Positions 1 through 64,000 of a DNA stretch of 64,000 nucleotides are shown here, piece after piece. The notes under the pieces were generated by a model. It had not been told where the DNA came from and searched no databases. It was given only the letters and a program-made list of their open reading frames with translations. The DNA is taken from IMG/VR virus record IMGVR_UViG_3300045988_005753. One strand, written 5' to 3'. Within the stretch, counting starts at the first letter, position 1. The number at the start of each line of letters is the position of its first letter. Position numbers and translations under genes: made by a program. This DNA is from a virus. Lineage: Duplodnaviria; Heunggongvirae; Uroviricota; Caudoviricetes.

Positions 1-731
1 TCCAAGCACTTTCAGAAGAAAGCAAAGAAAGACTTCAAAAGAGAATTAATGATACCTACGCAACCTTTACAGGTTTTGTAGCTGAAGCTCGTAATATCTC
101 TGAAGAAGCTGTAAAGAATACTGAGGCGAATGTTTATTCTGCTCAGGAAGCTCTTGAACTTGGTTTAATTAACTCAATCATGTCTCAAGATGATTTCTTA
201 AATTACTTACAAGGTTCTGAAGAGGCTCCTGTAAGTTTAAACGTTAACAATTCAGGTGAAGAAATGACTGAACAAGAAAAGCAAGAACTAGAAGCTTTGC
301 GTCTTCAGGTTGCTCAAATGAAAGCTAAAGAACAGGAAGCTGCTTTGTCAGATTTGACTAATAAGATTTCTGCTTCTGCTGAAGCTTTTGGATTTGATGC
401 AAAAGAAGCTGCAACGACTATTTTAGGTGCTGGTCTTGATAACCCTCTAAGTGTTCTGTTTATGAATGCTATGGAAGGTGCTAACCAGAAACTTAATGAA
501 ACTATCGCGTCCCATGCTTCTGCAATGGAAGAAAAAGAATCAGAAATTACCAAGCTGAAAGAAACTGCTGGTGCTGTTCTTGAACATTCTAACGCTATGG
601 AAGAAGTGGGTAATGACGGCGAAGCTGATTTGGTTGAAGAAGAAAAAGAACCAGCTAAGAATGCTTCCGAAGACACCGCTGAACAACGCAAACTGGCTCT
701 CCAGAATGCTCTAAAATCTCTTATCAAATAA
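1..731 (+). CDS. prohead protease (S49/SppA-like) C-terminal part fused to a scaffold-like tail; 5' end lies outside the window
   Basis: Frame 3 is open from base 3 into ORF 180..731; translation ...NVYSAQEALELGLINSI... resembles the C-terminal motif of S49 peptidases, followed by a Glu/Lys/Ala-rich region typical of scaffolding proteins. Confidence 0.45.
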   Translation, partial: QALSEESKERLQKRINDTYATFTGFVAEARNISEEAVKNTEANVYSAQEALELGLINSIMSQDDFLNYLQGSEEAPVSLNVNNSGEEMTEQEKQELEALRLQVAQMKAKEQEAALSDLTNKISASAEAFGFDAKEAATTILGAGLDNPLSVLFMNAMEGANQKLNETIASHASAMEEKESEITKLKETAGAVLEHSNAMEEVGNDGEADLVEEEKEPAKNASEDTAEQRKLALQNALKSLIK

Positions 732-742
732 GGAACACAATA

Positions 743-1120
743 ATGGCATATCAAGGTTTTACTAAGTTAGGTAACAGAGAACCTCTGAATGATATCATTC
801 TTTGGGAACAGGTTACACCAACAGGCCACTCTCGTAAAGAGTATACCCCACAGGCATCTACAGAGTATCGTGTAGGTGAAGTTCTGAAAGCAAACGGTAC
901 TAAGGTACAAGCTGGAGAAGAATCTCAAGCAGACTCTGTATGTATCGTTAATTTCTACGCAGACCTGCAACTGTCTTACCACGGTCAGTTGAAAGTTGTT
1001 GGTATTTACCGCGACGCAGAGCTAAAAGACCTGCTAACTCTTGAATCAAGCGTTGATGCTACTGAAGTCAAGAAAGCTCTGGCTGCTAAAGGTATTGATT
1101 TCGTACCAACTGGCCTGTAA
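743..1120 (+). CDS. head decoration-like protein (positional call)
   Basis: 125 aa ORF tightly packed between the protease/scaffold and the major capsid gene, matching a lambda D-before-E gene order. Confidence 0.35.
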   Translation: MAYQGFTKLGNREPLNDIILWEQVTPTGHSRKEYTPQASTEYRVGEVLKANGTKVQAGEESQADSVCIVNFYADLQLSYHGQLKVVGIYRDAELKDLLTLESSVDATEVKKALAAKGIDFVPTGL

Positions 1121-1153
1121 TAACAATAATAAGACATTCTGGAGAATTTTACA

Positions 1154-2260
1154 ATGTTGACTAATTCTGAAAAAAGCAGATTTTTCCTTGCTGACCTGAC
1201 TGGTGAAGTCCAGTCTATCCCAAATACTTATGGGTATATTTCCAACTTAGGTCTGTTCCGTTCAGCACCAATCACCCAAACTACTTTCCTTATGGACTTG
1301 ACTGATTGGGATGTTAGCTTGCTTGATGCGGTAGACCGTGATAGCCGTAAAGCAGAGACTAGCGCACCTGAGCGTGTTCGTCAAATCAGCTTCCCAATGA
1401 TGTACTTCAAAGAAGTTGAAAGCATTACTCCTGATGAAATTCAGGGTGTACGTCAGCCAGGCACTGCAAACGAACTGACTACTGAAGCTGTAGTACGTGC
1501 TAAGAAGCTGATGAAGATTCGTACCAAGTTCGATATTACTCGTGAGTTCCTGTTTATGCAAGCTCTGAAGGGTAAAGTTGTTGATGCTCGTGGTACTCTG
1601 TATGCTGACCTGTACAAGCAGTTCGACGTTGAGAAGAAGACTGTTTACTTCGACCTTGACAACCCTAATGCTGACATCGACGCTTCTATTGAAGAACTGC
1701 GTATGCACATGGAAGACGAAGCTAAGACTGGCACTGTAATCAACGGTGAAGAAATTCACGTAGTTGTTGACCGCTTATTCTTCAGCAAACTGGTTAAACA
1801 CCCTAAGATTCGTGACGCTTATCTTGCACAGCAGACTCCGCTGGCTTGGCAACAGATTACTGGTTCTCTGAGAACTGGTGGTACTGACGGCGTTCAGGCT
1901 CACATGAACACTTTCTACTACGGTGGTGTTAAGTTTGTCCAGTACAACGGTAAGTTCAAAGACAAGCGTGGTAAGGTTCACACTCTGGTGAGCATTGATA
2001 GTGTAGCAGCAACTGTTGGTGTAGGTCATGCTTTCCCTAACGTTTCTATGCTGGGTGAAGCTAACAACATCTTCGAAGTGGCATATGGTCCATGCCCTAA
2101 GATGGGTTATGCAAATACACTTGGTCAGGAACTGTACGTATTCGAATACGAAAAAGACCGTGACGAAGGTATTGACTTTGAAGCTCACTCTTACATGCTG
2201 CCATACTGCACACGTCCTCAGTTGCTGGTAGACGTTCGTTCTGACGCTAAACCAGACTAA
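1154..2260 (+). CDS. major capsid protein
   Basis: 368 aa ORF directly after the protease/scaffold and decoration-like genes; size and position typical of a major capsid protein. Confidence 0.55.
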   Translation: MLTNSEKSRFFLADLTGEVQSIPNTYGYISNLGLFRSAPITQTTFLMDLTDWDVSLLDAVDRDSRKAETSAPERVRQISFPMMYFKEVESITPDEIQGVRQPGTANELTTEAVVRAKKLMKIRTKFDITREFLFMQALKGKVVDARGTLYADLYKQFDVEKKTVYFDLDNPNADIDASIEELRMHMEDEAKTGTVINGEEIHVVVDRLFFSKLVKHPKIRDAYLAQQTPLAWQQITGSLRTGGTDGVQAHMNTFYYGGVKFVQYNGKFKDKRGKVHTLVSIDSVAATVGVGHAFPNVSMLGEANNIFEVAYGPCPKMGYANTLGQELYVFEYEKDRDEGIDFEAHSYMLPYCTRPQLLVDVRSDAKPD

Positions 2261-2281
2261 TATTCTTAAGGAGGGTTATGA

Positions 2282-2731
2282 ATGTGCTATACAGGCGACC
2301 CAGCCAATAACCCTCTTGATAGAGTAAGAATCCTCTGCACAGACACCAATAATGATGAAATTCTTATTGAGCAGTCTGTGCTAGAGTGGTTCTATCTAGA
2401 ATCTGGAAAGGATGAAAAGAAAGCAGCCATCAAAGCTCTTAAATATTTACTCTTTCAAGTAGCCAAGATGGGAGATGAGAAGGTTGGTGGTGTTTATTTA
2501 CGTAACTCTTCCAGATTCAAATCTCTGAAAGCTGTTTATGACGACCTTGTTAAAAGCTCTGTTTCAGGACTACCCTATGCAGGTGGTATTAATCAGTGCG
2601 ACATTGATATGCGTCGTCAAAATCCTTGCTCTGTCAAGAAATACACAGAATATGGTGATGCTGCCAGATACGAAGGCAGAGATTACTGCAACCGTGTTAA
2701 TGGCGTATTTATTATCGAGCGAGATGAATAA
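2282..2731 (+). CDS. hypothetical head-tail joining protein
   Basis: 149 aa ORF in the tightly packed late operon between capsid and tail genes. Confidence 0.4.
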   Translation: MCYTGDPANNPLDRVRILCTDTNNDEILIEQSVLEWFYLESGKDEKKAAIKALKYLLFQVAKMGDEKVGGVYLRNSSRFKSLKAVYDDLVKSSVSGLPYAGGINQCDIDMRRQNPCSVKKYTEYGDAARYEGRDYCNRVNGVFIIERDE

Positions 2732-3213
2732 TGGTTAAAAGGGTTATTCACCCCGCTAGAGCAAAATTAGTCGGGGCTATGAAGAACTTGCAAACGGCTA
2801 ATGCTCAAGTTGGGTATTTTCAAGAACAAGGTCAACATAGCTCTGGTTTTTCTTATCCTGCTTTAATGTATTTACAAGAAGTTATTGGGGTTCCTTCAGC
2901 TTCTGGTAAAGTATATCGTAGGTTGTTTGAAATCACTATGATGCTAAACAAACAGACCTTGTTAGAGCAGACTAAGAAGAATCTATATAAGCAACTTAGC
3001 AGTCTCAACACAGACCCTTCAAATACCTTAGAAGCATTTGCAAAGAATGCTCAAAAGGCAATTAAAAGAGGTTTTGGTAATTCTGCTATCCTCCCTCCTA
3101 ACGCACCTTCCACAGTCAAGAAAAAAGGCTTTAATGCACCTCTTGTTGAGACAGGTGACTTAAGAGATAACCTTGCTTATAAAATTTCTACTAAGAAGGG
3201 TATTAAGAAATGA
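2731..3213 (+). CDS. hypothetical head completion / head-tail joining protein
   Basis: 160 aa ORF; its start overlaps the upstream stop (ATGA-type coupling). Confidence 0.4.
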   Translation: MVKRVIHPARAKLVGAMKNLQTANAQVGYFQEQGQHSSGFSYPALMYLQEVIGVPSASGKVYRRLFEITMMLNKQTLLEQTKKNLYKQLSSLNTDPSNTLEAFAKNAQKAIKRGFGNSAILPPNAPSTVKKKGFNAPLVETGDLRDNLAYKISTKKGIKK

Positions 3214-3611
3214 GACTCTTAAACAGACACAGCTTTGTAGTAAAGCGTAAAGTCTCTGAAGACGGTTATTACAATGATGATGGTGATTGGGTAGCTTCAC
3301 AAGATATTGTAGAGGTTAACTGTAAAGGTAATATCCAGCCATATATCAAAGGTTCTGTAAAGAATGGTACACAGATTGCTTTACCGGAAGGTATCAGGCT
3401 TACCGATACAAGAATCCTGTATACTACATATAAACTTAGAACTTCAGATGATGTAGAGTGGAATGAGTCTGACATTGTTATGATTGATGGTCATGAGTAT
3501 GAAGTATTTATGACTATGGATTGGTCACAGCAATTAGCCCATACGTCCCATTATGAATATATCATTATTAGAAGGGATAAAATGAATGCAGTTAGAAACA
3601 GCAGAACTTGA
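3210..3611 (+). CDS. hypothetical head-tail joining protein
   Basis: 133 aa ORF, 4-nt overlap with the upstream gene. Confidence 0.4.
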   Translation: MRLLNRHSFVVKRKVSEDGYYNDDGDWVASQDIVEVNCKGNIQPYIKGSVKNGTQIALPEGIRLTDTRILYTTYKLRTSDDVEWNESDIVMIDGHEYEVFMTMDWSQQLAHTSHYEYIIIRRDKMNAVRNSRT

Positions 3612-4185
3612 AAAAGGTCTAGTTAGAACCTTAGTGGATGTTATTGGTCACAGACTAGCTCGTGATAAAAATAATAGACCAAACGTAATTAGAGCTTACC
3701 CTTCTGATAACTCAAATGACAAAGGTTTAAAACCTGACCAGCCATTTATTACCGTATATTGTCAAGATGCTGCAACACCTTATGGTTGGGTTCTTGATAA
3801 GTTTGTTGAGGATGATGTAGTTTGCTACAGAATTGCTTTTCAGATTCCTGTACTAATTACGGTGAATGGTAAAGGTGCTCACAGCATCATGCTTGAGCTT
3901 AAACAACGATTAGAGATGAGTTCAGTCAGAGATTTAATTCTTGAAGAGACAGGAGCTACAGTTCTAGACACTGGAGCTATTCCAAATGACTACACTTATC
4001 TTAATACAGATTTCGAAAATTCTGCACCTCTTGTTGTAACTCTTGTAAAAAATTCGGTCCTGAAAGATGAACGTGGAAGTATTATCGAACGTGTTATTGT
4101 GGATGGTGAATTAGTTTACGAAGAAGGACAAGAGCCACCAGAATATACTATCCATCTAGATGTAGACTCCAAAGGGGTAAAATAA
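3586..4185 (+). CDS. hypothetical tail completion protein
   Basis: 199 aa ORF immediately upstream of the sheath gene. Confidence 0.4.
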   Translation: MQLETAELEKGLVRTLVDVIGHRLARDKNNRPNVIRAYPSDNSNDKGLKPDQPFITVYCQDAATPYGWVLDKFVEDDVVCYRIAFQIPVLITVNGKGAHSIMLELKQRLEMSSVRDLILEETGATVLDTGAIPNDYTYLNTDFENSAPLVVTLVKNSVLKDERGSIIERVIVDGELVYEEGQEPPEYTIHLDVDSKGVK

Positions 4186-5538
4186 ATGTGGAATCCAATT
4201 GTTAATGTAGATATTACATTGAACACCGCAGGAACTACAAGAGAAGGTTTTGGGCTGCCACTATTTTTAGCTTCAACAGATAATTTTGAAGAAAGAGTGC
4301 GTGGTTACACTTCCTTAACTGAAGTTGCTGAAGATTTCGATGAGAACTCTGCTGCATATAAAGCTGCTAAACAACTTTGGAGTCAGACTCCTAAAGTAAC
4401 TCAGCTTTATATTGGTAGACGTGCTATGCAGTATACTGTATCAATTCCTGATGAAGTTTCTGAAAGCACAGATTATTCTCTAACTGTAGCTGTTAGTGGT
4501 GGAGTTTCTCAGCCATTCCAGTACACTGCACAGTCAGAAGATACTGCTGAGAAAGTACTACAGCAGTTTAAAACACAGATTGAAGCAGAGCCTTCTGTTA
4601 AAGACCTTGTTACAGTTAATGTAACTGGTTCTGGCGGTTCAGCAACAATGGTAATTACCAAAGCTGGTGATAATGACTTCGTGAAGGTGACTTCTACAGC
4701 ACAAACAGTATCAATTGCAAGTACTACTGCTGACACAGCATCGACTGCTCTGGCAGCTATTGAAGCTTATTCAACTGACTGGTATTTCATTGCAGCAGAA
4801 GACAGAACTCAACAGTTTGTCTTAGCAATGGCTTCTGAGATTCAAGCTCGCAAGAAGATTTTCTTTACAGCTAACTCCGATGTAACAGCCCTACAAGGCA
4901 CAGAATTAGCTAGTGCAAACGATGTTCCAGCACAGCTTGCTAAGAGTCAGTACACTCGTACCGTTTGCTTGTGGCATCACACAGCAGCAGAAGACTATCC
5001 AGAAATGGCATACATCGCTTATGGTGCTCCGTATGATGCAGGTTCAATTGCTTGGGGTAATGCACAGTTAACTGGTGTAGCTGCTTCTCTACAGCCATCT
5101 AATCAGAGACCTCTGACAAGTATTCAGAAGTCAGCTTTAGATGCACGTCACTGTAACTTTATTGACCTTGATGGTGGTGTTCCAGTGGTTCGTAGAGGGA
5201 TTACTTCTGGTGGGGAATGGATTGATATCATCCGTGGTGTTGACTGGTTAGAATCAGACCTGAAAACTTCTCTGAGAGACTTGCTAATTAACCAGAAGGG
5301 TGGTAAGATTACTTATGATGATACTGGTATTACCCGTATTCGTCAAGTCATTGAAACCTCTCTGCAAAGAGCAGTCAACAGAAACTTCCTGTCATCTTAC
5401 ACAGTTAATGTTCCTAAAGCCTCTCAAGTTGCTTTGGCAGACAAGAAAGCTCGTATCCTGAAAGACGTTACCTTCTCAGGTATCTTAGCAGGGGCTATCT
5501 TGGATGTTGACTTGAAAGGTACAGTGGCTTACGAATAA
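4186..5538 (+). CDS. tail sheath protein
   Basis: 450 aa ORF followed by a tube-sized ORF, two chaperone ORFs and the tape measure gene, the canonical contractile-tail order. Confidence 0.55.
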   Translation: MWNPIVNVDITLNTAGTTREGFGLPLFLASTDNFEERVRGYTSLTEVAEDFDENSAAYKAAKQLWSQTPKVTQLYIGRRAMQYTVSIPDEVSESTDYSLTVAVSGGVSQPFQYTAQSEDTAEKVLQQFKTQIEAEPSVKDLVTVNVTGSGGSATMVITKAGDNDFVKVTSTAQTVSIASTTADTASTALAAIEAYSTDWYFIAAEDRTQQFVLAMASEIQARKKIFFTANSDVTALQGTELASANDVPAQLAKSQYTRTVCLWHHTAAEDYPEMAYIAYGAPYDAGSIAWGNAQLTGVAASLQPSNQRPLTSIQKSALDARHCNFIDLDGGVPVVRRGITSGGEWIDIIRGVDWLESDLKTSLRDLLINQKGGKITYDDTGITRIRQVIETSLQRAVNRNFLSSYTVNVPKASQVALADKKARILKDVTFSGILAGAILDVDLKGTVAYE

Positions 5539-5553
5539 TAGAGGTAAATTGGA

Positions 5554-6000
5554 ATGACTATGTATCAGCAATATTCCCCTAAAGACGTTGTGTGTAGCTG
5601 GAATGGTATTGCCATTGAAGGCTTTGCCCCAGACTCATTCTTACGTCTACAGAGAACATCACCACTTGTGACACCAGTTGTAGGTGCAGGTGGTCAAGTT
5701 GCTCTGACAAGAAATGCAGACAAGACAGGTACTATTGAGATTGAGCTAATGCAGACTTCTCTCTCTAACCAGATGCTTTCTGCAATTCAAGCTAAACAAG
5801 ACAATATGGAACTTGAAGAAGATATCTCTTCTAACTTCGTAATCTACGACCCATCAGGCTCTGTTCTGGCAACTGGTATTAATGCTTGGTTGCAGGAATT
5901 ACCGCAGATTGAACTTGGTCGTGACCAGAACTCTAAAACTTGGATTTTTGGTTGTGAGAAGCTAGACTACACTTCTACAATTCCAGCGTCAAGTGTTTAA
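5554..6000 (+). CDS. tail tube protein
   Basis: 148 aa ORF between the sheath gene and a strong terminator; position and size. Confidence 0.5.
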   Translation: MTMYQQYSPKDVVCSWNGIAIEGFAPDSFLRLQRTSPLVTPVVGAGGQVALTRNADKTGTIEIELMQTSLSNQMLSAIQAKQDNMELEEDISSNFVIYDPSGSVLATGINAWLQELPQIELGRDQNSKTWIFGCEKLDYTSTIPASSV

Positions 6001-6012
6001 TAAATCCTATAA

Positions 6013-6044
6013 GGGGGAGACTTTAAAAGGTCTTCCCCTTTTTT
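6013..6044 (+). terminator. rho-independent terminator after the sheath/tube genes
   Basis: GGGGGAGAC (6013-6021) pairs with GTCTTCCCC (6030-6038) with one G-U wobble, 8-nt loop, then a run of six T. Confidence 0.6.
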
Positions 6045-6073
6045 GTTTCTTTTAAAAGTATTAAGGAATCACA

Positions 6074-6472
6074 ATGAAAACAGAATCTAGAGTAATTAAT
6101 GGTAAGAAAGTAAATATTGTTCTGCTTGGGGCAAGAGATGGTATTAAGATGTCTATGAAGTTGGGTAAAATTGTTGTTCCAACCTTTGCACAGATGCTGT
6201 CAAGTCTGACTGATAAAGACAAGAAAGAAGCTCCAATGGTTCCATTTAAAGAACTTGTTGAAGCTTGTTTTGACAGAATTGAAGAAATTAACCTTGAAGA
6301 AATAGCTACATTACTATTTCAAGGGGCAACTGTCGATGACTTCCCACTTAATATTGATACGTACTTCCAAGCAAACTACGGTGAGTTTATTGATTACTTA
6401 GCATTTGCGCTGGAGGCAAACTTCGGAAGTTTTTTCGAAGCAAGCATTTTCAAAAGCCTAACTTCTCAGTAA
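6074..6472 (+). CDS. tail assembly chaperone (upstream ORF)
   Basis: 132 aa ORF immediately upstream of the tape measure gene; contains an in-frame slippery heptamer near its 3' end. Confidence 0.5.
   Translation: MKTESRVINGKKVNIVLLGARDGIKMSMKLGKIVVPTFAQMLSSLTDKDKKEAPMVPFKELVEACFDRIEEINLEEIATLLFQGATVDDFPLNIDTYFQANYGEFIDYLAFALEANFGSFFEASIFKSLTSQ
6430..6436 (+). other. candidate -1 programmed ribosomal frameshift site T_TTT_TTC
   Basis: X_XXY_YYZ heptamer in the zero frame of 6074..6472 (codons TTT at 6431 and TTC at 6434); the -1 frame is open from 6358 through ORF 6475..6714. Confidence 0.4.
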
Positions 6473-6474
6473 AC

Positions 6475-6713
6475 ATGGGTAACACTCTACAGACACCACT
6501 AACTGATGCTGCTGTAGAGGCAACCTATGAAGAAGCAGACGAGATGAAATTTGTGCTTGCTATTTATGGTATGGAAGGGTGTAAAGAAACACTTGACCAA
6601 CTCTTTGCTATGACATTCTCTGATTTATTATCATTGAGACAATTTCTTGAGATTCAGAGGTCGTATAAAGAGGAAATTGCTTACAACGAACTTAGAAGAG
6701 CAGGAAAAATGTA

Positions 6714-6714
<1 letters not shown>
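6475..6714 (+). CDS. tail assembly chaperone extension, probably expressed as a frameshift fusion
   Basis: 79 aa ORF in the -1 frame relative to 6074..6472; its TAA overlaps the ATG of the tape measure gene. Confidence 0.4.
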
Positions 6715-12098
<5,384 letters not shown>

Positions 12099-12099
<1 letters not shown>

Positions 12100-13568
12100 T
12101 GGCAGGATTAACTACAACAGGATTACAAACTCTAAGATATCAGGAAATTTTTGATAATATCAAATCAAGACTTCTTAGAGATATTTCACCAAACCTTGAC
12201 GTTTCTGAAGATAGCCAATTAGGTCTCTTCCTAGCTTCAATTGCAAGGTCTTTAGCAGATACACATGAGATTCTATCAGAAATCTATGACGGCGGGACAA
12301 TTGACAAGGCTGAAGGATTTAACCTTGATGATATTACAGCTTTGAATGCTGTATACAGATATGTTGCTCAGGCAACAAGGGGTCAGGTTGAGTTCACTGG
12401 AACAACTGGTGCTACCATCTCTTCAACAACAAGATTGAGAAGTACTGCTGGAAATATCTTTTATCCAGTTAACAATATTACCCTCACCCCATCATATTGT
12501 GTTGAAGCTGTTCTTGAAGTTAACTCTTTACGAACTGATGCAGATTATGTTATTATTATTGATAACGTTATTTTCTCATATAAACCAACCTCATCAGACA
12601 CAATCACCACACTACTAACTAAATTAGCAGAGGTTATTAATGGTGGTATTGTAGCAAAAGCAGAAGTTATCAATGATGGAGCCTCATTAAGAATCTATAA
12701 AGACGAGGGTGATATCATTGCAAGAACAAACCCTATGGTTGTTACTGCGACAACGTTTCTGACCTTTACAAAGATTACAACTATCTCAGATGTAGTGGCT
12801 GAAGAGGTTGGTGCTATTCCTGCTTTAGCTGGGACTCTTATTGAGATTGAGACAACTGTTGATGGTCTTGACAGCATCTATAACAGGTATGACTTAACAA
12901 CTGGTAGAAACGAAGAAACTGACACAGAACTTAGACAGAGATATTTAGAATCCTTAGCAGTTACTGGTGTAGGGACTTTGGATGCAATTGTAGCTGCTGT
13001 TAAAAGGGTTCAAGGTGTCTCAGATGCTTCAGGTGTTGAAAATGATACTGAAGAGACGAACTCAGAAGGTCTTCCACCAAAATCTTTTAAGATTGTCGTA
13101 GTCGGTGGTCAAAATGATAATGTTGCTCAAGCAATCTGGGATACAAAACCTGCTGGTATTAGAGCTTACGGCTCAATTTTTGGTACAGCCCATGATTTAG
13201 GTGGCTTAGCACATAATATTTACTTTAGCAGACCAACACCAAAATACGCATTTGTTAAAGTATCTTACTCATTATATGACGAAGAAAGCTTGACAATCCC
13301 TGAAGAGGATATCAGAGACAGTATTGTACAAGGTATTAATGCCTACGGAAGAACTCTTAAGGTTGGTAATGACGTTATCCCTAACAGAATCTACGGATAT
13401 ATCTATGATGTAATTAAAGGTATTGAGATTAATGAGGTGAAAGTAGCATTATCAAACAGCCAATCAGTTCCACCTAGTGACGGACAATATACTACAGCAA
13501 GAATTACTGTTGACGGTGACCAATATACTGTTTGGGAAAGTAGCCAGTATACCATCACTAAGGAGTAA
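12099..13568 (+). CDS. baseplate J-like protein
   Basis: 489 aa ORF following a gpW-sized gene and preceding fibre genes. Confidence 0.45.
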
Positions 13569-13570
13569 TA

Positions 13571-14425
13571 ATGTTTGAAAAGATTGATAGTGTTTATTAT
13601 AAAACACTTGATGAAAGGACTGTAACACAGTTTAAAGATAAATTTATCTATACAAGTATCTTGAAAGCAATCACTGATGAGCTACAAACATTAGAGGATG
13701 TTTGCTGGCAGATGCACACAGAGAGAAATATCAGGACGTCAGTAGGCCAACAACTTGATAATATTGGCTCACTGATTAAAGTTCCTAGACCTTTAGGTGC
13801 AGATGATGAAACATATAGAGCTATGCTTTATATCCAAATCTTCCTAAGACGTTCTGACACTACTCCAACATTCTTGCAAAAAGCAATTATGACATTGTAT
13901 GGTGCAACTTTCTCTCAGATTTTTGAGCATATTACTCCTAAGACTGGTGGTATCGTTATCCGTATTAACACCAGAAAAAGCGTTCTAGATGCTGCATATA
14001 CGCTGTCAAAGATTTCTGCAACAACTACTGGCTCCGCTGTTATCTTAAGAGATGTTACTTTAAATGGGACTGCTTGGACACCTGTAGAGGTTGCTGATTC
14101 ATCACTTGCTATTGTTGATGATAAAGAGAACTGGTTTGTAACTGATGCTAACAGAGGTCTTGTCACAAATAATACTGGTGGCTCTCTGGAGTCCAACTTA
14201 GTAGGTAGCCTTGCAGATGCTGGTGTTATTGATGGTTACTTTAAGGTTGACAGAGCAGCAAACTCACAGAGTGATGATTATATGACTGTAGATAGGTCCA
14301 ATAATAGTGGCTATTTCATCGTTGGTAAAGAAGCTATTGCAGATGGTGCATATGGAATCATGGCTGAGGTTGCACAAATTGTCAAAGGCAGAAAAGATAA
14401 ATCACAACAAGAAGGAAATTCTTAA
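13571..14425 (+). CDS. baseplate / tail fibre attachment protein
   Basis: 284 aa ORF after the J-like gene. Confidence 0.35.
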
Positions 14426-14727
14426 TGGCAGTTTTAAATTGGTCTACAAATGAAGTAGATACTGATGGTAATCAGTTAAAAGTTTTACCACCACCGGAAG
14501 TTCAAGAGACAGGTCTTTTAAAGGGTGAGCCTATGGGTAGACAGTGGTTCAACTATATTATCAACTACCTGCTGAATAAAGTAAATGGCACTGTTGGTGA
14601 AGTTCGTTCATATGCAACTGAGCAACCAGATTTAGTAGCTAATGGCTGGAATCTCATTAAGTCTGAGACAGGGACTGCATCAACAAGTACAAGAAACCTT
14701 TACACATATGAATATGTAGGAGCTTAA
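14425..14727 (+). CDS. hypothetical tail protein
   Basis: 100 aa ORF, start overlaps upstream stop. Confidence 0.35.
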
Positions 14728-14729
14728 TA

Positions 14730-15905
14730 ATGGCAGTAGGTGAAATTCAAATTAGTGCCTTGCCACAAGCGGCCTTACCAATTGATTTGAGTGATATCTT
14801 CCATCTTAAGCAAGGTGTTGAGGATAAAAGATGTACGCTTGAACAGTTGTTAGCACCTCACGCATCTTTGAGGAATAACCCTCATGGTGTAACGAAATCG
14901 CAAGTAGGTCTTGATAATGTTATTAACTCTCTTCAATTAGTTGCAGCTAATAACTTGTCAGACATTGTAAATGTTGCTGAGGCAAGAGCAAATCTACAAA
15001 TTATGTCGTCAGAGGAAGTGAATAACTTAATTCAGCAACATATTGACGACAAAAGTAACCCACATAACACAACGAAAGCACAGGTCGGTTTAAGTAATGT
15101 TCAGAACTGGACAACATCTAATCTGTACAATGAAGATGCTGATAAGTACGCTACCGCGAAAGCAGTTAATAATTTATACAAAGCTATCCAAGCATCATAT
15201 CCAGTGGGGACTATTCATCTGTCTGTTAACTCTGCTAACCCATCCACTTACTTGCTTTGTGGAGGTACTTGGGAGTTAGTTTCTAAAGGTAGAGCACTAG
15301 TTGGTTATGATACAGATTCCAGACCTGTTGGTTCAACGTTTGGTTCTCAGACTGTAGCATTAACAAATAATAATTTACCAGCACATACTCACTCTATCTA
15401 TCTAACAGGTGGTGGTCATACACACTCTGCAAGTGTATCTATCTCTAGTTTTGATTATGGTTCAAAAAGTACATCAACTTTTGATTACGGTACAAAAACG
15501 ACTAATAGTGCTGGTGCTCACACTCACACGTTTAGTGGCACAACAAGTAATGCTGGTAACCACAACCATAGAGTTCCTATGAGGGGTAATGATAGGGGTG
15601 GCACAAACGCTATTACTGCATCTGCTGATGCTGGTGTTGGTAATGCTATGTATACTGATTTAGCTGGTGCTCACACCCATAGCTTCTCAGGTACAACTGC
15701 ATCATCTGGTGCTCATAGCCATACTGTCGCAATTGGTGCTCACAGCCACACTGTTAATATTGGTTCGCACAGTCATACAGGCACTGTTACTGTTTCTAGC
15801 TCTGAGCATACACACTCAGGGACATCTGGTTCTGTTGGTGGTGGTCAAGCTTTCAGTGTTGAGCAGCCATCTTTTGTAGTGTATGTGTGGCAGAGAACAG
15901 CTTAA
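14730..15905 (+). CDS. tail fibre protein with His-X-His boxes
   Basis: N-terminal duplicated motif NPHGVTKSQVGLDNV / NPHNTTKAQVGLSNV (phage tail-fibre repeat type); C-terminal HTHS, NHNH and GAHSHTV repeats; ends ...WQRTA like the next gene. Confidence 0.6.
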   Translation: MAVGEIQISALPQAALPIDLSDIFHLKQGVEDKRCTLEQLLAPHASLRNNPHGVTKSQVGLDNVINSLQLVAANNLSDIVNVAEARANLQIMSSEEVNNLIQQHIDDKSNPHNTTKAQVGLSNVQNWTTSNLYNEDADKYATAKAVNNLYKAIQASYPVGTIHLSVNSANPSTYLLCGGTWELVSKGRALVGYDTDSRPVGSTFGSQTVALTNNNLPAHTHSIYLTGGGHTHSASVSISSFDYGSKSTSTFDYGTKTTNSAGAHTHTFSGTTSNAGNHNHRVPMRGNDRGGTNAITASADAGVGNAMYTDLAGAHTHSFSGTTASSGAHSHTVAIGAHSHTVNIGSHSHTGTVTVSSSEHTHSGTSGSVGGGQAFSVEQPSFVVYVWQRTA

Positions 15906-15915
15906 TTTCTTTACA

Positions 15916-15935
15916 GGGGCTTTATAGCCCCTTTT
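15916..15935 (+). terminator. rho-independent terminator between the two fibre genes
   Basis: GGGGCT (15916-15921), loop TTAT, AGCCCC (15926-15931), then TTTT. Confidence 0.5.
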
Positions 15936-15951
15936 AAGAGGAAAATTCATA

Positions 15952-18501
15952 ATGGCAGATTACAAATTGAGTCAATTAAACTCAATCGACACAATTCGTT
16001 CAGAAGACCTATTGCACATCAGAGTTAAGAAAAGACCTGAAATGTTGGGTGATGAAGACCGCAGAATGACCTATCAAGACTTCTTAGCTTCCTTCAAACT
16101 AGAAAGGTTTGTTCAGATTGCTGGAAGTAATATGACTGGGGATTTAGGTATTGTCAAGTTACTTTATGGTGGTAAGGCAGTATTTGACCCTACAGGTTCT
16201 TCTGAAATTACTATTGGGGATGTTTTAAAGACTTTTAAACTTAATGCAAATGGTCTTAAACTAACTATTGCAGATGCTTCAAGGTCAGCAACTGTTTATC
16301 ATACTCTGAATAAGCCAAGTCCTAATGAGCTTGGTATGAGAACTAATGAAGAGAATGACGCAAGATATGCAAGACTTGCTATCACAAACACATTCTCTGG
16401 AACTCAAAATATTCAAGGTGATGCTAACTTACTTCGCCTTAGAAACCAAAATGCAAATAATGCACAATACATCGAAGGTGTAAACCTAGATGGTTCGGCT
16501 AGATGGTGGGTTGGTATTGGTAGTAATGGCTCTGATGAAGTAAAGCTGTACAATAACAAATACAACTCAGCCTTGACTGTTGCAAGTAATGTCTCTGTTA
16601 ATAAGTCTTTAGCAATCACTGGTCAAGTTCAACCTTCAGATTTCTCTAACTTAGATGCTAGATACTTCACTCAGACAGTTGCTAATCAGAGATTTGCACA
16701 GTTAGCTGCTAATAATAATTTCACGGGCACTAACACGTTTAGTAGAAATCTAACCATCATTAGTGACAGTGCTGCTTTAAGGTTGAAAAATGCAACAGCT
16801 AGCTCACTATTCATTCATGGTGTTGACTCTCAGAACACTAACAGGTGGTATGTAGGGAACGGGGATAACACAGCCTCTGTGCTGCTACACAACTATGTAC
16901 ACGGTTCAAATATCAGGCTTGATAATGGCTATATCTCAGTCAACCAGAACTTCAGAATCACTGGTCAAGTTCAACCTTCGGATTGGACTAATATTGACTC
17001 TAGATATATTCCGGCAGCAACATTAAGTACGATTGCAAGAACTAATGCACAAAATACTTTTAATGGTGTACAGAAAGTTGTTACGGATAATGAAGCCCTA
17101 ATTGTGAAAAACTCTACTCAGAACAGACCATTGTATATCCGTGGTGTGGACACTGCTAATGTGTCAAGGTGGTGGGTAGGTGTTGGTAGGGCAGATAATA
17201 ATGATGTAACCCTAAATAACAGTTATTCTGGAACCCAATTGGTTCTCGGGAATACAACATCATACATTAACAAAACATTGACTATTGCTGGACAAGTTCA
17301 ACCTTCAGATTTCTCTAACTTAGATGCTAGATACTTTACGCAAAGTGCTAGTGATAGTAGATACCTAAGAATCAGAAGCACTAGCTTCAATGTGGGAAAC
17401 ACTGATAAGTGGGCTAAAATTGCCACTGTTGTGATGCCACAATCAGCATCCACTGCTGTTATTGAGGTATTTGGTGGGTCAGGTTTTAATATTAATACAC
17501 CAAACCAAGCAGGTAAATGTGAAATTGTTCTGCGAACTTCAAATAACAATCCAAAGGGCTTAAATGTTGTTGCTTGGAGAACATCAGAGAACACCATTAT
17601 CAGGGATATTGGTTATGTGAATACTTCTGGAGACACCTATGATATTTACTATCTTGCTGGTACGCATCAAAACAGCACAACGACAAGGGTTCAGTCTTCT
17701 AGTAATGCAAGTGTACAGTTGTTTGAAGTCCCACAGACATTTGATGATGCTCCACAAGGTATTGTGAAGGGTACAATTGCAAAATACTACACAAGTTTGC
17801 AAAAACCAACCCCTTCAGATATTGGTGCATACACTAAAGCAGAGACTGACCAGAAAATTGCAGAAGCAATTAGTGACTCTACAGACCTGAATAAAATCTA
17901 TCCAGTAGGTATTGTAACGTGGTTTAACAGTAATGTTAACCCTAATACAGCACTTCCTGGTCTAACTTGGACGTACCTGAACAATGGTGTTGGTAGAACT
18001 ATTAGAATTGCAGCAGCAAACGGTTCAGATGTTGCTACAACTGGTGGTTCAGACTCTGTAACGTTATCTGTTGGTAACTTACCTTCACATACACACAGTT
18101 TCTCTGCTACCACTTCATCATTTGATTATGGTACTAAGACTTCTAGCACAACTGGTAACCATAACCACAACAGAGGTACTATGGAGATTACTGGTTCATT
18201 TGGTTACTTCAGGAGTGACACTAGCAGCTTCTACACAGCAAGTGGTGCATTCCACCTCGGTAGTCAGGCAGGTTCTAAAGGGTTTACTGGTAATAACTTT
18301 ACTAATGGTATCCCTGTCAACTTCAACGCATCAAGAAACTGGTCTGGTGTAACAAATACAACAGGTAACCATAGCCACACTGTAGGTATTGGTGCTCACA
18401 GTCACACTGTTAGTGGTAACACAGGTGGTACTGGTTCTGGTTCAGCATTTAGTGTTACTAACCAGTTCTATAAGCTAATGGCTTGGGTAAGAACTGCTTA
18501 A
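15952..18501 (+). CDS. long tail fibre protein
   Basis: 849 aa; three internal ~110 aa repeats each containing ITGQVQPSD(F/W)(S/T)N(L/I)D(A/S)RY; C-terminal His-box module GNHNHN, GNHSHTVGIGAHSHTV ending ...WVRTA. Confidence 0.6.
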   Translation: MADYKLSQLNSIDTIRSEDLLHIRVKKRPEMLGDEDRRMTYQDFLASFKLERFVQIAGSNMTGDLGIVKLLYGGKAVFDPTGSSEITIGDVLKTFKLNANGLKLTIADASRSATVYHTLNKPSPNELGMRTNEENDARYARLAITNTFSGTQNIQGDANLLRLRNQNANNAQYIEGVNLDGSARWWVGIGSNGSDEVKLYNNKYNSALTVASNVSVNKSLAITGQVQPSDFSNLDARYFTQTVANQRFAQLAANNNFTGTNTFSRNLTIISDSAALRLKNATASSLFIHGVDSQNTNRWYVGNGDNTASVLLHNYVHGSNIRLDNGYISVNQNFRITGQVQPSDWTNIDSRYIPAATLSTIARTNAQNTFNGVQKVVTDNEALIVKNSTQNRPLYIRGVDTANVSRWWVGVGRADNNDVTLNNSYSGTQLVLGNTTSYINKTLTIAGQVQPSDFSNLDARYFTQSASDSRYLRIRSTSFNVGNTDKWAKIATVVMPQSASTAVIEVFGGSGFNINTPNQAGKCEIVLRTSNNNPKGLNVVAWRTSENTIIRDIGYVNTSGDTYDIYYLAGTHQNSTTTRVQSSSNASVQLFEVPQTFDDAPQGIVKGTIAKYYTSLQKPTPSDIGAYTKAETDQKIAEAISDSTDLNKIYPVGIVTWFNSNVNPNTALPGLTWTYLNNGVGRTIRIAAANGSDVATTGGSDSVTLSVGNLPSHTHSFSATTSSFDYGTKTSSTTGNHNHNRGTMEITGSFGYFRSDTSSFYTASGAFHLGSQAGSKGFTGNNFTNGIPVNFNASRNWSGVTNTTGNHSHTVGIGAHSHTVSGNTGGTGSGSAFSVTNQFYKLMAWVRTA

Positions 18502-18508
18502 TCCCTTG

Positions 18509-18537
18509 TTGACTGATTGTTAAGATGGTGTTAATAT
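18509..18537 (+). promoter_or_regulatory. sigma70-like promoter TTGACT-N17-TAATAT with a 9-bp inverted repeat around the start site
   Basis: TTGACT 18509-18514, 17-nt spacer, TAATAT 18532-18537; AAGATGGTG (18522-18530) is the reverse complement of CACCATCTT (18554-18562). Confidence 0.45.
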
Positions 18538-18580
18538 TCTTTATGGGTATTCTCACCATCTTGGCTGATGAGGTGATTAA

Positions 18581-18775
18581 ATGCCTACAATCCTAGCAAT
18601 TCTTCTAAAAAATCTAGGTAGCTTCTTCTGGAAACTCATTTTATCCCTTCTGAGTGAATACATGATTGAGAAAGTGTTCTTTAAGCTTGCAAGATACCTT
18701 GCGAGTAAAACAGACACACCTATTGATGATGAGTTCGTAGATAACTTAGAAAAAGCTTTTAAGGGGGAGAAATAA
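18581..18775 (+). CDS. hypothetical small protein
   Basis: 64 aa ORF with GAGG 6 nt upstream of the ATG; hydrophobic N-terminal half. Confidence 0.4.
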   Translation: MPTILAILLKNLGSFFWKLILSLLSEYMIEKVFFKLARYLASKTDTPIDDEFVDNLEKAFKGEK

Positions 18776-19147
18776 ATGAAGTGGCTAGAGGAAGCTTTTA
18801 AAAATAATATTGGTGCAATTGTAGTTGGTATTTTTAGTGTTATCGGGATGTATACCACTATGCAAGTTTCAAGTGGTAAGCAAGAAGTGTCTGTCACAAC
18901 AAAGTTACAGCAGCTAGATAATTATTCCAAAAGTAACTATTCAGCTATTCGTGATTTACAGTCTGACATGAGACTAATTCAGCTAGGGATGGAGAACCAG
19001 AAAGTCCAGTTAGAGAATGTTAAGGGTGAGAATGCGAAACTTACCAAAACTCTTGATAAATTCTCTGACAGTGTGAACAATCTGGCCCAATCAGTATCAG
19101 CCTTGCAAGCTATTACTGAAAAGAACACAAAGAATACTGAAAAATAA
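18776..19147 (+). CDS. hypothetical membrane-anchored coiled-coil protein
   Basis: 123 aa; one N-terminal hydrophobic helix (IGAIVVGIFSVIGMY) then heptad-like region; overlapping stop/start with the upstream ORF. Confidence 0.4.
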   Translation: MKWLEEAFKNNIGAIVVGIFSVIGMYTTMQVSSGKQEVSVTTKLQQLDNYSKSNYSAIRDLQSDMRLIQLGMENQKVQLENVKGENAKLTKTLDKFSDSVNNLAQSVSALQAITEKNTKNTEK

Positions 19148-19155
19148 AATTTTAA

Positions 19156-19181
19156 GGCTCCCGTAAAAAGGAGCCTTTTTT
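19156..19181. terminator. bidirectional rho-independent terminator between convergent gene blocks
   Basis: GGCTCC (19156-19161) pairs with GGAGCC (19170-19175); A-run upstream and T-run downstream; sits between a + strand stop at 19147 and a - strand stop at 19185. Confidence 0.6.
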
Positions 19182-19184
19182 GTT

Positions 19185-20084
19185 TTATTTACCTACTGAC
19201 AAAGGTGCTTCAATCTTCCCTGCATGTTGGTAGTTGTTAATACCACCAATAAAATCACTTGCAGTAAGATGTTTCAGGTCACTTAAAGTATTAAGTGGTA
19301 GACCAATCTCAAAAGTTGGTGCATGGAACTCTTCATTGTTCATCAGTTCATAAACCTGCTTCATATGGTTCTGATAAATCTGAGTATCTCCAAAGACACC
19401 TATCAAGTACCGTGGAGTGTATCCAGTCATCTTGCAAAGAACTTCTAAGATGAAGCCATAAGACGCAATGTTAAATGGAAGTCCTAAAAAGGTGTCTACA
19501 GAACGCTGATACCATTGCAAATCCACTTCACCTTCATTAGTGATATAAATCTGAAACAGAACATGACAAGGTGCTAAAGCCATTGAGTTTGCTGCAATAT
19601 CTGCTGCATTCCAAGCATTAACAAGCATGTAACGGTCTGTGATATCACCCTTCATCTTCGTTACTAAGGTCTCTAGTTGGTCTACAACACAACCATTATG
19701 ACCTTCGAAGTTTCTCCACTGGACCCCATAGATTCTCCCACCTGCATCTTCTAACCAATCTTGTTCAGAAGAATAATTAGAACTTAACCAGCGTTTAAAA
19801 TCATCTGACCAGATAGTCCAGCGTTCCCCATCATTTTCACCCCAAGTACGGTAACGGAGTTCACCAAGTTTATTCTCACCATTCAGGAACCATAAAGCTT
19901 CCCCAATAACTTGCCGTGTAAACACCTGTTTAGATGTTAAGAGTGGGAAACCAGTGCGCATATCAAAACGAAATTTTGGTGGAGCAAATGCAGAGATAAC
20001 ATCTCCAGTTCGTGTAGTACGCAGTTCACCAACGGATAAAACATGGTTCAGGATATTTTTGTAACTTGTATCTGCTTGTGACAT
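19185..20084 (-). CDS. thyA: thymidylate synthase
   Basis: 299 aa; contains the catalytic LAPCH motif with flanking QFY-type and RSxD-type context characteristic of ThyA. Confidence 0.85.
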   Translation of the reverse strand: MSQADTSYKNILNHVLSVGELRTTRTGDVISAFAPPKFRFDMRTGFPLLTSKQVFTRQVIGEALWFLNGENKLGELRYRTWGENDGERWTIWSDDFKRWLSSNYSSEQDWLEDAGGRIYGVQWRNFEGHNGCVVDQLETLVTKMKGDITDRYMLVNAWNAADIAANSMALAPCHVLFQIYITNEGEVDLQWYQRSVDTFLGLPFNIASYGFILEVLCKMTGYTPRYLIGVFGDTQIYQNHMKQVYELMNNEEFHAPTFEIGLPLNTLSDLKHLTASDFIGGINNYQHAGKIEAPLSVGK

Positions 20085-20085
20085 A

Positions 20086-20532
20086 TCAAAAGTGCCCTTT
20101 TACTTGTGGAACATAAATTTCAAAGGTGGCTTTACCATCCTCTGATGGTTTTGACTGTACCTTTGTAAATACACGGTTATCATACAGCTTCTCAAAGAAG
20201 TTTTCAAAAGGTAAATACACAGTGGCCTCTTCAGTAACTTTATGGAAAACTGTATGGAAAACTACACCATCAAGATTCTGGTAAAGCTCTTTGATGAAGT
20301 GGTCTTTCACAATCTGACTGCTAGTTGTTTCCAGCTTAATGTTCGAGATTGCTGAACCTACAGCCATATAGCCCATGACACGTTTCTTCTCAGTATGCTT
20401 AATCTTACCATCTTTGTAAGCCATAATGAGATTGGAGAGAATCTTCACACCATAATACTTTTCAAGGTGAGTGGGTACGCCATAAAAACCTAATGCGAAG
20501 TTTTCAGAGTGGATAATGTTTTCACGTTTCAT
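20086..20532 (-). CDS. hypothetical protein
   Basis: 148 aa ORF packed between thyA and the HTH gene. Confidence 0.45.
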   Translation of the reverse strand: MKRENIIHSENFALGFYGVPTHLEKYYGVKILSNLIMAYKDGKIKHTEKKRVMGYMAVGSAISNIKLETTSSQIVKDHFIKELYQNLDGVVFHTVFHKVTEEATVYLPFENFFEKLYDNRVFTKVQSKPSEDGKATFEIYVPQVKGHF

Positions 20533-20533
20533 A

Positions 20534-20833
20534 TTAATCTGCCAACCTTAAATTAAAATTAACACCAAATTTTTCACATACTCCCAACATATACTCAAGG
20601 GAGACATTACCAGTGAGATGAATTATGTTGGATACACGAGCCTGAGAGATACCACAAATTTTAGCAACTTGCTCTTGAGAAAGACCTCTGGATTTAATCT
20701 CTCTCTTAAAACGATGTGCAACGAAATCTCTCATTTCGTCTACATCCATTGGACAAATATAACTCTCCATTTCAGCCTCTCTATCAGCCTCCCAATCATC
20801 TTGTGGGGCATAAGGGTCAAAAACCTCATTCAT
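20534..20833 (-). CDS. helix-turn-helix (XRE-type) DNA-binding protein
   Basis: LSQEQVAKICGISQARVSNI is a canonical HTH motif; the track start at 20863 is a TTG, while the internal ATG at 20833 overlaps the upstream stop, so the shorter start is preferred. Confidence 0.5.
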   Translation of the reverse strand: MNEVFDPYAPQDDWEADREAEMESYICPMDVDEMRDFVAHRFKREIKSRGLSQEQVAKICGISQARVSNIIHLTGNVSLEYMLGVCEKFGVNFNLRLAD

Positions 20834-21038
20834 CTTTCTTCTTCCGTTTGCGTGAAGTATCAATCAACGAATCTATGTTTGTAGCCCTAACCTTTTCACG
20901 TTCATCATTAAGATAATCATCAAGAGCCTTTTCAATCTGTGAATCATCTTGACAGATAACTGTAAAGACTGTAAAGCCGTCTGTATCGTCAATTATCTTA
21001 CCATAACCGCTTCTGGGATGTAACTTTTTAAGAGCCAT
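20826..21038 (-). CDS. hypothetical small protein with basic C-terminus
   Basis: 70 aa ORF, 8-nt overlap with the downstream HTH gene. Confidence 0.4.
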   Translation of the reverse strand: MALKKLHPRSGYGKIIDDTDGFTVFTVICQDDSQIEKALDDYLNDEREKVRATNIDSLIDTSRKRKKKDE

Positions 21039-21039
21039 A

Positions 21040-21423
21040 TTAGATACCTGTGCAGCTTCTGTTTTCTAAGAAATACTCAACACCATACATAGCTTTTTGC
21101 ATCAAATCTTCTTTAAACTGGATACGATGGTTGAGCATAGCCTGTACATCAATATCATCATGGTGCTTCTCTTTAATATTTGCAGATTGCAGGAAATACT
21201 CTGCAAGAACGCGATATTGATAGTCAGTCACCTTGTCAGTCATCTCTGTCAAAGATTCTTCAGAGATTGGTTTAAGTAGCTCACCATTAGCTAGAGCAAC
21301 ACCTTTTACAATCTGGCAAGTATCTTCTGGAACACCTGACAAGTCCACATTTGGGAGTTCTGTTGCATTGACTGGTAAATTCATTGCCATAACCATTGCA
21401 GCAGCTAATAAAATCTTTTTCAT
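21040..21423 (-). CDS. secreted/periplasmic protein with N-terminal signal peptide
   Basis: MKKILLAAAMVMAMNLPVNA has the n-, h- and AxA-like cleavage features of a Sec signal peptide; GAGG 5 nt upstream of the ATG. Confidence 0.5.
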   Translation of the reverse strand: MKKILLAAAMVMAMNLPVNATELPNVDLSGVPEDTCQIVKGVALANGELLKPISEESLTEMTDKVTDYQYRVLAEYFLQSANIKEKHHDDIDVQAMLNHRIQFKEDLMQKAMYGVEYFLENRSCTGI

Positions 21424-21467
21424 AATGACCTCAAAGTTATATTAAATTTTGTATTACATTGAGTATA

Positions 21468-21496
21468 AAAATAAGCTATAACACCTGACTTGTCAA
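21468..21496 (-). promoter_or_regulatory. candidate sigma70-like promoter TTGACA-N17-TATTTT (read on the - strand)
   Basis: Reverse complement of 21491-21496 is TTGACA; a TATTTT hexamer follows after a 17-nt spacer; lies about 45 nt upstream of the 21423 start. Confidence 0.3.
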
Positions 21497-21530
21497 CAGA
21501 TTTTATAGCTTATTTGGCAGATTTTTTATA

Positions 21531-21641
21531 AGGCTACTGCCATCCTTCCATACATTACCTAACCAAGCCGAACATCACACAACCAGACCGAGCCGCACCC
21601 CGCCTTATTAAAAGACCCTGTTTAAAGACCTTTTAAAAAGG
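21531..21641 (-). repeat. intergenic module copy 1: GT-rich tract (CA-rich on + strand) plus conserved ~39-nt AT-rich core
   Basis: + strand 21531-21602 has almost no G or T runs (GCCGCACC motif); core CCTTATTAAAAGACCCTGTTTAAAGACCTTTTAAAAAGG at 21603-21641 is nearly identical to 22878-22915. Confidence 0.5.
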
Positions 21642-21657
21642 AGCCTCCAAAGAGGCT
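21635..21657 (-). terminator. rho-independent terminator after gene 21669..22109
   Basis: AGCCTC (21642-21647) and GAGGCT (21652-21657) form a stem; on the - strand it is followed by CC then TTTTT. Confidence 0.45.
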
Positions 21658-21668
21658 ACCTAGTCAAC

Positions 21669-22109
21669 TTAGAAAGGTTTTCTACGTTGCTTGTTAATGT
21701 TAGCTTTCATAGCAGCTAAATGGTTTTGCTGTTCAATTAGTCGTGAACGTTCTTGATGGCTAAGTGCCATAGTGTTCACATTCTCAATTGCTTGAGTGGC
21801 TTGCTTTAAAGCTCGACCAATCTTACCAGACATTTTACGTTTTGCAATAGTTGCTTGATGTTTAGGCTCAACCACACGATAACCAACACCCATTGAAGCA
21901 ACCAGATAAATCTTCTCTTCTTTAAGAAGCTTTTCAATAAACTTCTCAAGTCGGTTTAGACGTGTAAGTGCATAAGCCTTCATTTCATCTTCGTACTTAA
22001 CAATGTCACCTTGATAAGTTGGCTTCACAATACCTAAGAAGGTATCCATCTCAGAGTGTGATACAGTGTCACCGTAACTAAACTTTGCTGCTAATGCTTT
22101 TGTATTCAT
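21669..22109 (-). CDS. hypothetical protein
   Basis: 146 aa ORF, basic C-terminus. Confidence 0.45.
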   Translation of the reverse strand: MNTKALAAKFSYGDTVSHSEMDTFLGIVKPTYQGDIVKYEDEMKAYALTRLNRLEKFIEKLLKEEKIYLVASMGVGYRVVEPKHQATIAKRKMSGKIGRALKQATQAIENVNTMALSHQERSRLIEQQNHLAAMKANINKQRRKPF

Positions 22110-22111
22110 AA

Positions 22112-22717
<606 letters not shown>

Positions 22718-22790
22718 TTAGTTGATTGTTAAGTTGTTTGTAAAGAACCCTCAATAGAAGACTCTTTAGAAACTTGGTAGATTTTTAACG

Positions 22791-23121
22791 TGGCTACTAC
22801 CATCCACCCATACCATACCATACCAAACCTGACCAAATCTTGCCGCACCCAACCTGACCTCGCCTAACCTTACCACACCTCATTAAAAGACCCTTTTAAA
22901 GACCTTTTAAAAAGGTAAGTCTCATTTTAATGTAGCTGAGACTAACTACCCATACCTTACCGCACCGGACCTTACCGGACCGCACATCGCCGCACCAAAC
23001 CAAACATCACATTACCTGACCTCACCGCGCCTTACCATACCTCACTTAAAAACCCTCTTAGAAAGACTCTTAAGTGATGCTGGTGAGTACCCGTTGGTTT
23101 ATGCTGCTCAGTATACTCACC
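22791..23121 (-). repeat. intergenic module copies 2 and 3: two tandem units of hairpin + AT-rich core + GT-rich tract
   Basis: Hairpins GGTGAGTA/TACTCACC (23082-23121) and AGTCTCA/TGAGACT (22918-22943); core at 22878-22915 and a degenerate core at 23046-23072; CA-rich tracts 22791-22877 and 22945-23046 with GCCGCACC and TACCATACC repeats. Confidence 0.5.
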
Positions 23122-23133
23122 AAATTTTCTATG

Positions 23134-23322
23134 TCAACAACTTTCTAATAAAGTTTTATGAAGATTTTGCTTAACAACTCGCCTCACATGCCTATGTTCT
23201 TTCTTAATAAAGAGTGACCTCTTCTTGATAGAGCGCCTATTCTTGTAAGTATTACTAGGATACTTATCATGAACCGGACAACAACTACCCGGATTTGTAA
23301 ACTTGATAATCTCTCTTTTCAC
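23134..23322 (-). CDS. hypothetical small basic protein
   Basis: 62 aa ORF whose start overlaps the ligase stop. Confidence 0.35.
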   Translation of the reverse strand: MKREIIKFTNPGSCCPVHDKYPSNTYKNRRSIKKRSLFIKKEHRHVRRVVKQNLHKTLLESC

Positions 23323-24422
23323 TATTCATAATCCCTAATAACGAGACCAACAGGGAACTGTAAAGACCCCTTACGAGTCATCTTCTGGAACTGAACCGTT
23401 AAAGGCTTCCCGATAAACTCTTCAGGATGCTCAGCAAGATACTGTTTCTTCTCATGAGTAGTCTTCCATGAGACATCTACAAAGACGTTAGGAAGAGTCT
23501 CTACAACGAACTTGCCATGACCACGTTTATCGGTCTTGACACCAGTCACTTTAAACTCTTCAGTGTGCATCTTCTTGTGCTTAATCAAGAAATATGAACG
23601 GTGACAACACTCATAGAAGGAGTCTTCAGAGATTGAACGGTACATTGCACCTTCAAACTTAGCTTCAACCCACTTATCATGGGCTTCGTCAAACTCTTCC
23701 CAAGAATTTACACGGATAGTCTGTACAGGAACAACTCTACAGGTATCCCCAAGCTCAACAATGGGTGAGTTATCGATAACTTCACGACGCTCAGGCCAAG
23801 ATTTTGAATTGTCACAGATATCATACCAGTAGAATTTAAGAAGGTGACGGTCTGGATTGTCAGCATTCTTAATCATAGACACAATATCTTCTAAGTCCCA
23901 ACCATGAGCATAAATCTCGCCATCAAAGTCTTCAACTTGCGGGTGTAATTTAAGCAACAAAAGCAAATCTGGGATTAGTTCTGCTGGAACGTTGTAAACA
24001 GTATTCTCACGAGAATAAGCCGTGAAACTAACTGTATCAGCATCTCTTGAAATTCTACAACGGACACCATCAAGCTTTGGTTGAGCATCAGCAGGGAACT
24101 TCAGATACTTTGCATGACTAACCTTTGCAGCGTCATGAGCAAGCTGTACACCTACCTTCTCAGTATTCTGTGCAGACTCTTTTGTGTAAGCATAACCCTT
24201 GCGGTCAACTTGCTTTTTATACTTAGCAGCAACTTCAAAGAGAGCTTGCTGTTCAGCGTTACGCTCATTCTTTTTACCGATGTTTTTAGGTTCTGCTGTA
24301 TACTCTTCAAACATCATCTTGCCATTTTCTTTACCGTAGGTTGTAATAACTTTGTCACCTACAGCAACACATGACCAAACGTTGAAGGAACCATCTTTAT
24401 TTTGTTTGTACAGAATTGTCAT
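23322..24422 (-). CDS. ATP-dependent DNA ligase
   Basis: 366 aa; KLDGVRC matches ligase motif I (KxDG adenylation lysine). Confidence 0.75.
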   Translation of the reverse strand: MTILYKQNKDGSFNVWSCVAVGDKVITTYGKENGKMMFEEYTAEPKNIGKKNERNAEQQALFEVAAKYKKQVDRKGYAYTKESAQNTEKVGVQLAHDAAKVSHAKYLKFPADAQPKLDGVRCRISRDADTVSFTAYSRENTVYNVPAELIPDLLLLLKLHPQVEDFDGEIYAHGWDLEDIVSMIKNADNPDRHLLKFYWYDICDNSKSWPERREVIDNSPIVELGDTCRVVPVQTIRVNSWEEFDEAHDKWVEAKFEGAMYRSISEDSFYECCHRSYFLIKHKKMHTEEFKVTGVKTDKRGHGKFVVETLPNVFVDVSWKTTHEKKQYLAEHPEEFIGKPLTVQFQKMTRKGSLQFPVGLVIRDYE

Positions 24423-24427
24423 TCAAA

Positions 24428-24952
24428 TTACCTTAGCATGTGTGATTTTACTGGAATAAAGATACCAAATTGTGAGACTGCTAAACCAGATAGTGACATA
24501 CACTGTTCAGGTAAGTACACAAAAACCCCTGTGTAGAAGTCTATAAAAGAACCATCATCTTGTTTGCAGGCTAGTTTTCCATAACCATAGTTGTACAACT
24601 TTAATGAACCATCATCATACTTTAAGTAGTTCTTGAACTGAACATTAAAAGCATATTCAGAGAACCTTGTGTACAGGTCATAAAGCAATCCAATACTGTC
24701 GTCGACTATTGCTACACCAAACTTTTTACAAATATCTACATAGTTTTTGTATAATTTATTATGATTTTCAGGTGTTGCAAAGTTTGTATACCAATGTTCT
24801 AAGATAGATAACTTAATTGGCTGATTTTTAGAATATTCTAATACCTTCATGTCATACCAAGATTTCCTAAGTCTGACATCATCTAGCCTTAAATTTTGAG
24901 ACACTTCGCGGAAGTTTTTGATGATTATATTTCTGCGCCTATTGTCAATCAT
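24428..24952 (-). CDS. hypothetical protein
   Basis: Track ORF 24428..24985 trimmed to the ATG at 24952, which abuts the upstream stop at 24955. Confidence 0.4.
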   Translation of the reverse strand: MIDNRRRNIIIKNFREVSQNLRLDDVRLRKSWYDMKVLEYSKNQPIKLSILEHWYTNFATPENHNKLYKNYVDICKKFGVAIVDDSIGLLYDLYTRFSEYAFNVQFKNYLKYDDGSLKLYNYGYGKLACKQDDGSFIDFYTGVFVYLPEQCMSLSGLAVSQFGIFIPVKSHMLR

Positions 24953-24954
24953 AA

Positions 24955-25146
24955 TCAATCCTCTGAGTGATACCAAGTGTTGCAAGCATTACATGCGTAA
25001 AGCTCTAAGTCATTTTTATCTGGTTTATGAAAACAGTTCGCTCCGCAGTGACAACGAAATGGTTTTCCACCAACTGTCAGAATGAAGGATTGAACCTTTC
25101 CATCAGGAGTTCGTACAGCATTTTTATGCTTGTCTTCTTTATTCAT
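24955..25146 (-). CDS. small Cys-rich (zinc-ribbon-like) protein
   Basis: 63 aa with CHC...C and CNAC cysteine pairs. Confidence 0.4.
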   Translation of the reverse strand: MNKEDKHKNAVRTPDGKVQSFILTVGGKPFRCHCGANCFHKPDKNDLELYACNACNTWYHSED

Positions 25147-25302
25147 TTGTGCTATTGCCTTTGTCAGATTTCATATAGGACATGTTACTACGCCTTTTAA
25201 TAAAATGTACAACGCATTTTGGTGTATCCTTTGCGTCTTTGATGTGCAATCTCTCGAAACTGTGCACTGTGAAGGTTGCATCTGTCATTGTTTGCTTAGG
25301 TT

Positions 25303-25509
25303 TCATTTTCTCTTACCACCAATCTCTACGTCGATAACTTGAACATCGCCAGCAACATCAAACTTATGAATGATGCTTTCAACAGTGTAAGTCCAACCAT
25401 CAATGCGAACCAACTCACCTTCTCGTGGGACGATTGGATTACGTTGAGCTACGGTTGTAGTGGAGTGAACAACATCATAACGATAGATATAGTTTACTAA
25501 TACTTCCAT
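25303..25509 (-). CDS. hypothetical protein
   Basis: Track ORF 25303..25608 overlaps the lipoprotein gene; the internal ATG at 25509 has GAGG 8 nt upstream and starts just after the lipoprotein stop. Confidence 0.35.
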   Translation of the reverse strand: MEVLVNYIYRYDVVHSTTTVAQRNPIVPREGELVRIDGWTYTVESIIHKFDVAGDVQVIDVEIGGKRK

Positions 25510-25519
25510 CGTGAAAACC

Positions 25520-25777
25520 TCACTCAATAACCGTGGTATGTGATTGACTATTTTTGCCATAGTTATAAGATGTTGTTGTTTGAGAGTTTGGACATCTGAC
25601 AACAACAATATCTCTGCTTATAGCATCACCATTGAGTTTGTAGATTTTGCAGTCTTGCATCTCTGGAGGGAGGCTGTAAGAATCATCTTTGATTTCATAA
25701 GATGGGTTGCAGCCAGCCAGAAAAATTACTCCAAGTGCAACCATTGCTTTCACACAACCCTTAACCTTATTGTTCAC
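25520..25777 (-). CDS. predicted lipoprotein
   Basis: 85 aa; MNNKVKGCVKAMVALGVIFLAGC has a basic n-region, hydrophobic core and an L-A-G-C lipobox. Confidence 0.5.
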   Translation of the reverse strand: MNNKVKGCVKAMVALGVIFLAGCNPSYEIKDDSYSLPPEMQDCKIYKLNGDAISRDIVVVRCPNSQTTTSYNYGKNSQSHTTVIE

Positions 25778-25909
25778 GATAGTCTACCTCTCTGTATGTT
25801 TTTAAATAGTGAGTGATGAGTTCTGGTAATTCACTACGTTTAACGTTTGAACGAAGAAGTGTCCAGTCAAAACCTTTACCAACCCTTCCCCAGAGACTGT
25901 ACATTTTCT

Positions 25910-26143
25910 TCATAGCAACTCCAGAATATCAATACGTTCGCCTTTGAGTACTCCAGTACGGTCTTTTGCAATCTTACCATCAACGATAAGGATGTGTGTA
26001 GACCTTAAAGCGTCGTTGTTAAAGGTTTTTACGAACTTGCTAGGCATGACTACAATGGACATCTCCTGAATTAACTCTGGAGTGTAGCAGTTATCATGAA
26101 GTTGCTGAATAACGTCTGCAAGTGTCATTTTTGATGTCTCCAA
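25910..26143 (-). CDS. hypothetical protein
   Basis: 77 aa ORF in the early leftward operon. Confidence 0.4.
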   Translation of the reverse strand: METSKMTLADVIQQLHDNCYTPELIQEMSIVVMPSKFVKTFNNDALRSTHILIVDGKIAKDRTGVLKGERIDILELL

Positions 26144-26340
26144 TATTCAATATCTACAAGTTCTTGTGCAATACTTTTAAGGTTACTTTTAAGGAAAACT
26201 TTCTCACCACCAGACATGGAAGTGTTATCAATGAGTCTATTCATTCTCTCAAACAACTTCTGCTTACGGTTCTTGATAGTTTCCTTTGATGCACCTTTCA
26301 TCATTGCTGCATGGGTTCTTCCACGGTGGCTCATAATCAC
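26125..26340 (-). CDS. hypothetical basic protein
   Basis: 71 aa ORF immediately downstream of the polymerase gene. Confidence 0.4.
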   Translation of the reverse strand: MIMSHRGRTHAAMMKGASKETIKNRKQKLFERMNRLIDNTSMSGGEKVFLKSNLKSIAQELVDIEYWRHQK

Positions 26341-26395
26341 TCCTATATAAGATATTGTATATGGTACTCTTCCATGAGCACCTTGTCAATACTAA

Positions 26396-29095
26396 TCAGT
26401 GAACCTCAAGCCAGCTTTTACCAACCTTACCAGTACCTGTAACAAGTGTTTCTTTCTTAAGACCTAAGTTTTTAGAAGCTTGTCCATAATACCAGTCAGT
26501 AACTGCTTTCACTTCTGCCGTCATACTTTCTGGACATTCCCAGCTTGTTTCATCGTGATATGCGCAGAGTAAACGAGCACCAATAGCTGGTTGACGACCA
26601 TTTAACTTCATCAAACCTTCGTCAATCATACGACGACAAGCAAGGTTAATTGCCTCATTTTGAATCTGAGCCTCTGAACCCATCAAAAGGTAGTTCAACA
26701 GTTTGTGTGGAGATTTACACCACAACCAAGCTCCAGCAACCTTTACAAAACCCCCTTTAGAGATTGCAGCAGTCTTACCAAACACCTCTTCAAGTGCCTT
26801 TTTAGTTGCTTTGTAGTCAGCTTCCAAGTCATCTAGCAGCTTCTTAATTTTAGGCAAACGGATAAAGTAAGTCTGTTTAGTCAGCGCACCTTCCTGAGTA
26901 GTTGCAGCCTTAATCGTCTTAGCAAACTTCTCATCACCTGCACCGAACAGCAGTGCATAGATACCATTCTTAGCTTTCTTACGACCCTTACTAATCTCAT
27001 GAAGAAGGTTCTCATCCTGAGTAGCACGACAAGTCAAGATGTCCTGCTCATCATTCAAGCTAAAGTAAATACTATTCAGTGTATGCGCATCAGTCCCTGA
27101 ATAGACAACGTACAGGTCATTCTCAGAGTCATAACGAAGGTACTTATCAATCTCTGGGTTGAGGTACTCATCAAAGTGTTTGCAGTAATAGCGTCCATCT
27201 TCTTGACGAATAAACTCAATCTCTTCTTTACCTTGCGTTACCGCTTTGGTGAAGTCTTTATCACCCATAAAGTTACAAAGCAGAACTAACTGGGCCGAGT
27301 TCATATCTACAGAGACAACGTTAGTACCTTCCTCACAAATCCACACTGCCCTCATTGGTTCCCCATAGACAGCAGCACCAGACGGTACGTTTACAATACC
27401 ATATTGTGTCATACGTCCAGTTGAAGTACCAAACACCATTGCACCAGCACTAAGTCGACCATCAGGACGAATCTGGTTCAACCAACCTTTTTCATCATCC
27501 TTTGAGTTCTCAATAGTTCTGCGTCTGTGCATCAAAGTATAGTACTTAGCAATCTTCTGTCCAAGCTCACCTTCAATCGTATCATAAGATGATTCAGTAA
27601 GTTTTGGTGAAGTACGGATTAAGCAAGGCTCAAGCAAATCTGTGTACTTCTTCACAGACCAGTTATGCTCAATGTACTGGACACCTTCATGCTCAACATA
27701 GCTCAAACCACACCGCTCAACCATTTCCTGCCACTTAGGATGCTTTGTAATCATCTTTTTATTGTCTTTGAAACGACAAACTTTGACAGGGCGACCATCT
27801 GAGTCTTTCTTGTAATTCCAATCATCTGGAATCCAGCCAACTGATTTCAAGTAGTCTTTAACAACTGCTACCTGAGTCATGCGAGAAACTTCGAACTCAA
27901 TTGGTGTATATGGTGCATCAATCAAACCTGTGTAGCGACTTGACTCAAGTTCAAAGTGGTTAACAACATGACTGTTATAGTACTTCACAGTTTTGACTGT
28001 TTTTACTGGCTTCCAGTCTTTGCATTTCTTACCAATCTTTGCGTTCAACTCATTGCAAATTGCACGAGCATCCTTCATTGCTACAAAACCTTCCTTGTAC
28101 TCTTCACCAGTTACAGAGTTGGTTGGCGTATAGCAATTTCTCTTTTCAATGTTAAAAATCTTTGTAGTTGGCTTACCAAATGGCTTGATTTCGTATGTCT
28201 GCATCTCACCGTTACGTACCTGCTGACGATACTTTGTTTTAGGGTACTTGGTAATTCTCTTCAGTCCATCTGCATGACCAAATGTTTCAACATACTCATT
28301 CCAAGCTTTTGCAAACTCTTCTCCAGTGACTTTACCTTTGGTCTTAATAGTTGGAGGTAGATGTGGTTCAACCTCTGAGGCAAGCTCATTAGTCAACTTG
28401 TCAAGCTCCTTTACATGGAACTCCATAAGCTCCTTATCAGCTTTCCAACCATTGATAGCTTGTTGACTCATCCAGAAAGATGTTTCTTTAGCTCGCATGT
28501 AGGTTTCATAAGTGTCTATGCCACACTTCTTAAGCTTGAGATACTCATTATCAAGTGCCCGTTTAGTTTTGGCGTTAATACGAATATCTTCTACAACACG
28601 AGTGAAGATTTCTGCATTCCAAACACCCCAATGCTCAATCTCTGGCTTACGAACACCAACACGAGCACCCCATGCAGCCAAGCCATGAGCACCTTTATAA
28701 CCCTTTGGAGTTGGTCTATCCATCCACTGAACACGAGACTGGATAAGAGAATCCTGAAAGAAATTACTCCACGGCTTACACTTTGGATTATCAAAGTTCC
28801 ATAAATCAGGGGCAATGTGATTGAAAACCCACCAGTCATAACCGAGACCATTATGGATGCAAAGACGTTTTGCCTTTAACGCAAACTCAATACCTTCACG
28901 TAAGCCACCCTTAATGTACTTGGTATACTTGTGACCGAGGATAGGCTCGTCTGTAAATACCCATACAGGCGGCTCTTCATCGTCAGATTTATAGTCTGCG
29001 AAAGCCATTACGTGAACTTTAGTGAACTCAAGGAGTAAACCATCAGTTTCTGTATCACCAACTAAATGTAAGTTTTTAAAATCTACGTTTTCCAT
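26396..29095 (-). CDS. DNA polymerase, family A, with 3'-5' proofreading exonuclease domain
   Basis: LVGDTETDGL matches the Exo I motif (Klenow FDTETDSL); KAKNGIYALLFGAGD and YHDE resemble motifs B and C. The track start at 29125 lacks an RBS, whereas the ATG at 29095 has GAGGGAG upstream. Confidence 0.8.
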   Translation of the reverse strand: MENVDFKNLHLVGDTETDGLLLEFTKVHVMAFADYKSDDEEPPVWVFTDEPILGHKYTKYIKGGLREGIEFALKAKRLCIHNGLGYDWWVFNHIAPDLWNFDNPKCKPWSNFFQDSLIQSRVQWMDRPTPKGYKGAHGLAAWGARVGVRKPEIEHWGVWNAEIFTRVVEDIRINAKTKRALDNEYLKLKKCGIDTYETYMRAKETSFWMSQQAINGWKADKELMEFHVKELDKLTNELASEVEPHLPPTIKTKGKVTGEEFAKAWNEYVETFGHADGLKRITKYPKTKYRQQVRNGEMQTYEIKPFGKPTTKIFNIEKRNCYTPTNSVTGEEYKEGFVAMKDARAICNELNAKIGKKCKDWKPVKTVKTVKYYNSHVVNHFELESSRYTGLIDAPYTPIEFEVSRMTQVAVVKDYLKSVGWIPDDWNYKKDSDGRPVKVCRFKDNKKMITKHPKWQEMVERCGLSYVEHEGVQYIEHNWSVKKYTDLLEPCLIRTSPKLTESSYDTIEGELGQKIAKYYTLMHRRRTIENSKDDEKGWLNQIRPDGRLSAGAMVFGTSTGRMTQYGIVNVPSGAAVYGEPMRAVWICEEGTNVVSVDMNSAQLVLLCNFMGDKDFTKAVTQGKEEIEFIRQEDGRYYCKHFDEYLNPEIDKYLRYDSENDLYVVYSGTDAHTLNSIYFSLNDEQDILTCRATQDENLLHEISKGRKKAKNGIYALLFGAGDEKFAKTIKAATTQEGALTKQTYFIRLPKIKKLLDDLEADYKATKKALEEVFGKTAAISKGGFVKVAGAWLWCKSPHKLLNYLLMGSEAQIQNEAINLACRRMIDEGLMKLNGRQPAIGARLLCAYHDETSWECPESMTAEVKAVTDWYYGQASKNLGLKKETLVTGTGKVGKSWLEVH

Positions 29096-29290
29096 TTTTA
29101 CTCCCTCTAAAATCATTAACCCCATACATTACTGCAAAAAATTATAAAAAGCAAGTTGACAATACACTTGACAAGGTGTTAATCTTTGCGAAGTGGGTTT
29201 TTACTTAAAAGGTTACTTAACAGTTTAACTATACAGATACTTTAGAACTCTTAAAAGATTATTTAATAGCTTTTAAAAAGCTTTAAAGTA

Positions 29291-29309
29291 TAACGTATAG
29301 AATACGTTA
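29291..29309. promoter_or_regulatory. perfect inverted repeat in the divergent control region (candidate operator)
   Basis: TAACGTAT-AGA-ATACGTTA, 8-bp arms with a 3-nt spacer, about 45 nt upstream of the 29353 start. Confidence 0.35.
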
Positions 29310-29352
29310 AGATAAAAGATTAAAACTTAATAGTTACTTAAAAGAGGCTTAC

Positions 29353-29775
29353 ATGCAGAAAATGTTTGTTCACCCAGACATAGCTGACTTTGTTAGAGCT
29401 TTGCAGAAGTTGGAAGAACTTGACATTGCTGCTCAACGGGAATATGCTCACCATCACAGGGGAATGGTAGATATACAACATGAAATAGAGTTGTCTGAAA
29501 ACTATGAAGATGACTTAAAATGCTCTGTATTTGAGCATATGAAAGATGTTGCTACAGCGAGACGTAAAGCTAAAGACACAGTTGCTTTACTAGATTCTCT
29601 TAAAAAGAGGTTGCAAAGTGGTACAGACCTGTGTAATCTAGCGTCACTGATTAACGATGTTGAAACTTCTTGGGATAGGCACTATTATCCACGTTCTGAA
29701 AAGACACTTGACTTTTCTTCATCAGAAAACTTAAAATGTTCTAGAAAGAAACTTAACCAACTGAGAGAGAAATAA
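29353..29775 (+). CDS. hypothetical protein
   Basis: 140 aa; AGAGG 6 nt upstream of the ATG; first gene of the rightward block. Confidence 0.45.
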   Translation: MQKMFVHPDIADFVRALQKLEELDIAAQREYAHHHRGMVDIQHEIELSENYEDDLKCSVFEHMKDVATARRKAKDTVALLDSLKKRLQSGTDLCNLASLINDVETSWDRHYYPRSEKTLDFSSSENLKCSRKKLNQLREK

Positions 29776-29776
29776 T

Positions 29777-30577
29777 ATGAATATCGATGTAGAAAAGATG
29801 CTTGAAGAAAAAGGTATTGACGAAGCATTTTTAATCAATGCCGTAGAAAGCATGGCTATGATTCTTCGTGGGAACAACTACACAGAACAGTTTATGCCTG
29901 CAAGCTACAACTTGCCTGAAGACAAGTCTGATAACGGTGCTTTTGCAGAACAGGTCAACATGATGCTTTGCGACAAAACACTTGCTTTAGCATCTATCGT
30001 TGTAGGTGTTGATGCTCTTGCAGAGTTCATTTTTTATGAGATGCAGAAAAATGACTATATTGCCATGACCACTGAAGAAAAAGACTTGCTACTACTCGCA
30101 GGTAATGATGAGCTAATTGACCTGTTAATTTCATCAACCAGTGCTGTTATGGCTGCTCTTGAGAAGCGAATGGAAGAGAAGTTGTCACGATATGAAAAAC
30201 TTGATTGGGGTGTAGAAGAACTAAACCCACGAATCAAGGAGATTATCCAGCAAACTAAAGAGTCTTTGGAAGAAGCTGTTGAGAATGACTCTGTAGCTGA
30301 TATAGAACCGCTTCAGGTGAAAGTTGCACTAATGATTCCAGCTATCTCTACGATGATGAATATCGTTGCACTAATCCAACTTTCACAGATGATGGGTGTG
30401 AGTATTGAGTTCATTGAAGAGATGACTGGTGGCGTCAGTATGCAAGCAATCAATGATGTTTTGGTGAACATTGGTGCTTCCATCATTGAAGAGAAACTAC
30501 GCATCAACTTCGGTGATGATTTTGTGAAGCAACTCTCAGCTATGGCTGAAAAAGAGTCTGCTGAGCAACTACACTAA
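29777..30577 (+). CDS. hypothetical acidic protein
   Basis: 266 aa ORF, start adjacent to the upstream stop. Confidence 0.45.
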   Translation: MNIDVEKMLEEKGIDEAFLINAVESMAMILRGNNYTEQFMPASYNLPEDKSDNGAFAEQVNMMLCDKTLALASIVVGVDALAEFIFYEMQKNDYIAMTTEEKDLLLLAGNDELIDLLISSTSAVMAALEKRMEEKLSRYEKLDWGVEELNPRIKEIIQQTKESLEEAVENDSVADIEPLQVKVALMIPAISTMMNIVALIQLSQMMGVSIEFIEEMTGGVSMQAINDVLVNIGASIIEEKLRINFGDDFVKQLSAMAEKESAEQLH

Positions 30578-30595
30578 GTCTTTATAAATCTTACA

Positions 30596-30619
30596 AGCCT
30601 CCTTAGTTGGGGGCTTTTT
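30596..30619 (+). terminator. rho-independent terminator
   Basis: AGCCTCC (30596-30602) pairs with GGGGGCT (30609-30615) with one G-U wobble; then TTTT. Confidence 0.5.
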
Positions 30620-30638
30620 AGTAATTAATGGAGATAAA

Positions 30639-31382
30639 ATGAGTAATATTATCGCATTTACTGGAAAGGCACGTTCTGGAAAAGACACCTCATGTTCTAT
30701 TGTGAAGAACATCTTAGAGGATGAGTATGGCTACAATGTTGAAGTAATGGCCTTTGCAGACAACCTTAAACTATCTGCATCAAAGATATTTGACTTGACT
30801 TGGAATGACCTGTACGGTGAAACTAAAGAGACTCCACAGGTTTTTGACTTATCATATCCTGAACTGATGTTTAAAGTTACGGAAGCTATGGAGTTCACCT
30901 TCAGGGATGAACGTTACCATATGGACTTCAAGCTTATGTCAGAGTTAACCGGACGATTAATCATGGAGCTTAAGAAGGTTGCTAAACCAACTCTATTGAC
31001 ACGTCTGGGGTTTAGCAAAAAGTATAAATTCTCATCAAGACAAATTCAACAGATTTGGGGTACTGAAGTTGTCCGTAAAGTAATGGGCGACAAGTTCTGG
31101 TCTAAAGACCTTGAAAAAAGAATGGTTAGATTCCATGAAATGTGCTCACTTAGAAATCAATATGGTTTTGTCTTAATCAGTGATTTAAGATTTGACTCTG
31201 AAGCTGAATGGCTGAGTAGATTTGCACACCAAACTATTGAAGTAAAAAGAGACAATGTGGACAAAGTTTCATCACATGTTTCAGAAAATGGGATTTCTAC
31301 AAAATATGAGCGTGACATTATTCATAATAATGGTACTCTTGCAGACCTTGAGAACAAGCTAAGAGCCATCATTAAAGTTTAA
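30639..31382 (+). CDS. P-loop NTPase, possibly deoxynucleoside monophosphate kinase
   Basis: N-terminal FTGKARSGKDT Walker A motif; 247 aa; lies in the nucleotide-metabolism/replication block. Confidence 0.4.
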   Translation: MSNIIAFTGKARSGKDTSCSIVKNILEDEYGYNVEVMAFADNLKLSASKIFDLTWNDLYGETKETPQVFDLSYPELMFKVTEAMEFTFRDERYHMDFKLMSELTGRLIMELKKVAKPTLLTRLGFSKKYKFSSRQIQQIWGTEVVRKVMGDKFWSKDLEKRMVRFHEMCSLRNQYGFVLISDLRFDSEAEWLSRFAHQTIEVKRDNVDKVSSHVSENGISTKYERDIIHNNGTLADLENKLRAIIKV

Positions 31383-31390
31383 AAGAGAGA

Positions 31391-31591
31391 ATGAAGATGA
31401 GAGTAAAAGACAATTTTAAAGTTATTGACCACCGTTTAGTGGAACTCTCATCTCTTTCCAATGAGGTAATGATTGAACGTCTTAAGAGAGTTGAATCACG
31501 AAGGAAAGAGATTGCAGATGAAATTCATGAACTGGACAAGATTGAAAATGGATTGAAGGCAGAACTACAACGAAGAGGTGCTAATGTCTAA
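31391..31591 (+). CDS. hypothetical small coiled-coil protein
   Basis: 66 aa ORF overlapping the primase-helicase start. Confidence 0.4.
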   Translation: MKMRVKDNFKVIDHRLVELSSLSNEVMIERLKRVESRRKEIADEIHELDKIENGLKAELQRRGANV

Positions 31592-33569
31592 AGGTCGTAA
31601 ATTGAAAGAGGCTGGTCAGTTTGTTGGTCATTGCGCATGTCCACGTTGTGGTTCATCAGATGCTGGTTCAATCTATCATCATGACGATGATTCTTATTCA
31701 ATGACTTGCTTTAGTTGTAACAAAGGTTTCCCAGAGTGGGATTTTGATAAAGGACAAATCGTGAGCACTTATTCTACTGGTTCAGACAATAAAAACCGTA
31801 CTTTCCGTGGAATGGATTTAGACGATGTAAAAGAAAACCTAGAAGCAATGGACTTGAAAGATAGGAAGATTCCTGCAAAAGTCCTTGAACGCTTAGGTAT
31901 CAAGGTTGACATTGACAGTGACGGTGAAATTGATGCGCACTTCTATCCAACTTACAAACGTAATGAAGATGGTAAGCTAGCACATGTTGGCTACCGTGTT
32001 CGTCACCGTTACCCAGAAGACCATCCAAAAGAGCACCTACGTGGTAAGCTAAAAGACTTTTCTGGTGGTGTTGGAGACATTAAAGGTGAACTGGCAATGT
32101 TCGGTTCATGGATTGCTCCAGAAGGTGGTAACCGTCTATTCATCTGGGAAGGTGAGATGGAATGTGCGACAGCAATCTACATGACTTCTTTGGCGATTAA
32201 AGATAAGTCTCGTCGTAAGAATTACTGTCACGTATCTGTTCCGTCAGGTGCAAACATTAAGTCTATCAAAGACAACTATCAGTACATCACATCATTTGAT
32301 GAGATTTACTTGTGCTTTGATAACGATGAAGCAGGTGCTAAAGCTACCAAAGAGGCTGCTGGTATCCTACCTATTGAGAAGGTTCGTTTATTCCAGTATC
32401 CAGAAGGTGTAAAAGACCTTAACGAATGGTGGACAAAGTTCTATAAAGAGAAAGACACAGTTCTTGAAGGGTTTAAGCAGCGTATCTACAATGCGCCCCG
32501 TTACTGCCCTGCTGGTATCAAGAACTTCGCAGATGGTTTTGAGGCAATGAAGAATCGTGGTCAGATTCCATTGATTCCTTTCCCAGAATCTTTCGGAGAT
32601 TTGAACAGGCTGACTTATGGCGGTTACGGTTTAGGTGAGATTACAACTCTGGCAGCACCATCTTCAGTGGGTAAATCTGCATACACTCGTGAAATGATTT
32701 ATACTGCTTGGAAAGATACCGATTACAATATTGGTGTAATTCCTGTAGAAGATACCTATGAAGAGTTGATGGAGATGCTTTGTGCAATCCACCTGAGCAA
32801 GCAGATTTCTGAGATTCCTTATGACGAACGTGATTGGGATGAATTGAAGGAAGCACATGCAGAACTGTCTAAAGGTCGTCGTATCCACATCGTAGACCAT
32901 CAAGGGGCAATTGACCAAGATAACCTGCTGGAATTTGTTGATTATCTTGTTAACAGTTTAGACTGTAAGATTATTATTCTTGACCCTATTACGTTGGCTC
33001 TGTCACGTTCAGATACGGATGAAGAGGAAGTTTTGTCTGAGCTATTGCGCCGTTGCAAACGCTACCAGTATGCACAGGTGAACGTCTGTCACGTTCGTAA
33101 GAGCGCAGGTGGTCAGAAAGCCAACTCTGAAGGTGGAGATATCTCTGAAGAGGATATTAAAGGCTCTGGTGCGTATTTCCAGATTTCTATGAACAACATT
33201 CTGTTAATGCGTAACAAGGTTGACCCAGACCCTGTTAAGAAAAACTTGACAAAAATCAAGTTAACTAAATGTCGTCGTCATGGTAAGTCAACTGGTATTG
33301 CTGGTCATACTTGGTACAATCCAGATACAGGACGTCTCATCAAAGCATCTGGTTGTGGAGTTGACATTGATGGCGCAGCAGAGAATATTCGCCAACAGTT
33401 TGGTATTGGTGAAGCTGAAGACCATTACGATGACTCTTTGCCACATTATGAGGATGAAGTGTTTGACCGTGAGACTGGTGAAGTCTATACTGAAGAGCAG
33501 CGTCAAAGCTCAACGATTCCACCTGTATTAAGTGAGGATGCAGATGACTGCCCGTTCGAAACTGAGTGA
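31578..33569 (+). CDS. DNA primase-helicase (zinc-ribbon / primase / DnaB-like helicase fusion)
   Basis: N-terminal CACPRCGS...CFSCNKGF zinc ribbon; C-terminal Walker A-like APSSVGKSAY and an acidic C-terminus; 663 aa. Confidence 0.75.
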   Translation: MLMSKGRKLKEAGQFVGHCACPRCGSSDAGSIYHHDDDSYSMTCFSCNKGFPEWDFDKGQIVSTYSTGSDNKNRTFRGMDLDDVKENLEAMDLKDRKIPAKVLERLGIKVDIDSDGEIDAHFYPTYKRNEDGKLAHVGYRVRHRYPEDHPKEHLRGKLKDFSGGVGDIKGELAMFGSWIAPEGGNRLFIWEGEMECATAIYMTSLAIKDKSRRKNYCHVSVPSGANIKSIKDNYQYITSFDEIYLCFDNDEAGAKATKEAAGILPIEKVRLFQYPEGVKDLNEWWTKFYKEKDTVLEGFKQRIYNAPRYCPAGIKNFADGFEAMKNRGQIPLIPFPESFGDLNRLTYGGYGLGEITTLAAPSSVGKSAYTREMIYTAWKDTDYNIGVIPVEDTYEELMEMLCAIHLSKQISEIPYDERDWDELKEAHAELSKGRRIHIVDHQGAIDQDNLLEFVDYLVNSLDCKIIILDPITLALSRSDTDEEEVLSELLRRCKRYQYAQVNVCHVRKSAGGQKANSEGGDISEEDIKGSGAYFQISMNNILLMRNKVDPDPVKKNLTKIKLTKCRRHGKSTGIAGHTWYNPDTGRLIKASGCGVDIDGAAENIRQQFGIGEAEDHYDDSLPHYEDEVFDRETGEVYTEEQRQSSTIPPVLSEDADDCPFETE

Positions 33570-33825
33570 TAGCTATAAAAGAGAGGGGTTCACACCCTTC
33601 TTTGAAGAAAAAAGTTTAAATAAATTTCAGGAAGAGTGTTTGACAAAGGTTGATAGGTTCTATAGAATGCTCTACATGAAATGTGATGGAGGTGTTGAGG
33701 TAGAAGAAAAGTTCCATCACAGTATTATCACAGTCACTATTACTATACCTGAACATAATATTGGTTGGCTGTTTATAATGAAAGAAAATGTGTTTGAATA
33801 TCAAGTATATCGGAGAATATCATGA
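33544..33825 (+). CDS. hypothetical protein
   Basis: The track ORF starts at a GTG at 33532; the ATG at 33544 has GAGG 6 nt upstream; its TGA overlaps the next small ORF's ATG. Confidence 0.3.
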   Translation: MTARSKLSDSYKREGFTPFFEEKSLNKFQEECLTKVDRFYRMLYMKCDGGVEVEEKFHHSIITVTITIPEHNIGWLFIMKENVFEYQVYRRIS

Positions 33826-33971
33826 AACACTCTAAAGCATTTGAAAAAGTTTTTGGGGATTCCTTAAAAGCCACTGCTGGAAAACCAGCAAAATACTATG
33901 AAGAAAAACGTGTAAGAACTGGAAAAACTGCACGTAAAGCAGCTTCTAAAGATAAGCACAACTTCCAGTAA
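33822..33971 (+). CDS. small basic protein (49 aa), below the ORF-track size cut-off
   Basis: ATG at 33822 with GGAG 6 nt upstream; translates to MKHSKAFEKVFGDSLKATAGKPAKYYEEKRVRTGKTARKAASKDKHNFQ. Confidence 0.3.
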   Translation: MKHSKAFEKVFGDSLKATAGKPAKYYEEKRVRTGKTARKAASKDKHNFQ

Positions 33972-33978
33972 TTAGTAT

Positions 33979-34007
33979 TTGACAATAGAGTATCAACAAA
34001 TTAGAAT
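33979..34007 (+). promoter_or_regulatory. sigma70-like promoter TTGACA-N17-TAGAAT
   Basis: TTGACA 33979-33984, 17-nt spacer, TAGAAT 34002-34007; 36 nt upstream of the 34044 start. Confidence 0.5.
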
Positions 34008-34043
34008 TGGTACTCTTCATAAATTGAGATAGAGGTTTAAATA

Positions 34044-34901
34044 ATGTCTAAAGTTGTTAAAATGAAAGCTCCGGTAGAGAAGTACAACGGTACTGAACGT
34101 CAAACTCTGCGTTACCTTCTGAAAGATGTCTGGTTTTATTACCTGAACACTTCACCACGTCCGGGAAAAGGTAAGTCTATTGATAAGAAATTTCCAGGCA
34201 AAGATTGTAACTACAGCGTATCAATTCTGGCAGAAGACGGTAACAAACTGTTTAAAGAGTTTACTAAGTCTAAGAAAAATCCAGAAGGCTGGGATAAAGT
34301 CACTACTGAAGCAGTTGATGCAGATGACTTCGAAGAGAAGTTTGGTTGCAAACCACCATTTGAAGCAGATACTTACTACATCTTGAAAGTAAGTCGTGCA
34401 GCAGCTTATAAAGATGGTGCTGTGTGGACAGCTAAACAGTCATTCCCTGTAATGCTGATTGAAGAAGTAAATGGTAAGCGTGTAGCTGTTAAGCAGCCGA
34501 TGAAGAAAATCAAAGCTCAAGCATCTGATAAACATGAAGATGACAAGAACTATGATGTAATTCATCCAGATATTGCAGTTGGTAACGGTTCTTTTGGTAG
34601 TGTGATTCTTTCTACTCACTTCTACACTTTTGAGAACAATGTCTTGACAAAGCCTATTCAGGAACAGTTTATCATTGATACTCTTGTACCTTACACTGGT
34701 GGTAACGGTGCTAATGGTGAGCCTGAACTGGATGAAGATGAATTGGCTATGCTTGGTCTTGATGGTGTTGAAGATAACGGTGAAATCACTGAAGAAGACG
34801 CAACAGACCATAAATCTTCGAATGATTCTGATGATGGTGACGATGAAGACTTGCCAGACCCAGATGACGAAGAAGATGAAGACTTCGATACAGAAGACTA
34901 A
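34044..34901 (+). CDS. putative single-stranded DNA-binding protein
   Basis: 285 aa with a highly acidic C-terminal tail (DDGDDEDLPDPDDEEDEDFDTED), sited in the replication block; no motif-level confirmation. Confidence 0.4.
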   Translation: MSKVVKMKAPVEKYNGTERQTLRYLLKDVWFYYLNTSPRPGKGKSIDKKFPGKDCNYSVSILAEDGNKLFKEFTKSKKNPEGWDKVTTEAVDADDFEEKFGCKPPFEADTYYILKVSRAAAYKDGAVWTAKQSFPVMLIEEVNGKRVAVKQPMKKIKAQASDKHEDDKNYDVIHPDIAVGNGSFGSVILSTHFYTFENNVLTKPIQEQFIIDTLVPYTGGNGANGEPELDEDELAMLGLDGVEDNGEITEEDATDHKSSNDSDDGDDEDLPDPDDEEDEDFDTED

Positions 34902-34919
34902 TCTCTAAAAAGTTACTTT

Positions 34920-34948
34920 AAAGCCCTGTACTTAGTATGGGGCTTTTT
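34920..34948 (+). terminator. rho-independent terminator
   Basis: AAAGCCC (34920-34926) pairs with GGGCTTT (34940-34946); T-run follows. Confidence 0.5.
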
Positions 34949-34964
34949 CATATGGAGAGCCATA

Positions 34965-36005
34965 ATGGAGAAGTACACATTAACAAAACTTCCAGATTCA
35001 GTTACACATGTCTTTATTGACTCTGACAGCATTGCCTATAAAGGTGCTTGTGTAGTTGAGAAAGCAAAGTATAAATACGTTAATAAACTCACAGCAGAAG
35101 AATCTGAACCATTTGATAATGCGAAAGATGCTGCAAGATGGTTAGCAGACCAGAGAATCCTTGTGGAAGAGCTTGGCCTGACATTTGATGAAGATGAATG
35201 GGAAAGACAAACTTGGAAAGAAGCTAAGAGTGAAAAAGAAGCTATCATGGCTACTCAACAGGTTCTTCAGGAATGGCTTAAGGTTGTTGGTAAAGAAAGA
35301 ACTTGGGTGGGTTATTTAACAGAGAAAGGTGTGCATAAACATAAAGACATTAAAGGTCTTGAGCACCAATATCAAGGTAACCGTAAAGATGCTGTCACAC
35401 CAACACACTTAGTCGCTTGTCGTGAATACCTTTTATCCAGACCAGAGTTCAAGCTCTTAAAGGGAGGCTTCGAAGCCGATTCAATCGTAATTGCTAAAGC
35501 TGAAAAGATGGGTAAGAAGGCTGCTCTTATGAGTATTGACAAAGACCTTCGACAAGCTGAAGGAACTTATTGTATTGATATGACTTATGAAAAATCACCA
35601 CTAATCTTTATTGCTGATAATAATGTTGGTGATATCTGGGATTGTCCTATCAAATCAAAACCAAAAGCTGCAAAAACAGTTGGTGTAGGTTTTAAATTTT
35701 TGTGTTATCAGGCTGTTGCTGGAGATAATGCAGACAACTACTTTGGCCTTAAAGGTGCTGGCAAAGTAGCTGTGATGAATGCTTTAGATGGTAAAGAGAC
35801 CTATAAAGAGTGCCTTGACGCTATCTATGAACTCTATGCTAAAAAAGAGTCTTACACCTATGTGTCATGGGATGGACAGACTGTTACCAAAACACCATTA
35901 GAGTTAATGGAGCAACATTTCTGGATAGCATATCAAGAGAGAAATCCAAAAGATAATTTCTCTTTTAAGAAATATAATTGGGAGCCGTGTATGAATGAAG
36001 ATTAA
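34965..36005 (+). CDS. 5'-3' exonuclease / flap endonuclease (RNase H-like)
   Basis: N-terminal VFIDSDSIAYKG resembles the FEN/5'-exo motif; AVAGDNADNYFGLKGAGKVAV resembles the helix-3-turn-helix motif GDxSDNIPGVxGIGxKTA. Confidence 0.6.
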   Translation: MEKYTLTKLPDSVTHVFIDSDSIAYKGACVVEKAKYKYVNKLTAEESEPFDNAKDAARWLADQRILVEELGLTFDEDEWERQTWKEAKSEKEAIMATQQVLQEWLKVVGKERTWVGYLTEKGVHKHKDIKGLEHQYQGNRKDAVTPTHLVACREYLLSRPEFKLLKGGFEADSIVIAKAEKMGKKAALMSIDKDLRQAEGTYCIDMTYEKSPLIFIADNNVGDIWDCPIKSKPKAAKTVGVGFKFLCYQAVAGDNADNYFGLKGAGKVAVMNALDGKETYKECLDAIYELYAKKESYTYVSWDGQTVTKTPLELMEQHFWIAYQERNPKDNFSFKKYNWEPCMNED

Positions 36006-36492
36006 AGGATTTGGCAATTGTCCCACCTACGGTCATTGGGTATCTTTGTGTGGGGAAGTTGACCCCACTAAACATTTTGGCTTTGTCTATTTAGTATACT
36101 GTAAGAAAACCGGACAATACTATATCGGAAAGAAACAGCTTAATAGTGTGACCAAAAGAAAAGTTGCTGGTAAGACTCGGAAGAAGGTAGTCACTAAGGA
36201 AAGTGATTGGATGACTTATGAGACTTCTTCTGAGTATATTAAAAAAGATATTGAAAGCTTTGGAAAAGAATCTTTTGACTTTTACATTATTCAAACCTAC
36301 TACACAAAAGGTGGCCTAGTCTATGGTGAAGCAAACCTTCAACATAAATTCGATGTAATGACAAAAAGGATTGACTCGAAGCTCAGACTCTTCTACAATG
36401 CCAATATTGCAGCAATTAAGTTTATTACTAAAGAAACTTATGAAGATGCTGAAAAAAGAATCCATAAGGTAATGAAAGCAAATTGTGCTTGA
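35995..36492 (+). mobile_element. putative free-standing GIY-YIG endonuclease
   Basis: 165 aa ORF with GFVYLVYCKKTGQYYIGKK, a GIY...YIG-like pair about 10 residues apart. Confidence 0.35.
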
Positions 36493-36498
36493 TAACTA

Positions 36499-36762
36499 TT
36501 GAGAGAGAATAAAATGTTTAACAAAAGTAAAGCTGTGAGTCATGTAGCAAAAGTTGACAGCAAGATTGAAGAACTTGAGCGCATTCTTGCAAATGCCAGA
36601 GAGTCGATAATTAAAGAGGTTGAAGCTGTTGAATCTCAAATGCAGCACCTAATGCTTAAACGTCAAGAGCTACGTGAGCATCTGGAATATATTGAAACAC
36701 GAGAGCTAAAGGTTAACAGATATTTTAAGGAGTCCAAATGTTTAACTCAAGAGAATCAGTAA
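36499..36762 (+). CDS. hypothetical coiled-coil protein
   Basis: 87 aa ORF. Confidence 0.4.
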   Translation: MRENKMFNKSKAVSHVAKVDSKIEELERILANARESIIKEVEAVESQMQHLMLKRQELREHLEYIETRELKVNRYFKESKCLTQENQ

Positions 36763-37493
36763 AAAACTGGAATCTTCGTTGTGGAAACACTCAAAAGCAA
36801 CCTTACAGTGATGAGTATTGGGAATCTTTGAAATCTCAATCTCTGTGTATGCTTGAAGAAGCAAAAGAGCTTGTAAAAGCAATTGAAGAGAAAGACCCCA
36901 TTGAGACACTGGATGCTCAGGCAGATTTGCAATATGTTCTTGACGGTTTGATTTACCTGTCACAACATGACCATAACGGTGCTATGAAAGCTGTTTGCCA
37001 TAATAATGACCTGAAGTACACAGACGACTATGAAGAAGCTTTAAAGCGTCTTGCAGATATTGAGAAGCGTACTGGTCAAGAGTGTATCATCAGAATGTCA
37101 GTAGTTGATGGTAAAGAGTGGTATGCGATTGTTCGTGCAGCCGATGGGAAGATTATGAAGCAATCAAATCTCCCTAAAGTTCAGCTTGGTGAATACATTG
37201 TAGAACTTGAAAGCCAAGAACTTTTTGTGGTAGTATCTGACACATGCGTTATCTGCAAAGGTATTGTATGTAGCTTAAAGGATTTGGGTGTAGATGGTTT
37301 TGTAGAAGTTAATCCAATTACCTCTAAAGCAGATAAAGATTTCTGTAAAGAGAATGGACTATGGATTGCAGATATTGTCTACTATGATGGTGAGCAGTTC
37401 CATGTAACCTCATACCCGAAACTGAATTATGATGCTAATAACCTGAAGTGCTGGTTAAAAGGGGTTGGTTATAATGGATTCACAGAACATTAA
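36738..37493 (+). CDS. hypothetical protein with possible MazG-like NTP pyrophosphohydrolase N-terminal domain
   Basis: EEAKELVKAIEEKD...ETLDAQADLQYVL resembles the EExxE/D helix motifs of all-alpha NTP pyrophosphatases. Confidence 0.3.
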   Translation: MFNSRESVKNWNLRCGNTQKQPYSDEYWESLKSQSLCMLEEAKELVKAIEEKDPIETLDAQADLQYVLDGLIYLSQHDHNGAMKAVCHNNDLKYTDDYEEALKRLADIEKRTGQECIIRMSVVDGKEWYAIVRAADGKIMKQSNLPKVQLGEYIVELESQELFVVVSDTCVICKGIVCSLKDLGVDGFVEVNPITSKADKDFCKENGLWIADIVYYDGEQFHVTSYPKLNYDANNLKCWLKGVGYNGFTEH

Positions 37494-37797
37494 TAAAGAA
37501 GGTGTGGCTCAGAAGAGCCACTTCTCAAACTACAATATCTCTATGACGGTGTTTATGAATGACCCGTTACTTGAGAAGTATGGTGAGACTCCAGATACAC
37601 TTCTGGATAATGAACAAGTTTTAAAAGCAGTCCTGTACAAATACGGGATTGATATTGAGAAAGAGTATTCTTTTGAAATCTGTCAACACAGGAATACTTT
37701 TGGTAAAGTTGTAATGGCTCCACTCTTCATGGGTGTAGAAAGAACTGACTATGGTTGGTTATATCTAAAAAGAAACTTGGAGAAATACCGTGTCTAA
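37465..37797 (+). CDS. hypothetical protein
   Basis: 110 aa ORF. Confidence 0.4.
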   Translation: MVIMDSQNINKEGVAQKSHFSNYNISMTVFMNDPLLEKYGETPDTLLDNEQVLKAVLYKYGIDIEKEYSFEICQHRNTFGKVVMAPLFMGVERTDYGWLYLKRNLEKYRV

Positions 37798-38122
37798 AGC
37801 AAAAAAGTTATCTTATGATGACATTATCTCAGGTGCTAAATTAGGTGTTGATAGTATCGGACAAGATGTTAAGCACGGAGACACAGTTATGTACTGTGAT
37901 GACCGAAGAGGCAGAAGTGCAATCTTGTTTGGAAGAGTTGTTTGCAAGATGCGAGGCAATTACGTTGTTGAAGACATGAATGTGGATGTCACAAAACAGC
38001 TTGAAATAATTATGAATAGTGATATATCATGGTTCGTCAATTGTATGCACACTTCGTCAGTCACAAAGGTAAGTGATAAGTTTTACGATATGTGGCAGAA
38101 TGAGCAAATTTTCAAGATTTAA
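37790..38122 (+). CDS. hypothetical protein
   Basis: 110 aa ORF. Confidence 0.4.
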   Translation: MSKAKKLSYDDIISGAKLGVDSIGQDVKHGDTVMYCDDRRGRSAILFGRVVCKMRGNYVVEDMNVDVTKQLEIIMNSDISWFVNCMHTSSVTKVSDKFYDMWQNEQIFKI

Positions 38123-38127
38123 ACTAG

Positions 38128-38150
38128 GAGCCTCTTCGGAGGCTCTTCTC
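38128..38150 (+). terminator. terminator-like hairpin
   Basis: Perfect 7-bp stem GAGCCTC/GAGGCTC with a TTCG loop, then TTCTC. Confidence 0.45.
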
Positions 38151-38167
38151 ATCTGTAGGATTCAAAA

Positions 38168-40402
38168 ATGATTAAGACAATTAAAAAATCAAACGGTACA
38201 GTGGTAAGTTTTGACCCAGAAAGACTGAATAAGTGGGCATCATGGGCAGATAAGCGTGGAATCATCTGGTCAGAAGTCACTATGGAAGCCATGAAACGTG
38301 TCTATGAAGGTTGCACCACAAAAGAGATGCACCAAGCCATGATTGATGTTTGTGTTGATAAACAAACTCAAGAGTACTCAGACATGGCTGGACGGCTACT
38401 TCTGGGGATTATCTACAAAGAAGCCTTTGGAGGCTTTACTAAGGTTCCTACGCTGGTTACCTTCGTTAAAAATATGGAGAGAGCAGGACTTTGGGAGAAA
38501 ATGGACTATTCTCAGGAAGAGCTTGAATATCTGCAAGGGTATATTGTGCACTCAAAAGATATCTCTTACGGCTATGCAGTGTTGAAACAGTTCAGAGACA
38601 AATATGGTATCCGTGATATTAAAACAGGAAGACTTTTTGAGTCACCACAGTTTATGTTTATGGGTATGGCTATGAAAGCCTTTGAGAAGCAACCAAAACA
38701 CCGTAGACTGCAAGATGTGATTAAGCTGTACACTTACTTATCTGACCTGAAGATTAACGCTCCTACGCCTTATCTGAATGGCTTAAGAGCTACTAAATCA
38801 GGTTATGCGTCATGCTGTTTGATTAAGGCGAATGATACTGCTGAATCTCTAGGTATTGCTGCAAAGGTTGCCTATGACATGACCACAAAGCAAGCTGGTA
38901 TTGGTATGCTGATGGAGACTCGCACTATTGGTGATGGTATCCGTCAAAACACTATTGAGCACATGGGTAAACTGCCTTATTACAAGCTTGTACGTTCATC
39001 TGTAGAGGCAAATAAACAGAAGAGTCGTGGTGGTTCAGCTAACAACTTCTACACCGCTCTAGACCCGCAGATTGAAGATTTACTACGTTTGAAGCACCCT
39101 ACAACGGTTCCTTCTAAACGTATTAATGAGATGGACTACTCATTTGGTACAAATGATTATTTCTGGCAGTGTGTTCAATATGATACAGATTGGTTGCTAT
39201 TCTCTTACAAGGATGCACCAAAACTTTATGATATGTTCTACACCGCATCTGCTGATGAGTTTGCTATGGCAGTTGGTCACGCAGTACATTCTGGTGTTAA
39301 ACATAGACGAGTAAAGGCTCGTGAAATTGCTAAACTGTTTATCCAGCAGCGTTATGCAACAGGTCGTGTGTACCCATTCTTCACAAATAATGCAAACACA
39401 CATACACCATTTAAAGAGCCTTTGAAGATGTCAAATCTTTGCATGGAAATTGTGTTGCCAGTGTACGGCTTTGAGAAAGAGACAGACCTTTACAGAGATG
39501 ATGCTGTGAAAGAGGATGGTGAGGTAGCTCTTTGCTTCCTAGCTAGTTTGGTTGCAGGGAGAATTTCAGAAGATGAATACGCTGACGTTGCTTATTATGC
39601 TCTTGCAATGGTTGACTCCGTTATTGACCTTATGGATTATCCGTATCCATCGATGCGCAACCATGTTCAGAAGCGTCGTTCTGTTGGTATTGGCCTTACA
39701 AATGTGGCTCATTACCTTGCGAAAAACTACGTGAACTACTCTTCAAGAGCAGGTAAAACGAAGCTTCATGAGCTTGCTGAAATGCACTCTTACTACTTAC
39801 ACGAAGCTTCTTTAAGACTTGCTAAAGAGCGTGGTGTACCTGAATACATGAAGTTCACTAAGTATCCTGAAGGATGGGTTCCTCCGAAGACAGCTAACAA
39901 GAAGATTGATGAGAAGCATGATGCAAAACTAAGATATGATTGGGAAGACTTAGCACAACGTATCAAAGAAAATGGTGGCATCCGAAACTCTGTACTTGAG
40001 GCTTATATGCCTAATGAGAGTTCTTCACTGGCAACTAACACGACAAATGGCTTGTACCCAATTCGTGACTTTATTTTAACTAAAAAGTCTGCAACTGGTA
40101 ACGTACTGTTTATTGTTCCAGATTATGAAGAGTTAAAGTATGTCTATGAAATTGCTTGGGCTATTGACACCTTTGACCTGATTGATTGTTATGCAATTGT
40201 TCAAAAGTTCACTGGTCAAGCTATCTCTTCAGACTTCTATGTTGACTATGCAAAGTCTAAGAAGGTATCATTGGCTCAAGCTTTAAAATACATGATTTAC
40301 GCTAACTCGGTAGGTATGAAAACCATGTACTACCTTAACAGTCGCATCGGTGTAGGTAAGTCTGCACTGCAAGATGCCTATTGCGAGGGTTGTGGTGTTT
40401 AG
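38168..40402 (+). CDS. nrdA: ribonucleoside-diphosphate reductase, large subunit (class Ia)
   Basis: 744 aa with an N-terminal ATP-cone-like segment (MIKTIKKSNGTVVSFDPERLNKW); followed by a small-subunit gene and a redoxin. Confidence 0.8.
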   Translation: MIKTIKKSNGTVVSFDPERLNKWASWADKRGIIWSEVTMEAMKRVYEGCTTKEMHQAMIDVCVDKQTQEYSDMAGRLLLGIIYKEAFGGFTKVPTLVTFVKNMERAGLWEKMDYSQEELEYLQGYIVHSKDISYGYAVLKQFRDKYGIRDIKTGRLFESPQFMFMGMAMKAFEKQPKHRRLQDVIKLYTYLSDLKINAPTPYLNGLRATKSGYASCCLIKANDTAESLGIAAKVAYDMTTKQAGIGMLMETRTIGDGIRQNTIEHMGKLPYYKLVRSSVEANKQKSRGGSANNFYTALDPQIEDLLRLKHPTTVPSKRINEMDYSFGTNDYFWQCVQYDTDWLLFSYKDAPKLYDMFYTASADEFAMAVGHAVHSGVKHRRVKAREIAKLFIQQRYATGRVYPFFTNNANTHTPFKEPLKMSNLCMEIVLPVYGFEKETDLYRDDAVKEDGEVALCFLASLVAGRISEDEYADVAYYALAMVDSVIDLMDYPYPSMRNHVQKRRSVGIGLTNVAHYLAKNYVNYSSRAGKTKLHELAEMHSYYLHEASLRLAKERGVPEYMKFTKYPEGWVPPKTANKKIDEKHDAKLRYDWEDLAQRIKENGGIRNSVLEAYMPNESSSLATNTTNGLYPIRDFILTKKSATGNVLFIVPDYEELKYVYEIAWAIDTFDLIDCYAIVQKFTGQAISSDFYVDYAKSKKVSLAQALKYMIYANSVGMKTMYYLNSRIGVGKSALQDAYCEGCGV

Positions 40403-40457
40403 TTTTAATAACTATGAGGGTCGTAAAAGACCCTCTAAAATTAACTTTGGAGAGACT

Positions 40458-40715
40458 ATGAAAGATTTAATAGCAAACCATGAATGGACTATATACTTGC
40501 TCCACAAACCTCGGAAAACGTTGTACTACGTGAGTAGCACAGACATGATGATAAAACAAAATGATGACTCATGGGTCGATGGTGTCTCTTACATCTCTAC
40601 AGCAGATGGTAAAATCTATGCAAGACCTTATGACATGTTTAATAAAGAAAATTGGGAAGTTTTAGACAGAAAACAAGCCTTAGAGATGATAAAGAAAGGA
40701 GAAATCACATTATGA
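40458..40715 (+). CDS. hypothetical protein between nrdA and nrdB
   Basis: Track ORF 40374..40715 trimmed to the ATG at 40458 (GGAGA 5 nt upstream); its TGA overlaps the nrdB ATG. Confidence 0.4.
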   Translation: MKDLIANHEWTIYLLHKPRKTLYYVSSTDMMIKQNDDSWVDGVSYISTADGKIYARPYDMFNKENWEVLDRKQALEMIKKGEITL

Positions 40716-41785
40716 TTAACCAACACCCAATCTTTTTAGGTGGTGAGAGAAAGACATTTGACTCACTTAACAAGCACTACCCAAAAATCTTTGAGCTATA
40801 TAAACAACAAAAAGCTCAAGACTGGTCAGAAGATGAGTTCCCTTTTGAACAATCACGTCTTGATTTTGAGAGTGTACCAGCATCAATGTCAGGTGTAATG
40901 CTTGAGATTCTTAAGTGGCAGTGGGAAGCAGATACCCAAGTTGCTAAGAGTTTAGCGTTTGCTTTTGCACCATTCATCTCTGATGACATTTATGCAACTG
41001 CAATTATGAAGCAGTCTGAGATTGAAAACCTACACGCTCTGACTTACTCGGAGATTGTAAGGCAATGTATTAAAAATCCTGAAACAATCTTAGATGAGAT
41101 TAACCAGAACATTGCTGTACAAGACCGATTAAAAACTGTGAATCATGTTCTTGAAGAATTACTGGATGAAGGTATAAACTATCGACTGAGTTATGTCCGC
41201 GACTCACTTCTGGACAAAGACCCTTTACACTTCCATAAAGTGATTCTGAAAGGTCTATTTGCAGTGACTGCACTGGAAGGTATTTCTTTTATGGCATCCT
41301 TTGCATGTACTTTTGCACTTGATGCTCAAGATAAATTTCAGGGTATTGCTCAAGCTGTCCAGAAAATTATGCTTGACGAAATCCTTCACACTAAAATTGA
41401 TATTGAAGTTTTAAAAGAAACTTTAAGAGATGATGAGTGGCAAAAAGCTTTTCAACAAATTCTACCAGAGATTAAAGTAATCTTAGATGAAGTAGTTGAA
41501 AGTGAAGAGAAATGGTCGTATTATATCTTCTCCGAAGGACGTGCTGTAGTTGGTTTAAATACAAAACTTCTTCATGAGTGGGTTTACTATAACGCTGCCC
41601 CACTGTATGATATGTTTGGCATTCCCAGAGATTTTGTAGCTCCTAAAGAACCACCTTTGAAGTATATGATTAAGAAGATGGAAATTGATAAAGAGCAGAA
41701 TGCTAATCAGGAGCAACAGAACGGTGCGTATTTATTGAATACTGTTGTAGACGATTTGAATAGTGGATTTTTAGAGGTTCCTTAA
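40712..41785 (+). CDS. nrdB: ribonucleoside-diphosphate reductase, small subunit
   Basis: The track ORF starts at 40652 inside the upstream gene; the ATG at 40712 (MINQHPIFLGG...) has AAGGAG upstream; size fits the di-iron subunit. Confidence 0.75.
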   Translation: MINQHPIFLGGERKTFDSLNKHYPKIFELYKQQKAQDWSEDEFPFEQSRLDFESVPASMSGVMLEILKWQWEADTQVAKSLAFAFAPFISDDIYATAIMKQSEIENLHALTYSEIVRQCIKNPETILDEINQNIAVQDRLKTVNHVLEELLDEGINYRLSYVRDSLLDKDPLHFHKVILKGLFAVTALEGISFMASFACTFALDAQDKFQGIAQAVQKIMLDEILHTKIDIEVLKETLRDDEWQKAFQQILPEIKVILDEVVESEEKWSYYIFSEGRAVVGLNTKLLHEWVYYNAAPLYDMFGIPRDFVAPKEPPLKYMIKKMEIDKEQNANQEQQNGAYLLNTVVDDLNSGFLEVP

Positions 41786-42027
41786 TGACTTATGTAATTT
41801 ACTCCAAAACTGGATGCCCTCAGTGTGAGACTGCAAAGAATTTTGCGAAAGCTCGTGGTATTGACCATGTTGTGAGAATGTTAGGGCAGGATTATGAACT
41901 GTCAGACCTGATGGATATTGCACAGATGCCAGTTCGTCAGATGCCATTCATCATGAAAACTGACGGTCAAAACTTAAAACCTGTTGGAACGCTACAGAAT
42001 TTTATGGCAGAGGTGAATAATGCTTAA
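41785..42027 (+). CDS. glutaredoxin/NrdH-like redoxin
   Basis: 80 aa with a CPQC active-site motif near the N-terminus; translationally coupled to nrdB. Confidence 0.6.
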   Translation: MTYVIYSKTGCPQCETAKNFAKARGIDHVVRMLGQDYELSDLMDIAQMPVRQMPFIMKTDGQNLKPVGTLQNFMAEVNNA

Positions 42028-42226
42028 ACGCCTTTGGGAAGGTTTGGTTGTTGATGCACCAGCTATTGTGATTGGTATGCTTGTTGTTAACCTATTTACT
42101 GATTTTGAACAAGGTTCGTTGTTCGGAGCCATGTTACTATGGGTTATCTTTGAAATATTAGAGATACAGTTAGGCATCACTGAAAAACTAAGAGAACTCT
42201 TTTCGAAGTTTTCTAAAAAGATTTAA
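42020..42226 (+). CDS. small hydrophobic membrane protein
   Basis: 68 aa with two hydrophobic segments. Confidence 0.4.
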   Translation: MLKRLWEGLVVDAPAIVIGMLVVNLFTDFEQGSLFGAMLLWVIFEILEIQLGITEKLRELFSKFSKKI

Positions 42227-42233
42227 AATGAAA

Positions 42234-42255
42234 GGGTCTCTTCGGAGACCTTTTT
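42234..42255 (+). terminator. rho-independent terminator
   Basis: GGGTCTC, loop TTCG, GAGACC, then TTTTT. Confidence 0.55.
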
Positions 42256-42274
42256 AGCATGTAAAGGGGCAATA

Positions 42275-44419
42275 ATGAACAAAGTACAAATTATTAAAAA
42301 GAATGGCTCACTTGAAGAACCGGATATCAAAAAAGTTTTAGCAGCAGTCACAAAGTCAGCTAATAGGGTTGGATATAAAGAACTTCCACCAGATGTTACC
42401 CAAGCTCTTGAGTCAGCATTTATGAGGATTCTGGTAAAGTCCACTAAGCAGAATAATTTACTCATCTCGGTAAATGATATTCACAGTATTGTCGAGGGTG
42501 CTTTGGCAGAAGTCAATCACGAGATTTATGAGTCTTACTCAACATATAGAAATTACCGTAAAGAGGTTGCTCAAAATTGGGATGAGCTTTACCAAAAGAC
42601 TAAGGACACACTCTTCTTAGGTGACCGTGAAAATGCTAACTTTGACAGCAGTTTAATCTCCACAAAAGGCTCAATTATTCGTGGTTATCTGACTAAAGAA
42701 ATCTTTAAGCAGTACCATTTAACACCAGAGGAACTTGAAGCCATTGAAAAAGGGTTTATCTACATCCATGACTTAAGAGACCTAATTTTTGGTGGGATTA
42801 ACTGTTGCCTGTTCGACATTGGTAAAGTACTGAAAGGTGGCTTTGAAATGTCTGGCATCGAATACTGTGAACCGAAGTCTGTACTGTCAGCCTTACAAGT
42901 TATCGGTGATGTAGTTCTTTCAGCAACTGCACAGCAATTTGGTGGCTTTACTTTAGCAGAGATTGATAAGGTACTTGTACCGTATGCTAAGAAGTCTCTA
43001 CGTTATCATGCTGAGAAAGCAGAATCTTATGGTATTCCTAAAGAACATTACCATAATTATGTCATGGAGCAGCTACAGATTGAATTAACTCAAGGTTTCC
43101 AGTCACTTGAAATGAAACTAAACACTGTACCTTGTAGTCGTGGAGATTTTGCATTCACAACTTTAACATTTGGGTTACTTGACCCAGACATGTCTAATGA
43201 AGACAACCGATTACAATACATGATTGCAAGTACTCTCCTAGATGTTCGTATGAATGGACAAGGTAAGAGCAAGAAGCCTGTTGTATTTCCTAAACTGGTT
43301 TATATTTATGACCAGAAGAGACATGATGAAAATATCTGTCAAGGTCACCTGTACAGTAAAGCTATTGAGTGTTGCTCTAAAGCAATGTATCCAGACTTCT
43401 TAAGTGTATCTGGTCATGGTGCTGTAGCAGAGGCTTTTGAGCGTTCTGGCAAGGTAATTTCACCGATGGGTTGCAGAGCCTTCTTATCTCCATATCTTAA
43501 TGAGGATGGGGAAGAGTTCTATATTGGTCGTGCTAACATTGGTGCTGTATCTTTGAACTTACCGATGATTTACCAGTATTCTAAAGAGAATGGTTTAGAT
43601 TTCTGGAAAGAGCTTGATAAGTACCTAGAGATGATTCGCAGCTTCCACAAGAAACGCTACGAAATGATTGCTAATATGCCAGCAAGTTCTAACCCTCTTG
43701 CATTCACACAAGGTGGTCTGTACAAAGGAACTAAGAAACCTACTGACAAGGTTGGTTGGGATATTGTGAAGTCCTTCACAGCTTCTTTTGGTGTTACTGC
43801 GCTTGATGAGCTATCTGTTCTTGCTGAAGGTAAACGACTTCATGAAGTTGGAAGCTGTAGTTTTGCATACGATGTTCTGGCATACATCAACATGAAAACT
43901 GAAGAGTTTAAAAATGAAGATGGCTTCTTATATGCCGTCTATGGTACTCCAGCAGAATCACTTTGCGGAACTCAGCTAAAACAGTTCAGAGATATGTTTG
44001 GCGTTATCAAAGGTGTTTCTGATAAGGAATACTTTACAAACAGTTTCCATATGAATGTTGCAGCAGACATCTCACCATTTGAGAAGCAGGACTTAGAAGA
44101 GCCATTCTTCCATATCTGTAGAGGTGGGAGAATCCAGTATGTCAGGGTAGCTAACCCAGAAAACTTAACAGCACTTAAAAGTTGTATTACAAGAGGGATG
44201 TTGAAAGGTTTCTATCAGGGGCTTAACTTTGACTTAGCAATCTGTGAACATTGTGGTAACAGACCAAAGGCTGATGTTGAAGAATGTGAGGTTTGCCATT
44301 CACATGATATCTCTGTGATTAACAGGGTGTGTGGGTATCTTGGATGGACTAAGATTAAAGGTGAATCCCGAATGAACGATGCAAAAATCGCTGAGATTCG
44401 TGATAGAGTCTCTATGTAA
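42275..44419 (+). CDS. nrdD: anaerobic ribonucleoside-triphosphate reductase (class III)
   Basis: 714 aa; C-terminal RVCGYLG matches the glycyl-radical motif; the activase gene nrdG lies downstream. Confidence 0.8.
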   Translation: MNKVQIIKKNGSLEEPDIKKVLAAVTKSANRVGYKELPPDVTQALESAFMRILVKSTKQNNLLISVNDIHSIVEGALAEVNHEIYESYSTYRNYRKEVAQNWDELYQKTKDTLFLGDRENANFDSSLISTKGSIIRGYLTKEIFKQYHLTPEELEAIEKGFIYIHDLRDLIFGGINCCLFDIGKVLKGGFEMSGIEYCEPKSVLSALQVIGDVVLSATAQQFGGFTLAEIDKVLVPYAKKSLRYHAEKAESYGIPKEHYHNYVMEQLQIELTQGFQSLEMKLNTVPCSRGDFAFTTLTFGLLDPDMSNEDNRLQYMIASTLLDVRMNGQGKSKKPVVFPKLVYIYDQKRHDENICQGHLYSKAIECCSKAMYPDFLSVSGHGAVAEAFERSGKVISPMGCRAFLSPYLNEDGEEFYIGRANIGAVSLNLPMIYQYSKENGLDFWKELDKYLEMIRSFHKKRYEMIANMPASSNPLAFTQGGLYKGTKKPTDKVGWDIVKSFTASFGVTALDELSVLAEGKRLHEVGSCSFAYDVLAYINMKTEEFKNEDGFLYAVYGTPAESLCGTQLKQFRDMFGVIKGVSDKEYFTNSFHMNVAADISPFEKQDLEEPFFHICRGGRIQYVRVANPENLTALKSCITRGMLKGFYQGLNFDLAICEHCGNRPKADVEECEVCHSHDISVINRVCGYLGWTKIKGESRMNDAKIAEIRDRVSM

Positions 44420-44428
44420 AACTTGACA

Positions 44429-44467
44429 AGGTGATGTGGGTCTTGATAGGCTTACATCACCTTTTTT
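44429..44467 (+). terminator. rho-independent terminator after nrdD
   Basis: AGGTGATGT (44429-44437) pairs with ACATCACCT (44454-44462); a run of six T follows. Confidence 0.5.
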
Positions 44468-44573
44468 ATTGGATGTTAGATATGGCAGAGAGTATTATTG
44501 GGTTGTTCATAGGTTCTGTCTTACTAGGGTTCTTTTTAGGACTCTCTTATTGTGAATTGAAAGGTAAGTTAAA

Positions 44574-44774
44574 ATGTTTAAGATATCAAAAGCGTTGATA
44601 TACATACTCCATATTCTAGTCTTCTTCTTTGGGGTTAGTGTTATGGTATGGGGTTTTTCAGACCCACAATGGAGTTTCTCATATCACGGTCAGATGGATT
44701 TATGGTCATGCTTCAAACCATTTTTAGGGTTAGTCATAGCATTCAGTGCATTACCAACTAAGGTGAAATTATGA
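44574..44774 (+). CDS. small membrane protein
   Basis: 66 aa, hydrophobic N-terminal half. Confidence 0.4.
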   Translation: MFKISKALIYILHILVFFFGVSVMVWGFSDPQWSFSYHGQMDLWSCFKPFLGLVIAFSALPTKVKL

Positions 44775-45166
44775 TTAAGTTGAGCCAAAAACAGTTAGAG
44801 TGGATTAAAGATTATGCCTCAGAGTGTGGCTCTTGTGAAAAGAATCACGTAAGATACTCAACATTCCACACGGTCTTCACATTGTATATCGGCGACAATG
44901 TTCTAAGTGATTCTGTAGAAGATGGTGTAGCATTGCCTAATGAATTGCTTGACAAATTAGCTGTAGTCTCTGGAACTTGGTCTGAAGAAGACGGTCATGA
45001 ATTATCTAACGATGTTGTCTTCTACACTCTTGAAAACATTATGAATCCAGAGTACATTATACTAATGACTTGTGCACAAGATTGTGTGCCATTACAAAAC
45101 TTCATTAAAGAACACTGCGAAGAATTTATTACTAAACAGGTTCCTTGTCAGGTGGTGTTTGAATGA
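44771..45166 (+). CDS. hypothetical Cys-containing protein
   Basis: 131 aa ORF with ATGA overlap to the upstream gene. Confidence 0.45.
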   Translation: MIKLSQKQLEWIKDYASECGSCEKNHVRYSTFHTVFTLYIGDNVLSDSVEDGVALPNELLDKLAVVSGTWSEEDGHELSNDVVFYTLENIMNPEYIILMTCAQDCVPLQNFIKEHCEEFITKQVPCQVVFE

Positions 45167-45462
45167 GTAAAACAATTCGAAGAAAAGGTTTAAAGAACGT
45201 TCATGGACTCTATGAGTGGAGAAATGAGGTACGTAACAGAGAAAATGCTTCAGATGTCTACTTCCATTCTGATATGATGTCCAGAAAAGGTGGCTCTTAC
45301 GACTTCACAAGCCAGCCTTGTAGAGAGATTAAGAAGGCCACTAAACGTCTTACAAGAACACAAATAAGGCAGCTTTCTAAGACATCCTTCTTAGATGAAG
45401 ATTTTGATATTGATAGCAAGTCTCCAAAGAAAGCCGCTAAGAACACTTATATGTATTGGTGA
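45163..45462 (+). CDS. hypothetical basic protein
   Basis: 99 aa ORF with ATGA overlap. Confidence 0.4.
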   Translation: MSKTIRRKGLKNVHGLYEWRNEVRNRENASDVYFHSDMMSRKGGSYDFTSQPCREIKKATKRLTRTQIRQLSKTSFLDEDFDIDSKSPKKAAKNTYMYW

Positions 45463-45471
45463 GGTAACTAG

Positions 45472-45957
45472 ATGAATTACATGGAGATTCGACCATTTGA
45501 CACAGCTAATGGTGAAGGGGTTCGTGTAAGCCTCTTCGTAGCTGGTTGTAAGCATCACTGTGAAGGTTGCTTTAATAAGGAATCTTGGAAGTTTAATGCT
45601 GGTAAAGAGTTCACTTATGCAAACCTTTATGGCATCATTAAGTTAATGGATGATAATGCCATCAGTGGGCTGTCAATACTTGGTGGAGAACCTCTGGATG
45701 ATAGAAACATTCAAGAGGTTACCAACATATGCAAACGTATTAAAACCATTTACCCAGAAAAATCTATCTGGCTCTGGACAGGTTTTCAGTTACATGAAAA
45801 AATTCACCTTGATGTGATGAAATATGTTGACGTGGTGATTGATGGTAAGTATGATTCATCTAAACCAACAGTTAAACCATATCGTGGTTCTGATAACCAA
45901 AACCTCTGGAGAAAAGAGTACGGATGGCAAGGTGATTGTCAGTGGAGAGCAGAGTGA
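45472..45957 (+). CDS. nrdG: anaerobic ribonucleotide reductase activating protein (radical SAM)
   Basis: 161 aa; CKHHCEGC is the CxxxCxxC radical-SAM cluster motif in the context typical of NrdG. Confidence 0.75.
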   Translation: MNYMEIRPFDTANGEGVRVSLFVAGCKHHCEGCFNKESWKFNAGKEFTYANLYGIIKLMDDNAISGLSILGGEPLDDRNIQEVTNICKRIKTIYPEKSIWLWTGFQLHEKIHLDVMKYVDVVIDGKYDSSKPTVKPYRGSDNQNLWRKEYGWQGDCQWRAE

Positions 45958-46053
45958 TTATTCTGGCAAATGGACTAAGGTATAACTCCAATTGGTATCA
46001 CTGAAGAAGAACTTCATAAATTATGTATTAAACTTTAATGAGAGAGACTAAAA

Positions 46054-46320
46054 ATGGGAATTTTAGGTAATATGAAAGCTGGATTCTTGAAGGCACTGGC
46101 AAAAGCAGCAGCAATTGTTTCTATGACTGGAAAGCAGGTCGGTGTAGATGCTTCAGCGGTTGCACAGGTTCTTACAAGCCAAATTGAACAGCAGCCTTAC
46201 ATCTACGTAGGACGTGGTAAAGGTGGTAAGAAACAAGCCCACCGCCAATCTGGTGCAGCAGCTATTAAACGAGCAGCTAAGAAAGCTCGTAACCGTAAAC
46301 GTAATAAGAAGGCTAAATAA
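46054..46320 (+). CDS. hypothetical protein with Lys/Arg-rich C-terminus
   Basis: 88 aa ORF. Confidence 0.4.
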   Translation: MGILGNMKAGFLKALAKAAAIVSMTGKQVGVDASAVAQVLTSQIEQQPYIYVGRGKGGKKQAHRQSGAAAIKRAAKKARNRKRNKKAK

Positions 46321-46322
46321 TC

Positions 46323-46643
46323 ATGAGCAAAGTTTATAACACTCGTAAATTACAGATTTTCTTACTGTGCCAGTTTATGGCTAGAGAGCATAACTCCTAC
46401 TATTGTGGTACAGGATTCATTAGTGATAATGATGGCTCATATCTCCCATTCAAAGAGGCTGTAAAACTCTTCAATGAAGAGAAAAGCTCTGAGAAAGATA
46501 TTGAAAAGGTTAAATTAACCTATAGTAAGAAAGATAAGAAGATTATCTGCCTAGATAACTTTGTGAAAGTTACCAAAGAAACTAAAGAATTAATGGAAGA
46601 AAGTGAAATTCCATTCACAAGAATCTTGAAAGTAGCTCAGTAA
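46323..46643 (+). CDS. hypothetical protein
   Basis: 106 aa ORF. Confidence 0.4.
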   Translation: MSKVYNTRKLQIFLLCQFMAREHNSYYCGTGFISDNDGSYLPFKEAVKLFNEEKSSEKDIEKVKLTYSKKDKKIICLDNFVKVTKETKELMEESEIPFTRILKVAQ

Positions 46644-46656
46644 GCAGATACTATAA

Positions 46657-46680
46657 GGGAACTGTAAAGGTTCCCTTTTT
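46657..46680 (+). terminator. rho-independent terminator
   Basis: GGGAAC (46657-46662) pairs with GTTCCC (46670-46675); then TTTTT. Confidence 0.55.
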
Positions 46681-46694
46681 ATTTTGGAGATAAT

Positions 46695-47210
46695 ATGTAT
46701 CTGTCAAACCTGAAACGTTCTGCTGCAATGTCAGTGTTAAGACTCAGTTTTGATGAGCGTCAAGAGTTTATAGACTCCCACAAATATGACCCTTCAAATT
46801 CTAATCACATGGTTCTTTGGAATCGTGAGAGTACTCGTGAAAGAGCATTATTTCGATATTACCCACACTACACCATAGACAACCTATATGAATGCTTTGT
46901 TGTGAAGAACACCATTACAGTACTCAATAAACTTTGCAGATACACAGGCAGTCAATCCTTCACATTAGGCCACCACAAACCTGTTACAAAAGGTGGTGAA
47001 CATCACTGTGCAAACTGGTTTATTCAGACTAAAGCTGATAACCAGAAGCAAGGAGATAGCCTTTTAAGTGCCCCTAAGATGACCTATGAAGAGCAAGAGA
47101 GATATATCAAAAATAATATGCCAAATGTGCTTGACAACAACTATACAGATTTGGCAATATCTCTCCTGTTGAAGTTCGAGATAGTTTATAGGGCAACTTA
47201 TAATGGCTAA
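46695..47210 (+). mobile_element. putative free-standing HNH endonuclease
   Basis: GHHKPVTKGGEHHCANWFIQTKADNQKQGD follows the HNH pattern His-His...GG...N...N-x-K. Confidence 0.4.
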
Positions 47211-47481
47211 AGAAAAGTGGGAGATTTTACCATTAGTCAGTGAAGGAGGCAATGGTTGTGAAATGTACATGATACGTGGTCATGTTCCAGAGCCAATCGC
47301 ACTTGAGATGGTAAACAACTTTACAGATGGTTCTTACAAAGACTTAGGCGAACCAACTGTCAAGCAACAATGGGTTAAACCTGTACCAGACAGCACAGGT
47401 AACTGTAGTGTACTTTATCACGTTGTAGACCCTGCAAAATGCAAATCTGCAATGGCAGTAACAAACGTAACTTTTGATTGA
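47203..47481 (+). CDS. hypothetical protein
   Basis: 92 aa ORF. Confidence 0.4.
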   Translation: MAKEKWEILPLVSEGGNGCEMYMIRGHVPEPIALEMVNNFTDGSYKDLGEPTVKQQWVKPVPDSTGNCSVLYHVVDPAKCKSAMAVTNVTFD

Positions 47482-48374
47482 GAGAGAAAACTATGAAAAC
47501 ATCTATACGTGTTACAGTTCATTCACCAACTAAAGGAACTCATGAAGAGGAGTTTAACATCATCCAATTTCCTTCTGGTGAGATTGGTGGACACTTTTCG
47601 CCAGAGTTTGTTGATTTTACTGCTTATGCAGCATCATCCATCAACAATGTGATTATGATTGTAAAAGGTTATGATAAAGACACATTGTTTGCTGTGGCAC
47701 TTGCTAAAGAAGCAATTGATGATTTAGTACCTCATAAGTTTGCTATGAAGACCATTATCTTTTACTATTTGCCAAATGCACGTTATGACCGTCACATGTT
47801 TAAAGGTGATGCAGCAGCTTTGAAAGTGTTTGCACAACAGGTTAATGCAATGGGTTTTGATGCAGTCTGTGCAGTTGACCCTCACAGCTATGTACCAGAT
47901 AACCTGTTTAACTGCTTCCAGAGTATTCCTCAAAAGGAAATTGCAGTCCACTATGCAAATGACCCACTGGTTGATTACTTAGTAGCCCCAGATGCAGGTG
48001 CTGCTAAGAAGATTGCAGAGACTGCTAAAGAGGTGGATAAACCATACATCACAATGTCTAAAGTGCGTAACCTTAAGACTGGTGAAATTACTGGTATGCG
48101 AATCCTTGATGATGTTGATTTGACAGATAAAACCGTCATGATTCTGGATGATATTTGTGATGGGGGCCGAACCTTCATAGAAGCAGCTAAACATCTTCGT
48201 GAAGCAGGTGCAAAACGTGTGGAACTCTATGTAACACATGGTATCTTCTCTAAAGATGTTGAAAACCTTCTTGACAACGGCATTGACCACATCTACACTA
48301 CAAACTCTTTAGGGGAAGCTAAAGACCGTGGTTTAACACATTATGGTCAAGTTACCGTAGCAAACCTTGATTAA
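47478..48374 (+). CDS. ribose-phosphate pyrophosphokinase family protein (Prs-like; possibly an ADP-ribose pyrophosphokinase)
   Basis: 298 aa; VMILDDICDGGRT matches the PRPP-binding motif; N-terminus diverges from housekeeping Prs. Confidence 0.65.
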   Translation: MREKTMKTSIRVTVHSPTKGTHEEEFNIIQFPSGEIGGHFSPEFVDFTAYAASSINNVIMIVKGYDKDTLFAVALAKEAIDDLVPHKFAMKTIIFYYLPNARYDRHMFKGDAAALKVFAQQVNAMGFDAVCAVDPHSYVPDNLFNCFQSIPQKEIAVHYANDPLVDYLVAPDAGAAKKIAETAKEVDKPYITMSKVRNLKTGEITGMRILDDVDLTDKTVMILDDICDGGRTFIEAAKHLREAGAKRVELYVTHGIFSKDVENLLDNGIDHIYTTNSLGEAKDRGLTHYGQVTVANLD

Positions 48375-48383
48375 AACTTTATA

Positions 48384-48404
48384 GGGGCTTTTAAGCCCCA
48401 TTTT
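48384..48404 (+). terminator. weak terminator/attenuator hairpin between the Prs-like and Nampt-like genes
   Basis: GGGGC/GCCCC stem followed by ATTTT. Confidence 0.3.
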
Positions 48405-48419
48405 GAGAGAGATTAAAAG

Positions 48420-50201
48420 ATGACTAAATCACTTTATGCAGTACCAGCAGGTTTAAACGCAGATGCTTACAAATCTGGTCACATCTACCAGTATCCTAGT
48501 GCAACAGAGTACTTGATGTTCAACCTGACACCACGTAGCGATAAATGGTTTAACAGCCCATTAGCAATTGATGGTGTAGTTGCTTTTGGTATTCAACGTT
48601 TTGTTAAAGATTACCTGATAGACCACTGGAACGCCACCTTCTTCGAACGTGACAAAAAAGAAGCAATTGACGAAATCTTAGAAGTCATGAATGGTGTTCT
48701 GGGTAAAGATGCTATTGGTCGAGAACATTGGGAAGCACTCCACGACTTAGGTTATCTACCAGTTGAAGTCTACGCTGTAGAAGAAGGAACAGTTGTCCCT
48801 ATGCGTGTACCAATGATTGTCTTCCAGAATACTGTTTCAGGTTTCCATTGGGTAGCGGGGTATCTGGAAGATGCTTTTTCTGCTGAGATTTGGAAGGCTT
48901 GTACCATTGCAACTATTGCATTGCACTACAAACGTATCTGTAAGAAGTGGTCTGACCTTACTTGTGACAACGACTTACATTTGCCTTATCAGTGCCATGA
49001 CTTTGCTATGCGTGGTATGTCCGGCTTTACTGATGACGCATTTAACGCTGTAGGCCACTTAACCAGCTTTAAAGGAACCGATAGCTTCCCTGCTGTATAC
49101 ACGGCTAAACGCATCTATGGACAGTCCTACCCAATTTCTGATATTGGCAGTTCTGTACCAGCCACTGAACACTCTGTAATGTGTGCAAACATTGCTTGGG
49201 AAGGTGGTAACGAGTTAATTGAAGAAGAAAGACGCTTTAAAGGTGAGTTACAAACCTTCCGTCGTTTCTTAACAGAAACTTACCCAACGGGTATTGCAAG
49301 TGTTGTTTCAGATACTTATAACTTCTGGAGAACTGTATCAGTCATATTACCAGAACTCCGTAAAGAGATTATGGAACGTAATGGCAAACTGGTAATTCGT
49401 CCTGATTCTGGAGACCCTGTACATATTGTCACAGGTTATAAAGCAATCCACTTAGAGTGTGCTAAAAAGGCTTATTACGAACACCTAAGCAAGCTGGAAG
49501 CCAGTGACACAATGTTGAATGCTGTTCTGAACATGAAGCTTGAGGATATTAACTATGGTATTGCTGGATGGCTACTGTCAGAAGGCTACGAAATGGTTGT
49601 TGACAGAGAAGACTTTGAAGTTGCTGACACAGTGATGTTGAAAAACGCTTATATGGTTGGTTCTGCAAACGTTGTAACACGTCCTGTAGCAGAGATTGAT
49701 GGGGCTATTAAGACCCTGTATAACATCTTTGGAGGGACTATCAACTCTAAAGGCTTTAAGGTACTTGATGAGCACATTGGACTCATCTATGGTGACTCTA
49801 TCACGTTGGAACGTGCAAACGAAATCCTGAAGCGTTTGTATGAAATGGGTTTTGCAAGCTCTAACGTAGTGTTTGGTGTAGGTTCTTACACTTACCAGTA
49901 CATGACTCGTGACACCTTTGCATTTGCTGTCAAAGCAACTCTTGCAAGCATTGGTGGTAAAGAGATTATGCTTGCAAAAGACCCTAAAACAGATAGTGGT
50001 GTTAAGAAGTCTGCTTTTGGTGGTGTAGCACCTATGTGGGATGGTGATAATCTGAAAGCTGTAGATGGTTATGGATTCCAGAGCTTTGAAGATGTACTTG
50101 AACATCCAGCTTGTGCTTTACGTTTAGTCTTTAGCGAATCTGAGCAGTTTGGCTACACAACTCTTGGAGATATTCGAAATAATATTGACAAGCAGCTTTA
50201 A
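48420..50201 (+). CDS. nicotinamide phosphoribosyltransferase family protein (Nampt/NadV-like)
   Basis: 593 aa; N-terminal ...ADAYKSGHIYQYP... and ...HDFAMRGMSG... resemble conserved Nampt motifs (DSYK...YP; DFGxRG). Confidence 0.7.
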   Translation: MTKSLYAVPAGLNADAYKSGHIYQYPSATEYLMFNLTPRSDKWFNSPLAIDGVVAFGIQRFVKDYLIDHWNATFFERDKKEAIDEILEVMNGVLGKDAIGREHWEALHDLGYLPVEVYAVEEGTVVPMRVPMIVFQNTVSGFHWVAGYLEDAFSAEIWKACTIATIALHYKRICKKWSDLTCDNDLHLPYQCHDFAMRGMSGFTDDAFNAVGHLTSFKGTDSFPAVYTAKRIYGQSYPISDIGSSVPATEHSVMCANIAWEGGNELIEEERRFKGELQTFRRFLTETYPTGIASVVSDTYNFWRTVSVILPELRKEIMERNGKLVIRPDSGDPVHIVTGYKAIHLECAKKAYYEHLSKLEASDTMLNAVLNMKLEDINYGIAGWLLSEGYEMVVDREDFEVADTVMLKNAYMVGSANVVTRPVAEIDGAIKTLYNIFGGTINSKGFKVLDEHIGLIYGDSITLERANEILKRLYEMGFASSNVVFGVGSYTYQYMTRDTFAFAVKATLASIGGKEIMLAKDPKTDSGVKKSAFGGVAPMWDGDNLKAVDGYGFQSFEDVLEHPACALRLVFSESEQFGYTTLGDIRNNIDKQL

Positions 50202-50215
50202 AAGTATATGATAAG

Positions 50216-50238
50216 AGGCTCCTACGGGAGCCTTTTTT
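50216..50238 (+). terminator. rho-independent terminator
   Basis: AGGCTCC, loop TACG, GGAGCCT, then TTTTTT. Confidence 0.6.
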
Positions 50239-50255
50239 AATTTCTGGAGAAGATT

Positions 50256-50591
50256 ATGAAAATCAAAGAGATGAACATCAACATTGTCTTAGAAGAACGT
50301 TGGGAGAACATCAAGAAGCCTGAAAATGGTCATAAGTTCCTCAACAAAATCTTAGTAGCAGCTAAAGAAGAACTGACTGGCAAGGTTGCAGCAGCAATCA
50401 CAATAAAAGTTTGTGTAAAAGGTCTTCCAGACAATCACCAATTTGCACTTGACGTGTTTAAAGAAAACTTCTACAATCCAAACAAACAGATGCTTGAAAG
50501 TAACTTTGCAGTATCTACAAGTATCGTCCATGACAGAAGCTTTATCCTTTACAAAAATATGAGAGGTGAGTCATGCAAGCATATTGGGTAG
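50256..50591 (+). CDS. hypothetical protein
   Basis: 111 aa; GGAGA 5 nt upstream of the ATG. Confidence 0.4.
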   Translation: MKIKEMNINIVLEERWENIKKPENGHKFLNKILVAAKEELTGKVAAAITIKVCVKGLPDNHQFALDVFKENFYNPNKQMLESNFAVSTSIVHDRSFILYKNMRGESCKHIG

Positions 50592-50749
50592 AAATTTTAC
50601 TGTCACTTGGTAGTGTAGCAGTACTTGTTTACCTTCTTTGTAAGTACTTTGCAGAACACAAGAAGTGTGACTACTGTAACGGAGAAGGGTATACAAGAGC
50701 AGGTTGTTGCCCTATGTGTGGTGGTTCTGGTAAAATGTTTAATAAGTAA
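50573..50749 (+). CDS. small membrane-anchored protein with two CxxCxGxG zinc-finger motifs (58 aa, below the track cut-off)
   Basis: ATG at 50573 behind AGGTGA; N-terminal hydrophobic helix, then CDYCNGEG and CPMCGGSG, the DnaJ-type Cys-rich repeat pattern. Confidence 0.35.
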   Translation: MQAYWVEILLSLGSVAVLVYLLCKYFAEHKKCDYCNGEGYTRAGCCPMCGGSGKMFNK

Positions 50750-50777
50750 TTTAACAGTAAACTAAGAGGAAAGTATT

Positions 50778-53144
50778 ATGCGCATGGTAAATGACCACGC
50801 AGAAGTGATTAAGAGTTCAACTTCTTTAGAGACGTCTCAAGCACAGATTACAATGACACCTGAGATGTTCAGCCTTTTGAGTTCTGGTGTATACACCTTT
50901 AAAGAAAGGGCAGTGATTCGTGAACTGTCATGTAACGCAGTAGATGCTCAGAAAGAAGCTGGAAAAGAGAACATTCCATTCCATGTGCATTTACCTACTC
51001 GTTTTGAGCCTTACTTCGAAGTTCGTGATTTTGGAACTGGATTGACTCATGATAAAGTTATGAGTTTGTACCTAAACTATGGAGCTTCTACGAAGAATGA
51101 CTCTAATGACTACATTGGTGCAATGGGTATCGGCTCAAAGTCACCATTTTCAATTGCTCAGTCATTCACAGTATCTAGCTATGTTGACGGTGTTGTTAAT
51201 AAGTACTCTGTTTATCTTGAGAATGGTATCCCTCAAGTAACTAAGCTGACAACTAACCCAACAAAAGAACCTAATGGTTTAGCTGTACGTGTGGCAGTTG
51301 CTGACCACCGTATCTCAAAGTTCTTTGAAGAAGCTGGGAATGTGTACTCATACTTCACTGTAAAACCAGAAAGTAATATTGAGTACGACGATGTATTAGC
51401 AGATATGAACGTCATTGCCCGTGAAGAAGGTGTTTATGATGCCATGATTCATAAGCAAAGCTGGCGTTCTAGTGGTAACAGGACAGAGTTTAATGTGGTG
51501 ATGGGTAACATTGCCTACCCTGTTAATATGGAAGCATTACTTGGTGATGATTTCTTCAAAGTATTGCCAGAATTTTTCCGTAGGAGCGTAGACCTTGTAA
51601 ACATCTACATGCCTATTGGTTCAGTTGCTATTGCAGCTTCTCGTGAAGCATTGCAGATGAATGACACGACAAAAAATGTTATCATTGAGGCTACTAAAAA
51701 GATAACTGAAGCAATTACAAAGGATGTTATCAAGAAAGTTAATAGCCAACCTACACTCATGGATGCTGCACAGGCTTATGCTGAGTTACGTTTGAACTCA
51801 CGAGAGATGTTTAATGCTGTGTGTCCAAAGCTAGAGTGGGGAGGTGTTAAGCTTGATTCTCTGGAAGAAGAATTACTAAACATTCGTCGTGGAATTATCT
51901 ACGCAGAAGACGGCTCAGTCATTTACGAACGTGACGGTAAAGGCAATATCAAGGTTGATAGGAACGGGAACAATATCCCTAAAGTAGATTATCTTTATGA
52001 CCCAGTTGCTTATGTCAAGTTCAACTCTTTAGAGAGTAAGATTCGTGCAACATCGCTTTCCTACACTCAAGAGGCAAGTATGTTCAATATCTTTGGCGCA
52101 ATGCGTAAAAGTCAAATTGAACAGTTTTTGTTTGTTATAAATGACCGTCGAAATAAAAATGGTACTGAGAAGACTGTAGGACGCAACCAAATCTTGCGTG
52201 GTGCATGTCGAGACTATGCCAGTGAGTCAAGTCTGTTTCACAGATACAATGGTATTGTCTTTGTATTCTCTACAGAGAAAGAGCTAGACGACTTAATCAA
52301 TCTGCACAAACTTGATAAAAGCTTGTTAAAGATTGTGAAGATGTCTGATAAGGAACATCATTATCAGCGTAAAGAAGCTGTAAGAGGCGTTGTAAAACTT
52401 TGGAAAGCTGTTCCAGCAGAAGGTGTAGCTTCCTATAAAGAGGTTTCAGAGGACTTAGATACGATTGAAGAGCCTCAGCTTTATATTAAGGCAGTAGGCG
52501 ACACAGTTGATGGCGAATGTTTTTGCTCATCTCCAGAAGATGTAGCTAAGTCAGTTGCCAATGTCATTGGAAAGAAAGTATATGTTTTCCGAAAAGCAAA
52601 TTGGAAAAAGATACCAGAAGACTGGATTGAAGTAGATGAGAAGCTCTTGAATGACAGCTTAACTGATGTTCACTGGATTAACCATAACAGGTATATGACA
52701 CGTATCTATATGAATGGTGTCCTTGACCTTACAAGCAGTTGGATTATTGCCAGAAACTTTACGTTCAATAACAGGAAGATTTCTCGTGGCTATTGTTATT
52801 CGCGGGATACAAACAAAACTATCTTCTTAGAAGGTAATGAAGATGCTGTAGAGGCAATGTTTGGTAAAATCCAATACGTTGCTGCACCATTTGCATACAC
52901 TTACATTATTAGTGTGTTGCAAGATTTGAAAAGGTGTCTTGATAATGATACAAAGCTTTACAAGAAAATTAAGAAAGCTGGTGACCGCATGGTCATTAAG
53001 GTGACAAACTACCTTTCAAAAAGAAAACAAGAAAACTTCTTGCTTTCTCATTTAGATTGGAATAAAGTGTCACCTATTGAAGTGAGTAAGTTCTTAGGCT
53101 TTGATGTGAAGTGTGTTCCAGAAGGGACTACAATTTACGATTAA
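50778..53144 (+). CDS. GHKL-family ATPase, rIIA-like
   Basis: 788 aa; RELSCNAVDA (N box, ExxxNAxDA), DFGTGL (G1 box) and GAMGIGSKS (G2 box) define a Bergerat-fold ATPase; a 369 aa partner gene follows. Confidence 0.5.
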   Translation: MRMVNDHAEVIKSSTSLETSQAQITMTPEMFSLLSSGVYTFKERAVIRELSCNAVDAQKEAGKENIPFHVHLPTRFEPYFEVRDFGTGLTHDKVMSLYLNYGASTKNDSNDYIGAMGIGSKSPFSIAQSFTVSSYVDGVVNKYSVYLENGIPQVTKLTTNPTKEPNGLAVRVAVADHRISKFFEEAGNVYSYFTVKPESNIEYDDVLADMNVIAREEGVYDAMIHKQSWRSSGNRTEFNVVMGNIAYPVNMEALLGDDFFKVLPEFFRRSVDLVNIYMPIGSVAIAASREALQMNDTTKNVIIEATKKITEAITKDVIKKVNSQPTLMDAAQAYAELRLNSREMFNAVCPKLEWGGVKLDSLEEELLNIRRGIIYAEDGSVIYERDGKGNIKVDRNGNNIPKVDYLYDPVAYVKFNSLESKIRATSLSYTQEASMFNIFGAMRKSQIEQFLFVINDRRNKNGTEKTVGRNQILRGACRDYASESSLFHRYNGIVFVFSTEKELDDLINLHKLDKSLLKIVKMSDKEHHYQRKEAVRGVVKLWKAVPAEGVASYKEVSEDLDTIEEPQLYIKAVGDTVDGECFCSSPEDVAKSVANVIGKKVYVFRKANWKKIPEDWIEVDEKLLNDSLTDVHWINHNRYMTRIYMNGVLDLTSSWIIARNFTFNNRKISRGYCYSRDTNKTIFLEGNEDAVEAMFGKIQYVAAPFAYTYIISVLQDLKRCLDNDTKLYKKIKKAGDRMVIKVTNYLSKRKQENFLLSHLDWNKVSPIEVSKFLGFDVKCVPEGTTIYD

Positions 53145-53149
53145 AGTGT

Positions 53150-53179
53150 TTGACAAGGGGCTTTGAAGCCCCTTAGAAT
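53150..53179 (+). promoter_or_regulatory. sigma70-like promoter TTGACA-N18-TAGAAT with a GC hairpin in the spacer
   Basis: TTGACA 53150-53155; TAGAAT 53174-53179; GGGGCTT/AAGCCCC inverted repeat inside the spacer. Confidence 0.4.
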
Positions 53180-53223
53180 ATCCTCACAAAATGATTTATT
53201 AACTAACAAGAGAGAGTAATAAG

Positions 53224-54333
53224 ATGACTACTAAAACTAAAGCACAGATTGACGCAGAAATTTACAAACTGGTTAAAGAAGGTAAGCTGACTAAAACAGC
53301 TATTGCACAGAAATTTAATACTTCAACCCGTTCAGTCGGTCGTGCTGTAGAGCGTCATGAAGCAACCTTAAAAGGTAAGAAAAAGGTTGCTTCTACACCA
53401 GCTACGAAGACTTTGAAGCAAGTTGCTAAGACCTTTAAGAAGAAAGCTGACAAACCAGTTGAAAAGGTAGTTAAAGATGCTGTACAGAAAGCTCCAGTAA
53501 ATAAACTGCACGAAGCTATGCAGAAAGATGACAAGATTGAGTACATGATTACTGGTGATTCTGTAATTATGACTTATGGTTCAGAATCTGAAATTGTTGA
53601 GTCTACTCATCCGAACTATCAAGAGATTGTAGTTCATGTTGTGAAAGGTGAGTTCAAGAAAGCATTTGAACTGATGAACATTCGTAAGTCTATCGAAAAC
53701 TTCACTCAGGGTGCTATCACAATCAAAGGTGACAAGCTATTCTACGGTGCTGTTGAGATGCGTTCTACTCTGGTTGACCGTATTCTTCACATGATGAAAA
53801 CTGGTGATAAAGGTTTTGAACGACTTGTAATGTTCTTCGAAAAACTGATGGAAAACCCATCTAAAGATTCTGTAGAACAACTTTGGGGATTTGTATCTCA
53901 CCTTGATGTTGAAATTGATGAAGAAGGCTACATCATTGGTTGGAAGAAAGTCTCTACTCGTGAAGGCAAGCTGGTTGACTCTCACACCTACAAAGTACCT
54001 AATGATTTGGGTAACATTGTAGAGATGCCACGTTGGATGGTTGATAATAACCGTAACGTAACTTGCTCTCAAGGTCTTCATGTTGGTGCTTGGGATTACG
54101 TTCGTTGCTTCTCAGGTGATACCATCCTGAAGGTTCGTGTCCATCCACGAGATGTTGTATCTGTTCCAACTGATTACAACGATATGAAGATGCGTTCCTC
54201 TCGTTATGAAGTTGCAGCAATCGTTGATAATCAACGTAAAGTACTGAAAGCATGGGATGGTAAGACTGAAGCTTTGCATGTCATCGTTGGCACTGCTGGT
54301 GAACTCATCTCTCAACGTAAACGTGAAATCTAA
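53224..54333 (+). CDS. hypothetical protein, rIIB-like by position
   Basis: 369 aa gene directly after the GHKL ATPase. Confidence 0.3.
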   Translation: MTTKTKAQIDAEIYKLVKEGKLTKTAIAQKFNTSTRSVGRAVERHEATLKGKKKVASTPATKTLKQVAKTFKKKADKPVEKVVKDAVQKAPVNKLHEAMQKDDKIEYMITGDSVIMTYGSESEIVESTHPNYQEIVVHVVKGEFKKAFELMNIRKSIENFTQGAITIKGDKLFYGAVEMRSTLVDRILHMMKTGDKGFERLVMFFEKLMENPSKDSVEQLWGFVSHLDVEIDEEGYIIGWKKVSTREGKLVDSHTYKVPNDLGNIVEMPRWMVDNNRNVTCSQGLHVGAWDYVRCFSGDTILKVRVHPRDVVSVPTDYNDMKMRSSRYEVAAIVDNQRKVLKAWDGKTEALHVIVGTAGELISQRKREI

Positions 54334-54349
54334 TAAGTAATTTCTTAAA

Positions 54350-54372
54350 AGGCTGCTTCGGCGGCCTTTTTT
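54350..54372 (+). terminator. rho-independent terminator
   Basis: AGGCTGC, loop TTCG, GCGGCCT (one G-U wobble), then TTTTTT. Confidence 0.6.
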
Positions 54373-54374
54373 AT

Positions 54375-54402
54375 TTGTATTTTGTGCAGAGTGCTGTATA
54401 AT
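54375..54402 (+). promoter_or_regulatory. promoter candidate with consensus -10 TATAAT and weak -35
   Basis: TATAAT at 54397-54402; best -35 is TTGTAT at 54375-54380 with a 16-nt spacer. Confidence 0.35.
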
Positions 54403-54433
54403 TGTTGTCACGATAAACTAAACAGGAGAACCA

Positions 54434-54982
54434 ATGAAGAAATTGATTCTAGGCTTGTGCTTAATGTTTACAGCACACTTATCTTATGCAGTTGACTGCC
54501 CAGAGCTAACAATTAGCCAAAAAGTAAACATGTTAAAAGCTTACCAGTATGGTGAGAATAATATGGGGAAAGGCTGGGGTATTACTCTAGCAGCTATAGC
54601 CTTACAAGAGTCAGAGTTAGGTCTGAAGGTAGAGAATAAAAAGACCCACGACTATGGTATTTTCCAGAATCACTTGAAGACTGTTGTAAAGCGTAACAAA
54701 ATTAGTCCTAATGTGGCTAAAAAGAAACTCTTAAAAGACTTTGACTATGCAGCAAAAGAGACACATAAAGAGCTTGAGTTTTGGACTAAGGTGCATGGTC
54801 ACCCAAAGTCAAAGAAGACTTTACAAAAAGTTTTAGCATCATATAATGCTGGGTATTCGTACAAAATCCCTAAAGCTAAGAAATACTCTCAAGATGTCTA
54901 TAACAATATGAAAGTTATCGCTCAATGTGAATTTGCAACAAACATTTCTAAGGTAAATCATGAAAAAATTAAGAAAGTCTGA
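54434..54982 (+). CDS. secreted lytic transglycosylase (SLT-domain) protein
   Basis: Signal peptide MKKLILGLCLMFTAHLSYA; IALQESEL (catalytic Glu-Ser), DYGIFQ and ASYNAGYS resemble the ES / GLMQ / AYNxG motifs of SLT domains. Confidence 0.5.
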   Translation: MKKLILGLCLMFTAHLSYAVDCPELTISQKVNMLKAYQYGENNMGKGWGITLAAIALQESELGLKVENKKTHDYGIFQNHLKTVVKRNKISPNVAKKKLLKDFDYAAKETHKELEFWTKVHGHPKSKKTLQKVLASYNAGYSYKIPKAKKYSQDVYNNMKVIAQCEFATNISKVNHEKIKKV

Positions 54983-55655
54983 TGAAGTCCTGTGCCATGC
55001 TTATGACTTGCATCCTCATGAGTTAGGTCTTGATTCCTGTGTATGGACTCCAGAACAGTGCAGGGATTTTGAAGACACTGCAAGAGAAGTTGTATGTTCA
55101 CTTGAAGAGTTCCACACATCAGAACCAATTGTGAACGTTGTGGACAAAGAGACTGGACAGGCTATAGGTGTAAGGCGTGACAGTTTAGTCATAGTCAATA
55201 AAGACCTTGTAGAAAAAGGTAACCTCATCTTAGCAGATATTGATGGTGTTCTTACAAATTTTAATCACGAAGATTGCTCAACGGAATTGACTGATGGGTC
55301 ATTCTCACAGTACACTAATCTTCTTGACTCTGTAAGAGCAAAACCAACGTATGTTTTTAGTATTATTGATGCAATTGCTAATCATGCTGCCATTGGACTC
55401 TTGACAGCGAGAGGTGAATCTCAGAGAATACCTACTGAGATGTTTTTAAGGCATAACATAGAGCATGATTACATGCTTTTTATGCGTGGTTTTGGAACTA
55501 ACTCTATAAGTGCAGAAAGTTTAAAAGTGAGGATGATTCAGTCTTGCATTCTTCCTTATTTTAATATAGTATGCTTTATAGAAGATACAGAGAAGAATGT
55601 TCAGAAGGTAAACAGAATCCTTCCACACATTAAAACCATGTTAGTTAAACATTGA
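54960..55655 (+). CDS. HAD-superfamily phosphatase-like protein
   Basis: LILADIDGVL matches HAD motif I (DxDGV/T); 231 aa with a Cys-containing N-terminal extension. Confidence 0.35.
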   Translation: MKKLRKSDEVLCHAYDLHPHELGLDSCVWTPEQCRDFEDTAREVVCSLEEFHTSEPIVNVVDKETGQAIGVRRDSLVIVNKDLVEKGNLILADIDGVLTNFNHEDCSTELTDGSFSQYTNLLDSVRAKPTYVFSIIDAIANHAAIGLLTARGESQRIPTEMFLRHNIEHDYMLFMRGFGTNSISAESLKVRMIQSCILPYFNIVCFIEDTEKNVQKVNRILPHIKTMLVKH

Positions 55656-56131
55656 GAGAAAAACTTATGAACAATATCATTACGGTAGCACTGGACGATA
55701 CGGCAAACAAATCTGAAGTAGTTCGTAAAATGATTCAAGGTAACTTTGAAGGTAAAATTTTCCGTGCTGTTAATGTAAAAGCTGATGGCAGTATTCGTGA
55801 ATATCGTGCATTGTTGAATGTTAAAAAGCACGTAAAAGGTGCTGGTTCAACGACTGCACACAAAGAAAACCTGATGACTATCTATGATATGGGTAAGGCT
55901 TCAGAGTTAGGTGCTGAAGGTATCGTTAAAGAAGGTGCTCCGTATCGCTCTTTCAATCTGGAAACTACTCTTATGCTTTCCTTTACGAGTGGTTCTAAAA
56001 CAATCACTTATCTCTTTACTGATGCTGCAACGGTATCTGCTATTAAGGATAGCACTGTCAAAGCTGGCGTAGTTGCTGCTGCAAAAGCTTCTTCGATGGC
56101 TGCAAATATCCTTGCTAAAGTCCTCGGTTAA
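55652..56131 (+). CDS. hypothetical protein
   Basis: 159 aa ORF with ATGA overlap. Confidence 0.45.
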   Translation: MREKLMNNIITVALDDTANKSEVVRKMIQGNFEGKIFRAVNVKADGSIREYRALLNVKKHVKGAGSTTAHKENLMTIYDMGKASELGAEGIVKEGAPYRSFNLETTLMLSFTSGSKTITYLFTDAATVSAIKDSTVKAGVVAAAKASSMAANILAKVLG

Positions 56132-56142
56132 GGTTAAGATAC

Positions 56143-56164
56143 AGGCTCCTTCGGGAGCCTTTTT
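56143..56164 (+). terminator. rho-independent terminator
   Basis: AGGCTCC, loop TTCG, GGAGCCT, then TTTTT. Confidence 0.6.
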
Positions 56165-56183
56165 CATTTCAGGAGATTGTTAA

Positions 56184-56531
56184 ATGACATTTAAAGAGTT
56201 CTGTCAAGCTACTTTCATAATTGTTTTCTTAGTTGGGGCAGGTGTCTGGGGAGGATACTCTTACAGAGACTACCAAGTTGCTGAAGCTGAGTTAAGTAAT
56301 GAGAAACTAATAAGTGTTGCTAAAGATGCTTATCAGGAAGGTTTAGCCACACTCAGCACCAATTACAAAAATGATTTGAAAGATGTGCTTGCTAAGAATA
56401 AGCATACAAAAGAGGTACTAACATATGAAAAAACTAAGCCAGAGTTTTATAATGTTTGTGTTACTGATAATTATGTCAGGGTGTTCAACGAACAAAGTGA
56501 ACAGTACATTCAAAAACTCCCAAGTAAGTGA
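56184..56531 (+). CDS. i-spanin-like protein (Rz-like)
   Basis: 115 aa with one N-terminal transmembrane helix (FIIVFLVGAGVWGG) and a charged helical remainder; the 3' end overlaps a lipoprotein ORF in another frame. Confidence 0.4.
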   Translation: MTFKEFCQATFIIVFLVGAGVWGGYSYRDYQVAEAELSNEKLISVAKDAYQEGLATLSTNYKNDLKDVLAKNKHTKEVLTYEKTKPEFYNVCVTDNYVRVFNEQSEQYIQKLPSK

Positions 56532-56694
56532 GAGTGACAAGTACACTCAAGAGGAGTCAAGATTCACTGTCAAAGGTAATACCGGTAGTGATGTGGCAGC
56601 AGCCCTTGAGTTTTACCGTGATGGATTCTACCAGTGTACAATCAAAGCTAATAACCTTATTGATATGATTTTATTAGGAAACAAACAGCAATGA
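56425..56694 (+). CDS. o-spanin-like lipoprotein (Rz1-like), overlapping in the +1 frame
   Basis: MKKLSQSFIMFVLLIIMSGC: signal peptide with an M-S-G-C lipobox; the ORF starts inside 56184..56531 in a different frame. Confidence 0.4.
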   Translation: MKKLSQSFIMFVLLIIMSGCSTNKVNSTFKNSQVSESDKYTQEESRFTVKGNTGSDVAAALEFYRDGFYQCTIKANNLIDMILLGNKQQ

Positions 56695-56960
56695 CAGAGA
56701 ATGAAGATACTTTTTACGTAGAAGGTTACTTACTGTTACCACGACCAAAAGAAACTTATATGCGGGTTGATTTCTCACCAACCATTATGGATAACGTGAT
56801 GTGTCATATCTTTATGCAAGGTGTCACAGCACAGCTTAAGCACGTTGGTAAAGAGTGCAAAATAAAGGTTGACACTCATCCAGAAATCAAAGAGAATCAC
56901 TACACATGGTTCTTACCAGACTCTAAAGAAATCTTAGCAGTTCTTAAAACGAGGAAGTAA
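56691..56960 (+). CDS. hypothetical protein
   Basis: 89 aa ORF. Confidence 0.45.
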   Translation: MTENEDTFYVEGYLLLPRPKETYMRVDFSPTIMDNVMCHIFMQGVTAQLKHVGKECKIKVDTHPEIKENHYTWFLPDSKEILAVLKTRK

Positions 56961-56962
56961 CT

Positions 56963-57289
56963 ATGCAGATTAATGGAAGAGACTTTGTAGCCATTTACTA
57001 CGAGAAAGATAAAGAAGTTGGCGTAGCACAAGTATCTTATGGTAATGGTAAGTGGTTGTATGGGACAATCGCAGTAGTTGGAACAAGAAGTGATACAAAA
57101 ACTTTTAAAGATTGTGTTGACCTTCTTGAAGAATCCATCCACAATCATTGGTGTCTAATATGGATGACTGACAACGAAGTGATAGAACGCTTCAAAAAGA
57201 TTGGTATCAACATTGATAGTATTGAGCATGTTGATTTATATGAGCTAACTGAGAAGGTAAACTATGAAAGTAATACTAGCCAGAGATAA
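56963..57289 (+). CDS. hypothetical protein
   Basis: 108 aa ORF. Confidence 0.45.
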   Translation: MQINGRDFVAIYYEKDKEVGVAQVSYGNGKWLYGTIAVVGTRSDTKTFKDCVDLLEESIHNHWCLIWMTDNEVIERFKKIGINIDSIEHVDLYELTEKVNYESNTSQR

Positions 57290-57491
57290 AAAGACACGGA
57301 AACTTATCAGGTCAGCGGTGTTCATTGGACGAAATGAGGTCATCCCATTTACAGCAAATGATGTGATAGCTTACCGGAAGAACTTAGTATACACTGACTG
57401 TTTACGTGGCTTCATTTCTGAACCATTGGAAGACTTTAAAAGTCGTTGTGGTAAAGGTATCATCATTCAAGAGGCAATTATTCATGGCTGA
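57264..57491 (+). CDS. hypothetical protein
   Basis: 75 aa ORF. Confidence 0.4.
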   Translation: MKVILARDKKTRKLIRSAVFIGRNEVIPFTANDVIAYRKNLVYTDCLRGFISEPLEDFKSRCGKGIIIQEAIIHG

Positions 57492-57684
57492 CTTCTGCAA
57501 AGACTGTGCTATCGAAATGTTCGGACGTGATACAGGTGACTTAAAAGGTCTTATCACTGAAGATGACTTTAAAGCTGGCTATGCAATGCCAGTAATCTGT
57601 GAAGGTTGTGGGTGCATCTGGGTAGACCACGAAGGGCAGCGTGTAAAACCTTCAGAAGATAAAGAATCTTGGGAGAGATGTTAA
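57484..57684 (+). CDS. small zinc-ribbon-like protein
   Basis: Track ORF 57406..57684 trimmed to the ATG at 57484, which overlaps the upstream stop; CKDC...CEGCGC cysteine pairs. Confidence 0.4.
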   Translation: MADFCKDCAIEMFGRDTGDLKGLITEDDFKAGYAMPVICEGCGCIWVDHEGQRVKPSEDKESWERC

Positions 57685-58470
57685 ATGGGTATTGTAAAAA
57701 TCATCAATGGCGATATCTTTGCCGCATTTGATAAAGGTAAGTTTGACATTATTGGTCACGGTTGCAACTGTATGAATTTAATGGGTGCAGGTATCGCTGA
57801 CAAGATTTCTAAACTTTACCCAAAAGCATATGAGACAGATACAGAAATCTATCTATATGCAGGTGGCATAGGTCACAAACCCTGTGAAAATTTACTGGGT
57901 AATTTCTCTGTAGCACGTTTAAAACAAGGTCGTATAGCTAACCTTTACACTCAGCTTAAGACTGGTAAAGATGCCCGATACAGTGCTTTAGAGTCATCTT
58001 TGAAACAGCTTAACAGATACTGTGAAGTTAACCAGTTGAAGAAGGTTGGTCTACCTATGATTGGTGCAGGTATCGGTGGACTTGACCCTCAAGCTGTCAC
58101 AGTTATCATCAATCAGGTGATGAAGAGTGTAGATGTTTATCTGTATGTCTATGAAGGAGAGATGTACCACAAGTTACGCTCAGGTTGGAAGAACTACTGT
58201 GAACCAGAATACTTTGCAGGTGTAGCAGTGTTCACGGATAACGCAGTTACCCTCTTCAGACGAAGAAAAGCTAAGATACATCAAAGTAACCCTCCGGTTG
58301 AAAGGATGTCTCTAAGTAACGCTCTAGTTACCCACCTGTCGAAGAGCAATCACAGAATAGCTGTGACATTTGGTAGTGATGCAGATGCTTACATCTATGC
58401 AAGAACTGATGAGGATATCGAGGCAATTTTCTCATCACCGGAAGTTACCTTCTTAGACGCAAAGAACTAA
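57685..58470 (+). CDS. macro-domain protein (ADP-ribose binding/processing)
   Basis: DIIGHGCNCMNLMGAGIA and GLPMIGAGIGGLD resemble the two glycine-rich signature segments of macro domains (xNAANxxLxxGGGV and AFPxISTGxYG). Confidence 0.45.
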   Translation: MGIVKIINGDIFAAFDKGKFDIIGHGCNCMNLMGAGIADKISKLYPKAYETDTEIYLYAGGIGHKPCENLLGNFSVARLKQGRIANLYTQLKTGKDARYSALESSLKQLNRYCEVNQLKKVGLPMIGAGIGGLDPQAVTVIINQVMKSVDVYLYVYEGEMYHKLRSGWKNYCEPEYFAGVAVFTDNAVTLFRRRKAKIHQSNPPVERMSLSNALVTHLSKSNHRIAVTFGSDADAYIYARTDEDIEAIFSSPEVTFLDAKN

Positions 58471-58544
58471 GAAACTCTGTAGAATATTCACAATAGACTA
58501 AGCCTTTCTTATCTGGTAAATTTTTCAGGTAAGGGGGGCTTTTT

Positions 58545-58722
58545 CATTTCAGGATTGTGCAGGTAGAGTTCTGTATAGAAATCTGTAGAGAGTATTTTGA
58601 ACTCCAAAGAGAAAATTCATTTTCAAACTGTGCAGGTAATCTCCAAAGAGCTTTTTCATTTTCAAAACGTGCAGACCCCGCTCAGGTCGGGCAAGAAAAA
58701 TCATTTTAGAATTGTGCAGGTA
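58545..58722. repeat. cluster of four imperfect direct repeats, core CATTTTCAAACTGTGCAGGTA
   Basis: Copies start near 58545, 58618, 58657 and 58702; the middle two form a tandem ~39-bp unit that begins CTCCAAAGAG. Confidence 0.55.
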
Positions 58723-58746
58723 GGTTTTTATAGAGAGCCAGACCAA

Positions 58747-58777
58747 CCCCTCTCCCCCTCTTACTCCCCCTCTCCCC
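58747..58777. repeat. polypyrimidine tract; the complementary strand has four G-runs (G-quadruplex-capable)
   Basis: CCCCTCTCCCCCTCTTACTCCCCCTCTCCCC; complement GGGG-AGAG-GGGGG-AGTAAGAG-GGGGG-AGAG-GGGG. Confidence 0.5.
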
Positions 58778-58899
58778 AAAAGTCAAGAGAAAAATTTGTA
58801 GCGGATTGAAAAATAATTCTTGATTTGTGTTCTGTTTTGTGGTAGTCGTGTGCGCACGTTTCATTACAGTTTTTGCAAAAAATATTTTTAAAATTCCTA

Positions 58900-58928
58900 T
58901 TGACTCTTTGAGTATGGTTATCTAATAT
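58900..58928 (+). promoter_or_regulatory. sigma70-like promoter TTGACT-N17-TAATAT
   Basis: TTGACT 58900-58905, 17-nt spacer, TAATAT 58923-58928; same hexamers as the promoter at 18509; about 50 nt upstream of the first cassette ORF. Confidence 0.5.
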
Positions 58929-58978
58929 TTGCATCAGACGGGCAATCAAGCCCACTTCCTAAACTGGAGAATCTAAAA

Positions 58979-59185
58979 ATGCTGTACAGTCGCGAATTGA
59001 TGGTTACAACTAACATTAACACAAAGGCAAAACGTTTTTACATGCAAATCTGTGGCGTGTGGTCCAGAATATCAGAAGCTGACTATTGCAACTATGTAGA
59101 AACAGCTATAAACTCTAATTGCTACCTTACAAGAAACACTAAGAACTTTATAAGACAGTCAGCAATTTACTACTACGATAAATAA
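58979..59185 (+). CDS. hypothetical small early protein
   Basis: 68 aa; preceded by the conserved CCTAAACTGGAGAATCTAAAA ribosome-binding region. Confidence 0.45.
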   Translation: MLYSRELMVTTNINTKAKRFYMQICGVWSRISEADYCNYVETAINSNCYLTRNTKNFIRQSAIYYYDK

Positions 59186-59247
59186 AAAGTACTTTACAGG
59201 GGGCTTATAAGGCTGTACAGTAAGCCCCAGATAAAGAGCTTTACCAC
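59186..59247 (+). promoter_or_regulatory. family B intergenic cassette: TTTACA -35-like box, hairpin, conserved AGATAAAGAGCTTTACC
   Basis: GTACTTTACA after the stop; stem GGGGCTTA (59200-59207) / TAAGCCCC (59221-59228); TTTACA-N17-TACAGT geometry. Confidence 0.4.
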
Positions 59248-59275
59248 ATTAACCCTTAAACTAGGAGATTCTAAA

Positions 59276-59656
59276 ATGGCATATCGTGCACCTAAATTCA
59301 TCAACAAAGACAACTTTCGTAGCGTACTGGAGAAGTCACTTGATGAGAATTTTAAAGGTAACGTTATTGTTGTTCACTCGTTCAATTTCAAGTATGATAT
59401 TAACGGGAATAAAATCAACCATTACACGGCGACAATGCTAGATGGTACTCTTCCAAGTGAAAAAGCCATTTTGCATGCACTTGCGGGACGTGGTAAAAAC
59501 CTGATAAAATGCGATAAGAGACGTTATCAGGGTGGCGCATATGGTTATGATGATGCTGTTTATCATCTTGAAAATATGGGCTATCAAGTAGAAAAAGCTG
59601 GAGTGTCTCAAATAATTGGTAGTGATGGTTATGTAACAATCTTCAAAATTAAATAA
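59276..59656 (+). CDS. hypothetical small early protein
   Basis: 126 aa behind the conserved GGAG ribosome-binding region. Confidence 0.5.
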   Translation: MAYRAPKFINKDNFRSVLEKSLDENFKGNVIVVHSFNFKYDINGNKINHYTATMLDGTLPSEKAILHALAGRGKNLIKCDKRRYQGGAYGYDDAVYHLENMGYQVEKAGVSQIIGSDGYVTIFKIK

Positions 59657-59716
59657 AGTACTTTACAAGGGGCTTATAGTTCGATAGAGTAAGCCCCAGA
59701 TAAAGAGCTTTACCAC
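59657..59716 (+). promoter_or_regulatory. family B intergenic cassette
   Basis: Same flanks as 59186-59247; stem GGGGCTTA (59669-59676) / TAAGCCCC (59690-59697) with a different loop; TTTACA-N17-TAGAGT. Confidence 0.4.
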
Positions 59717-59741
59717 TAAATCCTAAACTGGAGATTCAAAA

Positions 59742-60038
59742 ATGAAACTATCAAATAAAGTCCGTGAAAATCTAAGCAAGTTACTTAATAAAATTGATTT
59801 CATTGAAACATCAAGGAATAGTCATGATGTTATGGAATGGTTACACGGAAAAATCAAAGGCCGTCGTGTAGTGATTTGCTTATGGAATAGTTGCAGGGAA
59901 TATAAAAAACCTGTATTGCAAGTCAATATCTATGATGATACTTTTAAAAGCCCTGTAAAGTCTAAAAGCGATTTATTAGAATCCTATGAGATAACTGTAA
60001 ATGGCAAAGTATCACGTAAAGAGGAAACACCATGCTAA
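59742..60038 (+). CDS. hypothetical small early protein
   Basis: 98 aa ORF. Confidence 0.5.
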   Translation: MKLSNKVRENLSKLLNKIDFIETSRNSHDVMEWLHGKIKGRRVVICLWNSCREYKKPVLQVNIYDDTFKSPVKSKSDLLESYEITVNGKVSRKEETPC

Positions 60039-60364
60039 TGACTGGTATCACTGCAATCATTGCCATTTTCGCGCTATATAAGGCATATAAAGCCTATAAT
60101 CTAGCAAATAAGGCAATCACACAGCAGGTTAGCAATAACCTTGTAGAGAGCTTTCTAGGGCGTTTAAGTGATGAGCAAATAAAGCGGCTAGAGATGAGCT
60201 TCAGATATAAAGCGAAAACCTATCAAATAAGTGACATCTTCAAAGATGATTTTCAGTTAGTTGATGATTATAATTCTCTGATAAATGCTTTAAATATCAG
60301 TGACTTAAAAGACTACTACGCTGTAATTGTTCAAGAATTGAGCAAACGAAAACAAAACTGTTGA
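60032..60364 (+). CDS. hypothetical small membrane protein
   Basis: 110 aa with an N-terminal hydrophobic helix (ITAIIAIFALY); overlaps the upstream ORF by 7 nt. Confidence 0.45.
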   Translation: MLMTGITAIIAIFALYKAYKAYNLANKAITQQVSNNLVESFLGRLSDEQIKRLEMSFRYKAKTYQISDIFKDDFQLVDDYNSLINALNISDLKDYYAVIVQELSKRKQNC

Positions 60365-60452
60365 CACTGGTTTTTAGATAGATTAAATTACACATCAACG
60401 GGGAGGGAATGACCTTCCCCACTAAATAAAGTCCTAAACTGGAGATTCTAAA
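60361..60452 (+). promoter_or_regulatory. family A cassette: promoter TTGACA-N17-TAAATT, 5'-UTR hairpin and conserved ribosome-binding region
   Basis: TTGACA 60361-60366, TAAATT 60384-60389; hairpin GGGGAGGG (60400-60407) / CCTTCCCC (60413-60420); then ACTAAATAAAGTCCTAAACTGGAGATTCTAAA before the ATG. Confidence 0.5.
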
Positions 60453-60725
60453 ATGTATACTACTAACAACGGTCGCACTTTAAATGTCACACTACGTCAC
60501 TATGTAGATGGTGTCATGCACTTTGAAGACTTACAAGCTGAACAACATATCTTAGATTGGCAAGTCGCAGGACTCCAAAAAACTGCTACGGGATACGGTA
60601 AAAAGATTCCAACCAGTTGGAAAGTACACTACGAAGGACGTTTGCGCAGAATTTATCAGGATGTGCAAAGCAATAGTGCATCGAGTTACATTATAGTAAA
60701 AGGTAAAAAACTGCATTTAGTGTAA
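60453..60725 (+). CDS. hypothetical small early protein
   Basis: 90 aa ORF. Confidence 0.5.
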   Translation: MYTTNNGRTLNVTLRHYVDGVMHFEDLQAEQHILDWQVAGLQKTATGYGKKIPTSWKVHYEGRLRRIYQDVQSNSASSYIIVKGKKLHLV

Positions 60726-60784
60726 AGTACTTTACAGGGGGTTATCAAGCTGATAAGATAACCCCAGATAAAGAGCTTTACCAC
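60726..60784 (+). promoter_or_regulatory. family B intergenic cassette with compensatory stem changes
   Basis: Stem GGGGTTATC (60738-60746) / GATAACCCC (60757-60765) preserves pairing with a different sequence from the other B copies; TTTACA-N17-TAAGAT. Confidence 0.4.
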
Positions 60785-60809
60785 TCAATCCTAAATTGGA
60801 GATTCTAAA

Positions 60810-61214
60810 ATGGCTATTAATAACCGTGAATTATCAATCTTAAAAGCACGTTTGACCGTCAACCGGATTAATGTTCTGACATCATCAGCGCCTGATGAGA
60901 CATTGCACAACATTATCGGAAAGATTCAAAGTGTTATCTTAGACGTTGAAAACGTAAAAAACTCATTGGCTGACGTTGCAGCAGGTATCACGCTAGACGG
61001 TGCGCAATATGAAATGATTGATATGTTAGGCAAATCAAAGGTTATGAATAAAGAGTTAGACCTAAAAATGTTTCGATTTGCCGTGAAAGTATGGCTATCT
61101 GTCGAGTATGATGCTAATTTTGCAATCGCTGATTTCTTCGCCACTTGGTTACAACGTAATTTGACAAATCACGATTTTCGTGGCATCTGCGATGCAATTT
61201 ATGCAGAACTCTAA
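60810..61214 (+). CDS. hypothetical small early protein
   Basis: 134 aa ORF. Confidence 0.5.
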   Translation: MAINNRELSILKARLTVNRINVLTSSAPDETLHNIIGKIQSVILDVENVKNSLADVAAGITLDGAQYEMIDMLGKSKVMNKELDLKMFRFAVKVWLSVEYDANFAIADFFATWLQRNLTNHDFRGICDAIYAEL

Positions 61215-61223
61215 AAAATTTTG

Positions 61224-61317
61224 TTGACACTGGTTTTTAGATAGATTAAATTACACATCAACGGGGAGGGAATGACCTTCCCCACTAAATAAAGTCCTTA
61301 AACTAGGAGATTCAAAA
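61224..61317 (+). promoter_or_regulatory. family A cassette, near-identical copy of 60361-60452
   Basis: TTGACA 61224-61229, TAAATT 61247-61252, hairpin 61263-61283, conserved ribosome-binding region. Confidence 0.5.
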
Positions 61318-61521
61318 ATGGCTATTATTAACGGTTTAACCATTGAAACTACACACATCAAAGATATCAAAGTTGGTGATATAGTCCTTTCCCACGGCGT
61401 AGAAAAAACTGTCACTGCAAAGGATATCAAAGAGGATTCTTTCATGGGTAGGACTCTCTTCGGTGATTCTTATTGCTTAGGTTATCTTGCAGTTTTAAAA
61501 GTTGTCAAAATTAACAAATAA
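61318..61521 (+). CDS. hypothetical small early protein
   Basis: 67 aa ORF. Confidence 0.45.
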   Translation: MAIINGLTIETTHIKDIKVGDIVLSHGVEKTVTAKDIKEDSFMGRTLFGDSYCLGYLAVLKVVKINK

Positions 61522-61580
61522 AGTACTTTACAAGGGGCTTATAAGTCTGTAAAGTAAGCCCCAGATAAAGAGCTTTACAC
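61522..61580 (+). promoter_or_regulatory. family B intergenic cassette
   Basis: Stem GGGGCTTA (61534-61541) / TAAGCCCC (61555-61562); TTTACA-N17-TAAAGT. Confidence 0.4.
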
Positions 61581-61605
61581 AATCCTTAAACTAGGAGATT
61601 CAAAA

Positions 61606-62148
61606 ATGAAATGCTATCACGGAACTACTCAAGAAAATTTCCTCAACCTGATTAATAACGGTGATAAACCATCAGGCGCATGGAATTGTTCGGATATGGA
61701 CGGCAATTTTTACGTGTATCCAGAAAATAAAATCTATGGCGACGATGAGGAAGAAATAGCATCAGAAGGTATCCAACAAGCTCTAGGAAATGCCACTATC
61801 ACCGCAGCTTTCCAGATGAAAACCCAAAATATTGTTATCTTAGAACTCGATATTCCAGAGGATGAGCTGAATGATGATTATTCTTGTGATAATATGTCGA
61901 GTGTAGCAAGTTTTACAGAGTACTTTGATGTAAATTGGATTAAAAAGGTCTATACAACAGAGTTTAACGCTATGTATTCACCTTTTTGTCTTCCTTCATT
62001 GGATAACCCAAATTTAAACTATCTTGATGAGTCTCTGGAGCTTCTTGCTAAAAGTGTTCAACAGTCGGACAGTATTCAGGTTTTTTGTGACATCATGGAT
62101 ACACTGACAGGGAACATTGCAGAAGAGGATTTAAAGAGCTTTTTCTAA
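61606..62148 (+). CDS. hypothetical acidic early protein
   Basis: 180 aa ORF. Confidence 0.5.
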   Translation: MKCYHGTTQENFLNLINNGDKPSGAWNCSDMDGNFYVYPENKIYGDDEEEIASEGIQQALGNATITAAFQMKTQNIVILELDIPEDELNDDYSCDNMSSVASFTEYFDVNWIKKVYTTEFNAMYSPFCLPSLDNPNLNYLDESLELLAKSVQQSDSIQVFCDIMDTLTGNIAEEDLKSFF

Positions 62149-62214
62149 AAACCTATGCAATCACCTTATAAACACTAATCAGCCCCTTGTAGGGGCTTTT
62201 AGGGGGCTTAAATC

Positions 62215-62448
62215 ATGCTTACAACCATTTACCTCATCCTTTCCATCTGTAATGGCCATTCATGTGACTTTAAGGGGCTTGAAGAGTTTACAGGAAGTAA
62301 AGAAAATGCTATTCAAGTTTGCCAGATAGCAAGACAAGACTATCCCGCCAGTGATGATATACAATGCTATTTTAAGACAGAAGATGACGAAGGAATCTAT
62401 TTCGACAGTGTTGACGGCCAATATGAAATTATCATTGAAAAAGACTAG
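62215..62448 (+). CDS. hypothetical small early protein
   Basis: 77 aa ORF with a hydrophobic N-terminus. Confidence 0.45.
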   Translation: MLTTIYLILSICNGHSCDFKGLEEFTGSKENAIQVCQIARQDYPASDDIQCYFKTEDDEGIYFDSVDGQYEIIIEKD

Positions 62449-62540
62449 ACAAGCCTGATAAAAGTCTGTAAATTGTCAATCAACGGGGAGGGAATGACCT
62501 TCCCCACTAAATAAAGTCCTTAAACTAGGAGATTCTAAAA
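62446..62540 (+). promoter_or_regulatory. family A cassette (promoter TAGACA-N17-TAAATT, 5'-UTR hairpin, conserved ribosome-binding region)
   Basis: TAGACA 62446-62451, TAAATT 62469-62474; hairpin GGGGAGGG (62485-62492) / CCTTCCCC (62498-62505). Confidence 0.45.
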
Positions 62541-62882
62541 ATGGCTTATGTAACCGTAATTACCGATAAAGAGGATTCATCTTGGTCAACTCAAGTAAGT
62601 GATAAGATGTCGCCTATGCAGTGCCTAAAATACTTTGAGCAGTGGAACAAAGGCGAGGATGTAAGCCCCTTTCAGGTAATGCAAATCATCCATACAGATA
62701 ACGAAGGGAATAAAACGACACTGAATAGTGAGTACTATGCAAGCCGTTTTGAAACGAGAAGTAAAACAATGAAGCTTTTACGTGAATCCGGCTATTCTCA
62801 CATTGCCGCGCTAATCTGGGATGACCTGCTAAAAAGTCAGCGTATCAGCTATGTAAAACCTGAAAAAATATTCATCAGTTAA
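62541..62882 (+). CDS. hypothetical small early protein
   Basis: 113 aa ORF. Confidence 0.5.
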   Translation: MAYVTVITDKEDSSWSTQVSDKMSPMQCLKYFEQWNKGEDVSPFQVMQIIHTDNEGNKTTLNSEYYASRFETRSKTMKLLRESGYSHIAALIWDDLLKSQRISYVKPEKIFIS

Positions 62883-63010
62883 TCAATAACTTATAAAAAA
62901 CTTTTAAAAAAGTGTTGACAATACCCCTTGACATTGGTAACTTTGTTCGAGGGGGTTTATCTAAAAGGATTCACTTAAAAGATTCTTTATAGATAAGCTT
63001 AAAAAATTGC

Positions 63011-63039
63011 TTGCAATCAGCTATCAAAAACTTTATAGT
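63011..63039 (+). promoter_or_regulatory. sigma70-like promoter TTGCAA-N17-TATAGT
   Basis: TTGCAA 63011-63016, 17-nt spacer, TATAGT 63034-63039; upstream of the conserved ribosome-binding region and the ATG at 63082. Confidence 0.45.
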
Positions 63040-63081
63040 TTATCTCAAGCAATAATGCTTTCCTAAACTGGAGATTCAAAA

Positions 63082-63612
63082 ATGAACAAGTTCAAAGCTA
63101 TCAACTACATTCGCTCAAATAGTGTCATGTCTAAGCCTGTTAAAGATACCTTTGAGTTCCGCTGTAATGGTGTACACTTTGCAACCATCACTAAATCAGA
63201 AAACGGGGCTTATTATGTACATCGTCGTAATGTTCCAACCGTTGTAGTCTCTCACTTTATGCAAGCCGTAGCGGAGTTATTACCGTTATTCTTAGAGATT
63301 TACTTAGATGAGTGTAAAAACGTTCGCAACCATGTTAAAAACCTTTTAAATGGTTATAAGATGGCTTATGAACGTTCTATCAAGAATCTTAACAAGTTCT
63401 ATAAAGCCCCTGAAAATACTGTATCAATAGCTTATGATGTAAGCGGTGAAATGGTCAACCTCTCTAATGTAGAACAAATTAGCCTTTATGATTTACGTCC
63501 TAGTGGCTACTCTAAGACTCTCGGTGAAGGTTTATCCTTCAATATCAAGAACTTAGAAAAAACTTTAAAAGATATTGAAAAAGATATTGACGAGACAATC
63601 AAAAGTCTGTAA
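63082..63612 (+). CDS. hypothetical early protein
   Basis: 176 aa ORF. Confidence 0.5.
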   Translation: MNKFKAINYIRSNSVMSKPVKDTFEFRCNGVHFATITKSENGAYYVHRRNVPTVVVSHFMQAVAELLPLFLEIYLDECKNVRNHVKNLLNGYKMAYERSIKNLNKFYKAPENTVSIAYDVSGEMVNLSNVEQISLYDLRPSGYSKTLGEGLSFNIKNLEKTLKDIEKDIDETIKSL

Positions 63613-63674
63613 ATTGTCAATCAACGGGGGATAACCTCCCCCACTAAACAAAATCCTAAACTGGAGTTATCAAG
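63587..63674 (+). promoter_or_regulatory. family A cassette variant with a covarying hairpin
   Basis: TTGACG 63587-63592, TAAATT 63610-63615; hairpin GGGGGA (63626-63631) / TCCCCC (63637-63642) keeps the stem with a changed loop. Confidence 0.45.
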
Positions 63675-63938
63675 ATGGAAAACGTAGAATTAACCACAAT
63701 TTTACAAATTGCAACCGACAAAGAAGATGTAGCATTATTCCACCGTATCGAAAGCGATTTGTTCAATGGTGAAATCATTAAAGAATCTTACGAAGTTGTC
63801 GGATTCAAAGATGGTAAAGCATTTGGCTTTTTTGACCTCGACAAAAGCAAAGCGGTTACAATGTACGATGTTCTATCTTGTGAAATTCTGACAAAATACA
63901 ACGAAAAAAGGCTTGCAACCTACGCCAATATGCAGTAA
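63675..63938 (+). CDS. hypothetical small early protein
   Basis: 87 aa ORF. Confidence 0.5.
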   Translation: MENVELTTILQIATDKEDVALFHRIESDLFNGEIIKESYEVVGFKDGKAFGFFDLDKSKAVTMYDVLSCEILTKYNEKRLATYANMQ

Positions 63939-64000
63939 ATTACTAATCAACGGGGAGGGAATGACCTTCCCCACTAAATAAAGTCCTAAACTGGAGATTC
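63913..64000 (+). promoter_or_regulatory. family A cassette running off the end of the window
   Basis: TTGCAA 63913-63918, TAAATT 63936-63941; hairpin GGGGAGGG (63952-63959) / CCTTCCCC (63965-63972); conserved ribosome-binding region reaches the window edge. Confidence 0.45.

Follow-up and report, generated by a model that had tools for sequence, protein, structure and literature searches.

Gene content and reading frame of the locus

The window, a stretch of 64,000 nucleotides of viral DNA (IMG/VR record IMGVR_UViG_3300045988_005753), comes from a Felixounavirus, i.e. a Felix O1-like phage, and shares 97-99% identity with more than 200 Felixounavirus genomes. It begins inside the gene for the head-maturation protease and runs on into the genes for the head decoration and major capsid proteins (Table 1). 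Frame 3 stays open from base 3 up to a TAA stop codon at 729-731, which amounts to 242 codons (207-448 of the full gene) plus the stop; in phage wV8 the complete gene encodes 448 aa and begins with ATG, and the gene start lies ~618 nt upstream of the window. The preliminary description of this DNA had proposed that a protease-like part continues uninterrupted into a Glu/Lys/Ala-rich tail, and this is borne out, the open frame leading from a Peptidase_S49 match into a tail rich in Ala, Glu, Leu and Lys. A split annotation in the closest record, MET-P1-301, raised the possibility of a programmed frameshift, which was rejected because the split stems from the loss of one base in an A4 run of that record (window positions 37-40), the frame being intact in the window, in wV8 and in every other gene examined. 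Each of 60 sampled GenBank records carries only one CDS at the locus, and a scaffold is annotated in none of them (0/60).

Table 1. Features of the putative protease/scaffold locus and of the two genes that follow, with positions in the window
Feature	Positions	Strand	Basis
3′ part of head-maturation protease/scaffold gene (Felix O1 gp56, wV8 gp062)	3..731	+	Open frame; 99% identity to Felixounavirus records
Peptidase_S49 (ClpP/SppA-fold) domain, C-terminal third	6..209	+	Pfam PF01343, E=6.8e-12
Linker from protease domain to tail, LNYLQGSEEAPVSLNVNNSGEE; carries putative internal ribosome-binding site	210..263	+	Between Pfam domain end and Met294
Shine-Dalgarno-like AGGTGA	254..259	+	-8.4 kcal/mol duplex with 16S 3′ end; 4 nt upstream of ATG264
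Internal in-frame ATG (Met294), proposed nested scaffold start	264..266	+	Opposite lambda gpC Met309; +26 codons past domain end
Putative nested scaffold reading frame, 155 aa + stop	264..731	+	Composition; AlphaFold2 helices
Acidic, predicted disordered tail segment, residues 119-134, within GNDGEADLVEEEKEPAKNASEDT	618..665	+	pLDDT <50
Predicted C-terminal amphipathic helix AEQRKLALQNALKSLI	678..725	+	Model helix 139-154
Head decoration protein (beta-tulip Dec, lambda gpD position), 125 aa	743..1120	+	PDB 9ncf_J, E=3e-75
Major capsid protein, lambda gpE family, without N-terminal delta domain	1154..2260	+	Pfam PF03864, E=3e-78

The context is that of a head module, with the portal gene upstream (in wV8, where two small genes with products of 166 and 110 aa lie between portal and protease) and the decoration and gpE-family capsid genes downstream. 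The structure matched by the decoration protein, PDB 9ncf_J, is entitled 'Head stabilization/decoration protein', and in the cryo-EM structure of Bas63 Dec is present in 540 copies per T=9 capsid (PMC12609058); the Dec gene is often mis-annotated as 'tail protease'. All 368 residues of the capsid protein are held in PDB 9ncf_A, and in Felix O1 virions the capsid protein was found at 40 kDa, against 41.5 kDa predicted (PMC3185647). No scaffolding protein is named in the Felix O1 genome paper (PMC3185647) or in the structure papers on Bas63 (PMC12609058) and Sf14.

The protease domain and its alignment with lambda gpC

Within the window, residues 2-69 of the open reading frame match positions 79-147 of the 154 positions of the Pfam Peptidase_S49 profile, so that about the last 69 residues of the domain are covered. 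The full-length protein matches the profile at residues 134-275 (PF01343, E=5e-39), and its putative catalytic residues by alignment, Ser148 and Lys200, both encoded upstream of the window, are invariant among 12 homologues. By BLASTP, the protease part is 33% identical to lambda gpC (E=1e-38), and Ser148 stands opposite lambda Ser166, which is reportedly catalytic; the N-terminal S49 domain of the protein is, in other words, a homologue of gpC in which the Ser/Lys pair is kept. An alignment using the full upstream protease sequence, which the preliminary description had suggested as a check, extends to the internal start codon: the BLASTP alignment ends with 'SGEEMTEQEK' over 'SGGRMTKETQ', which sets Met294 of the 448-aa protein, encoded by ATG264, on Met309 of lambda gpC. 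The DNA at the aligned sites reads TCAGGAGGGCGAATG in lambda and TCAGGTGAAGAAATG in the window. Met309 is what we take to be the start of lambda Nu3, an assumption with which the strength of its Shine-Dalgarno (SD) sequence agrees; RefSeq annotates nu3 from Met239, and an exact-sequence look-up found both the 131-aa and the 201-aa forms of Nu3 in databases.

The proposed internal start site

An AGGTGA at the right spacing before ATG264 had been pointed out in the preliminary description as a possible internal start signal, and the site is there as described, in frame and at the junction of protease and tail, with a spacer of four nucleotides (AGAA, 260-263). AGGUGA can pair with 3′-UCCACU-5′ of the 16S rRNA tail, and counted from a canonical GGAGG the spacer of 4 nt is equivalent to about 7 nt, the optimal distance. 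The predicted duplex places ATG264 in the top 4% (17/423) of internal in-frame ATGs from the 69 long ORFs of the window, and it is stronger than at the median first-ATG gene start in the window (-6.4 kcal/mol). It is also close to the -8.5 kcal/mol of the gene's own ribosome-binding site in wV8, both being of the GGTGA type. A synonymous change from TCAGGTGAAGAA to AGCGGCGAGGAG would destroy the SD sequence. With seven in-frame ATGs in this open frame, at least one equally good SD+ATG combination would be expected by chance in ~25% of cases, so that the motif by itself is not significant; what takes the ATG264 site beyond chance is its position at the domain boundary together with its homology with the lambda site and its conservation across the family.

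The cost of opening the mRNA is predicted at 6.4 kcal/mol for the internal site versus 8.8 kcal/mol for the full-length start. Predicted costs are 5.9 and 6.0 kcal/mol at the Dec and capsid gene starts, respectively, and 8.7-13.2 kcal/mol at the other in-frame ATGs. The lower value at the internal site hints that the scaffold product may be made in larger amounts than the protease product, and the protease-to-scaffold ratio could plausibly be set translationally. No significant hairpin was predicted at the site (the fold of 205-300 gave z=0.26 versus shuffled sequences), unlike the hairpin reported upstream of the lambda scaffold start. A search of the + strand upstream of 264 gave no sigma-70-like promoter, counts being at the level of shuffled sequences, although phage late promoters may differ in type. 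A separate scaffold transcript from an internal promoter, in the style of HSV, was rejected for want of such a site.

Could a nested product begin elsewhere in the frame, for instance at ATG180 (Met266) or ATG318 (Met312)? The longest ATG-initiated ORF in the ORF list is 180-731, and a CDS is annotated from ATG180 in one GenBank record, the frameshifted MET-P1-301; ATG180, however, has no SD sequence (-2.7), is predicted to be costly to open (9.5) and falls within the S49 domain. Met312 is kept in Felixounavirus, Suspvirus and Mooglevirus, but ATG318 follows a weak SD sequence (-3.7), its opening cost is 8.7, and in the Hafnia phage Zyzzx Phe stands in its place. Both codons, as well as the later in-frame ATGs, were ruled out by SD strength, opening cost, position and conservation, and a start at any of them appears highly improbable.

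Conservation of the site in Ounavirinae

Fifteen codons at the site (aa 288-302) are invariant at the nucleotide level in eight genes from the genera Felixounavirus, Suspvirus and Mooglevirus, in which 44% of codons vary on average; AGGTGA is invariant in all eight. Since there are other invariant runs in the gene (aa 244-262, 265-278 and 359-369 in the same set), the 15-codon run can only be regarded as supporting evidence. Nucleotide variation in the linker is low within these three genera, and the linker is variable in more distant relatives. Met294 does not vary among the five Ounavirinae lineages aligned, and is kept in Zyzzx and in the Erwinia phage phiEa104 although the adjacent residues differ. 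At 46-52% protein identity, the SD+ATG arrangement is likewise retained in these two phages, as AGGT-N6-ATG in Zyzzx, where the SD sequence is weak (-3.9, rank 9), and as GAGGA-N7-ATG in phiEa104.

A family-wide SD+ATG at the protease-tail junction

The junction was then considered across S49 head proteases in general, using 95 loci that include 48 non-redundant fusions with a long tail. Tail length after the S49 domain is bimodal over the 95 loci, being either 10-41 aa or at least 95 aa. An in-frame ATG is found +12 to +52 codons past the domain end in 47 of the 48 non-redundant fusions, and the SD energy at these junction ATGs has a median of -6.4, versus -3.2 for the remaining 449 internal in-frame ATGs (p=2e-14). 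For 27 of 47 genes, against an expectation of 8.4, the internal ATG with the best SD sequence is one in the linker. Inside the linker, ATG codons score -6.4 versus -3.0 for non-ATG codons (p=2e-15), and the junction SD is therefore not an effect of linker composition. The SD+ATG at the junction is a family-wide feature of S49 protease-tail fusions.

The short-tail proteases present the complementary situation. In each of 18 cases with an E-like capsid gene downstream, a separate ORF of 120-260 aa, mostly Ala- and charge-rich, starts at or near the protease stop codon, and in 3 of the 18 it overlaps the protease 3′ end. A profile of the lambda Nu3 type matches eleven of these ORFs (E=2e-11 to 3e-4). 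Such split-gene relatives (IMG/VR loci L023, L038, L049, L074, L080 and L088, among others) have the same module of S49 protease, scaffold, decoration protein and E-like capsid protein, with the scaffold having its own start at the same place, but a stop codon parts protease from scaffold and their protease is without a scaffold domain, unlike the Felix-type protein. In sequence their scaffolds resemble Nu3 and the Felix-type tail does not: the Nu3-type HMM matched 40 other loci and no Ounavirinae gene.

These observations bear on the possibility that the full-length fusion is the sole product and acts as both scaffold and protease, as in P2 gpO, with a free tail arising only by autoproteolysis; ATG264 would then be an ordinary internal Met codon, and AGGTGA incidental to the Ser-Gly-Glu-Glu codons. 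P2 gpO indeed shows that a fusion can work without a nested product. The single CDS in the 60 GenBank records and the unexceptional statistics of the SD+ATG taken alone would fit such a scheme. It accounts poorly, however, for the strong enrichment of SD+ATG at the homologous junction in 47/48 fusions, for the separate scaffold protein encoded by split-gene relatives, for the exactness of the site across three genera with the Met kept in Zyzzx and phiEa104, and for the low predicted opening cost of the initiation region, and we consider it unlikely.

The scaffold-like tail

The product predicted from ATG264 has 155 aa, a mass of 16.7 kDa and a pI of 4.5. It is rich in Ala (16.8%), Glu (16.1%), Leu (11%) and Lys (9%) and is without Cys, Trp and Tyr. 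A single-sequence AlphaFold2 model (mean pLDDT 75.6), of which the secondary structure alone was used in view of a pTM of 0.32, predicts helices at residues 3-41, 46-55, 61-117 and 139-154. Residues 119-134, predicted to be disordered, vary more than any other part of the tail in the Ounavirinae alignment, and A139, A145, L146 and A149 are invariant across Ounavirinae. The predicted shape, in which long helices are followed by an acidic, disordered segment and then by one more helix at the C-terminus, would be as expected for scaffolding proteins, and the last helix is a candidate for the capsid-binding end of both scaffold and protease. As an in-frame C-terminal extension, the tail continues for 180 residues past the end of the S49 profile, within the ~130-200 residues looked for in a gene of the lambda C/Nu3 type. 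An elongated, helical and acidic protein that is absent from virions is indicated by the predicted helices, the pI and a Felix O1 virion proteome in which gp56 is missing (PMC3185647).

Comparisons of the tail with known scaffolds and structures were negative. No BLASTP alignment with lambda Nu3 was obtained, hhalign of Ounavirinae tails against Nu3-type tails gave a probability of 0.05%, a Nu3-homologous scaffold domain with the motif AExxRIxxILxxEEAxGRE was not found, and neither was homology to solved structures. Free-standing homologues of the Felix-type tail were not found in phage genomes either, tblastn matches being confined to Ounavirinae and always lying inside the protease gene, and the argument from gene fusion and fission is for this reason valid for the family and not for the Felix-type tail sequence. 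Protein databases contain the 155-aa product only where genes were called on short, truncated contigs, and such entries give no evidence of expression. Position, composition and predicted structure all the same point to a scaffolding role.

The tail could instead serve only in targeting or encapsidation of the protease, another protein, either one of the 166-aa and 110-aa products encoded between portal and protease or the capsid protein itself, being the scaffold. Such a division of roles would be compatible with the absence of sequence similarity between the tail and any characterised scaffold, and the small portal-protease genes are without an assigned function. Yet the two small products, gp54 and gp55, are components of the mature Felix O1 virion (PMC3185647), unlike a transient scaffold, and the capsid protein is uncleaved and has no delta domain. 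The tail itself is of scaffold size, with 155 residues of long helices versus the 10-41 aa tails of protease-only relatives, and homologues of Nu3, fused or free, occupy the same position in lambda-type relatives. On balance it seems quite improbable that the tail is not a scaffold.

A probable nested protease/scaffold gene in head assembly

What can be read directly from the sequences is how the gene is laid out, what its protease part is homologous to, and where the SD+ATG lies and how well it is kept. On this basis the gene probably encodes an S49 protease joined to a helical scaffold domain, with an internal start at 254-266 that also yields a free 16.7-kDa scaffold. The lambda-like nested protease/scaffold with a start at ATG264, as put forward in the preliminary description, finds support at the level of sequence in the alignment with lambda Met309, the 47/48 fusions, the split-gene relatives and the gene order. 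Internal initiation, the role as scaffold, the stoichiometry and the binding of the C-terminal helix to the capsid we infer as follows. Bases 3-731 are the 3′ 54% of one gene, that for the head-maturation protease of a Felix O1-like myovirus, whose full-length 448-aa product consists of an S49 serine protease, a short linker and a putative scaffolding domain of 155 residues, acidic and for the most part alpha-helical. Ribosomes would initiate also at AGGTGA-N4-ATG in the same frame, giving a free scaffolding protein identical to the protease C-terminus. Since the gpE-type capsid protein is without a delta domain and is full length in the virion, an external scaffold would be needed, and the free scaffold would co-assemble with the capsid protein into a T=9 procapsid, which a minority of full-length protease would enter by means of the C-terminal domain that it shares with the scaffold. 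Digestion of the scaffold and of the protease itself by the protease would follow, in keeping with the lack of gp56 among the proteins of the Felix O1 virion.

The nested arrangement is already known from lambda C/Nu3 and no new mechanism is revealed; the present member is unannotated in the sampled Ounavirinae records. Felix O1-like phages are widely used in typing, biocontrol and therapy against Salmonella and E. coli, and two cryo-EM virion structures were obtained for the subfamily in 2025. If the present interpretation holds, a nested 155-aa scaffold gene would close a gap in the T=9 head-assembly pathway, annotation would be corrected in more than 250 genomes, and a defined construct (capsid protein and the 155-aa product, with or without protease) would be available for in vitro procapsids. 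For metagenomic phages, the bimodal tails, the junction SD+ATG in 47/48 fusions and the split versions should be useful in annotating S49 head proteases. A 2026 preprint describes the nested arrangement in only 'a few' viruses (bioRxiv 10.64898/2026.09.13.751334), beyond which the family-wide result extends it.

More tentatively, and with doubts about as strong as our confidence or slightly stronger, the SD-ATG junction may be old and close to universal in the S49/decoration/gpE module and at the same time a boundary for the exchange of unrelated scaffold domains. If so, the junction would persist whether the scaffold is fused (47/48) or split (18 loci), and Ounavirinae would carry a non-homologous, longer helical scaffold at the exact lambda Nu3 junction, possibly in connection with a T=9 rather than a T=7 capsid.

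Comparison with other protease/scaffold systems

The closest parallel is lambda C/Nu3, which has a homologous S49 domain and the same gene order of portal, protease/scaffold, beta-tulip decoration and gpE-type capsid genes. The internal Met residues align residue for residue, with a 4-nt spacer after the SD sequence (AGGAGG in lambda) in both. There are differences: lambda Nu3 has 131 aa and the Felix-type scaffold domain 155 aa, without detectable homology between the two; the lambda capsid is T=7 and the Felix-type capsid T=9; lambda C starts with GTG and the Felix-type full-length gene with ATG; and the Felix-type phage is a virulent myovirus with two extra small genes between portal and protease.

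In HK97, the scaffold function resides in the N-terminal delta domain of the capsid protein. Some S49 proteases among the relatives belong to an arrangement of this type (L007 and L010), with protease tails of 34-41 aa and a capsid protein of 428-435 aa that matches an HK97-type profile, whereas the capsid protein here is gpE-type and has no delta domain. P2 gpO, whose protease is of a different family, resembles the present gene in combining an N-terminal protease with a C-terminal scaffolding domain in a single ORF. It differs in that the gene here has a conserved internal SD+ATG at the junction; P2 gpO is made as a single self-cleaving protein, according to a preprint summary of the P2 literature (bioRxiv 10.64898/2026.09.13.751334).

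The logic of a full-length protease accompanied by a more abundant in-frame C-terminal scaffold, the abundance being presumed here, is shared with HSV UL26/UL26.5 and HFTV1 gp17/gp17.5, whose protease folds and families are unrelated to S49. The HSV scaffold is made from a separate promoter and transcript. The HFTV1 pair was demonstrated by Ribo-seq and mass spectrometry and is made without an SD sequence (bioRxiv 10.64898/2026.09.13.751334). In contrast to both, the Felix-type gene, in which no internal sigma-70-like promoter was found, appears from its sequence to rely on an SD-driven internal start.

The protease gene and its tail

Over bases 1-2300 the window shares 97-99% identity with more than 200 Felixounavirus genomes (Felix O1-like myoviruses), the nearest being Escherichia phage MET-P1-301 (99.0%), and the frame entering from the left is, in well-annotated relatives, that of the 448-aa 'head maturation protease' gp062 of wV8, the counterpart of Felix O1 gp56, with base 3 corresponding to codon 207. 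In wV8 the terminase and portal genes come first, followed by those for two small virion proteins, the protease, a 125-aa protein and the major capsid protein. The MET-P1-301 record (PV700625.1) lacks one base of an A4 run (4037-4039), a deletion that splits the protease between a 232-aa 'capsid assembly protease C' and a 'hypothetical protein' from the ATG180 equivalent; its portal region is annotated as short ORFs only. These lesions look like homopolymer sequencing error rather than biology; since the deletion explains it, the split annotation was rejected as a biological arrangement.

The preliminary description had noted that the protease frame runs uninterrupted into a Glu/Lys/Ala-rich, scaffold-like tail and that AGGTGA precedes an internal ATG264, from which a shorter scaffold protein could be made; as an account of the sequence it holds on every point. 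The frame is open to its stop codon. Residues 2-69 of the ORF hit Pfam Peptidase_S49 in its C-terminal half (E=6.8e-12); the whole domain occupies residues 134-275 of the full-length protein (E=5e-39), and an 18-residue linker separates it from Met294, the codon of ATG264. The product from Met294 would have 155 residues (16.7 kDa, pI 4.5), with 16.8% Ala, 16.1% Glu, 11% Leu and 9% Lys and without Cys, Trp or Tyr. Because the AGGTGA motif sits 3 nt 3' of the canonical GGAGG register, its 4-nt spacer amounts to an aligned spacing of about 7 nt, which is appropriate as described. The Shine-Dalgarno (SD) duplex energy is -8.4 kcal/mol, equalled or bettered by 4% of the 423 internal in-frame ATGs in the 69 long ORFs of the window, where first-ATG gene starts have a median of -6.4. 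Seven in-frame ATGs occur in the stretch, and a comparable site would arise by chance in about one quarter of such ORFs; by itself the signal is not convincingly more than chance, and the case depends on context. A weak terminator-like hairpin within the scaffold coding region (GCTTCTGCTGAAGC then TTTTGGATTT) is probably a chance feature, such counts equalling the shuffle expectation.

Table. Features of the protease and tail region (window coordinates); opening cost is the predicted mRNA-structure cost over -15 to +12, in kcal/mol
Feature	Position	Strand	Opening cost	Remark
Open frame 3	base 3 to TAA 729-731	+		reading-frame check
A4 run	37-40			one-base deletion in MET-P1-301
AGGTGA	254-259	+		4 bases 5' of ATG264; perfect pairing with UCACCU of 16S 3' end
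Internal ATG264	264-266		6.4	Met294
Terminator-like hairpin	372-395			weak
125-aa gene	743-1120			labelled 'tail protease' in many records
Dec gene start			5.9	
Capsid gene start			6.0	
Full-length protease start (wV8)			8.8	
Other in-frame ATGs			8.7-13.2	

The proposed internal start in lambda and in Ounavirinae

Alignment of the full upstream protease, suggested earlier as a check, was possible with the 448-aa wV8 protein, which is a homologue of the lambda head protease gpC (residues 46-299, 33% identity, E=1e-38) and places Met294 on lambda Met309. Ser148 is aligned with lambda Ser166, which is reported to act as gpC's catalytic serine (Medina et al. 2010). The alignment reaches the end of the linker (SGEE-M294-TEQEK over SGGR-M309-TKETQ), and the lambda DNA at this point, TCAGGAGGGCGAATG (AGGAGG, 4 nt, ATG), has an SD energy of -10.8, the strongest of the 37 in-frame start codons in gene C. 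Presumably the 131-aa scaffolding protein Nu3 begins at Met309 (UniProt P03711, lambda literature). In RefSeq, nu3 is annotated from Met239 (201 aa; NC_001416 1133-1738, as against 1343-1738 from Met309). That codon falls within the S49 domain, its SD is poor and badly spaced (-6.9), and its opening cost is high (13.2); Met309 lies 23 codons past the domain end, as is typical of the family. Compared across the family, the 131-aa form is favoured over that of RefSeq. A 2026 preprint (bioRxiv 10.64898/2026.09.13.751334) treats nesting of the scaffold in the protease gene as established in lambda and HSV-1, and places SD sequences before both lambda starts.

When eight genes of Felixounavirus, Suspvirus and Mooglevirus are aligned by codon, 44% of codons on average vary at the nucleotide level, and the stretch of 15 codons at aa 288-302 (AAC AAT TCA GGT GAA GAA ATG ACT GAA CAA GAA AAG CAA GAA CTA) is identical throughout. 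Since further invariant runs exist in the same gene (aa 244-262, 265-278 and 359-369), this is supporting rather than decisive. Met294 is among only 26 invariant columns of the tail alignment, the tail sequence being found in Ounavirinae only; two much more remote phages, Zyzzx of Hafnia (52% identity) and phiEa104 of Erwinia (46%), keep the Met, with AGGT-N6 and GAGGA-N7 upstream, respectively, and differ in the adjoining residues.

The protease gene's own start in wV8 (GGGTGA-N6-ATG, -8.5) and the internal start (AGGTGA-N4-ATG, -8.4) use the same SD variant at equal strength. The opening costs are consistent with efficient initiation at the internal site and with more scaffold being made than protease, albeit as a soft argument; the scaffold:protease ratio, which had been supposed to be set translationally, cannot be derived from sequence. 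Neither a significant RNA hairpin around the internal start nor a sigma-70-like internal promoter was found. The other in-frame ATGs were ruled out as nested starts by SD strength, position and conservation. GGTGA is an uncommon SD variant, present at both starts in Felix-like phages (wV8 3365-3387; window 254-266), and Vibrio phage phiVP505 has GGTGAT at both, which hints that the two ribosome-binding sites may co-vary within a phage.

Fused and split genes among S49 head proteases

We collected 95 S49 head-protease loci from GenBank phages and IMG/VR and placed the protease-domain end in each with a profile from 12 homologues. Tails past the domain fall into two length classes, of 10-41 aa and of 95 aa or more, and 47 of the 48 long-tail genes (non-redundant at 70% identity) have an in-frame ATG at +12 to +52 codons from the domain end. 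The median SD energy of these linker ATGs is -6.4 kcal/mol vs -3.2 for the remaining 449 internal in-frame ATGs in those genes (p=2e-14, Mann-Whitney), and the linker ATG is the best-SD internal ATG in 27 of the 47, vs 8.4 expected were SD strength unrelated to position. The junction sites look like typical ribosome-binding sites (e.g. aaaggaggcactATG, caggagtgactATG and caaggagaaaaaatcATG). Purine-rich linker composition was ruled out as the cause, as non-ATG linker codons score -3.0 (p=2e-15), and although the position range was picked after viewing the first 12 sequences, the effect is far too large to be accounted for in this way. Some IMG/VR ORFs are unusually long, with tails of 500 aa (L048) and 329 aa (L095) or, in a 707-aa ORF (L036/L039), some ~270 additional residues ahead of the protease domain; these may represent triple fusions of protease, scaffold and capsid, as has been proposed for Pseudomonas phage MD8, or contain further domains.

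In 18 short-tail loci a gpE-type (lambda-type) capsid gene follows the protease, and all 18 have a 120-260-aa ORF, mostly Ala- and charge-rich, beginning at or near the protease stop codon (its first start codon within the protease 3' end in 3), usually with a decoration-like ORF next. A lambda-type Nu3-tail profile matches 11 of these free-standing ORFs (E=2e-11 to 3e-4) as well as the tails of 29 fused genes; fused and split ORFs thus belong to one head module, in which the scaffold either continues the protease frame and has an internal start or is cut off from it by a stop codon. The free-standing Nu3-like genes, of ~120-215 aa (L023, L026, L030, L038, L049, L068, L074, L080, L088, L093 and others) and frequently with long acidic stretches close to the N-terminus, are the split counterpart of the nested arrangement. 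Comparison of the loci argues that a free scaffold polypeptide would be a conserved requirement, with the junction ATG as its putative start. A single product, as for P2 gpO, is a less likely alternative and leaves both the conserved junction SD and ATG and the split-gene relatives unexplained. The lambda-like nested reading is supported, and translation of a 155-aa scaffolding protein quite probably does start at ATG264.

Probable scaffold role of the tail and comparison with known systems

The capsid protein is of the gpE type (PF03864, E=3e-78) without a delta domain and retains its full 368 residues in the solved capsid structure (PDB 9ncf_A); in Felix O1 virions it runs at 40 kDa vs 41.5 kDa predicted (PMC3185647). 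The T=9 capsid holds 535 copies of it and 540 of the 125-aa beta-tulip Dec protein (Bas63, PMC12609058). From these properties an external scaffold is expected, and none is named in the genome paper on Felix O1 or the papers on the Bas63 and Sf14 structures. In the proteome of Felix O1 virions, gp54, gp55 and gp57 are present and gp56 is missing (PMC3185647). A single-sequence AlphaFold2 model of the tail, used for secondary structure only (mean pLDDT 75.6, pTM 0.32), places helices over residues 3-41, 46-55 and 61-117, followed by an acidic segment without order (119-134) and a last helix (139-154). No similarity of the tail to Nu3 or to any solved structure was detectable. Several lines point to a scaffold, the tail sequence itself being uninformative. 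The adjacent 'tail protease' of RefSeq/GenBank and PHROGs (phrog_4146) is the beta-tulip head decoration protein (PDB 9ncf_J), a misannotation also noted in the Bas63 paper (PMC12609058); in the wV8 RefSeq record this gene is split into two CDS, gp063 and gp064.

None of 60 sampled records from this virulent T=9 myovirus group carries a nested scaffold annotation. The arrangement is of the already known lambda C/Nu3 kind and would here occur in this group with a non-homologous scaffold domain, the Felix-type tail occupying exactly the same place as Nu3 and, by analogy, presumably working alike.

Follow-up and report, generated by a model that had tools for sequence, protein, structure and literature searches.

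Positions 6074-6714 of the DNA we have studied very probably code for a Felixounavirus tail assembly chaperone which is made as two products by a -1 slip, in the manner of the G and GT proteins of phage lambda. The window, as we call the whole stretch of 64,000 nt that was analysed, is part of the genome of a Felixounavirus (Felix-O1-like myovirus) with about 98% identity to sequenced E. coli phages. A DNA search with the 5 kb region 4000-9000 gave an identity of 97.9% with Escherichia phage vB_EcoM-Ro111lw, and there are 252 phage records in which a single match spans at least 80% of this region.

The mechanism we propose is as follows. Most ribosomes would read the first open reading frame (ORF1) to its stop codon in 6470-6472, giving a G-type chaperone of 132 aa. 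A minority would slip back one base while tRNA-Phe occupies UUU in the P site and UUC in the A site of the sequence U_UUU_UUC. Both tRNAs would pair again with UUU, and reading would resume in the -1 frame at CGA 6436 and end at the stop codon in 6712-6714, which would give a GT-type fusion of 213 aa. A GGAGG sequence 13 nt upstream may assist the slip by pairing with 16S rRNA. By analogy with lambda, the shared G part would coat the tape measure protein and the T part would recruit the tail tube protein; the tube and then the sheath would polymerise to the measured length. Neither chaperone product would be expected in the virion. A term search of the cryo-EM paper on Bas63 showed no chaperone among the virion proteins, which is consistent with its absence and is not a test of it. 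In the literature we searched we found no proof of the frameshift by peptide, western blot or reporter in Felix-O1-like phages; all that came up were remarks in genome announcements.

The tail module and its reading frames

The tail genes lie on the + strand in the order tube (5554-6000), chaperone (6074-6714) and tape measure (6714-8942), which is the gene order of the G/GT class. The tube gene, directly 5' of the chaperone gene, codes for 148 aa and is recognized by PF11681 (KPP10_Orf10 / Phage_Tube_PhiTE, E=3e-7) and by phrog_280. Further upstream we find the tail sheath gene (4186-5538, 450 aa; phrog_205, E=5e-125; Pfam DUF3383), also on the + strand; an equivalent sheath annotation is already present in phages wV8 and Meda. 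The tube and chaperone genes are separated by an intrinsic terminator-like hairpin in 6011-6046 of the + strand, formed by a 13-bp stem followed by the T-run TTTTTTGTTT; in wV8 and Meda it is annotated as a rho-independent terminator. A scan of 6000-6800 with Rfam gave only two matches, both below threshold and both on this terminator region. The tape measure gene codes for 742 aa (phrog_4036, E=0; Pfam TMP_3, E=2e-17), and its product is the presumed client of the chaperone.

ORF1 (6074-6472, + strand) runs from ATG to TAA and codes for a G-type tail assembly (tape measure) chaperone of 132 aa and 14.8 kDa. Residues 9-124 match positions 1-124 of the 127 in the Pfam model PF21822 (Phage_TAC_15) with 73.2 bits and E=3.7e-20, the curated gathering threshold being 22 bits. 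ORF1 also matches phrog_1613 (E=2.7e-48), and PF21822 is present in all 94 homologues found. A structure predicted from the single ORF1 sequence had a mean pLDDT of 39.7 and was unusable.

The second frame (ORF2, 6475-6714, + strand) is a mechanical call of 79 aa from the ATG at 6475. It matches phrog_4963, a tail assembly chaperone, with E=2.8e-55, and its stop codon overlaps the ATG of the tape measure gene at 6714 (TAATG). The first-pass annotation had described two small ORFs before the tape measure gene in frames offset by -1, and this can be read directly from the sequence. It had also given the -1 frame as open from 6358 to 6714. The frame is indeed open through to 6714; however there are TGA stops in 6382-6384 and 6391-6393, and it becomes open no earlier than 6394, which is 12 codons upstream of the heptamer. 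This error does not affect the argument. The open -1 frame (6394-6714) overlaps ORF1 by 26 codons, an overlap of the kind that is characteristic of the G/GT class.

The part of the -1 frame which would be read after the slip, the T part, extends over 6436-6714 of the + strand, with 92 codons and the stop in 6712-6714. The match with phrog_4963 covers its last 79 aa, and homologous T parts are found in all relatives. The predicted fusion, join(6074..6436, 6436..6714) on the + strand, has 213 aa and 24.3 kDa. It joins 121 residues of ORF1, in agreement with the figure of about 120 given before, to 92 residues of the -1 frame. The predicted junction is ...ANFGSFF/RSKHFQKPNF..., and the GluC fragment predicted across it is ANFGSFFRSKHFQKPNFSVNMGNTLQTPLTDAAVE. 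A sequence search with the fusion gave no significant match with PDB chains or NCBIfam.

A different reading of the two frames is that they are separate genes with no recoding: ORF2 would be translated from ATG 6475 by termination and reinitiation, and the heptamer would be incidental. We judge this very unlikely. The ATG is found 3 nt beyond the ORF1 stop (6470-6472), as such coupling would have it, and in GenBank and RefSeq the majority of records for the genus do show two separate chaperone ORFs. However the 18 nt preceding ATG 6475 (CCTAACTTCTCAGTAAAC) contain no Shine-Dalgarno-like sequence, and the ATG itself sits within the 5' arm of a predicted hairpin in 6474-6529. ORF2 is probably no independent gene. 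Some amount of free T product may come from reinitiation at ATG 6475. The evidence from related phages given below also bears on this alternative.

The slippery heptamer

The sequence T_TTT_TTC is found in positions 6430-6436 of the + strand. The codons of ORF1 at this point are AGT (6428-6430), TTT (6431-6433) and TTC (6434-6436), so that the phasing is exactly X_XXY_YYZ; the first-pass annotation had placed the heptamer correctly in the zero frame. It lies 11 codons before the stop of ORF1 and inside the overlap, as it does in the G/GT class.

Heptamers of this type are not rare in the window, which is AT-rich. We have counted 72 in-frame X_XXY_YYZ heptamers in the 18,550 codons of the window, about one per 258 codons. 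Because they are so common, there is a chance of about 10% that a single one falls in the 26-codon overlap, a point in favour of the reading with two separate genes. Yet a long open -1 frame follows only one of the 72, the heptamer in 6430-6436, with 94 codons; the next best has 29. On the + strand of the 64 kb the sequence TTTTTTC itself has this one occurrence, where a first-order Markov model predicts 8.7 (P=0.0016). Taken alone these chance figures from within the window are suggestive; the comparative evidence is decisive.

Conservation of the site in related phages

In all the 59 sources compared (the window and 58 other loci) the homologous site carries the heptamer T_TTT_TT[C/A], with an open -1 frame of 82-107 codons after it. 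They come from Felixounavirus, Suspvirus, Mooglevirus, Kolesnikvirus, a Yersinia phage and metagenomic viral contigs. Five further loci also have the heptamer, which makes 64 out of 64 frameshift-type sources; these relatives do not count as independent of one another, and conserved motifs close to the site were the means by which most of them were found. Since the loci had been collected with peptide patterns beside the site, the search was repeated with N-terminal-only alignments. The same contigs appeared again, together with two new ones, both with the heptamer. Whole-protein homology gave four further lineages: three have AGT TTT TTC and a -1 extension of 94 codons, the fourth is found in Buttiauxella and is described in the next section. 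Bacterial genome contigs were scanned with two queries, the chaperone alignment and the Buttiauxella protein, and gave nothing.

The site is kept under very different conditions. Contigs with 57-65% GC and only 26-31% protein identity still use the AT-rich AGT TTT TTC. The residue preceding the heptamer may be Ser, Asp or Gly, and its codon ends in T regardless (AGT, GAT, GGT). In two lineages the heptamer is T_TTT_TTA: Phe-Phe is changed into Phe-Leu and the slipperiness is kept. The nucleotides of the heptamer are maintained to a much greater extent than the amino acids would demand. When we searched with the DNA of 6040-6760 (721 nt), the sole piece that could be aligned with the Erwinia Kolesnikvirus genomes was 6419-6459, which holds the heptamer and the bases around it.

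Homopolymer runs are the classic sites of indels in sequencing and in replication, and one might think of a single gene broken by a one-base indel, either a sequencing error or a pseudogene. This has hardly any probability. The same T6 run with the same frame offset is found in about 300 independent phage records, and also in metagenomic contigs obtained with different technologies and from different lineages. The zero-frame tail of ORF1 (EASIFK...) is itself conserved and under selection. Such conservation among the sequences effectively refutes the idea of a broken gene.

Synonymous sites point in the same direction as the heptamer. In eight representatives of different Ounavirinae lineages, codon identity at synonymous positions rises from about 0.53 through the body of ORF1 to 0.86 over its last 12 codons, and no pair differs in codons 119-121 or 123-127. 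This freeze of synonymous sites in 6437-6469 is found upstream of ATG 6475, and therefore the -1 frame has to be read there, from the heptamer on. Two genes translated separately would leave it unexplained, unless the -1 frame is read. The peptide RSKHFQKP, which the -1 frame encodes upstream of ATG 6475, is conserved as well, a further point against a start at this ATG. Nor is the ATG a constant feature. Only Felixounavirus, Suspvirus and Mooglevirus have one near the start of the T part, and its position is not fixed; in Kolesnikvirus, the Yersinia phage and the distant lineages the first ATG of the T part is found 35-69 codons in, or there is none, whereas the heptamer is invariant.

The same fusion could also be obtained in another way: RNA polymerase might insert an extra U in the run of six (6430-6435), by transcriptional slippage, and the identical protein of 213 aa would follow. 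The insertion of one U gives the same sequence (S-F-F-R-S...), and the comparative evidence fits this mechanism equally. A weak terminator-like hairpin in 6410-6426, just before the T-run, could make the polymerase pause. We have also considered whether hairpin and T-run together (6410-6436) are a real terminator, and rejected it: there are only 6 pairs, G-T included, and chance alone would give 1.4 sites of this kind in the region scanned. The T6 run is short for transcriptional slippage, as the runs documented in bacteria have about 9 A or T (PMC5009743), and it stays below the A/T homopolymer of about 8-9 nt or longer which is taken to define a slippage site. A run of T7 or longer is found nowhere in the window and at the site in no lineage: in each of the 64 sources with the heptamer the run has six T, no more and no fewer, and the next base is C or A. 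Its phase is always X_XXY_YYZ in spite of the different preceding residues, while a polymerase mechanism needs no phase. In the homologous systems studied experimentally, lambda and P2, the mechanism is ribosomal frameshifting (PMC5009743). Transcriptional slippage is disfavoured because the run has six T, is never longer in relatives and always keeps the ribosomal phase; we consider it quite unlikely. As the protein is the same with either mechanism, a slip of the ribosome and a slip of the polymerase are inseparable by sequence alone.

A natural control in Buttiauxella

A prophage-like locus in a chromosome contig of Buttiauxella noackiae has a G homologue which is 47% identical to ours. It ends with ...GGC TCA TTC TTC AAA..., so that Ser-Phe-Phe is kept and the heptamer is absent. 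The next gene is an ordinary, unshifted ORF of 201 aa with its own ATG. Its protein is colinear with residues 15-208 of the fusion predicted for the window, across the junction (BLASTP, E=5e-13). The two loci have homologous genes, in both cases upstream of a TMP_3 tape measure gene. They differ in that there is no frameshift in Buttiauxella: the long form is provided with a separate start and with a G part of its own, which has diverged.

The presence of this unshifted protein of 201 aa means that the architecture in which G and T are fused is that of a real protein. It also shows the T part in use fused to a G part, against what two independent genes would require. To judge by its sequence, the slippery site has decayed where the fusion is encoded without recoding, and this is the only place where we have seen the heptamer lost, precisely where GT is a separate gene. 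Predictors of frameshifts can be checked against this locus as a clean evolutionary control.

The assignment to the G/GT-type chaperones, made in the first-pass annotation, is sustained by several features: the PF21822 domain, the position between tube and tape measure genes, the conservation of the heptamer, the lack in many relatives of a start codon for the T part, and the unshifted homologue.

Sequences which may stimulate the frameshift

It had been suggested that a stem-loop or pseudoknot might be found downstream of the heptamer, in 6437-6500. On folding it is absent: we found no 3' structure at the usual spacing, the segment folds with -3.4 kcal/mol (z=+1.19), and 179 out of 200 shuffled sequences fold at least equally well. 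The segments folded were 6437-6500, 6440-6480, 6437-6540 and 6400-6500. The consensus fold of seven representatives has -1.3 kcal/mol, with no covariation and no conserved structure. The stable stem-loop or pseudoknot 5-9 nt past the heptamer, which is typical of dnaX and of insertion sequences (IS), is not found here, nor is there any Rfam match. In 6437-6540 a better fold appears (z=-2.08), which corresponds to the hairpin in 6474-6529. We have rejected it as a stimulator: it begins 37 nt past the heptamer, and other genera do not conserve it.

On the 5' side the candidate is GGAGG, in 6412-6416 of the + strand, an internal Shine-Dalgarno-like sequence located 13 nt upstream of the heptamer. 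Shine-Dalgarno-like sequences stimulate -1 shifts with a spacing in the range of 9-14 nt (PMC5009743). GAGG or GGAGG is found with equal spacing in 21 out of 27 representatives, where it coincides with conserved Glu-Ala codons; GAG accounts for 37% of the Glu codons in the window. As a firm stimulator GGAGG had to be discarded: it is inseparable from the Glu-Ala codons, and Kolesnikvirus, the Yersinia phage and the loci L037 and L108 lack it. We propose a role for it only as a hypothesis, because GGAGG is the Glu-Ala of the peptide FALEANF and several lineages use GAA.

The sequence U_UU.U_UU.C has been tested as a -1 shifter in E. coli, and IS elements employ it; it belongs to the efficient class H_HH.U_UU.Y (PMC4066793). 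In an E. coli reporter U_UUU_UUC alone gave 0.12% frameshifting; addition of the IS911 stimulator raised this to 0.9%, and that of the IS3 pseudoknot to 7.6%. In the window the slip seems to depend on the heptamer with no RNA structure on its 3' side, and its efficiency is probably low, a few percent or less.

A more general possibility, which we put forward as doubtful, is that throughout Phage_TAC_15 the slip is driven from the 5' side and not by RNA structure on the 3' side: by GAGG or GGAGG 13 nt upstream, by the nascent peptide FALEANFxSFF, or by both. This peptide is nearly invariant in Phage_TAC_15 chaperones, and it would lie in the exit tunnel when the ribosome slips. If the idea is correct, it would account for the fact that no part of the protein is better conserved than the ten codons preceding the site, in phages from 38% to 65% GC. 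It would also explain how enough GT is obtained from a heptamer which yields 0.12% alone. As a site that lacks a 3' stimulator, it offers a simple system in which to ask what determines the efficiency of low-level frameshifting.

Comparison with known systems

The lambda heptamer is G_GGA_AAG and its G:GT ratio is 30:1. With lambda gpG/gpGT the proposed system has in common that a single gene directly 5' of the tape measure gene yields two products, through a -1 slip which is infrequent and takes place close to the end of the first ORF. The C-terminal domain of the long form comes from the -1 frame, and no strong 3' structure is needed. In lambda the G part binds the tape measure protein, the T part binds the tube protein, and both products are missing from virions (PMC5009743). 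Lambda differs in being a siphovirus, and there is no detectable sequence similarity, the protein of the window belonging to Phage_TAC_15.

Phage P2, with its gpE/gpE+E' pair, is similar in having a contractile tail, a chaperone pair between the tube and tape measure genes and a T-rich -1 heptamer. The latter is reportedly T_TTT_TTG, a sequence attributed to Christie et al. in 2002. The P2 chaperone belongs to another protein family. The efficiency of frameshifting in P2-like phages is 2- to 3-fold above that of lambda (PMC5009743).

In E. coli dnaX there is an internal Shine-Dalgarno-like element 9-14 nt 5' of the heptamer, to which the candidate GGAGG at 13 nt would correspond. The dnaX heptamer is A_AAA_AAG, it is followed by a 3' stem-loop and its efficiency is about 50%. 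The window differs from dnaX in this stem-loop, for which we have found no counterpart.

Annotation in Felix-O1-like phages

The closest comparisons are found among Felix-O1-like phages which have already been annotated. Meda, a Salmonella phage of the genus Felixounavirus (AXY86324.1 and AXY86325.1), has the same gene pair, the same AGT TTT TTC and the same junction, with 97% DNA identity in this region. Mordin, a Citrobacter phage of the genus Mooglevirus (YP_009177317.1), also shares the pair, the heptamer and the junction, with 81% DNA identity. Both records were deposited with a two-piece joined CDS for the chaperone. The fusions we derived by slipping at the heptamer are identical, letter for letter, to the deposited proteins AXY86324.1 of Meda and YP_009177317.1 of Mordin and Michonne, the latter also a Citrobacter phage of the genus Mooglevirus. 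Another Citrobacter phage, Moogle (Mooglevirus), has a deposited fusion of 212 aa, YP_009145710.1, in the same protein cluster. These annotated systems do not depart from the window in any important respect. The exact fusion of 213 aa predicted for the window is absent from the protein collection because of a few substitutions. The genome announcements of Moogle and Mijalis mention a tape measure chaperone with a translational frameshift (PMC4319497, PMC5543628). The joined annotations deposited for Meda, Mordin, Michonne and Moogle are predictions too.

The first-pass annotation had held that routine annotation would miss such a recoding event. This is so in most records of the genus, including the RefSeq record of wV8, where two ORFs are given. 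It does not apply to the curated genomes of Meda, Mordin, Michonne and Moogle, in which the two parts are joined. To judge from the sequences, the frameshift call is very likely right, and it had already been annotated and printed for Felix-O1-like phages. The G/GT frameshift has been textbook material since 1993-2004, and the class of frameshifted tail assembly chaperones of G/GT type is reportedly that of Xu, Hendrix and Duda (2004). As the frameshift is a textbook one and already recorded for Felix-O1-like phages, our result adds little to the field. For the window itself it means a correction: two CDS, 6074..6472 and join(6074..6436,6436..6714), should replace two independent small genes. 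The chaperone frameshift also confirms the reading of this region as a tail module. A by-product of the comparison is the presence of AGT TTT TTC across Phage_TAC_15 even in GC-rich phages, with T_TTT_TTA in two lineages and GAT or GGT as the first codon elsewhere.

Predicted hairpins around the frameshift site

Folding of positions 6437–6540, immediately after the slippery heptamer T_TTT_TTC (6430–6436), gives –24.5 kcal/mol (z=–2.08) in the window. The fold includes a predicted hairpin at 6474–6529, whose 5' arm holds the ATG of ORF2 (6475). It is not a classical stimulator, since it lies 37 nt from the heptamer and is too distant; Mooglevirus, Suspvirus and Kolesnikvirus do not conserve this hairpin. 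On the upstream side a scan detects a terminator-like layout at 6410–6436, a weak hairpin of six pairs with the T6 run directly 3' of it. This arrangement is probably due to chance, but it is the kind at which RNA polymerase could be made to pause on the slippery run.

A strong terminator-like hairpin, with a 13-bp stem and a T-run, is found at 6011–6046, between the tail tube and chaperone genes. As a predicted terminator it would leave the chaperone and tape measure transcripts lower than those of sheath and tube. The records of phages wV8 and Meda annotate this hairpin as a terminator.

Homopolymer runs in the window

Homopolymers are strongly depleted on the plus strand of the whole window: there are 10 T6 runs versus 48.7 expected and 35 A6 runs where 92.6 would be expected. 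T runs on this strand never exceed six. The sequence TTTTTTC appears once on the plus strand of the window, at the frameshift site itself, and 13 times on the minus strand.

The site in related sequences

GC-rich distant relatives (loci L047–L058, L066 and L068) keep AGT TTT TTC in different surroundings, as in L049:1900–1940. Their zero frame continues for 32–48 codons, and in several of them another heptamer in frame, A_AAT_TTC, precedes the site by four codons. In L049 a strong hairpin begins 3 nt past the heptamer; the 71-nt stretch folds with –34.3 kcal/mol (z=–1.84).

The chromosomal, prophage-like locus of Buttiauxella noackiae (GCA_000737905.1, JPRU01000001.1; L107:2501–3486) is the same chaperone system without frameshift. 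It has two ordinary genes, a short chaperone and a full-length GT-like protein of 201 aa, with TCA TTC TTC in place of the slippery heptamer.

In the Kolesnikvirus records of Salmonella phage SE5 (L008:889–1002) and Erwinia phage phiEa21-4 (L004:770–1005) the T part is either not annotated or entered as a hypothetical protein of 38 aa that begins at an internal ATG, because the frameshift was not recognised. Two other public entries look mislabelled or contaminated: MG065664.1, labelled Campylobacter phage A132, has 97% identity to this Felixounavirus region, and WP_252560994.1, filed as Staphylococcus hyicus, shares a 90%-identity cluster with the Felixounavirus chaperone.

Follow-up and report, generated by a model that had tools for sequence, protein, structure and literature searches.

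The fibre locus considered here lies in a 64-kb window (64,000 nucleotides, i.e., the whole stretch of phage DNA that was analysed) and raises the question whether nucleotide segments shared within and between two tail-fibre genes act, as the original prediction proposed, as substrates for recombination that swaps or resizes receptor-binding regions. The window belongs to a Felixounavirus and has about 97% DNA identity to phage wV8. The short tail fibre (STF) gene (14730..15905, plus strand as all features below; 391 aa) is the orthologue of wV8 gp82, Felix O1 gp76 and Bas63 gp26 and matches phrog_2097 (tail fiber, E = 2e-139); the long tail fibre (LTF) gene (15952..18501; 849 aa) is the orthologue of wV8 gp83, Felix O1 gp77 and Bas63 gp27 and matches phrog_4277 over its full length. 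The coordinates and lengths originally given for the two open reading frames were reproduced, and their identity as tail-fibre genes was borne out by synteny and about 97% identity with wV8 gp82/gp83 (96.9% at the nucleotide level for the fibre locus, with conserved gene order). Judged by sequence, they are the short and long tail fibre of a Felix O1-like (wV8-type) coliphage. The same gene pair occurs in the same order in wV8, Felix O1 and Bas63, and its surroundings are shared as well, with baseplate wedge genes upstream of the pair and two small ORFs as well as td/frd downstream of it. Between the two genes lies a GC-rich hairpin followed by TTTT (15915..15936; fold dG = -16.5 kcal/mol, z = -2.6), a candidate weak terminator or attenuator; it is labelled a Rho-independent terminator in the wV8 annotation and was missed by a consensus terminator scan on account of its short T run (4 T).

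Both proteins end in a collar followed by a needle rich in HxH motifs. The STF collar, of the T4 gp10/gp37 type (15189..15380, aa ~154-217; PF21939 Gp10_C match from aa 154, E = 3.8e-18), is conserved across relatives and aligns with the collar of the T4 gp37 tip (PDB 2XGF) and with T4 gp10 (2FKK/5HX2). It is followed by a His-box needle (15381..15815, delimited by HxH positions and the 2XGF alignment) with nine HxH motifs (aa 219, 230, 264, 278, 315, 329, 338, 347 and 360), including GAHSHTV twice and GNHNH, and the part that is variable among 28 STFs forms a putative head inside this needle (nt 15570-15668, aa ~281-313). The LTF collar (17812..18087, aa 621-712) is near-invariant in the genus (94-100% conserved) and was aligned to the STF collar; its match to PF21939 is weak (E = 1.5e-4, with a score under the Pfam cut-off). 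The LTF needle (18088..18417, delimited by HxH positions and the 2XGF match) carries four HxH motifs (aa 713, 737, 807 and 816), among them PSHTHS, GNHNH and GAHSHTV, and encloses a variable head (nt 18172-18369, aa ~741-806) that occurs in 14 allele types. A conserved C-terminal strand (18418..18498, ending in ...GSAFSVTNQFYKLMAWVRTA; 96-98% conserved) is homologous to the STF end (...GQAFSVEQPSFVVYVWQRTA) and, by analogy with T4 gp37 and the topology described for Bas63 and T4, would return to the collar. The shared last residues noted earlier are present (...VWQRTA in STF, ...AWVRTA in LTF).

The similarity of the two HxH-rich end modules, as originally reported, was found by BLASTP (32% identity over 221 aa, E = 8e-17) and by profile-profile comparison with hhalign (probability 99.6%, E = 4.8e-24, with the alignment starting at the collar and reaching the final residue), so that the modules are, at the level of sequence, homologous beyond compositional bias. 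Both match the T4 gp37 tip (STF E = 1.8e-26; LTF E = 7e-7), with homology extending from the collar through the FDYGTK motif and the HxH boxes to the return strand. This supports the view that the His boxes are the metal sites of a receptor-binding tip, with metal binding expected from T4: according to the Bas63 paper, iron ions are coordinated along the T4 needle by its HxH motifs. An AlphaFold2 monomer prediction for the LTF tip was poor (pLDDT 43), and sequence homology together with the Bas63 paper is therefore the basis for the assigned fold. The counts of HxH motifs differ (window LTF 4 and STF 9; Bas63 reported 6 and 7; T4 7), the head sequences of T4 gp37 and the window fibres are unrelated, and each window fibre consists of one protein, whereas in T4 four proteins make up the fibre and gp37 forms its distal quarter. 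Adjacent to the fibre genes, nothing resembling a gp38 or gp57A chaperone was recognized; the two small downstream ORFs carry no functional annotation. T4 gp10, the C-terminal domain of which matches both collars, is without the long His-box needle and head, and its likeness to the window fibres is limited to the collar.

The remainder of the LTF is modular. Its N-terminal region (15952..16335, aa 1-128; 90-99% conserved over 120 homologues) is presumed to bind the baseplate, by analogy with the N-terminal baseplate-binding domain of Bas63. It is followed by three repeat units (aa 129-466; 40-45% pairwise identity) recognized by a unit HMM, namely unit A (16336..16680, aa 129-243; also matched by Pfam as PF20744 gp37_trimer; 11 allele types), unit B (16681..17022, aa 244-357, with the repeat itself traced from aa 242; the most variable slot, 15 allele types) and unit C (17023..17349, aa 358-466; 17 allele types), and PF20744 covers the repeats in three stretches (E = 2.4e-81). 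Each unit is closed by a box of the general form ITGQVQPSD..D(A/S)RY (reading AITGQVQPSDFSNLDARY, RITGQVQPSDWTNIDSRY and TIAGQVQPSDFSNLDARY), in agreement with the three marked repeats of the original prediction, and the three repeats are shaft modules. By structure, Bas63 has five beta-helix repeat domains; in the window three similar units are detected by sequence profiles. Residues 48-117 of the T7 gp17 C-terminal fragment (4A0T) align with LTF aa 275-344 in unit B (E = 2e-6), including a W-x-x-G-x-G motif and a terminal G-Q-x-V..D motif. The matched part of gp17 is presumably the 'pyramid' domain; 4A0T matched a single LTF unit in one reported stretch, whereas the window LTF has three in tandem, and the likeness is one of sequence. 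The units are followed by a middle domain (17350..17811, aa 467-620), which is predicted to be a beta-sandwich (AF2 pLDDT 72.6; best Foldseek matches WceF, 6TGF, and Acinetobacter phage tailspike domains) and is exchangeable among relatives, with four allele types, one of them unrelated.

The unit ends are marked by junction boxes. Junction box 1 (AITGQVQPSDFSNLDARYFTQTV; 16612..16680) stands out as conserved (97% aa) amid variable cores, junction box 2 (RITGQVQPSDWTNIDSRYIPAAT; 16954..17022) coincides with a cluster of breakpoints (aa 331-370), and junction box 3 (TIAGQVQPSDFSNLDARYFTQSA; 17281..17349) is where megablast homology with many relatives stops (query position 2614 = window 17343). 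Boxes 1 and 3 share an exact 44-nt sequence (16624-16667 with 17293-17336) within 55 nt of 94.5% identity; the near-identical 47-nt stretches first placed at 16621-16667 and 17291-17337 thus exist as shared DNA, with the register one base out. The copy contains 14 consecutive identical codons, for which P is approximately 1e-6 under the codon usage of the window. Box DNA is, in general, about 80% conserved both between slots and between genomes. Box 1 and box 3 are scarcely more alike within a genome (0.83) than between genomes (0.80), which gives no sign of ongoing intragenic gene conversion.

Comparison with relatives was based on 120 LTF homologues of 740-856 aa (121 LTFs with that of the window), many of them from ENA or Logan assemblies. 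Per-segment identity to these homologues is bimodal (e.g., about 97% versus about 45%), and discrete alleles are seen for each of units A, B and C, for the middle domain and for the tip head. The unit cores fall into 37 types, which form 50 A-B-C combinations; over five slots, 69 combinations were found among the 121 LTFs, and all ten slot pairs failed the four-gamete test. Slot B illustrates the pattern: over aa 251-340 nucleotide identity between the window and wV8 drops from about 96% to about 45%, wV8 having a different cassette, and in the named isolates typing phage 8 and ZX4221 slot B is the sole difference from the window. Across 231 genome pairs, LTF DNA identity flips from 92-99% to about 45% within approximately 30 nt, and does so only at aa 131-150, 221-260 (box 1), 331-370, 441-470 (box 3), 611-630, 721-745 and 801-820 (the last two flanking the head). 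Sharp identity breaks are confined to boxes and His boxes. Breakpoint variation among relatives, which had been named as a thing to look for, is present at these motifs, with the modules combinatorially shuffled.

Conserved islands alternating with variable segments would also arise if recombination played no part, i.e., if cores, middle domain and heads diversified rapidly under selection while the connectors were frozen by structure, and the Bas63 paper ascribes repeat-domain variation to 'substantial sequence variation between species'. Since connector motifs would show transitions between conserved and variable sequence in that case as well, the breakpoint histogram taken alone is partly circular, and the case for recombination rests on the four-gamete failures and on displaced cassettes. 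Against diversification without recombination, the alleles are discrete and mutually unalignable at the DNA level between flanks of 92-99% identity, every slot pair fails the four-gamete test, and identical cassettes are found in other slots and in the other fibre gene; this explanation is largely refuted and we regard it as very improbable.

Regarding displaced cassettes, nt 757-1379 of the gene from isolate DaR-2019a (MK965969.1) correspond to nt 433-1055 of the window LTF at 90.7% identity, out of register, with the shift extending over 623 nt and the ORF intact; the junction lies at box 2. L030 carries the same cassette in slots A and C (99.6% identity over 281 nt). In relatives, head cassettes are also exchanged between the two fibre genes: the L020 STF and the P0046 LTF have tips that agree at 96% over 74 aa, the STF of L033 matches its own LTF over 291 nt at 96.9% (from GNHNH to GAHSHTV), and the STF of L027 matches its LTF over 200 nt at 91%. 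The two fibre genes of the window have a longest exact match of 14 nt (best local match 88% over 43 nt), which is too little DNA for efficient exchange with each other.

Some of these cases (L030, L033 and L002) are metagenome scaffolds that may be chimeric, and many homologues are ENA or Logan assemblies, so an origin of mosaics and displaced cassettes in short-read or metagenome assembly across repeated boxes has to be weighed. We consider it improbable: the patterns recur in the isolates wV8, HY02, ZX4221, the typing phages, D1-2, SPJ41 and DaR-2019a, the shift in DaR-2019a is long and leaves the reading frame open, its unit-B/box-3 junction was found independently in L002, and the shared boxes (20-55 nt) are below typical final assembly k-mers.

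The number of units is nearly fixed, contrary to the repeat-number variation that the original prediction had looked for. Among the 121 LTF proteins compared, 120 have three units, as do 25 of the 26 loci that were fetched; the sole exception, 1 of about 147, is the same low-coverage metagenome contig in both sets (L002/P0038), a variant lacking unit C with its crossover site at box 2, on a SPAdes contig of 6.7x coverage that ends 29 nt past the LTF gene. The proposed role of shared segments as recombination substrates consequently holds for swapping, given the shuffled modules and breakpoints, and is barely supported for resizing.

Many alleles at defined slots between fixed motifs also have a superficial resemblance to programmed cassettes, as produced by a diversity-generating retroelement, an invertase shufflon or conversion from silent cassettes within the genome. 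When 362 known unit cores were compared, no silent donor copy was found anywhere in the 64-kb window other than in the LTF gene itself, nor were direct nucleotide repeats of the fibre region found elsewhere in the window (about 24 kb of the genome lie outside it); in addition, allele differences extend over the full length and are not at adenine-specific sites. We give programmed diversification almost no credence.

The explanation that we consider likely combines two side fibres bearing gp37-type tips with combinatorial exchange of cassettes at conserved connectors. Both proteins would be trimers with a receptor-binding tip of collar, needle and head; in the needle the chain would run down and then back, with HxH motifs that may bind metal as they bind iron in T4, and the small variable head at the distal end would touch the host surface (LPS for the genus) as the probable receptor-binding part. 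The LTF would add a shaft of three PF20744 units and the beta-sandwich middle domain. The connectors, namely NDARY ahead of unit A, the ITGQVQPSD..D(A/S)RY box that follows every unit, the collar, and the His boxes FDYGTK/GNHNH and GIGAHSHTV that flank the head, would be structurally constrained, and crossovers would fall there because connector DNA is about 80-100% identical across co-infecting relatives, slots and both fibre genes. Ordinary homologous recombination, presumably, would act at these sites and swap unit cores, middle domains and heads between phages, with occasional swaps between slots (out of register) and between STF and LTF genes, while selection would hold the unit number at three, perhaps owing to a constraint on fibre length.

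It is possible, though we think it unlikely, that the shaft cassettes are themselves putative host-interaction determinants (lateral glycan binding or evasion of host factors), so that their shuffling is selected and not a neutral by-product of connector recombination. In allele number the shaft slots (11, 15 and 17) are on a par with the head (14), shaft variability was called 'unexpected' by the Bas63 authors, and glycan-acting tailspikes and WceF contain a domain similar to the middle domain. However, slot B is the sole difference among phages listed for E. coli O157 that share the same head and other cassettes, and the same listed host type despite this difference suggests little effect on host range.

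Exchange at conserved connectors has a precedent in T-even phages, for which modular shuffling of distal fibre and adhesin genes at conserved motifs was described by Tetart et al. (1996, 1998), as relayed by Trojet et al. (2011). The same logic applies here at GQVQPSD/DARY boxes and His boxes, in another phage family and at other motifs; the window type differs from the T-even case in that three equivalent shaft slots permit out-of-register exchange with the unit count conserved, and in that the exchange of heads involves two distinct fibre genes of one virion. For the Felixounavirus fibre pair, no description of combinatorial, out-of-register or inter-gene cassette exchange was found in the papers examined. 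A fibre architecture with His-box tips and LTF repeats is an ordinary, well-understood kind of feature, and the original observation is correct but not new, because the tip was published for Felix O1 (gp76/gp77 with shared nucleotide repeats and T4 gp37-like C-termini; genome paper, 2010) and for Bas63 (both fibres with a collar/needle/head tip and HxH motifs; cryo-EM paper, 2025), the latter also with LTF repeat domains. What the present analysis adds is comparative, namely that the connector motifs are the sites of module swapping among relatives.

The region 14730-18501 matches 234 phage records, mostly Escherichia and Salmonella phages of the genus Felixounavirus (Felix O1-like), and its nucleotide identity to Escherichia phage wV8 is 96.9%, with 94% of the region length covered. 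It holds two plus-strand ORFs, the short tail fibre gene (STF; 14730-15905, 391 aa) and the long tail fibre gene (LTF; 15952-18501, 849 aa), the names being taken over from published cryo-EM work on Bas63, a phage of the same genus. In wV8 their counterparts are annotated as 'tail fiber protein GP37' (gp82) and 'tail fiber protein' (gp83); baseplate-wedge genes lie on one side of the pair and, on the other, two small ORFs and then a convergent td/frd block. The gene order at the fibre locus of the window is the same as in wV8; by gene order and identity the two genes are a Felixounavirus STF/LTF pair, and the window is part of a Felixounavirus genome. Felix O1 gp77 was found in the virion proteome and both fibres of Bas63 are visible by cryo-EM; by orthology to these phages, STF and LTF of the window are probably virion fibre components.

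The intergenic space between STF and LTF contains, at 15915-15936, a GC-rich hairpin (stem of 7 bp; dG -16.5 kcal/mol; z -2.6) with TTTT after it; the wV8 annotation lists it as a Rho-independent terminator. A consensus terminator scan did not flag this intergenic hairpin, despite its stable fold. It could attenuate read-through into LTF or stabilise the STF transcript. Two small conserved ORFs are located directly 3' of LTF: 18581-18775 (64 aa, phrog_402; PF26925 Phage_PM2_Gpl in relatives) and 18776-19147 (123 aa, phrog_4038), the latter being hydrophobic in its N-terminal segment and coiled-coil-like in the rest. At 19154-19177, a hairpin that resembles a bidirectional terminator, having T-runs on either strand, separates the rightward fibre module from the thymidylate synthase gene, which converges on it (19185-20084, minus strand). 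Over ~19000-30000 of the window the GC skew changes from positive to negative, flipping back at ~30 kb, which coincides with a leftward-transcribed block including td and neighbouring small genes.

According to the original prediction, both fibre proteins end in a similar module rich in H-x-H boxes. The boxes GAHSHTV, GNHNH and (P)SHTHS are indeed present, and the termini are VWQRTA (STF) and AWVRTA (LTF). STF contains nine HxH motifs (four before and five after the variable head) and LTF four (two before and two after), so that in both proteins the motifs flank the head on the descending and the ascending stretch, as in T4 gp37-type tips. The shared C-terminal module was recovered by BLASTP of STF against LTF (composition-corrected E = 8e-17 over 221 aa), in an alignment that begins in the non-repetitive collar (YPVGTIHL... 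vs YPVGIVTW...), and by profile-profile comparison with hhalign (99.6% probability, E = 4.8e-24, aligned through the last residue). The similarity is more than an effect of His/Gly/Ser/Thr composition.

Regarding known tips, STF aa 145-362 matched the receptor-binding tip of T4 gp37 (2XGF) with E = 1.8e-26, and the T4 gp10 collar also aligned; the LTF tip matched 2XGF with E = 7e-7 as a single sequence and 2.8e-4 as a profile. In both fibres the homology spans collar and needle. The collar family PF21939 (Gp10_C) was found in STF (E = 3.8e-18, 67.2 bits vs a cut-off of 27); in LTF it scored 23.2 bits, below the cut-off, but the LTF collar nonetheless aligns with that of STF in hhalign. By alignment, the heads comprise aa ~281-313 of STF and aa ~741-806 of LTF, with HxH motifs on both sides. 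[quoted passage not shown] From sequence, a tip of this kind, shown for Bas63 by cryo-EM, is predicted for both fibres of the window. By analogy with T4, the histidines may coordinate metal; the fibres would be trimers, and they presumably carry receptor specificity. A sequence search of the PDB with STF and LTF found no deposited Felixounavirus fibre chain. When the LTF tip (aa 618-849) was modelled as a monomer by AlphaFold2 from an alignment of 11 sequences, the mean pLDDT was 43, a value that an intertwined trimer would be expected to give; the model was unusable for fold comparison, and the evidence for tip homology accordingly consists of sequence and profile comparisons.

The triplicated repeat predicted for LTF was also recovered. 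The three units (A, B and C; aa 129-243, 242-357 and 358-466) are 40-45% identical in pairwise comparison, and each terminates in an ITGQVQPSD..D(A/S)RY box (boxes 1-3). PF20744 (gp37_trimer) matched LTF in three stretches (E = 2.4e-81, 268.3 bits vs a curated cut-off of 21.7), and a home-made unit HMM counted exactly three units. Unit B matched residues 48-117 of T7 gp17 (chain 4A0T) with E = 2e-6, a region that we take to be the 'pyramid' domain. Tandem Repeats Finder reported only a 27-nt GAHSHTV duplication (15696-15772) and did not detect the ~330-nt LTF units, because they are too divergent. In the N-terminal shaft of STF there is a further internal duplication, 14874-14921 and 15054-15101 (aa 49-64 and 109-124; NNPHGVTKSQVGLDNV / SNPHNTTKAQVGLSNV), with 40% identity over 50 aa (tblastn); the motif is kept in all aligned STF relatives.

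Two LTF stretches had been reported as nearly identical over 47 nt. The shared DNA is real, but those coordinates were one base out of register: the true match is of 44 identical bases (16624-16667 vs 17293-17336), and a run of 14 identical codons has P ~1e-6 given the codon usage of the window. Concerted evolution of the boxes was sought by comparing identities within and between genomes; that of box 1 to box 3 is barely higher within a genome (0.83) than between genomes (0.80), no excess within-genome similarity being found, and the 44-nt match cannot therefore be taken as a sign that intragenic conversion is still going on. Between STF and LTF of the window, DNA similarity is weak (longest exact match 14 nt; best 88% over 43 nt).

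A middle domain of 154 aa (17350-17811, aa 467-620) lies between unit C and the collar. Its AlphaFold2 model is a beta-sandwich (pLDDT 72.6), and the best structural matches were domains of WceF (6TGF, E = 8.5e-7, TM 0.55) and of Acinetobacter phage tailspikes; we predict with moderate confidence that it resembles these. LTF relatives of ~790 aa have, in place of the middle domain, an unrelated segment (17% identity) that carries Pfam PF12604 gp37_C.

The comparison set consisted of 120 LTF homologues, 27 loci with DNA from IMG/VR and individual contigs fetched as needed. Segment identity to the window was bimodal, either ~90-100% or ~20-50% for any one unit core, middle domain or head, and the two states were freely combined. 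Clustering at 80% identity yielded 37 unit-core types in all (11, 15 and 17 in slots A, B and C, the positions of the three units), 4 middle-domain types and 14 head types, which occurred in 50 A-B-C combinations and 69 five-slot architectures among 121 LTF proteins. For every pair of slots, several allele pairs were found in all four combinations (four-gamete failure). Slot B is the sole difference among O157 typing phages, ZX4221 and the window, whereas HY02 has slot B and the head in common with the window and nothing else. Variation of breakpoints among relatives, for which the original prediction had called, thus exists as incongruent segment combinations, in named isolates as well.

At the DNA level, LTF of the window is 92-99% identical to that of wV8 except at aa 251-340, where identity is ~45%. 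Abrupt flips, defined as a change from 92% identity or more to 62% or less within 12 codons, were confined in 231 genome pairs to seven LTF positions: aa 131-150 (NDARY, start of unit A), 221-260 (box 1), 331-370 (box 2), 441-470 (box 3), 611-630 (start of the collar), 721-745 (His boxes, descending side of the head) and 801-820 (His boxes, ascending side of the head). (Note that the flip histogram alone is partly circular, because only borders between conserved and variable sequence can show up.) Together with the four-gamete failures, it shows what appears to be recombination at the conserved connectors. Exchange junctions inside conserved motifs were also located at the base level, in two metagenome loci (L002 and L033) and in Salmonella phage DaR-2019a.

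Of the unit-core types, five are found in two or more slots. In DaR-2019a (an isolate, MK965969.1), nt 757-1379 of LTF (slots B-C) correspond to nt 433-1055 (slots A-B) of the window LTF with 90.7% identity; the cassettes are shifted by one unit, with junctions in an NTFSG motif and inside GQVQPSD, and the unit total is still three. In the metagenome scaffold L030, one cassette occupies both slots A and C (99.6% identity over 281 nt).

Recombination had also been proposed to resize the repeat array. The HMM count over the 121 proteins and the fetched loci gave exactly three units in all LTFs but one. Recombination is supported for the swapping of modules and hardly at all for resizing, which is rejected as a common outcome. 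The exception, present in both sets, is the 740-aa LTF of L002 (protein P0038; L002 6001-8223), from the low-coverage (6.7x) metagenome contig ERZ1505402, in which unit C is absent and boxes 2 and 3 are joined by a crossover inside GGTCAGGTTCAACCTTCGGAT, their GQVQPSD core. Either a deletion that arose in nature or an error of assembly could account for this LTF. The same unit-B/box-3 junction occurs in DaR-2019a, which argues that it is real; several of the striking cases, however, come from metagenome assemblies. Two IMG/VR loci, L012 and L021, yielded no intact LTF ORF of full length, in line with the Bas63 paper, which remarks on the truncated look of some LTF sequences in the databases (EC6, Si3).

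Heads also pass from one fibre gene to the other. In several phages (e.g., locus L020), 74 aa of the STF tip match the LTF tip of P0046, an LTF homologue, with 96% identity, and the STF tip of SPJ41 is identical to the LTF tip of D1-2 across 37 aa. In L033, the genome of P0046 (scaffold ERZ28585085, 1267-5050), the head cassettes of STF and LTF are almost the same (96.9% identity over 291 nt), with the GNHNH and GAHSHTV boxes as their limits, and both fibres of this phage would bear the same receptor-binding head. STF and LTF of L027 have 200 nt in common (91%). The STF and LTF heads of the window are unrelated.

The connectors are presumably conserved for structural reasons, their DNA being ~80-100% identical across genomes, slots and both fibre genes, and homologous recombination would therefore cross over at them during co-infection. 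Its products would be common allelic swaps, rare out-of-register swaps that keep three units, presumably because of a constraint on fibre length, and head exchange between STF and LTF; the process itself is one that we infer. Diversification from silent cassettes, by a programmed switch or by a diversity-generating retroelement (DGR), was considered and rejected: in the 64-kb window, neither donor copies nor a template repeat was found outside the fibre genes, and no unit core, middle domain or tip had a protein or nucleotide match beyond the two genes. On a further reading, in our opinion rather improbable, the LTF shaft would be a three-slot combinatorial cassette array under diversifying selection, in which the units as well as the head would contact host glycans or a host or immune factor, new fibres would arise by out-of-register recombination at the GQVQPSD/DARY connectors under a strict three-unit length, and the His boxes would likewise move heads between STF and LTF. 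Allele numbers of the shaft slots are as high as that of the head, but slot B is the only difference between phages whose listed host is E. coli O157.

The original observation is correct and not new, because the structural account of the Bas63 fibres had described both the gp37-like tip that the two have in common and the repeat domains; the feature is ordinary, largely published and not a new kind of system. The mosaic LTF, with its incongruent combinations and junctions in motifs, fits the T-even paradigm of tail-fibre genes that recombine at conserved motifs (Tetart 1996/1998, as cited by Trojet 2011). No account of fibre cassette exchange in Felixounavirus was found in the literature searched, nor, in searchable papers, a description of three-slot, register-shifting cassettes with STF/LTF head exchange, which are a fresh example of well-known tail-fibre evolution. 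The Bas63 paper called the low conservation of the LTF repeat domains 'unexpected' and ascribed it to sequence variation, not to repeat number; the map of natural crossover points (box sequences and His boxes) accounts for this variability of the shaft domains. Felixounaviruses are widely used in typing and biocontrol of Salmonella and E. coli O157, and their host range is set by the STF and LTF fibres. The practical gain is the map itself, whose points delimit interchangeable modules (three shaft slots, the middle domain and a head usable in either fibre) and offer ready, evolution-tested junctions for engineered chimeric fibres.

Follow-up and report, generated by a model that had tools for sequence, protein, structure and literature searches.

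Exported, apparently accessory proteins encoded in the replication-gene block of a Felix O1-like phage: candidate superinfection-exclusion factors

Two genes on the minus strand of a Felix O1-like phage, 25520..25777 and 21040..21423, are genuine and conserved and carry export signals, the first for a lipoprotein and the second for a secreted protein. Both proteins look accessory, and their likeliest job, which we propose tentatively, would be protection of an infected cell once adsorption has occurred, with superinfecting phages excluded at the step of genome entry or periplasm crossing. The DNA analyzed (the window; 64,000 nucleotides) belongs to Felixounavirus and is ~95% identical to that of Escherichia phage adrianh. 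Both genes have been catalogued before as hypothetical proteins. They lie in a leftward block that also contains the genes for DNA polymerase, ligase, and thymidylate synthase, with the lipoprotein gene between those for the polymerase and the ligase. Between 18.7 and 29.1 kb, only the lipoprotein, the secreted protein, and a putative holin have a strongly hydrophobic N-terminal segment. An earlier note on this DNA had placed both genes among replication genes rather than in the virion or lysis modules. Their position in the replication-gene block stands, but absence from a lysis module is a weak argument, because Felix-like phages have no lysis cassette and their lysis genes are scattered (PMC4319497), the putative holin gene here lying 1.9 kb from the signal-peptide gene.

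The lipoprotein gene (25520..25777) encodes 85 aa from a GTG start with GAGAGG upstream; starting instead at an in-frame GTG at 25753 would shorten the product to 77 aa, comparable to the 78-aa protein of phage wV8. We defined a lipobox as [LVI][ASTVI][GAS]C in the N-terminal ~35 residues, preceded by an n-region with positive charge and then by a hydrophobic h-region free of charged residues. The N terminus, MNNKVKGCVKAMVALGVIFLAGC followed by NPS, has this arrangement: n-region MNNKVKGCVK, h-region AMVALGVIF (N-terminal hydrophobicity maximum, 2.84), and lipobox LAGC, with codons for L20-A21-G22-C23 at 25709..25720 (minus strand). Cys23, with Asn at +2 and Pro at +3, is the putative lipidated first residue of a 63-aa mature domain that has predicted beta strands and 4 prolines. 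By itself, the lipobox is within chance expectation (the regular expression matched about once per shuffled window and gave 2 spurious matches in wrong-strand ORFs), so the lipoprotein call rests on conservation among homologs. The lipobox Cys, P37, and C43 are kept in all 58 aligned homolog clusters, which bears out the earlier identification of this ORF as a lipoprotein.

The protein matched phrog_902 (E = 7.8e-17; residues 6 to 83), and by sequence it is a member of phrog_902/PF16225, an uncharacterized phage lipoprotein family. A precomputed PF16225 label (which we take to be DUF4884) is attached to 59 of 60 homolog clusters, namely, all 59 full-length ones; hmmscan of the window protein and 8 homologs against a copy of Pfam gave no PF16225 match even at E ≤ 10. 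C62-P63 and G74-K75 are kept in at least 90% of the 58 aligned clusters, and the window protein carries the family motifs Y-x-L-P, D-C-K-I-Y, V-V-R-C-P-N-S-x-T, and G-K. Lipobox variants in the family include LAGC, LVGC, LTAC, LTGC, LSGC, and ISGC. At +2, at least 24 of the 58 members have Asp, and the Felix type has Asn. By the +2 sorting rule, Asp at this position is an inner-membrane retention signal. For the mature domain, NCBIfam yielded no relatives, matches to TrbK and EexN being confined to the signal peptide and far below the cutoff (E, 0.019 to 0.14). At E ≤ 10, the lipoprotein profile had only 3 matches among all chain sequences of the PDB, each at the level of the signal peptide and none to a phage protein.

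Family members occur in the Ounavirinae, Vequintavirinae, Asteriusvirus, Eneladusvirus, Saclayvirus, Demerecviridae, and Schitoviridae, and the gene is present in at least 7 unrelated virulent phage lineages. The hosts of these phages are E. coli, Vibrio, Acinetobacter, and Erwinia, and protein identity is 30 to 45% across hosts from Enterobacterales to Vibrio and Acinetobacter. The family looks phage-restricted: outside phages we found one weak plasmid match, and homolog-bearing contigs were all 352 kb or shorter. The genes always lie within runs of small hypothetical, early-type genes, and no tail fiber or lysis gene was found beside a family member (for tail fibers, here and in 8 other lineages). 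Nor is there a conserved neighbor; the loci share the lipoprotein alone. Since the lipoprotein stands alone at all loci, its partner must be the host or something generic.

The secreted-protein gene (21040..21423, minus strand) encodes 127 aa, matches phrog_4332, and has an ATG start and a GAGG ribosome-binding site. Residues 1 to 20 (21364..21423) form a predicted Sec-type signal peptide (hydrophobicity, 2.73) composed of MKK, ILLAAAMVMAM, and NLPVNA, followed by TE, with V at -3, A at -1, and a predicted signal peptidase I cleavage site after VNA. It has the parts expected of such a signal: Lys in the n-region, an h-region within the range of 7 to 15 hydrophobic residues, small residues at -3 and -1, and no lipobox Cys. 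The mature domain (107 aa) is predicted to be helical and has conserved Cys36 and Cys124. Homologs in Mooglevirus and Suspvirus, although only 32 to 34% identical, retain the signal peptide, the cleavage-site Ala, C36, and C124; Ala20 is invariant in three Ounavirinae genera, and the equivalent signals in Maleficent and SUSP1 end in AAA and ASA, respectively. With proper n, h, and c regions and a cleavage-site Ala kept in distant homologs, the Sec-type signal claimed previously for this ORF is well founded. The phylogenetic range of the protein is limited to the Ounavirinae.

Candidate promoters precede both genes on the minus strand. A sigma70-like match, TTGACA-17-TATTTT (21468..21496), lies directly 5′ of the signal-peptide gene, which is the first in its transcription unit; a terminator-like hairpin with a T-run (21642..21657, minus strand) ends the upstream unit (ORF 21669..22109). 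This promoter is identical in adrianh, wV8, Mushroom, and SUSP1, and Maleficent has a different sequence at the site that still reads TTGACA-16-TATACT. A second match, TTGACA-17-TACCAT (26361..26389), lies just past the DNA polymerase stop codon and heads the small-gene run that includes the lipoprotein gene; its TTGACA and downstream sequence are kept in adrianh, wV8, and Mushroom. Promoter-consensus matches in the region numbered 38, not clearly more than the 28.5 ± 5.9 found in shuffles. It is on such consensus matches that we infer early expression of both genes.

For both genes, dN/dS was 0.02 to 0.10 in most pairwise comparisons (lipoprotein, 0.04 to 0.10 in most pairs; secreted protein, 0 to 0.08). 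We concluded from these low values that both genes are functional and under purifying selection. In the same genome pairs, synonymous divergence of the lipoprotein gene was 3 to 5 times that of the signal-peptide gene, one sign that the lipoprotein slot is variable. Among Ounavirinae records, matches at ≥60% identity numbered 198 for the lipoprotein versus 259 for the signal-peptide protein, and about one record in four appears to lack the lipoprotein. In SUSP1, its slot is occupied by a Tad2-like gene (E = 4e-5; score, 24.5 bits, narrowly short of the 25 bits that Pfam requires). For the secreted protein, a CRISPRi-ART screen rated the SUSP1 homolog “Not Fit,” a category that discriminates poorly, given that even DNA ligase is “Not Fit” in the same screen.

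The variable slot, the stand-alone and seemingly phage-restricted family, purifying selection, the “Not Fit” score, a placement of the same kind as that of T4 sp and imm, and the conserved export signals and promoters all count in favor of superinfection exclusion. Under this model, both genes would be transcribed from host-RNA-polymerase promoters within the replication-gene block. The lipoprotein would be processed by Lgt, LspA, and Lnt and held by its lipid tether on a membrane face in the periplasm, where its beta-rich 63-aa domain, probably with a C43-C62 disulfide, would act alone on a target common to many gammaproteobacteria or to incoming phages generally, rather than on the phage's own receptor. 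In function it would resemble T4 Imm and Sp, the entry-exclusion lipoproteins of plasmids, and Ltp of Streptococcus phage TP-J34. The 127-aa protein would reach the periplasm as a helical protein of roughly 107 aa, its two ends presumably pinned by a disulfide, and would have an accessory role of the same general kind, specific to the Ounavirinae. What counts against the model is that an arms-race factor would not usually be under purifying selection as strong as that seen for the mature lipoprotein.

Profile searches of Pfam, NCBIfam, PADLOC, and PDB found no known relatives of the two proteins, and neither these searches nor comparisons with T4 Sp, RI, and Imm found homology tying either protein to exclusion. 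The hhalign probability was 2.5% against T4 Sp, with the alignment limited to signal-peptide residues 1 to 28, and 0.1% (no homology) against T4 Imm; the PDB profile search gave no T4 Sp match to the secreted protein. By these comparisons, neither protein resembles T4 Sp, RI, or Imm.

More doubtful is the broader proposal that the phrog_902/PF16225 lipoprotein is a hitherto unrecognized factor for superinfection exclusion, or “cell claiming,” that virulent phages acquire horizontally as a single gene and that acts, as a lipid-anchored mini-domain facing the periplasm, on a conserved gammaproteobacterial envelope component. If it is, such a lipoprotein would stop genome delivery by many unrelated phages, which would explain its acquisition by at least 7 unrelated lytic lineages, and the secreted protein of the Ounavirinae could add another layer to this strategy, one specific to that lineage.

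An alternative that we consider unlikely is that one or both proteins manipulate host envelope physiology or counter a defense, keeping the infected cell productive by binding to a conserved host factor in the periplasm or membrane. Candidates would be a phospholipase, a protease, a stress sensor such as RcsF, or the portion of a membrane-bound defense system that faces the periplasm. The identity of the lipoprotein from Enterobacterales to Vibrio and Acinetobacter, under purifying selection, fits a conserved host target; the gene stands alone at its loci, and the Tad2-like anti-defense candidate in SUSP1 makes the slot behave like an accessory or counter-defense hotspot. However, we found no similarity to a known inhibitor or anti-defense protein, PADLOC gave nothing relevant, and the hypothesis is broad and names no target.

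Control of lysis is similarly improbable. Here, the secreted protein would serve in the periplasm as an antiholin of the RI kind, delaying lysis by binding the periplasmic domain of the holin, and the lipoprotein would affect the holin, the spanins, or the integrity of the envelope at the end of infection. The product of the nearby gene at 18776..19147 (plus strand) is a putative holin of class III, with a single transmembrane segment at the N terminus and a coiled coil at the periplasmic C terminus; its homologs are annotated “holin” in adrianh and “putative holin” in Maleficent, and the class III assignment follows PMC4392139. In T4, too, RI is small, helical, and secreted to the periplasm; its gene lies next to tk, away from that for the holin, and the T4 holin likewise combines a single transmembrane segment with a C-terminal domain in the periplasm. 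Yet the secreted protein shows no similarity to T4 RI (hhalign probability, 0.2%), and it does not covary with the holin across genera: the holin of Felixounavirus is 90% identical to that of Mooglevirus, whereas the secreted protein, the most diverged gene product of the block, is only 34% identical, which argues against tight coevolution. The lipoprotein family, for its part, occurs across unrelated lysis systems without a conserved neighbor, and our search of the literature turned up no account of lysis inhibition for Felix-like phages.

The two routes to exclusion raised in the earlier note, receptor masking and a block to DNA entry, fared differently. The conserved export signals, the promoters in the replication-gene block, the accessory look of both genes, and the precedent of T4 sp and imm fit exclusion or another envelope function, and blocking of DNA entry by these proteins is plausible. 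Masking, in which a lipoprotein at the outer membrane blocks the phage's own receptor and so prevents both superinfection and loss of progeny on cell debris, is very unlikely. T5 Llp and T1/φ80 Cor, the models for it, are also small phage lipoproteins, with ~60 mature residues and internal cysteines, and are dispensable for growth; the window lipoprotein, with its internal cysteine pair, falls in the Llp size class, and Asn at +2 in the Felix type makes outer-membrane sorting the default expectation. Llp structures are present in the PDB, but the family profile showed no sequence relationship to Llp or Cor there, and no Llp-like sequence was matched at E ≤ 10. The llp and cor genes adjoin the receptor-binding-protein gene (PMC11990801), whereas the lipoprotein gene is far from the tail fiber genes. 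Felix-like phages use lipopolysaccharide rather than a protein receptor (PMC8594841). The family is kept across phages with different hosts and receptors, and one common receptor is excluded because the hosts span E. coli, Vibrio, Acinetobacter, and Erwinia. The many members with the Asp retention signal likewise argue against masking at the outer membrane.

That the lipoprotein is a second or alternative o-spanin is hardly credible: although it is small, as Rz1-type phage lipoproteins are, and its homolog in Vibrio phage PhiImVa-1 is labeled “putative spanin” in one database record, the idea is largely refuted by the window's own canonical overlapping pair on the plus strand (56184..56694; i-spanin, 56184..56531; o-spanin with lipobox IMSGC, 56425..56694), located by tblastn with the annotated Maleficent spanins (77 to 81% identity) and confirmed as ORFs, while the Maleficent annotators who named those spanins labeled the lipoprotein homolog just “membrane lipoprotein,” no i-spanin-like gene adjoins the lipoprotein gene here or in 8 other lineages, the neighboring products (48 and 68 aa) have no transmembrane segment, and the mature domain, with its predicted beta strands, is not proline-rich.

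Exclusion after adsorption, the reading we prefer, has its closest parallels in two groups of systems. T4 Imm and Sp are small envelope or periplasmic proteins encoded amid early replication genes, sp between 61 and 41, the primase and helicase genes, and imm between gene 42 and the polymerase gene, 43, and the secreted Sp is similar in size to the 127-aa protein. The target of T4 Sp is the gp5 tail lysozyme. A cryo-electron microscopy paper on Bas63, in which the word “lysozyme” does not appear, describes the Felixounavirus hub as made up of gp20, gp21, gp18, and the tape measure protein. The second group, Ltp, TrbK, EexN, and TraT, supplies the working model for the lipoprotein: small membrane-tethered lipoproteins on the extracytoplasmic side that block incoming DNA after attachment. 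Ltp of phage TP-J34 is reportedly a membrane-tethered lipoprotein much like the one modeled here. Unlike the lipoprotein described here, which comes from virulent phages, Ltp and the Eex proteins are products of resident elements.

The earlier note identified ORF 25520..25777, on the minus strand, as a lipoprotein gene. The predicted product begins with MNNKVKGCVKAMVALGVIFLAGC, followed by NPS, and has the lipobox L-A-G-C. The start codon, a GTG preceded by GAGAGG, shares bases with the stop codon of the 48-aa gene upstream. From an alternative in-frame GTG at position 25753, the product would have 77 aa, close to the 78 aa of the wV8 protein, and the lipoprotein signal is valid from either start. 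Matches to the lipobox pattern occur about once per shuffled window, and two spurious matches in wrong-strand ORFs were found here. Hence, a lipobox by itself is within chance, and conservation decides lipoprotein status. The protein matched the phrog_902 profile with an E value of 7.8e-17; tblastn returned matches in 600 phage records, and a profile search returned 60 protein clusters. In an alignment of 58 sequences, the lipobox cysteine, P37, and C43 were invariant, and C62-P63 and G74-K75 were at least 90% conserved. Besides the lipobox, the family shares the motifs Y-x-L-P, D-C-K-I-Y, V-V-R-C-P-N-S-x-T, and G-K. For most pairs, dN/dS of the mature domain was 0.04 to 0.10; the value of 0.5 for the window and its close relative adrianh rests on six differences only. 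Lipobox conservation across the alignment and the phrog_902 match indicate that the product is very probably a lipoprotein, as proposed.

Homologs of the lipoprotein were found in Felixounavirus and Mooglevirus; in the Vequintavirinae (4MG, A5-4, and Acinetobacter phage ABPH49); in the jumbo genera Asteriusvirus (phAPEC6) and Eneladusvirus (Erwinia phage pEa_SNUABM_49); in Saclayvirus (Acinetobacter); in Vibrio Demerecviridae; and in the Vibrio Schitoviridae phage BUCT194. The family is spread over Felix-like, rV5-like, jumbo, T5-like, and N4-like phages with E. coli, Salmonella, Erwinia, Vibrio, and Acinetobacter as hosts. The neighbors in all these lineages are small hypothetical genes, and tail fiber or lysis genes are never adjacent. 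The BUCT194 copy is located 3 kb inside the left end of the genome, where N4-like phages have their early region. When the flanking ORFs of nine loci were compared all against all, the lipoprotein alone was common to them. We conclude that the lipoprotein gene is a stand-alone cassette. The only match outside phages was a weak one to a plasmid, and no homolog-bearing contig exceeded 352 kb; the family looks phage restricted.

About 198 phage records carry a lipoprotein of at least 60% identity, versus 259 that carry the secreted protein encoded by ORF 21040..21423, so that about one-quarter of Ounavirinae records, some of them partial genomes, appear to lack the lipoprotein. SUSP1 (KT454805.2) has neither the lipoprotein gene nor the 48-aa gene in the slot equivalent to window positions ~25520-25913. 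That slot (1609-1821) instead encodes a 70-aa product with a match to Pfam "Tad2-like" (Thoeris anti-defence 2-like) at an E value of 4e-5, with 24.5 bits versus a cutoff of 25 bits. The lipoprotein locus acts as a variable accessory slot. Measured on the same pairs of genomes, synonymous divergence was 0.28 to 0.78 in the lipoprotein gene versus 0.12 to 0.22 in the secreted-protein gene, a several-fold excess that suggests a mosaic locus.

Both genes have previously been catalogued as hypothetical proteins in hundreds of genomes, and the lipoprotein nature had already been noted by others. Databases name the homologs "hypothetical protein" or "Lipoprotein" (one is a "putative spanin"), and the annotation of Mooglevirus Maleficent reads "membrane lipoprotein." The gene is intact yet unannotated in phAPEC6 (2501-2746) and in adrianh (8178-8435), where an overlapping TTG-start ORF was called in its place. 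Because annotators missed these copies, annotation-based counts of the family are too low. The label PF16225.11 is precomputed on all full-length homolog clusters, yet hmmscan against our copy of Pfam-A (E of ≤10) listed PF16225 for none of the homologs scanned; this mismatch is one between resources and not a feature of the sequence. A literature search for "PF16225" found nothing, and "DUF4884" was found only as a label in a gene table of a T1-like phage. We conclude that the window holds a further member of a known, uncharacterized lipoprotein family. New here are the breadth of that family, the finding that its genes stand alone in an early-region context, the division of its members into those with Asp and those with another residue at position +2, and the rejection of the spanin and receptor-masking readings discussed below.

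The second gene, ORF 21040..21423 (minus strand), has a GAGG ribosome-binding site and encodes the N-terminus MKK-ILLAAAMVMAM-NLPVNA, with the predicted cleavage before TE. The protein matches phrog_4332. It is 95 to 100% identical across Felixounavirus and 30 to 37% identical in Mooglevirus and Suspvirus, whose homologs retain the signal peptide, the cleavage-site alanine, and C36 and C124 of the mature domain; dN/dS was 0 to 0.08. The Sec-type signal peptide first read from this ORF is thus most likely real, being kept with its cleavage-site alanine in distant homologs. HMMER, run exhaustively on 1.84 billion representative proteins, found six, all Ounavirinae-like except for one spurious long protein, and with so few relatives the family is confined to Ounavirinae-like phages. 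The structure model, built on an alignment of five near-identical sequences, had a pLDDT of 39.6. In a CRISPRi-ART screen, the SUSP1 homolog (AVU07_agp037) was scored "Not Fit" (PMC11879866 supplement); since the ligase was likewise "Not Fit," this score argues only weakly for accessory character.

The 10-kb stretch around both genes has 93 to 95% DNA identity to many genomes of the genus Felixounavirus, among them Escherichia phages adrianh and wV8 and Salmonella phage Mushroom. Both genes lie inside a leftward block (19185..29125, minus strand) that contains thymidylate synthase, a Cro/CI-type regulator, DNA ligase, DNA polymerase, and about 12 small unknown genes; their placement among replication genes, made in the earlier note, therefore stands. 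The sign of the GC skew reverses across the block, as expected from gene orientation. Within 18.7 to 29.1 kb, only the lipoprotein, the secreted protein, and a putative holin have a strongly hydrophobic N-terminus. A terminator-like hairpin (21642-21657, minus strand) closes the unit upstream of the signal-peptide gene. It is followed by a promoter-like TTGACA-17-TATTTT (21468-21496, minus strand) heading the unit in which the signal-peptide gene comes first. This promoter sequence showed no differences across four relatives; the sequence at the equivalent place in Maleficent differs, yet it also includes TTGACA-16-TATACT. Directly past the polymerase stop codon, a promoter-like TTGACA-17-TACCAT (26361-26389, minus strand) heads the run of small genes that includes the lipoprotein gene. 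Consensus matches across the region numbered 38 versus 28.5 ± 5.9 in shuffles, which is not clearly above background. The promoters are consensus matches, with a count near that of shuffles, and the early expression of these genes is therefore an inference.

Three intergenic tracts (21558-21607, 22803-22892, and 22940-23044) repeat with a 5-nt period, as (CCNNN)n on the plus strand, so that the gene strand has GG at 5-nt spacing (e.g., TATGG TATGG TATGG TTTGG TCAGG); the 64-kb window has no other strict tracts of this period. The first separates the terminator from the promoter of the signal-peptide gene; the other two are within the leader (~400 nt) of orf 22112..22714. These tracts could be a protein- or RNA-binding array. 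An exact 21-mer, TTTAAAGACCTTTTAAAAAGG, named "DR_4" in the wV8 annotation, occurs twice (21621-21641 and 22895-22915). The tracts and 21-mers flank a two-gene module (21669..22714, minus strand; phrog_5926 and phrog_4652) that has 98 to 99% protein identity in SUSP1, where its neighbors have just 32 to 77%, and that is absent from Maleficent. The module looks recently exchanged or mobile; the SUSP1 homolog of orf 21669 was "Semi-Fit" in CRISPRi-ART. ORF 24428..24985 (minus strand; 174 to 185 aa), between the ligase gene and a zinc-ribbon-like 63-aa gene, had no match in PHROG or Pfam. It is present in adrianh (98% identity) and absent from wV8, Mushroom, Maleficent, and SUSP1 and is a strain-variable insertion. 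In the chimeric ORF 20086..20532 (minus strand; 148 aa), the first ~111 residues match the adrianh_7/phrog_4116 protein, and the last ~55 match the C-terminus of dihydrofolate reductase (DHFR) (phrog_316, profile positions 128-183). Relative to adrianh, wV8, and Mushroom, ~1.25 kb is missing. The loss takes in the greater part of frd, two small genes, and the end of a third, so that the phage appears to lack an intact DHFR.

The lipoprotein, which is stand-alone, dispensable, and under purifying selection, has been gained by many unrelated lytic phages, and we propose that it may be a membrane-tethered periplasmic mini-domain. For a protein of this kind, the most plausible target would be a conserved host envelope component or incoming phages generally. 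The reading that we favor, as a possible rather than a probable one, is post-adsorption superinfection exclusion, which would act at the genome-entry step. As a first guess, the secreted protein may have the same class of role. The main rival for the secreted protein is lysis control, in which it would serve as an RI-like antiholin. Felix-like phages encode their lysis proteins at scattered sites: a soluble endolysin, together with a putative class III holin and a pair of spanins (PMC4392139, PMC4319497). The putative holin (18776..19147, plus strand; 123 aa) combines a coiled-coil with a transmembrane segment at its N-terminus and is encoded 1.9 kb from the signal-peptide gene, in favor of this rival. 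However, between Felixounavirus and Mooglevirus, the holin is 90% identical whereas the secreted protein is only 34% identical and its gene has diverged more than any other in the block, and we consider an antiholin unlikely. The holin itself weakly matches the Rz-like spanin family phrog_739 (E = 0.009), and so its identity rests on annotation only. Host-envelope manipulation or counter-defense, a third option, is likewise doubtful.

Receptor masking by an exported protein was one of the options put forward in the earlier note; for the lipoprotein, it now seems very improbable. The receptor of Felix-like phages is LPS and not a protein (PMC8594841). Llp and Cor-type genes adjoin the receptor-binding-protein gene, and masking is regarded as futile during lytic growth when the receptor is an abundant glycan (PMC11990801). 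The lipoprotein family is kept across phages whose hosts have no receptor in common. Moreover, at least 24 of the 58 aligned members have Asp at position +2. Under the +2 sorting rule of Enterobacterales, Asp keeps a lipoprotein in the inner membrane, from which a 60-residue domain could not reach the outer-membrane surface. The Felix type, with Asn-Pro at +2/+3, may lie in either membrane. The least credible reading, that the lipoprotein is an o-spanin, is opposed by a real overlapping pair of i-spanin (56184..56531, plus strand; 115 aa) and o-spanin (56425..56694, plus strand; 89 aa, lipobox IMSGC), each 77 to 81% identical to its annotated counterpart in Maleficent, by the lack of an i-spanin neighbor, and by a mature domain with predicted beta strands that is not proline rich (4 of 63 residues).

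If the lipoprotein were a general post-adsorption exclusion factor, it would indicate a conserved envelope step needed by many phages and would give a function to a family that is called "hypothetical protein" in hundreds of genomes and is unannotated in some. The design of phage cocktails would also be affected, as one member could exclude another; Felixounaviruses and rV5-like phages are common candidates for therapy and biocontrol. If both genes are ordinary accessory genes without a phenotype, little is lost.

To our knowledge, the exclusion and envelope-remodeling factors of strictly lytic phages are understood mechanistically mainly for T4 (Imm and Sp) and T5 (Llp). Scans of both proteins and their homologs against Pfam, NCBIfam, and PADLOC gave nothing significant; the sole library matches, to TrbK, EexN, and a fimbrial protein, were at the level of the signal peptide. 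Profile searches of both families against all PDB sequences (E of ≤10) returned only noise at that same level. With hhalign, the secreted-protein family aligned with T4 Sp in the signal peptides only (probability, 2.5%) and had a probability of 0.2% against T4 RI; the lipoprotein family gave 0.1% against T4 Imm. A report of lysis suppression in CSP1 was considered as a parallel and dropped, CSP1 being an unrelated 60-kb phage. In position, T4 provides a precedent for exclusion genes within a replication block: the sp gene is flanked by genes 61 and 41, and the imm gene is flanked by genes 42 and 43.
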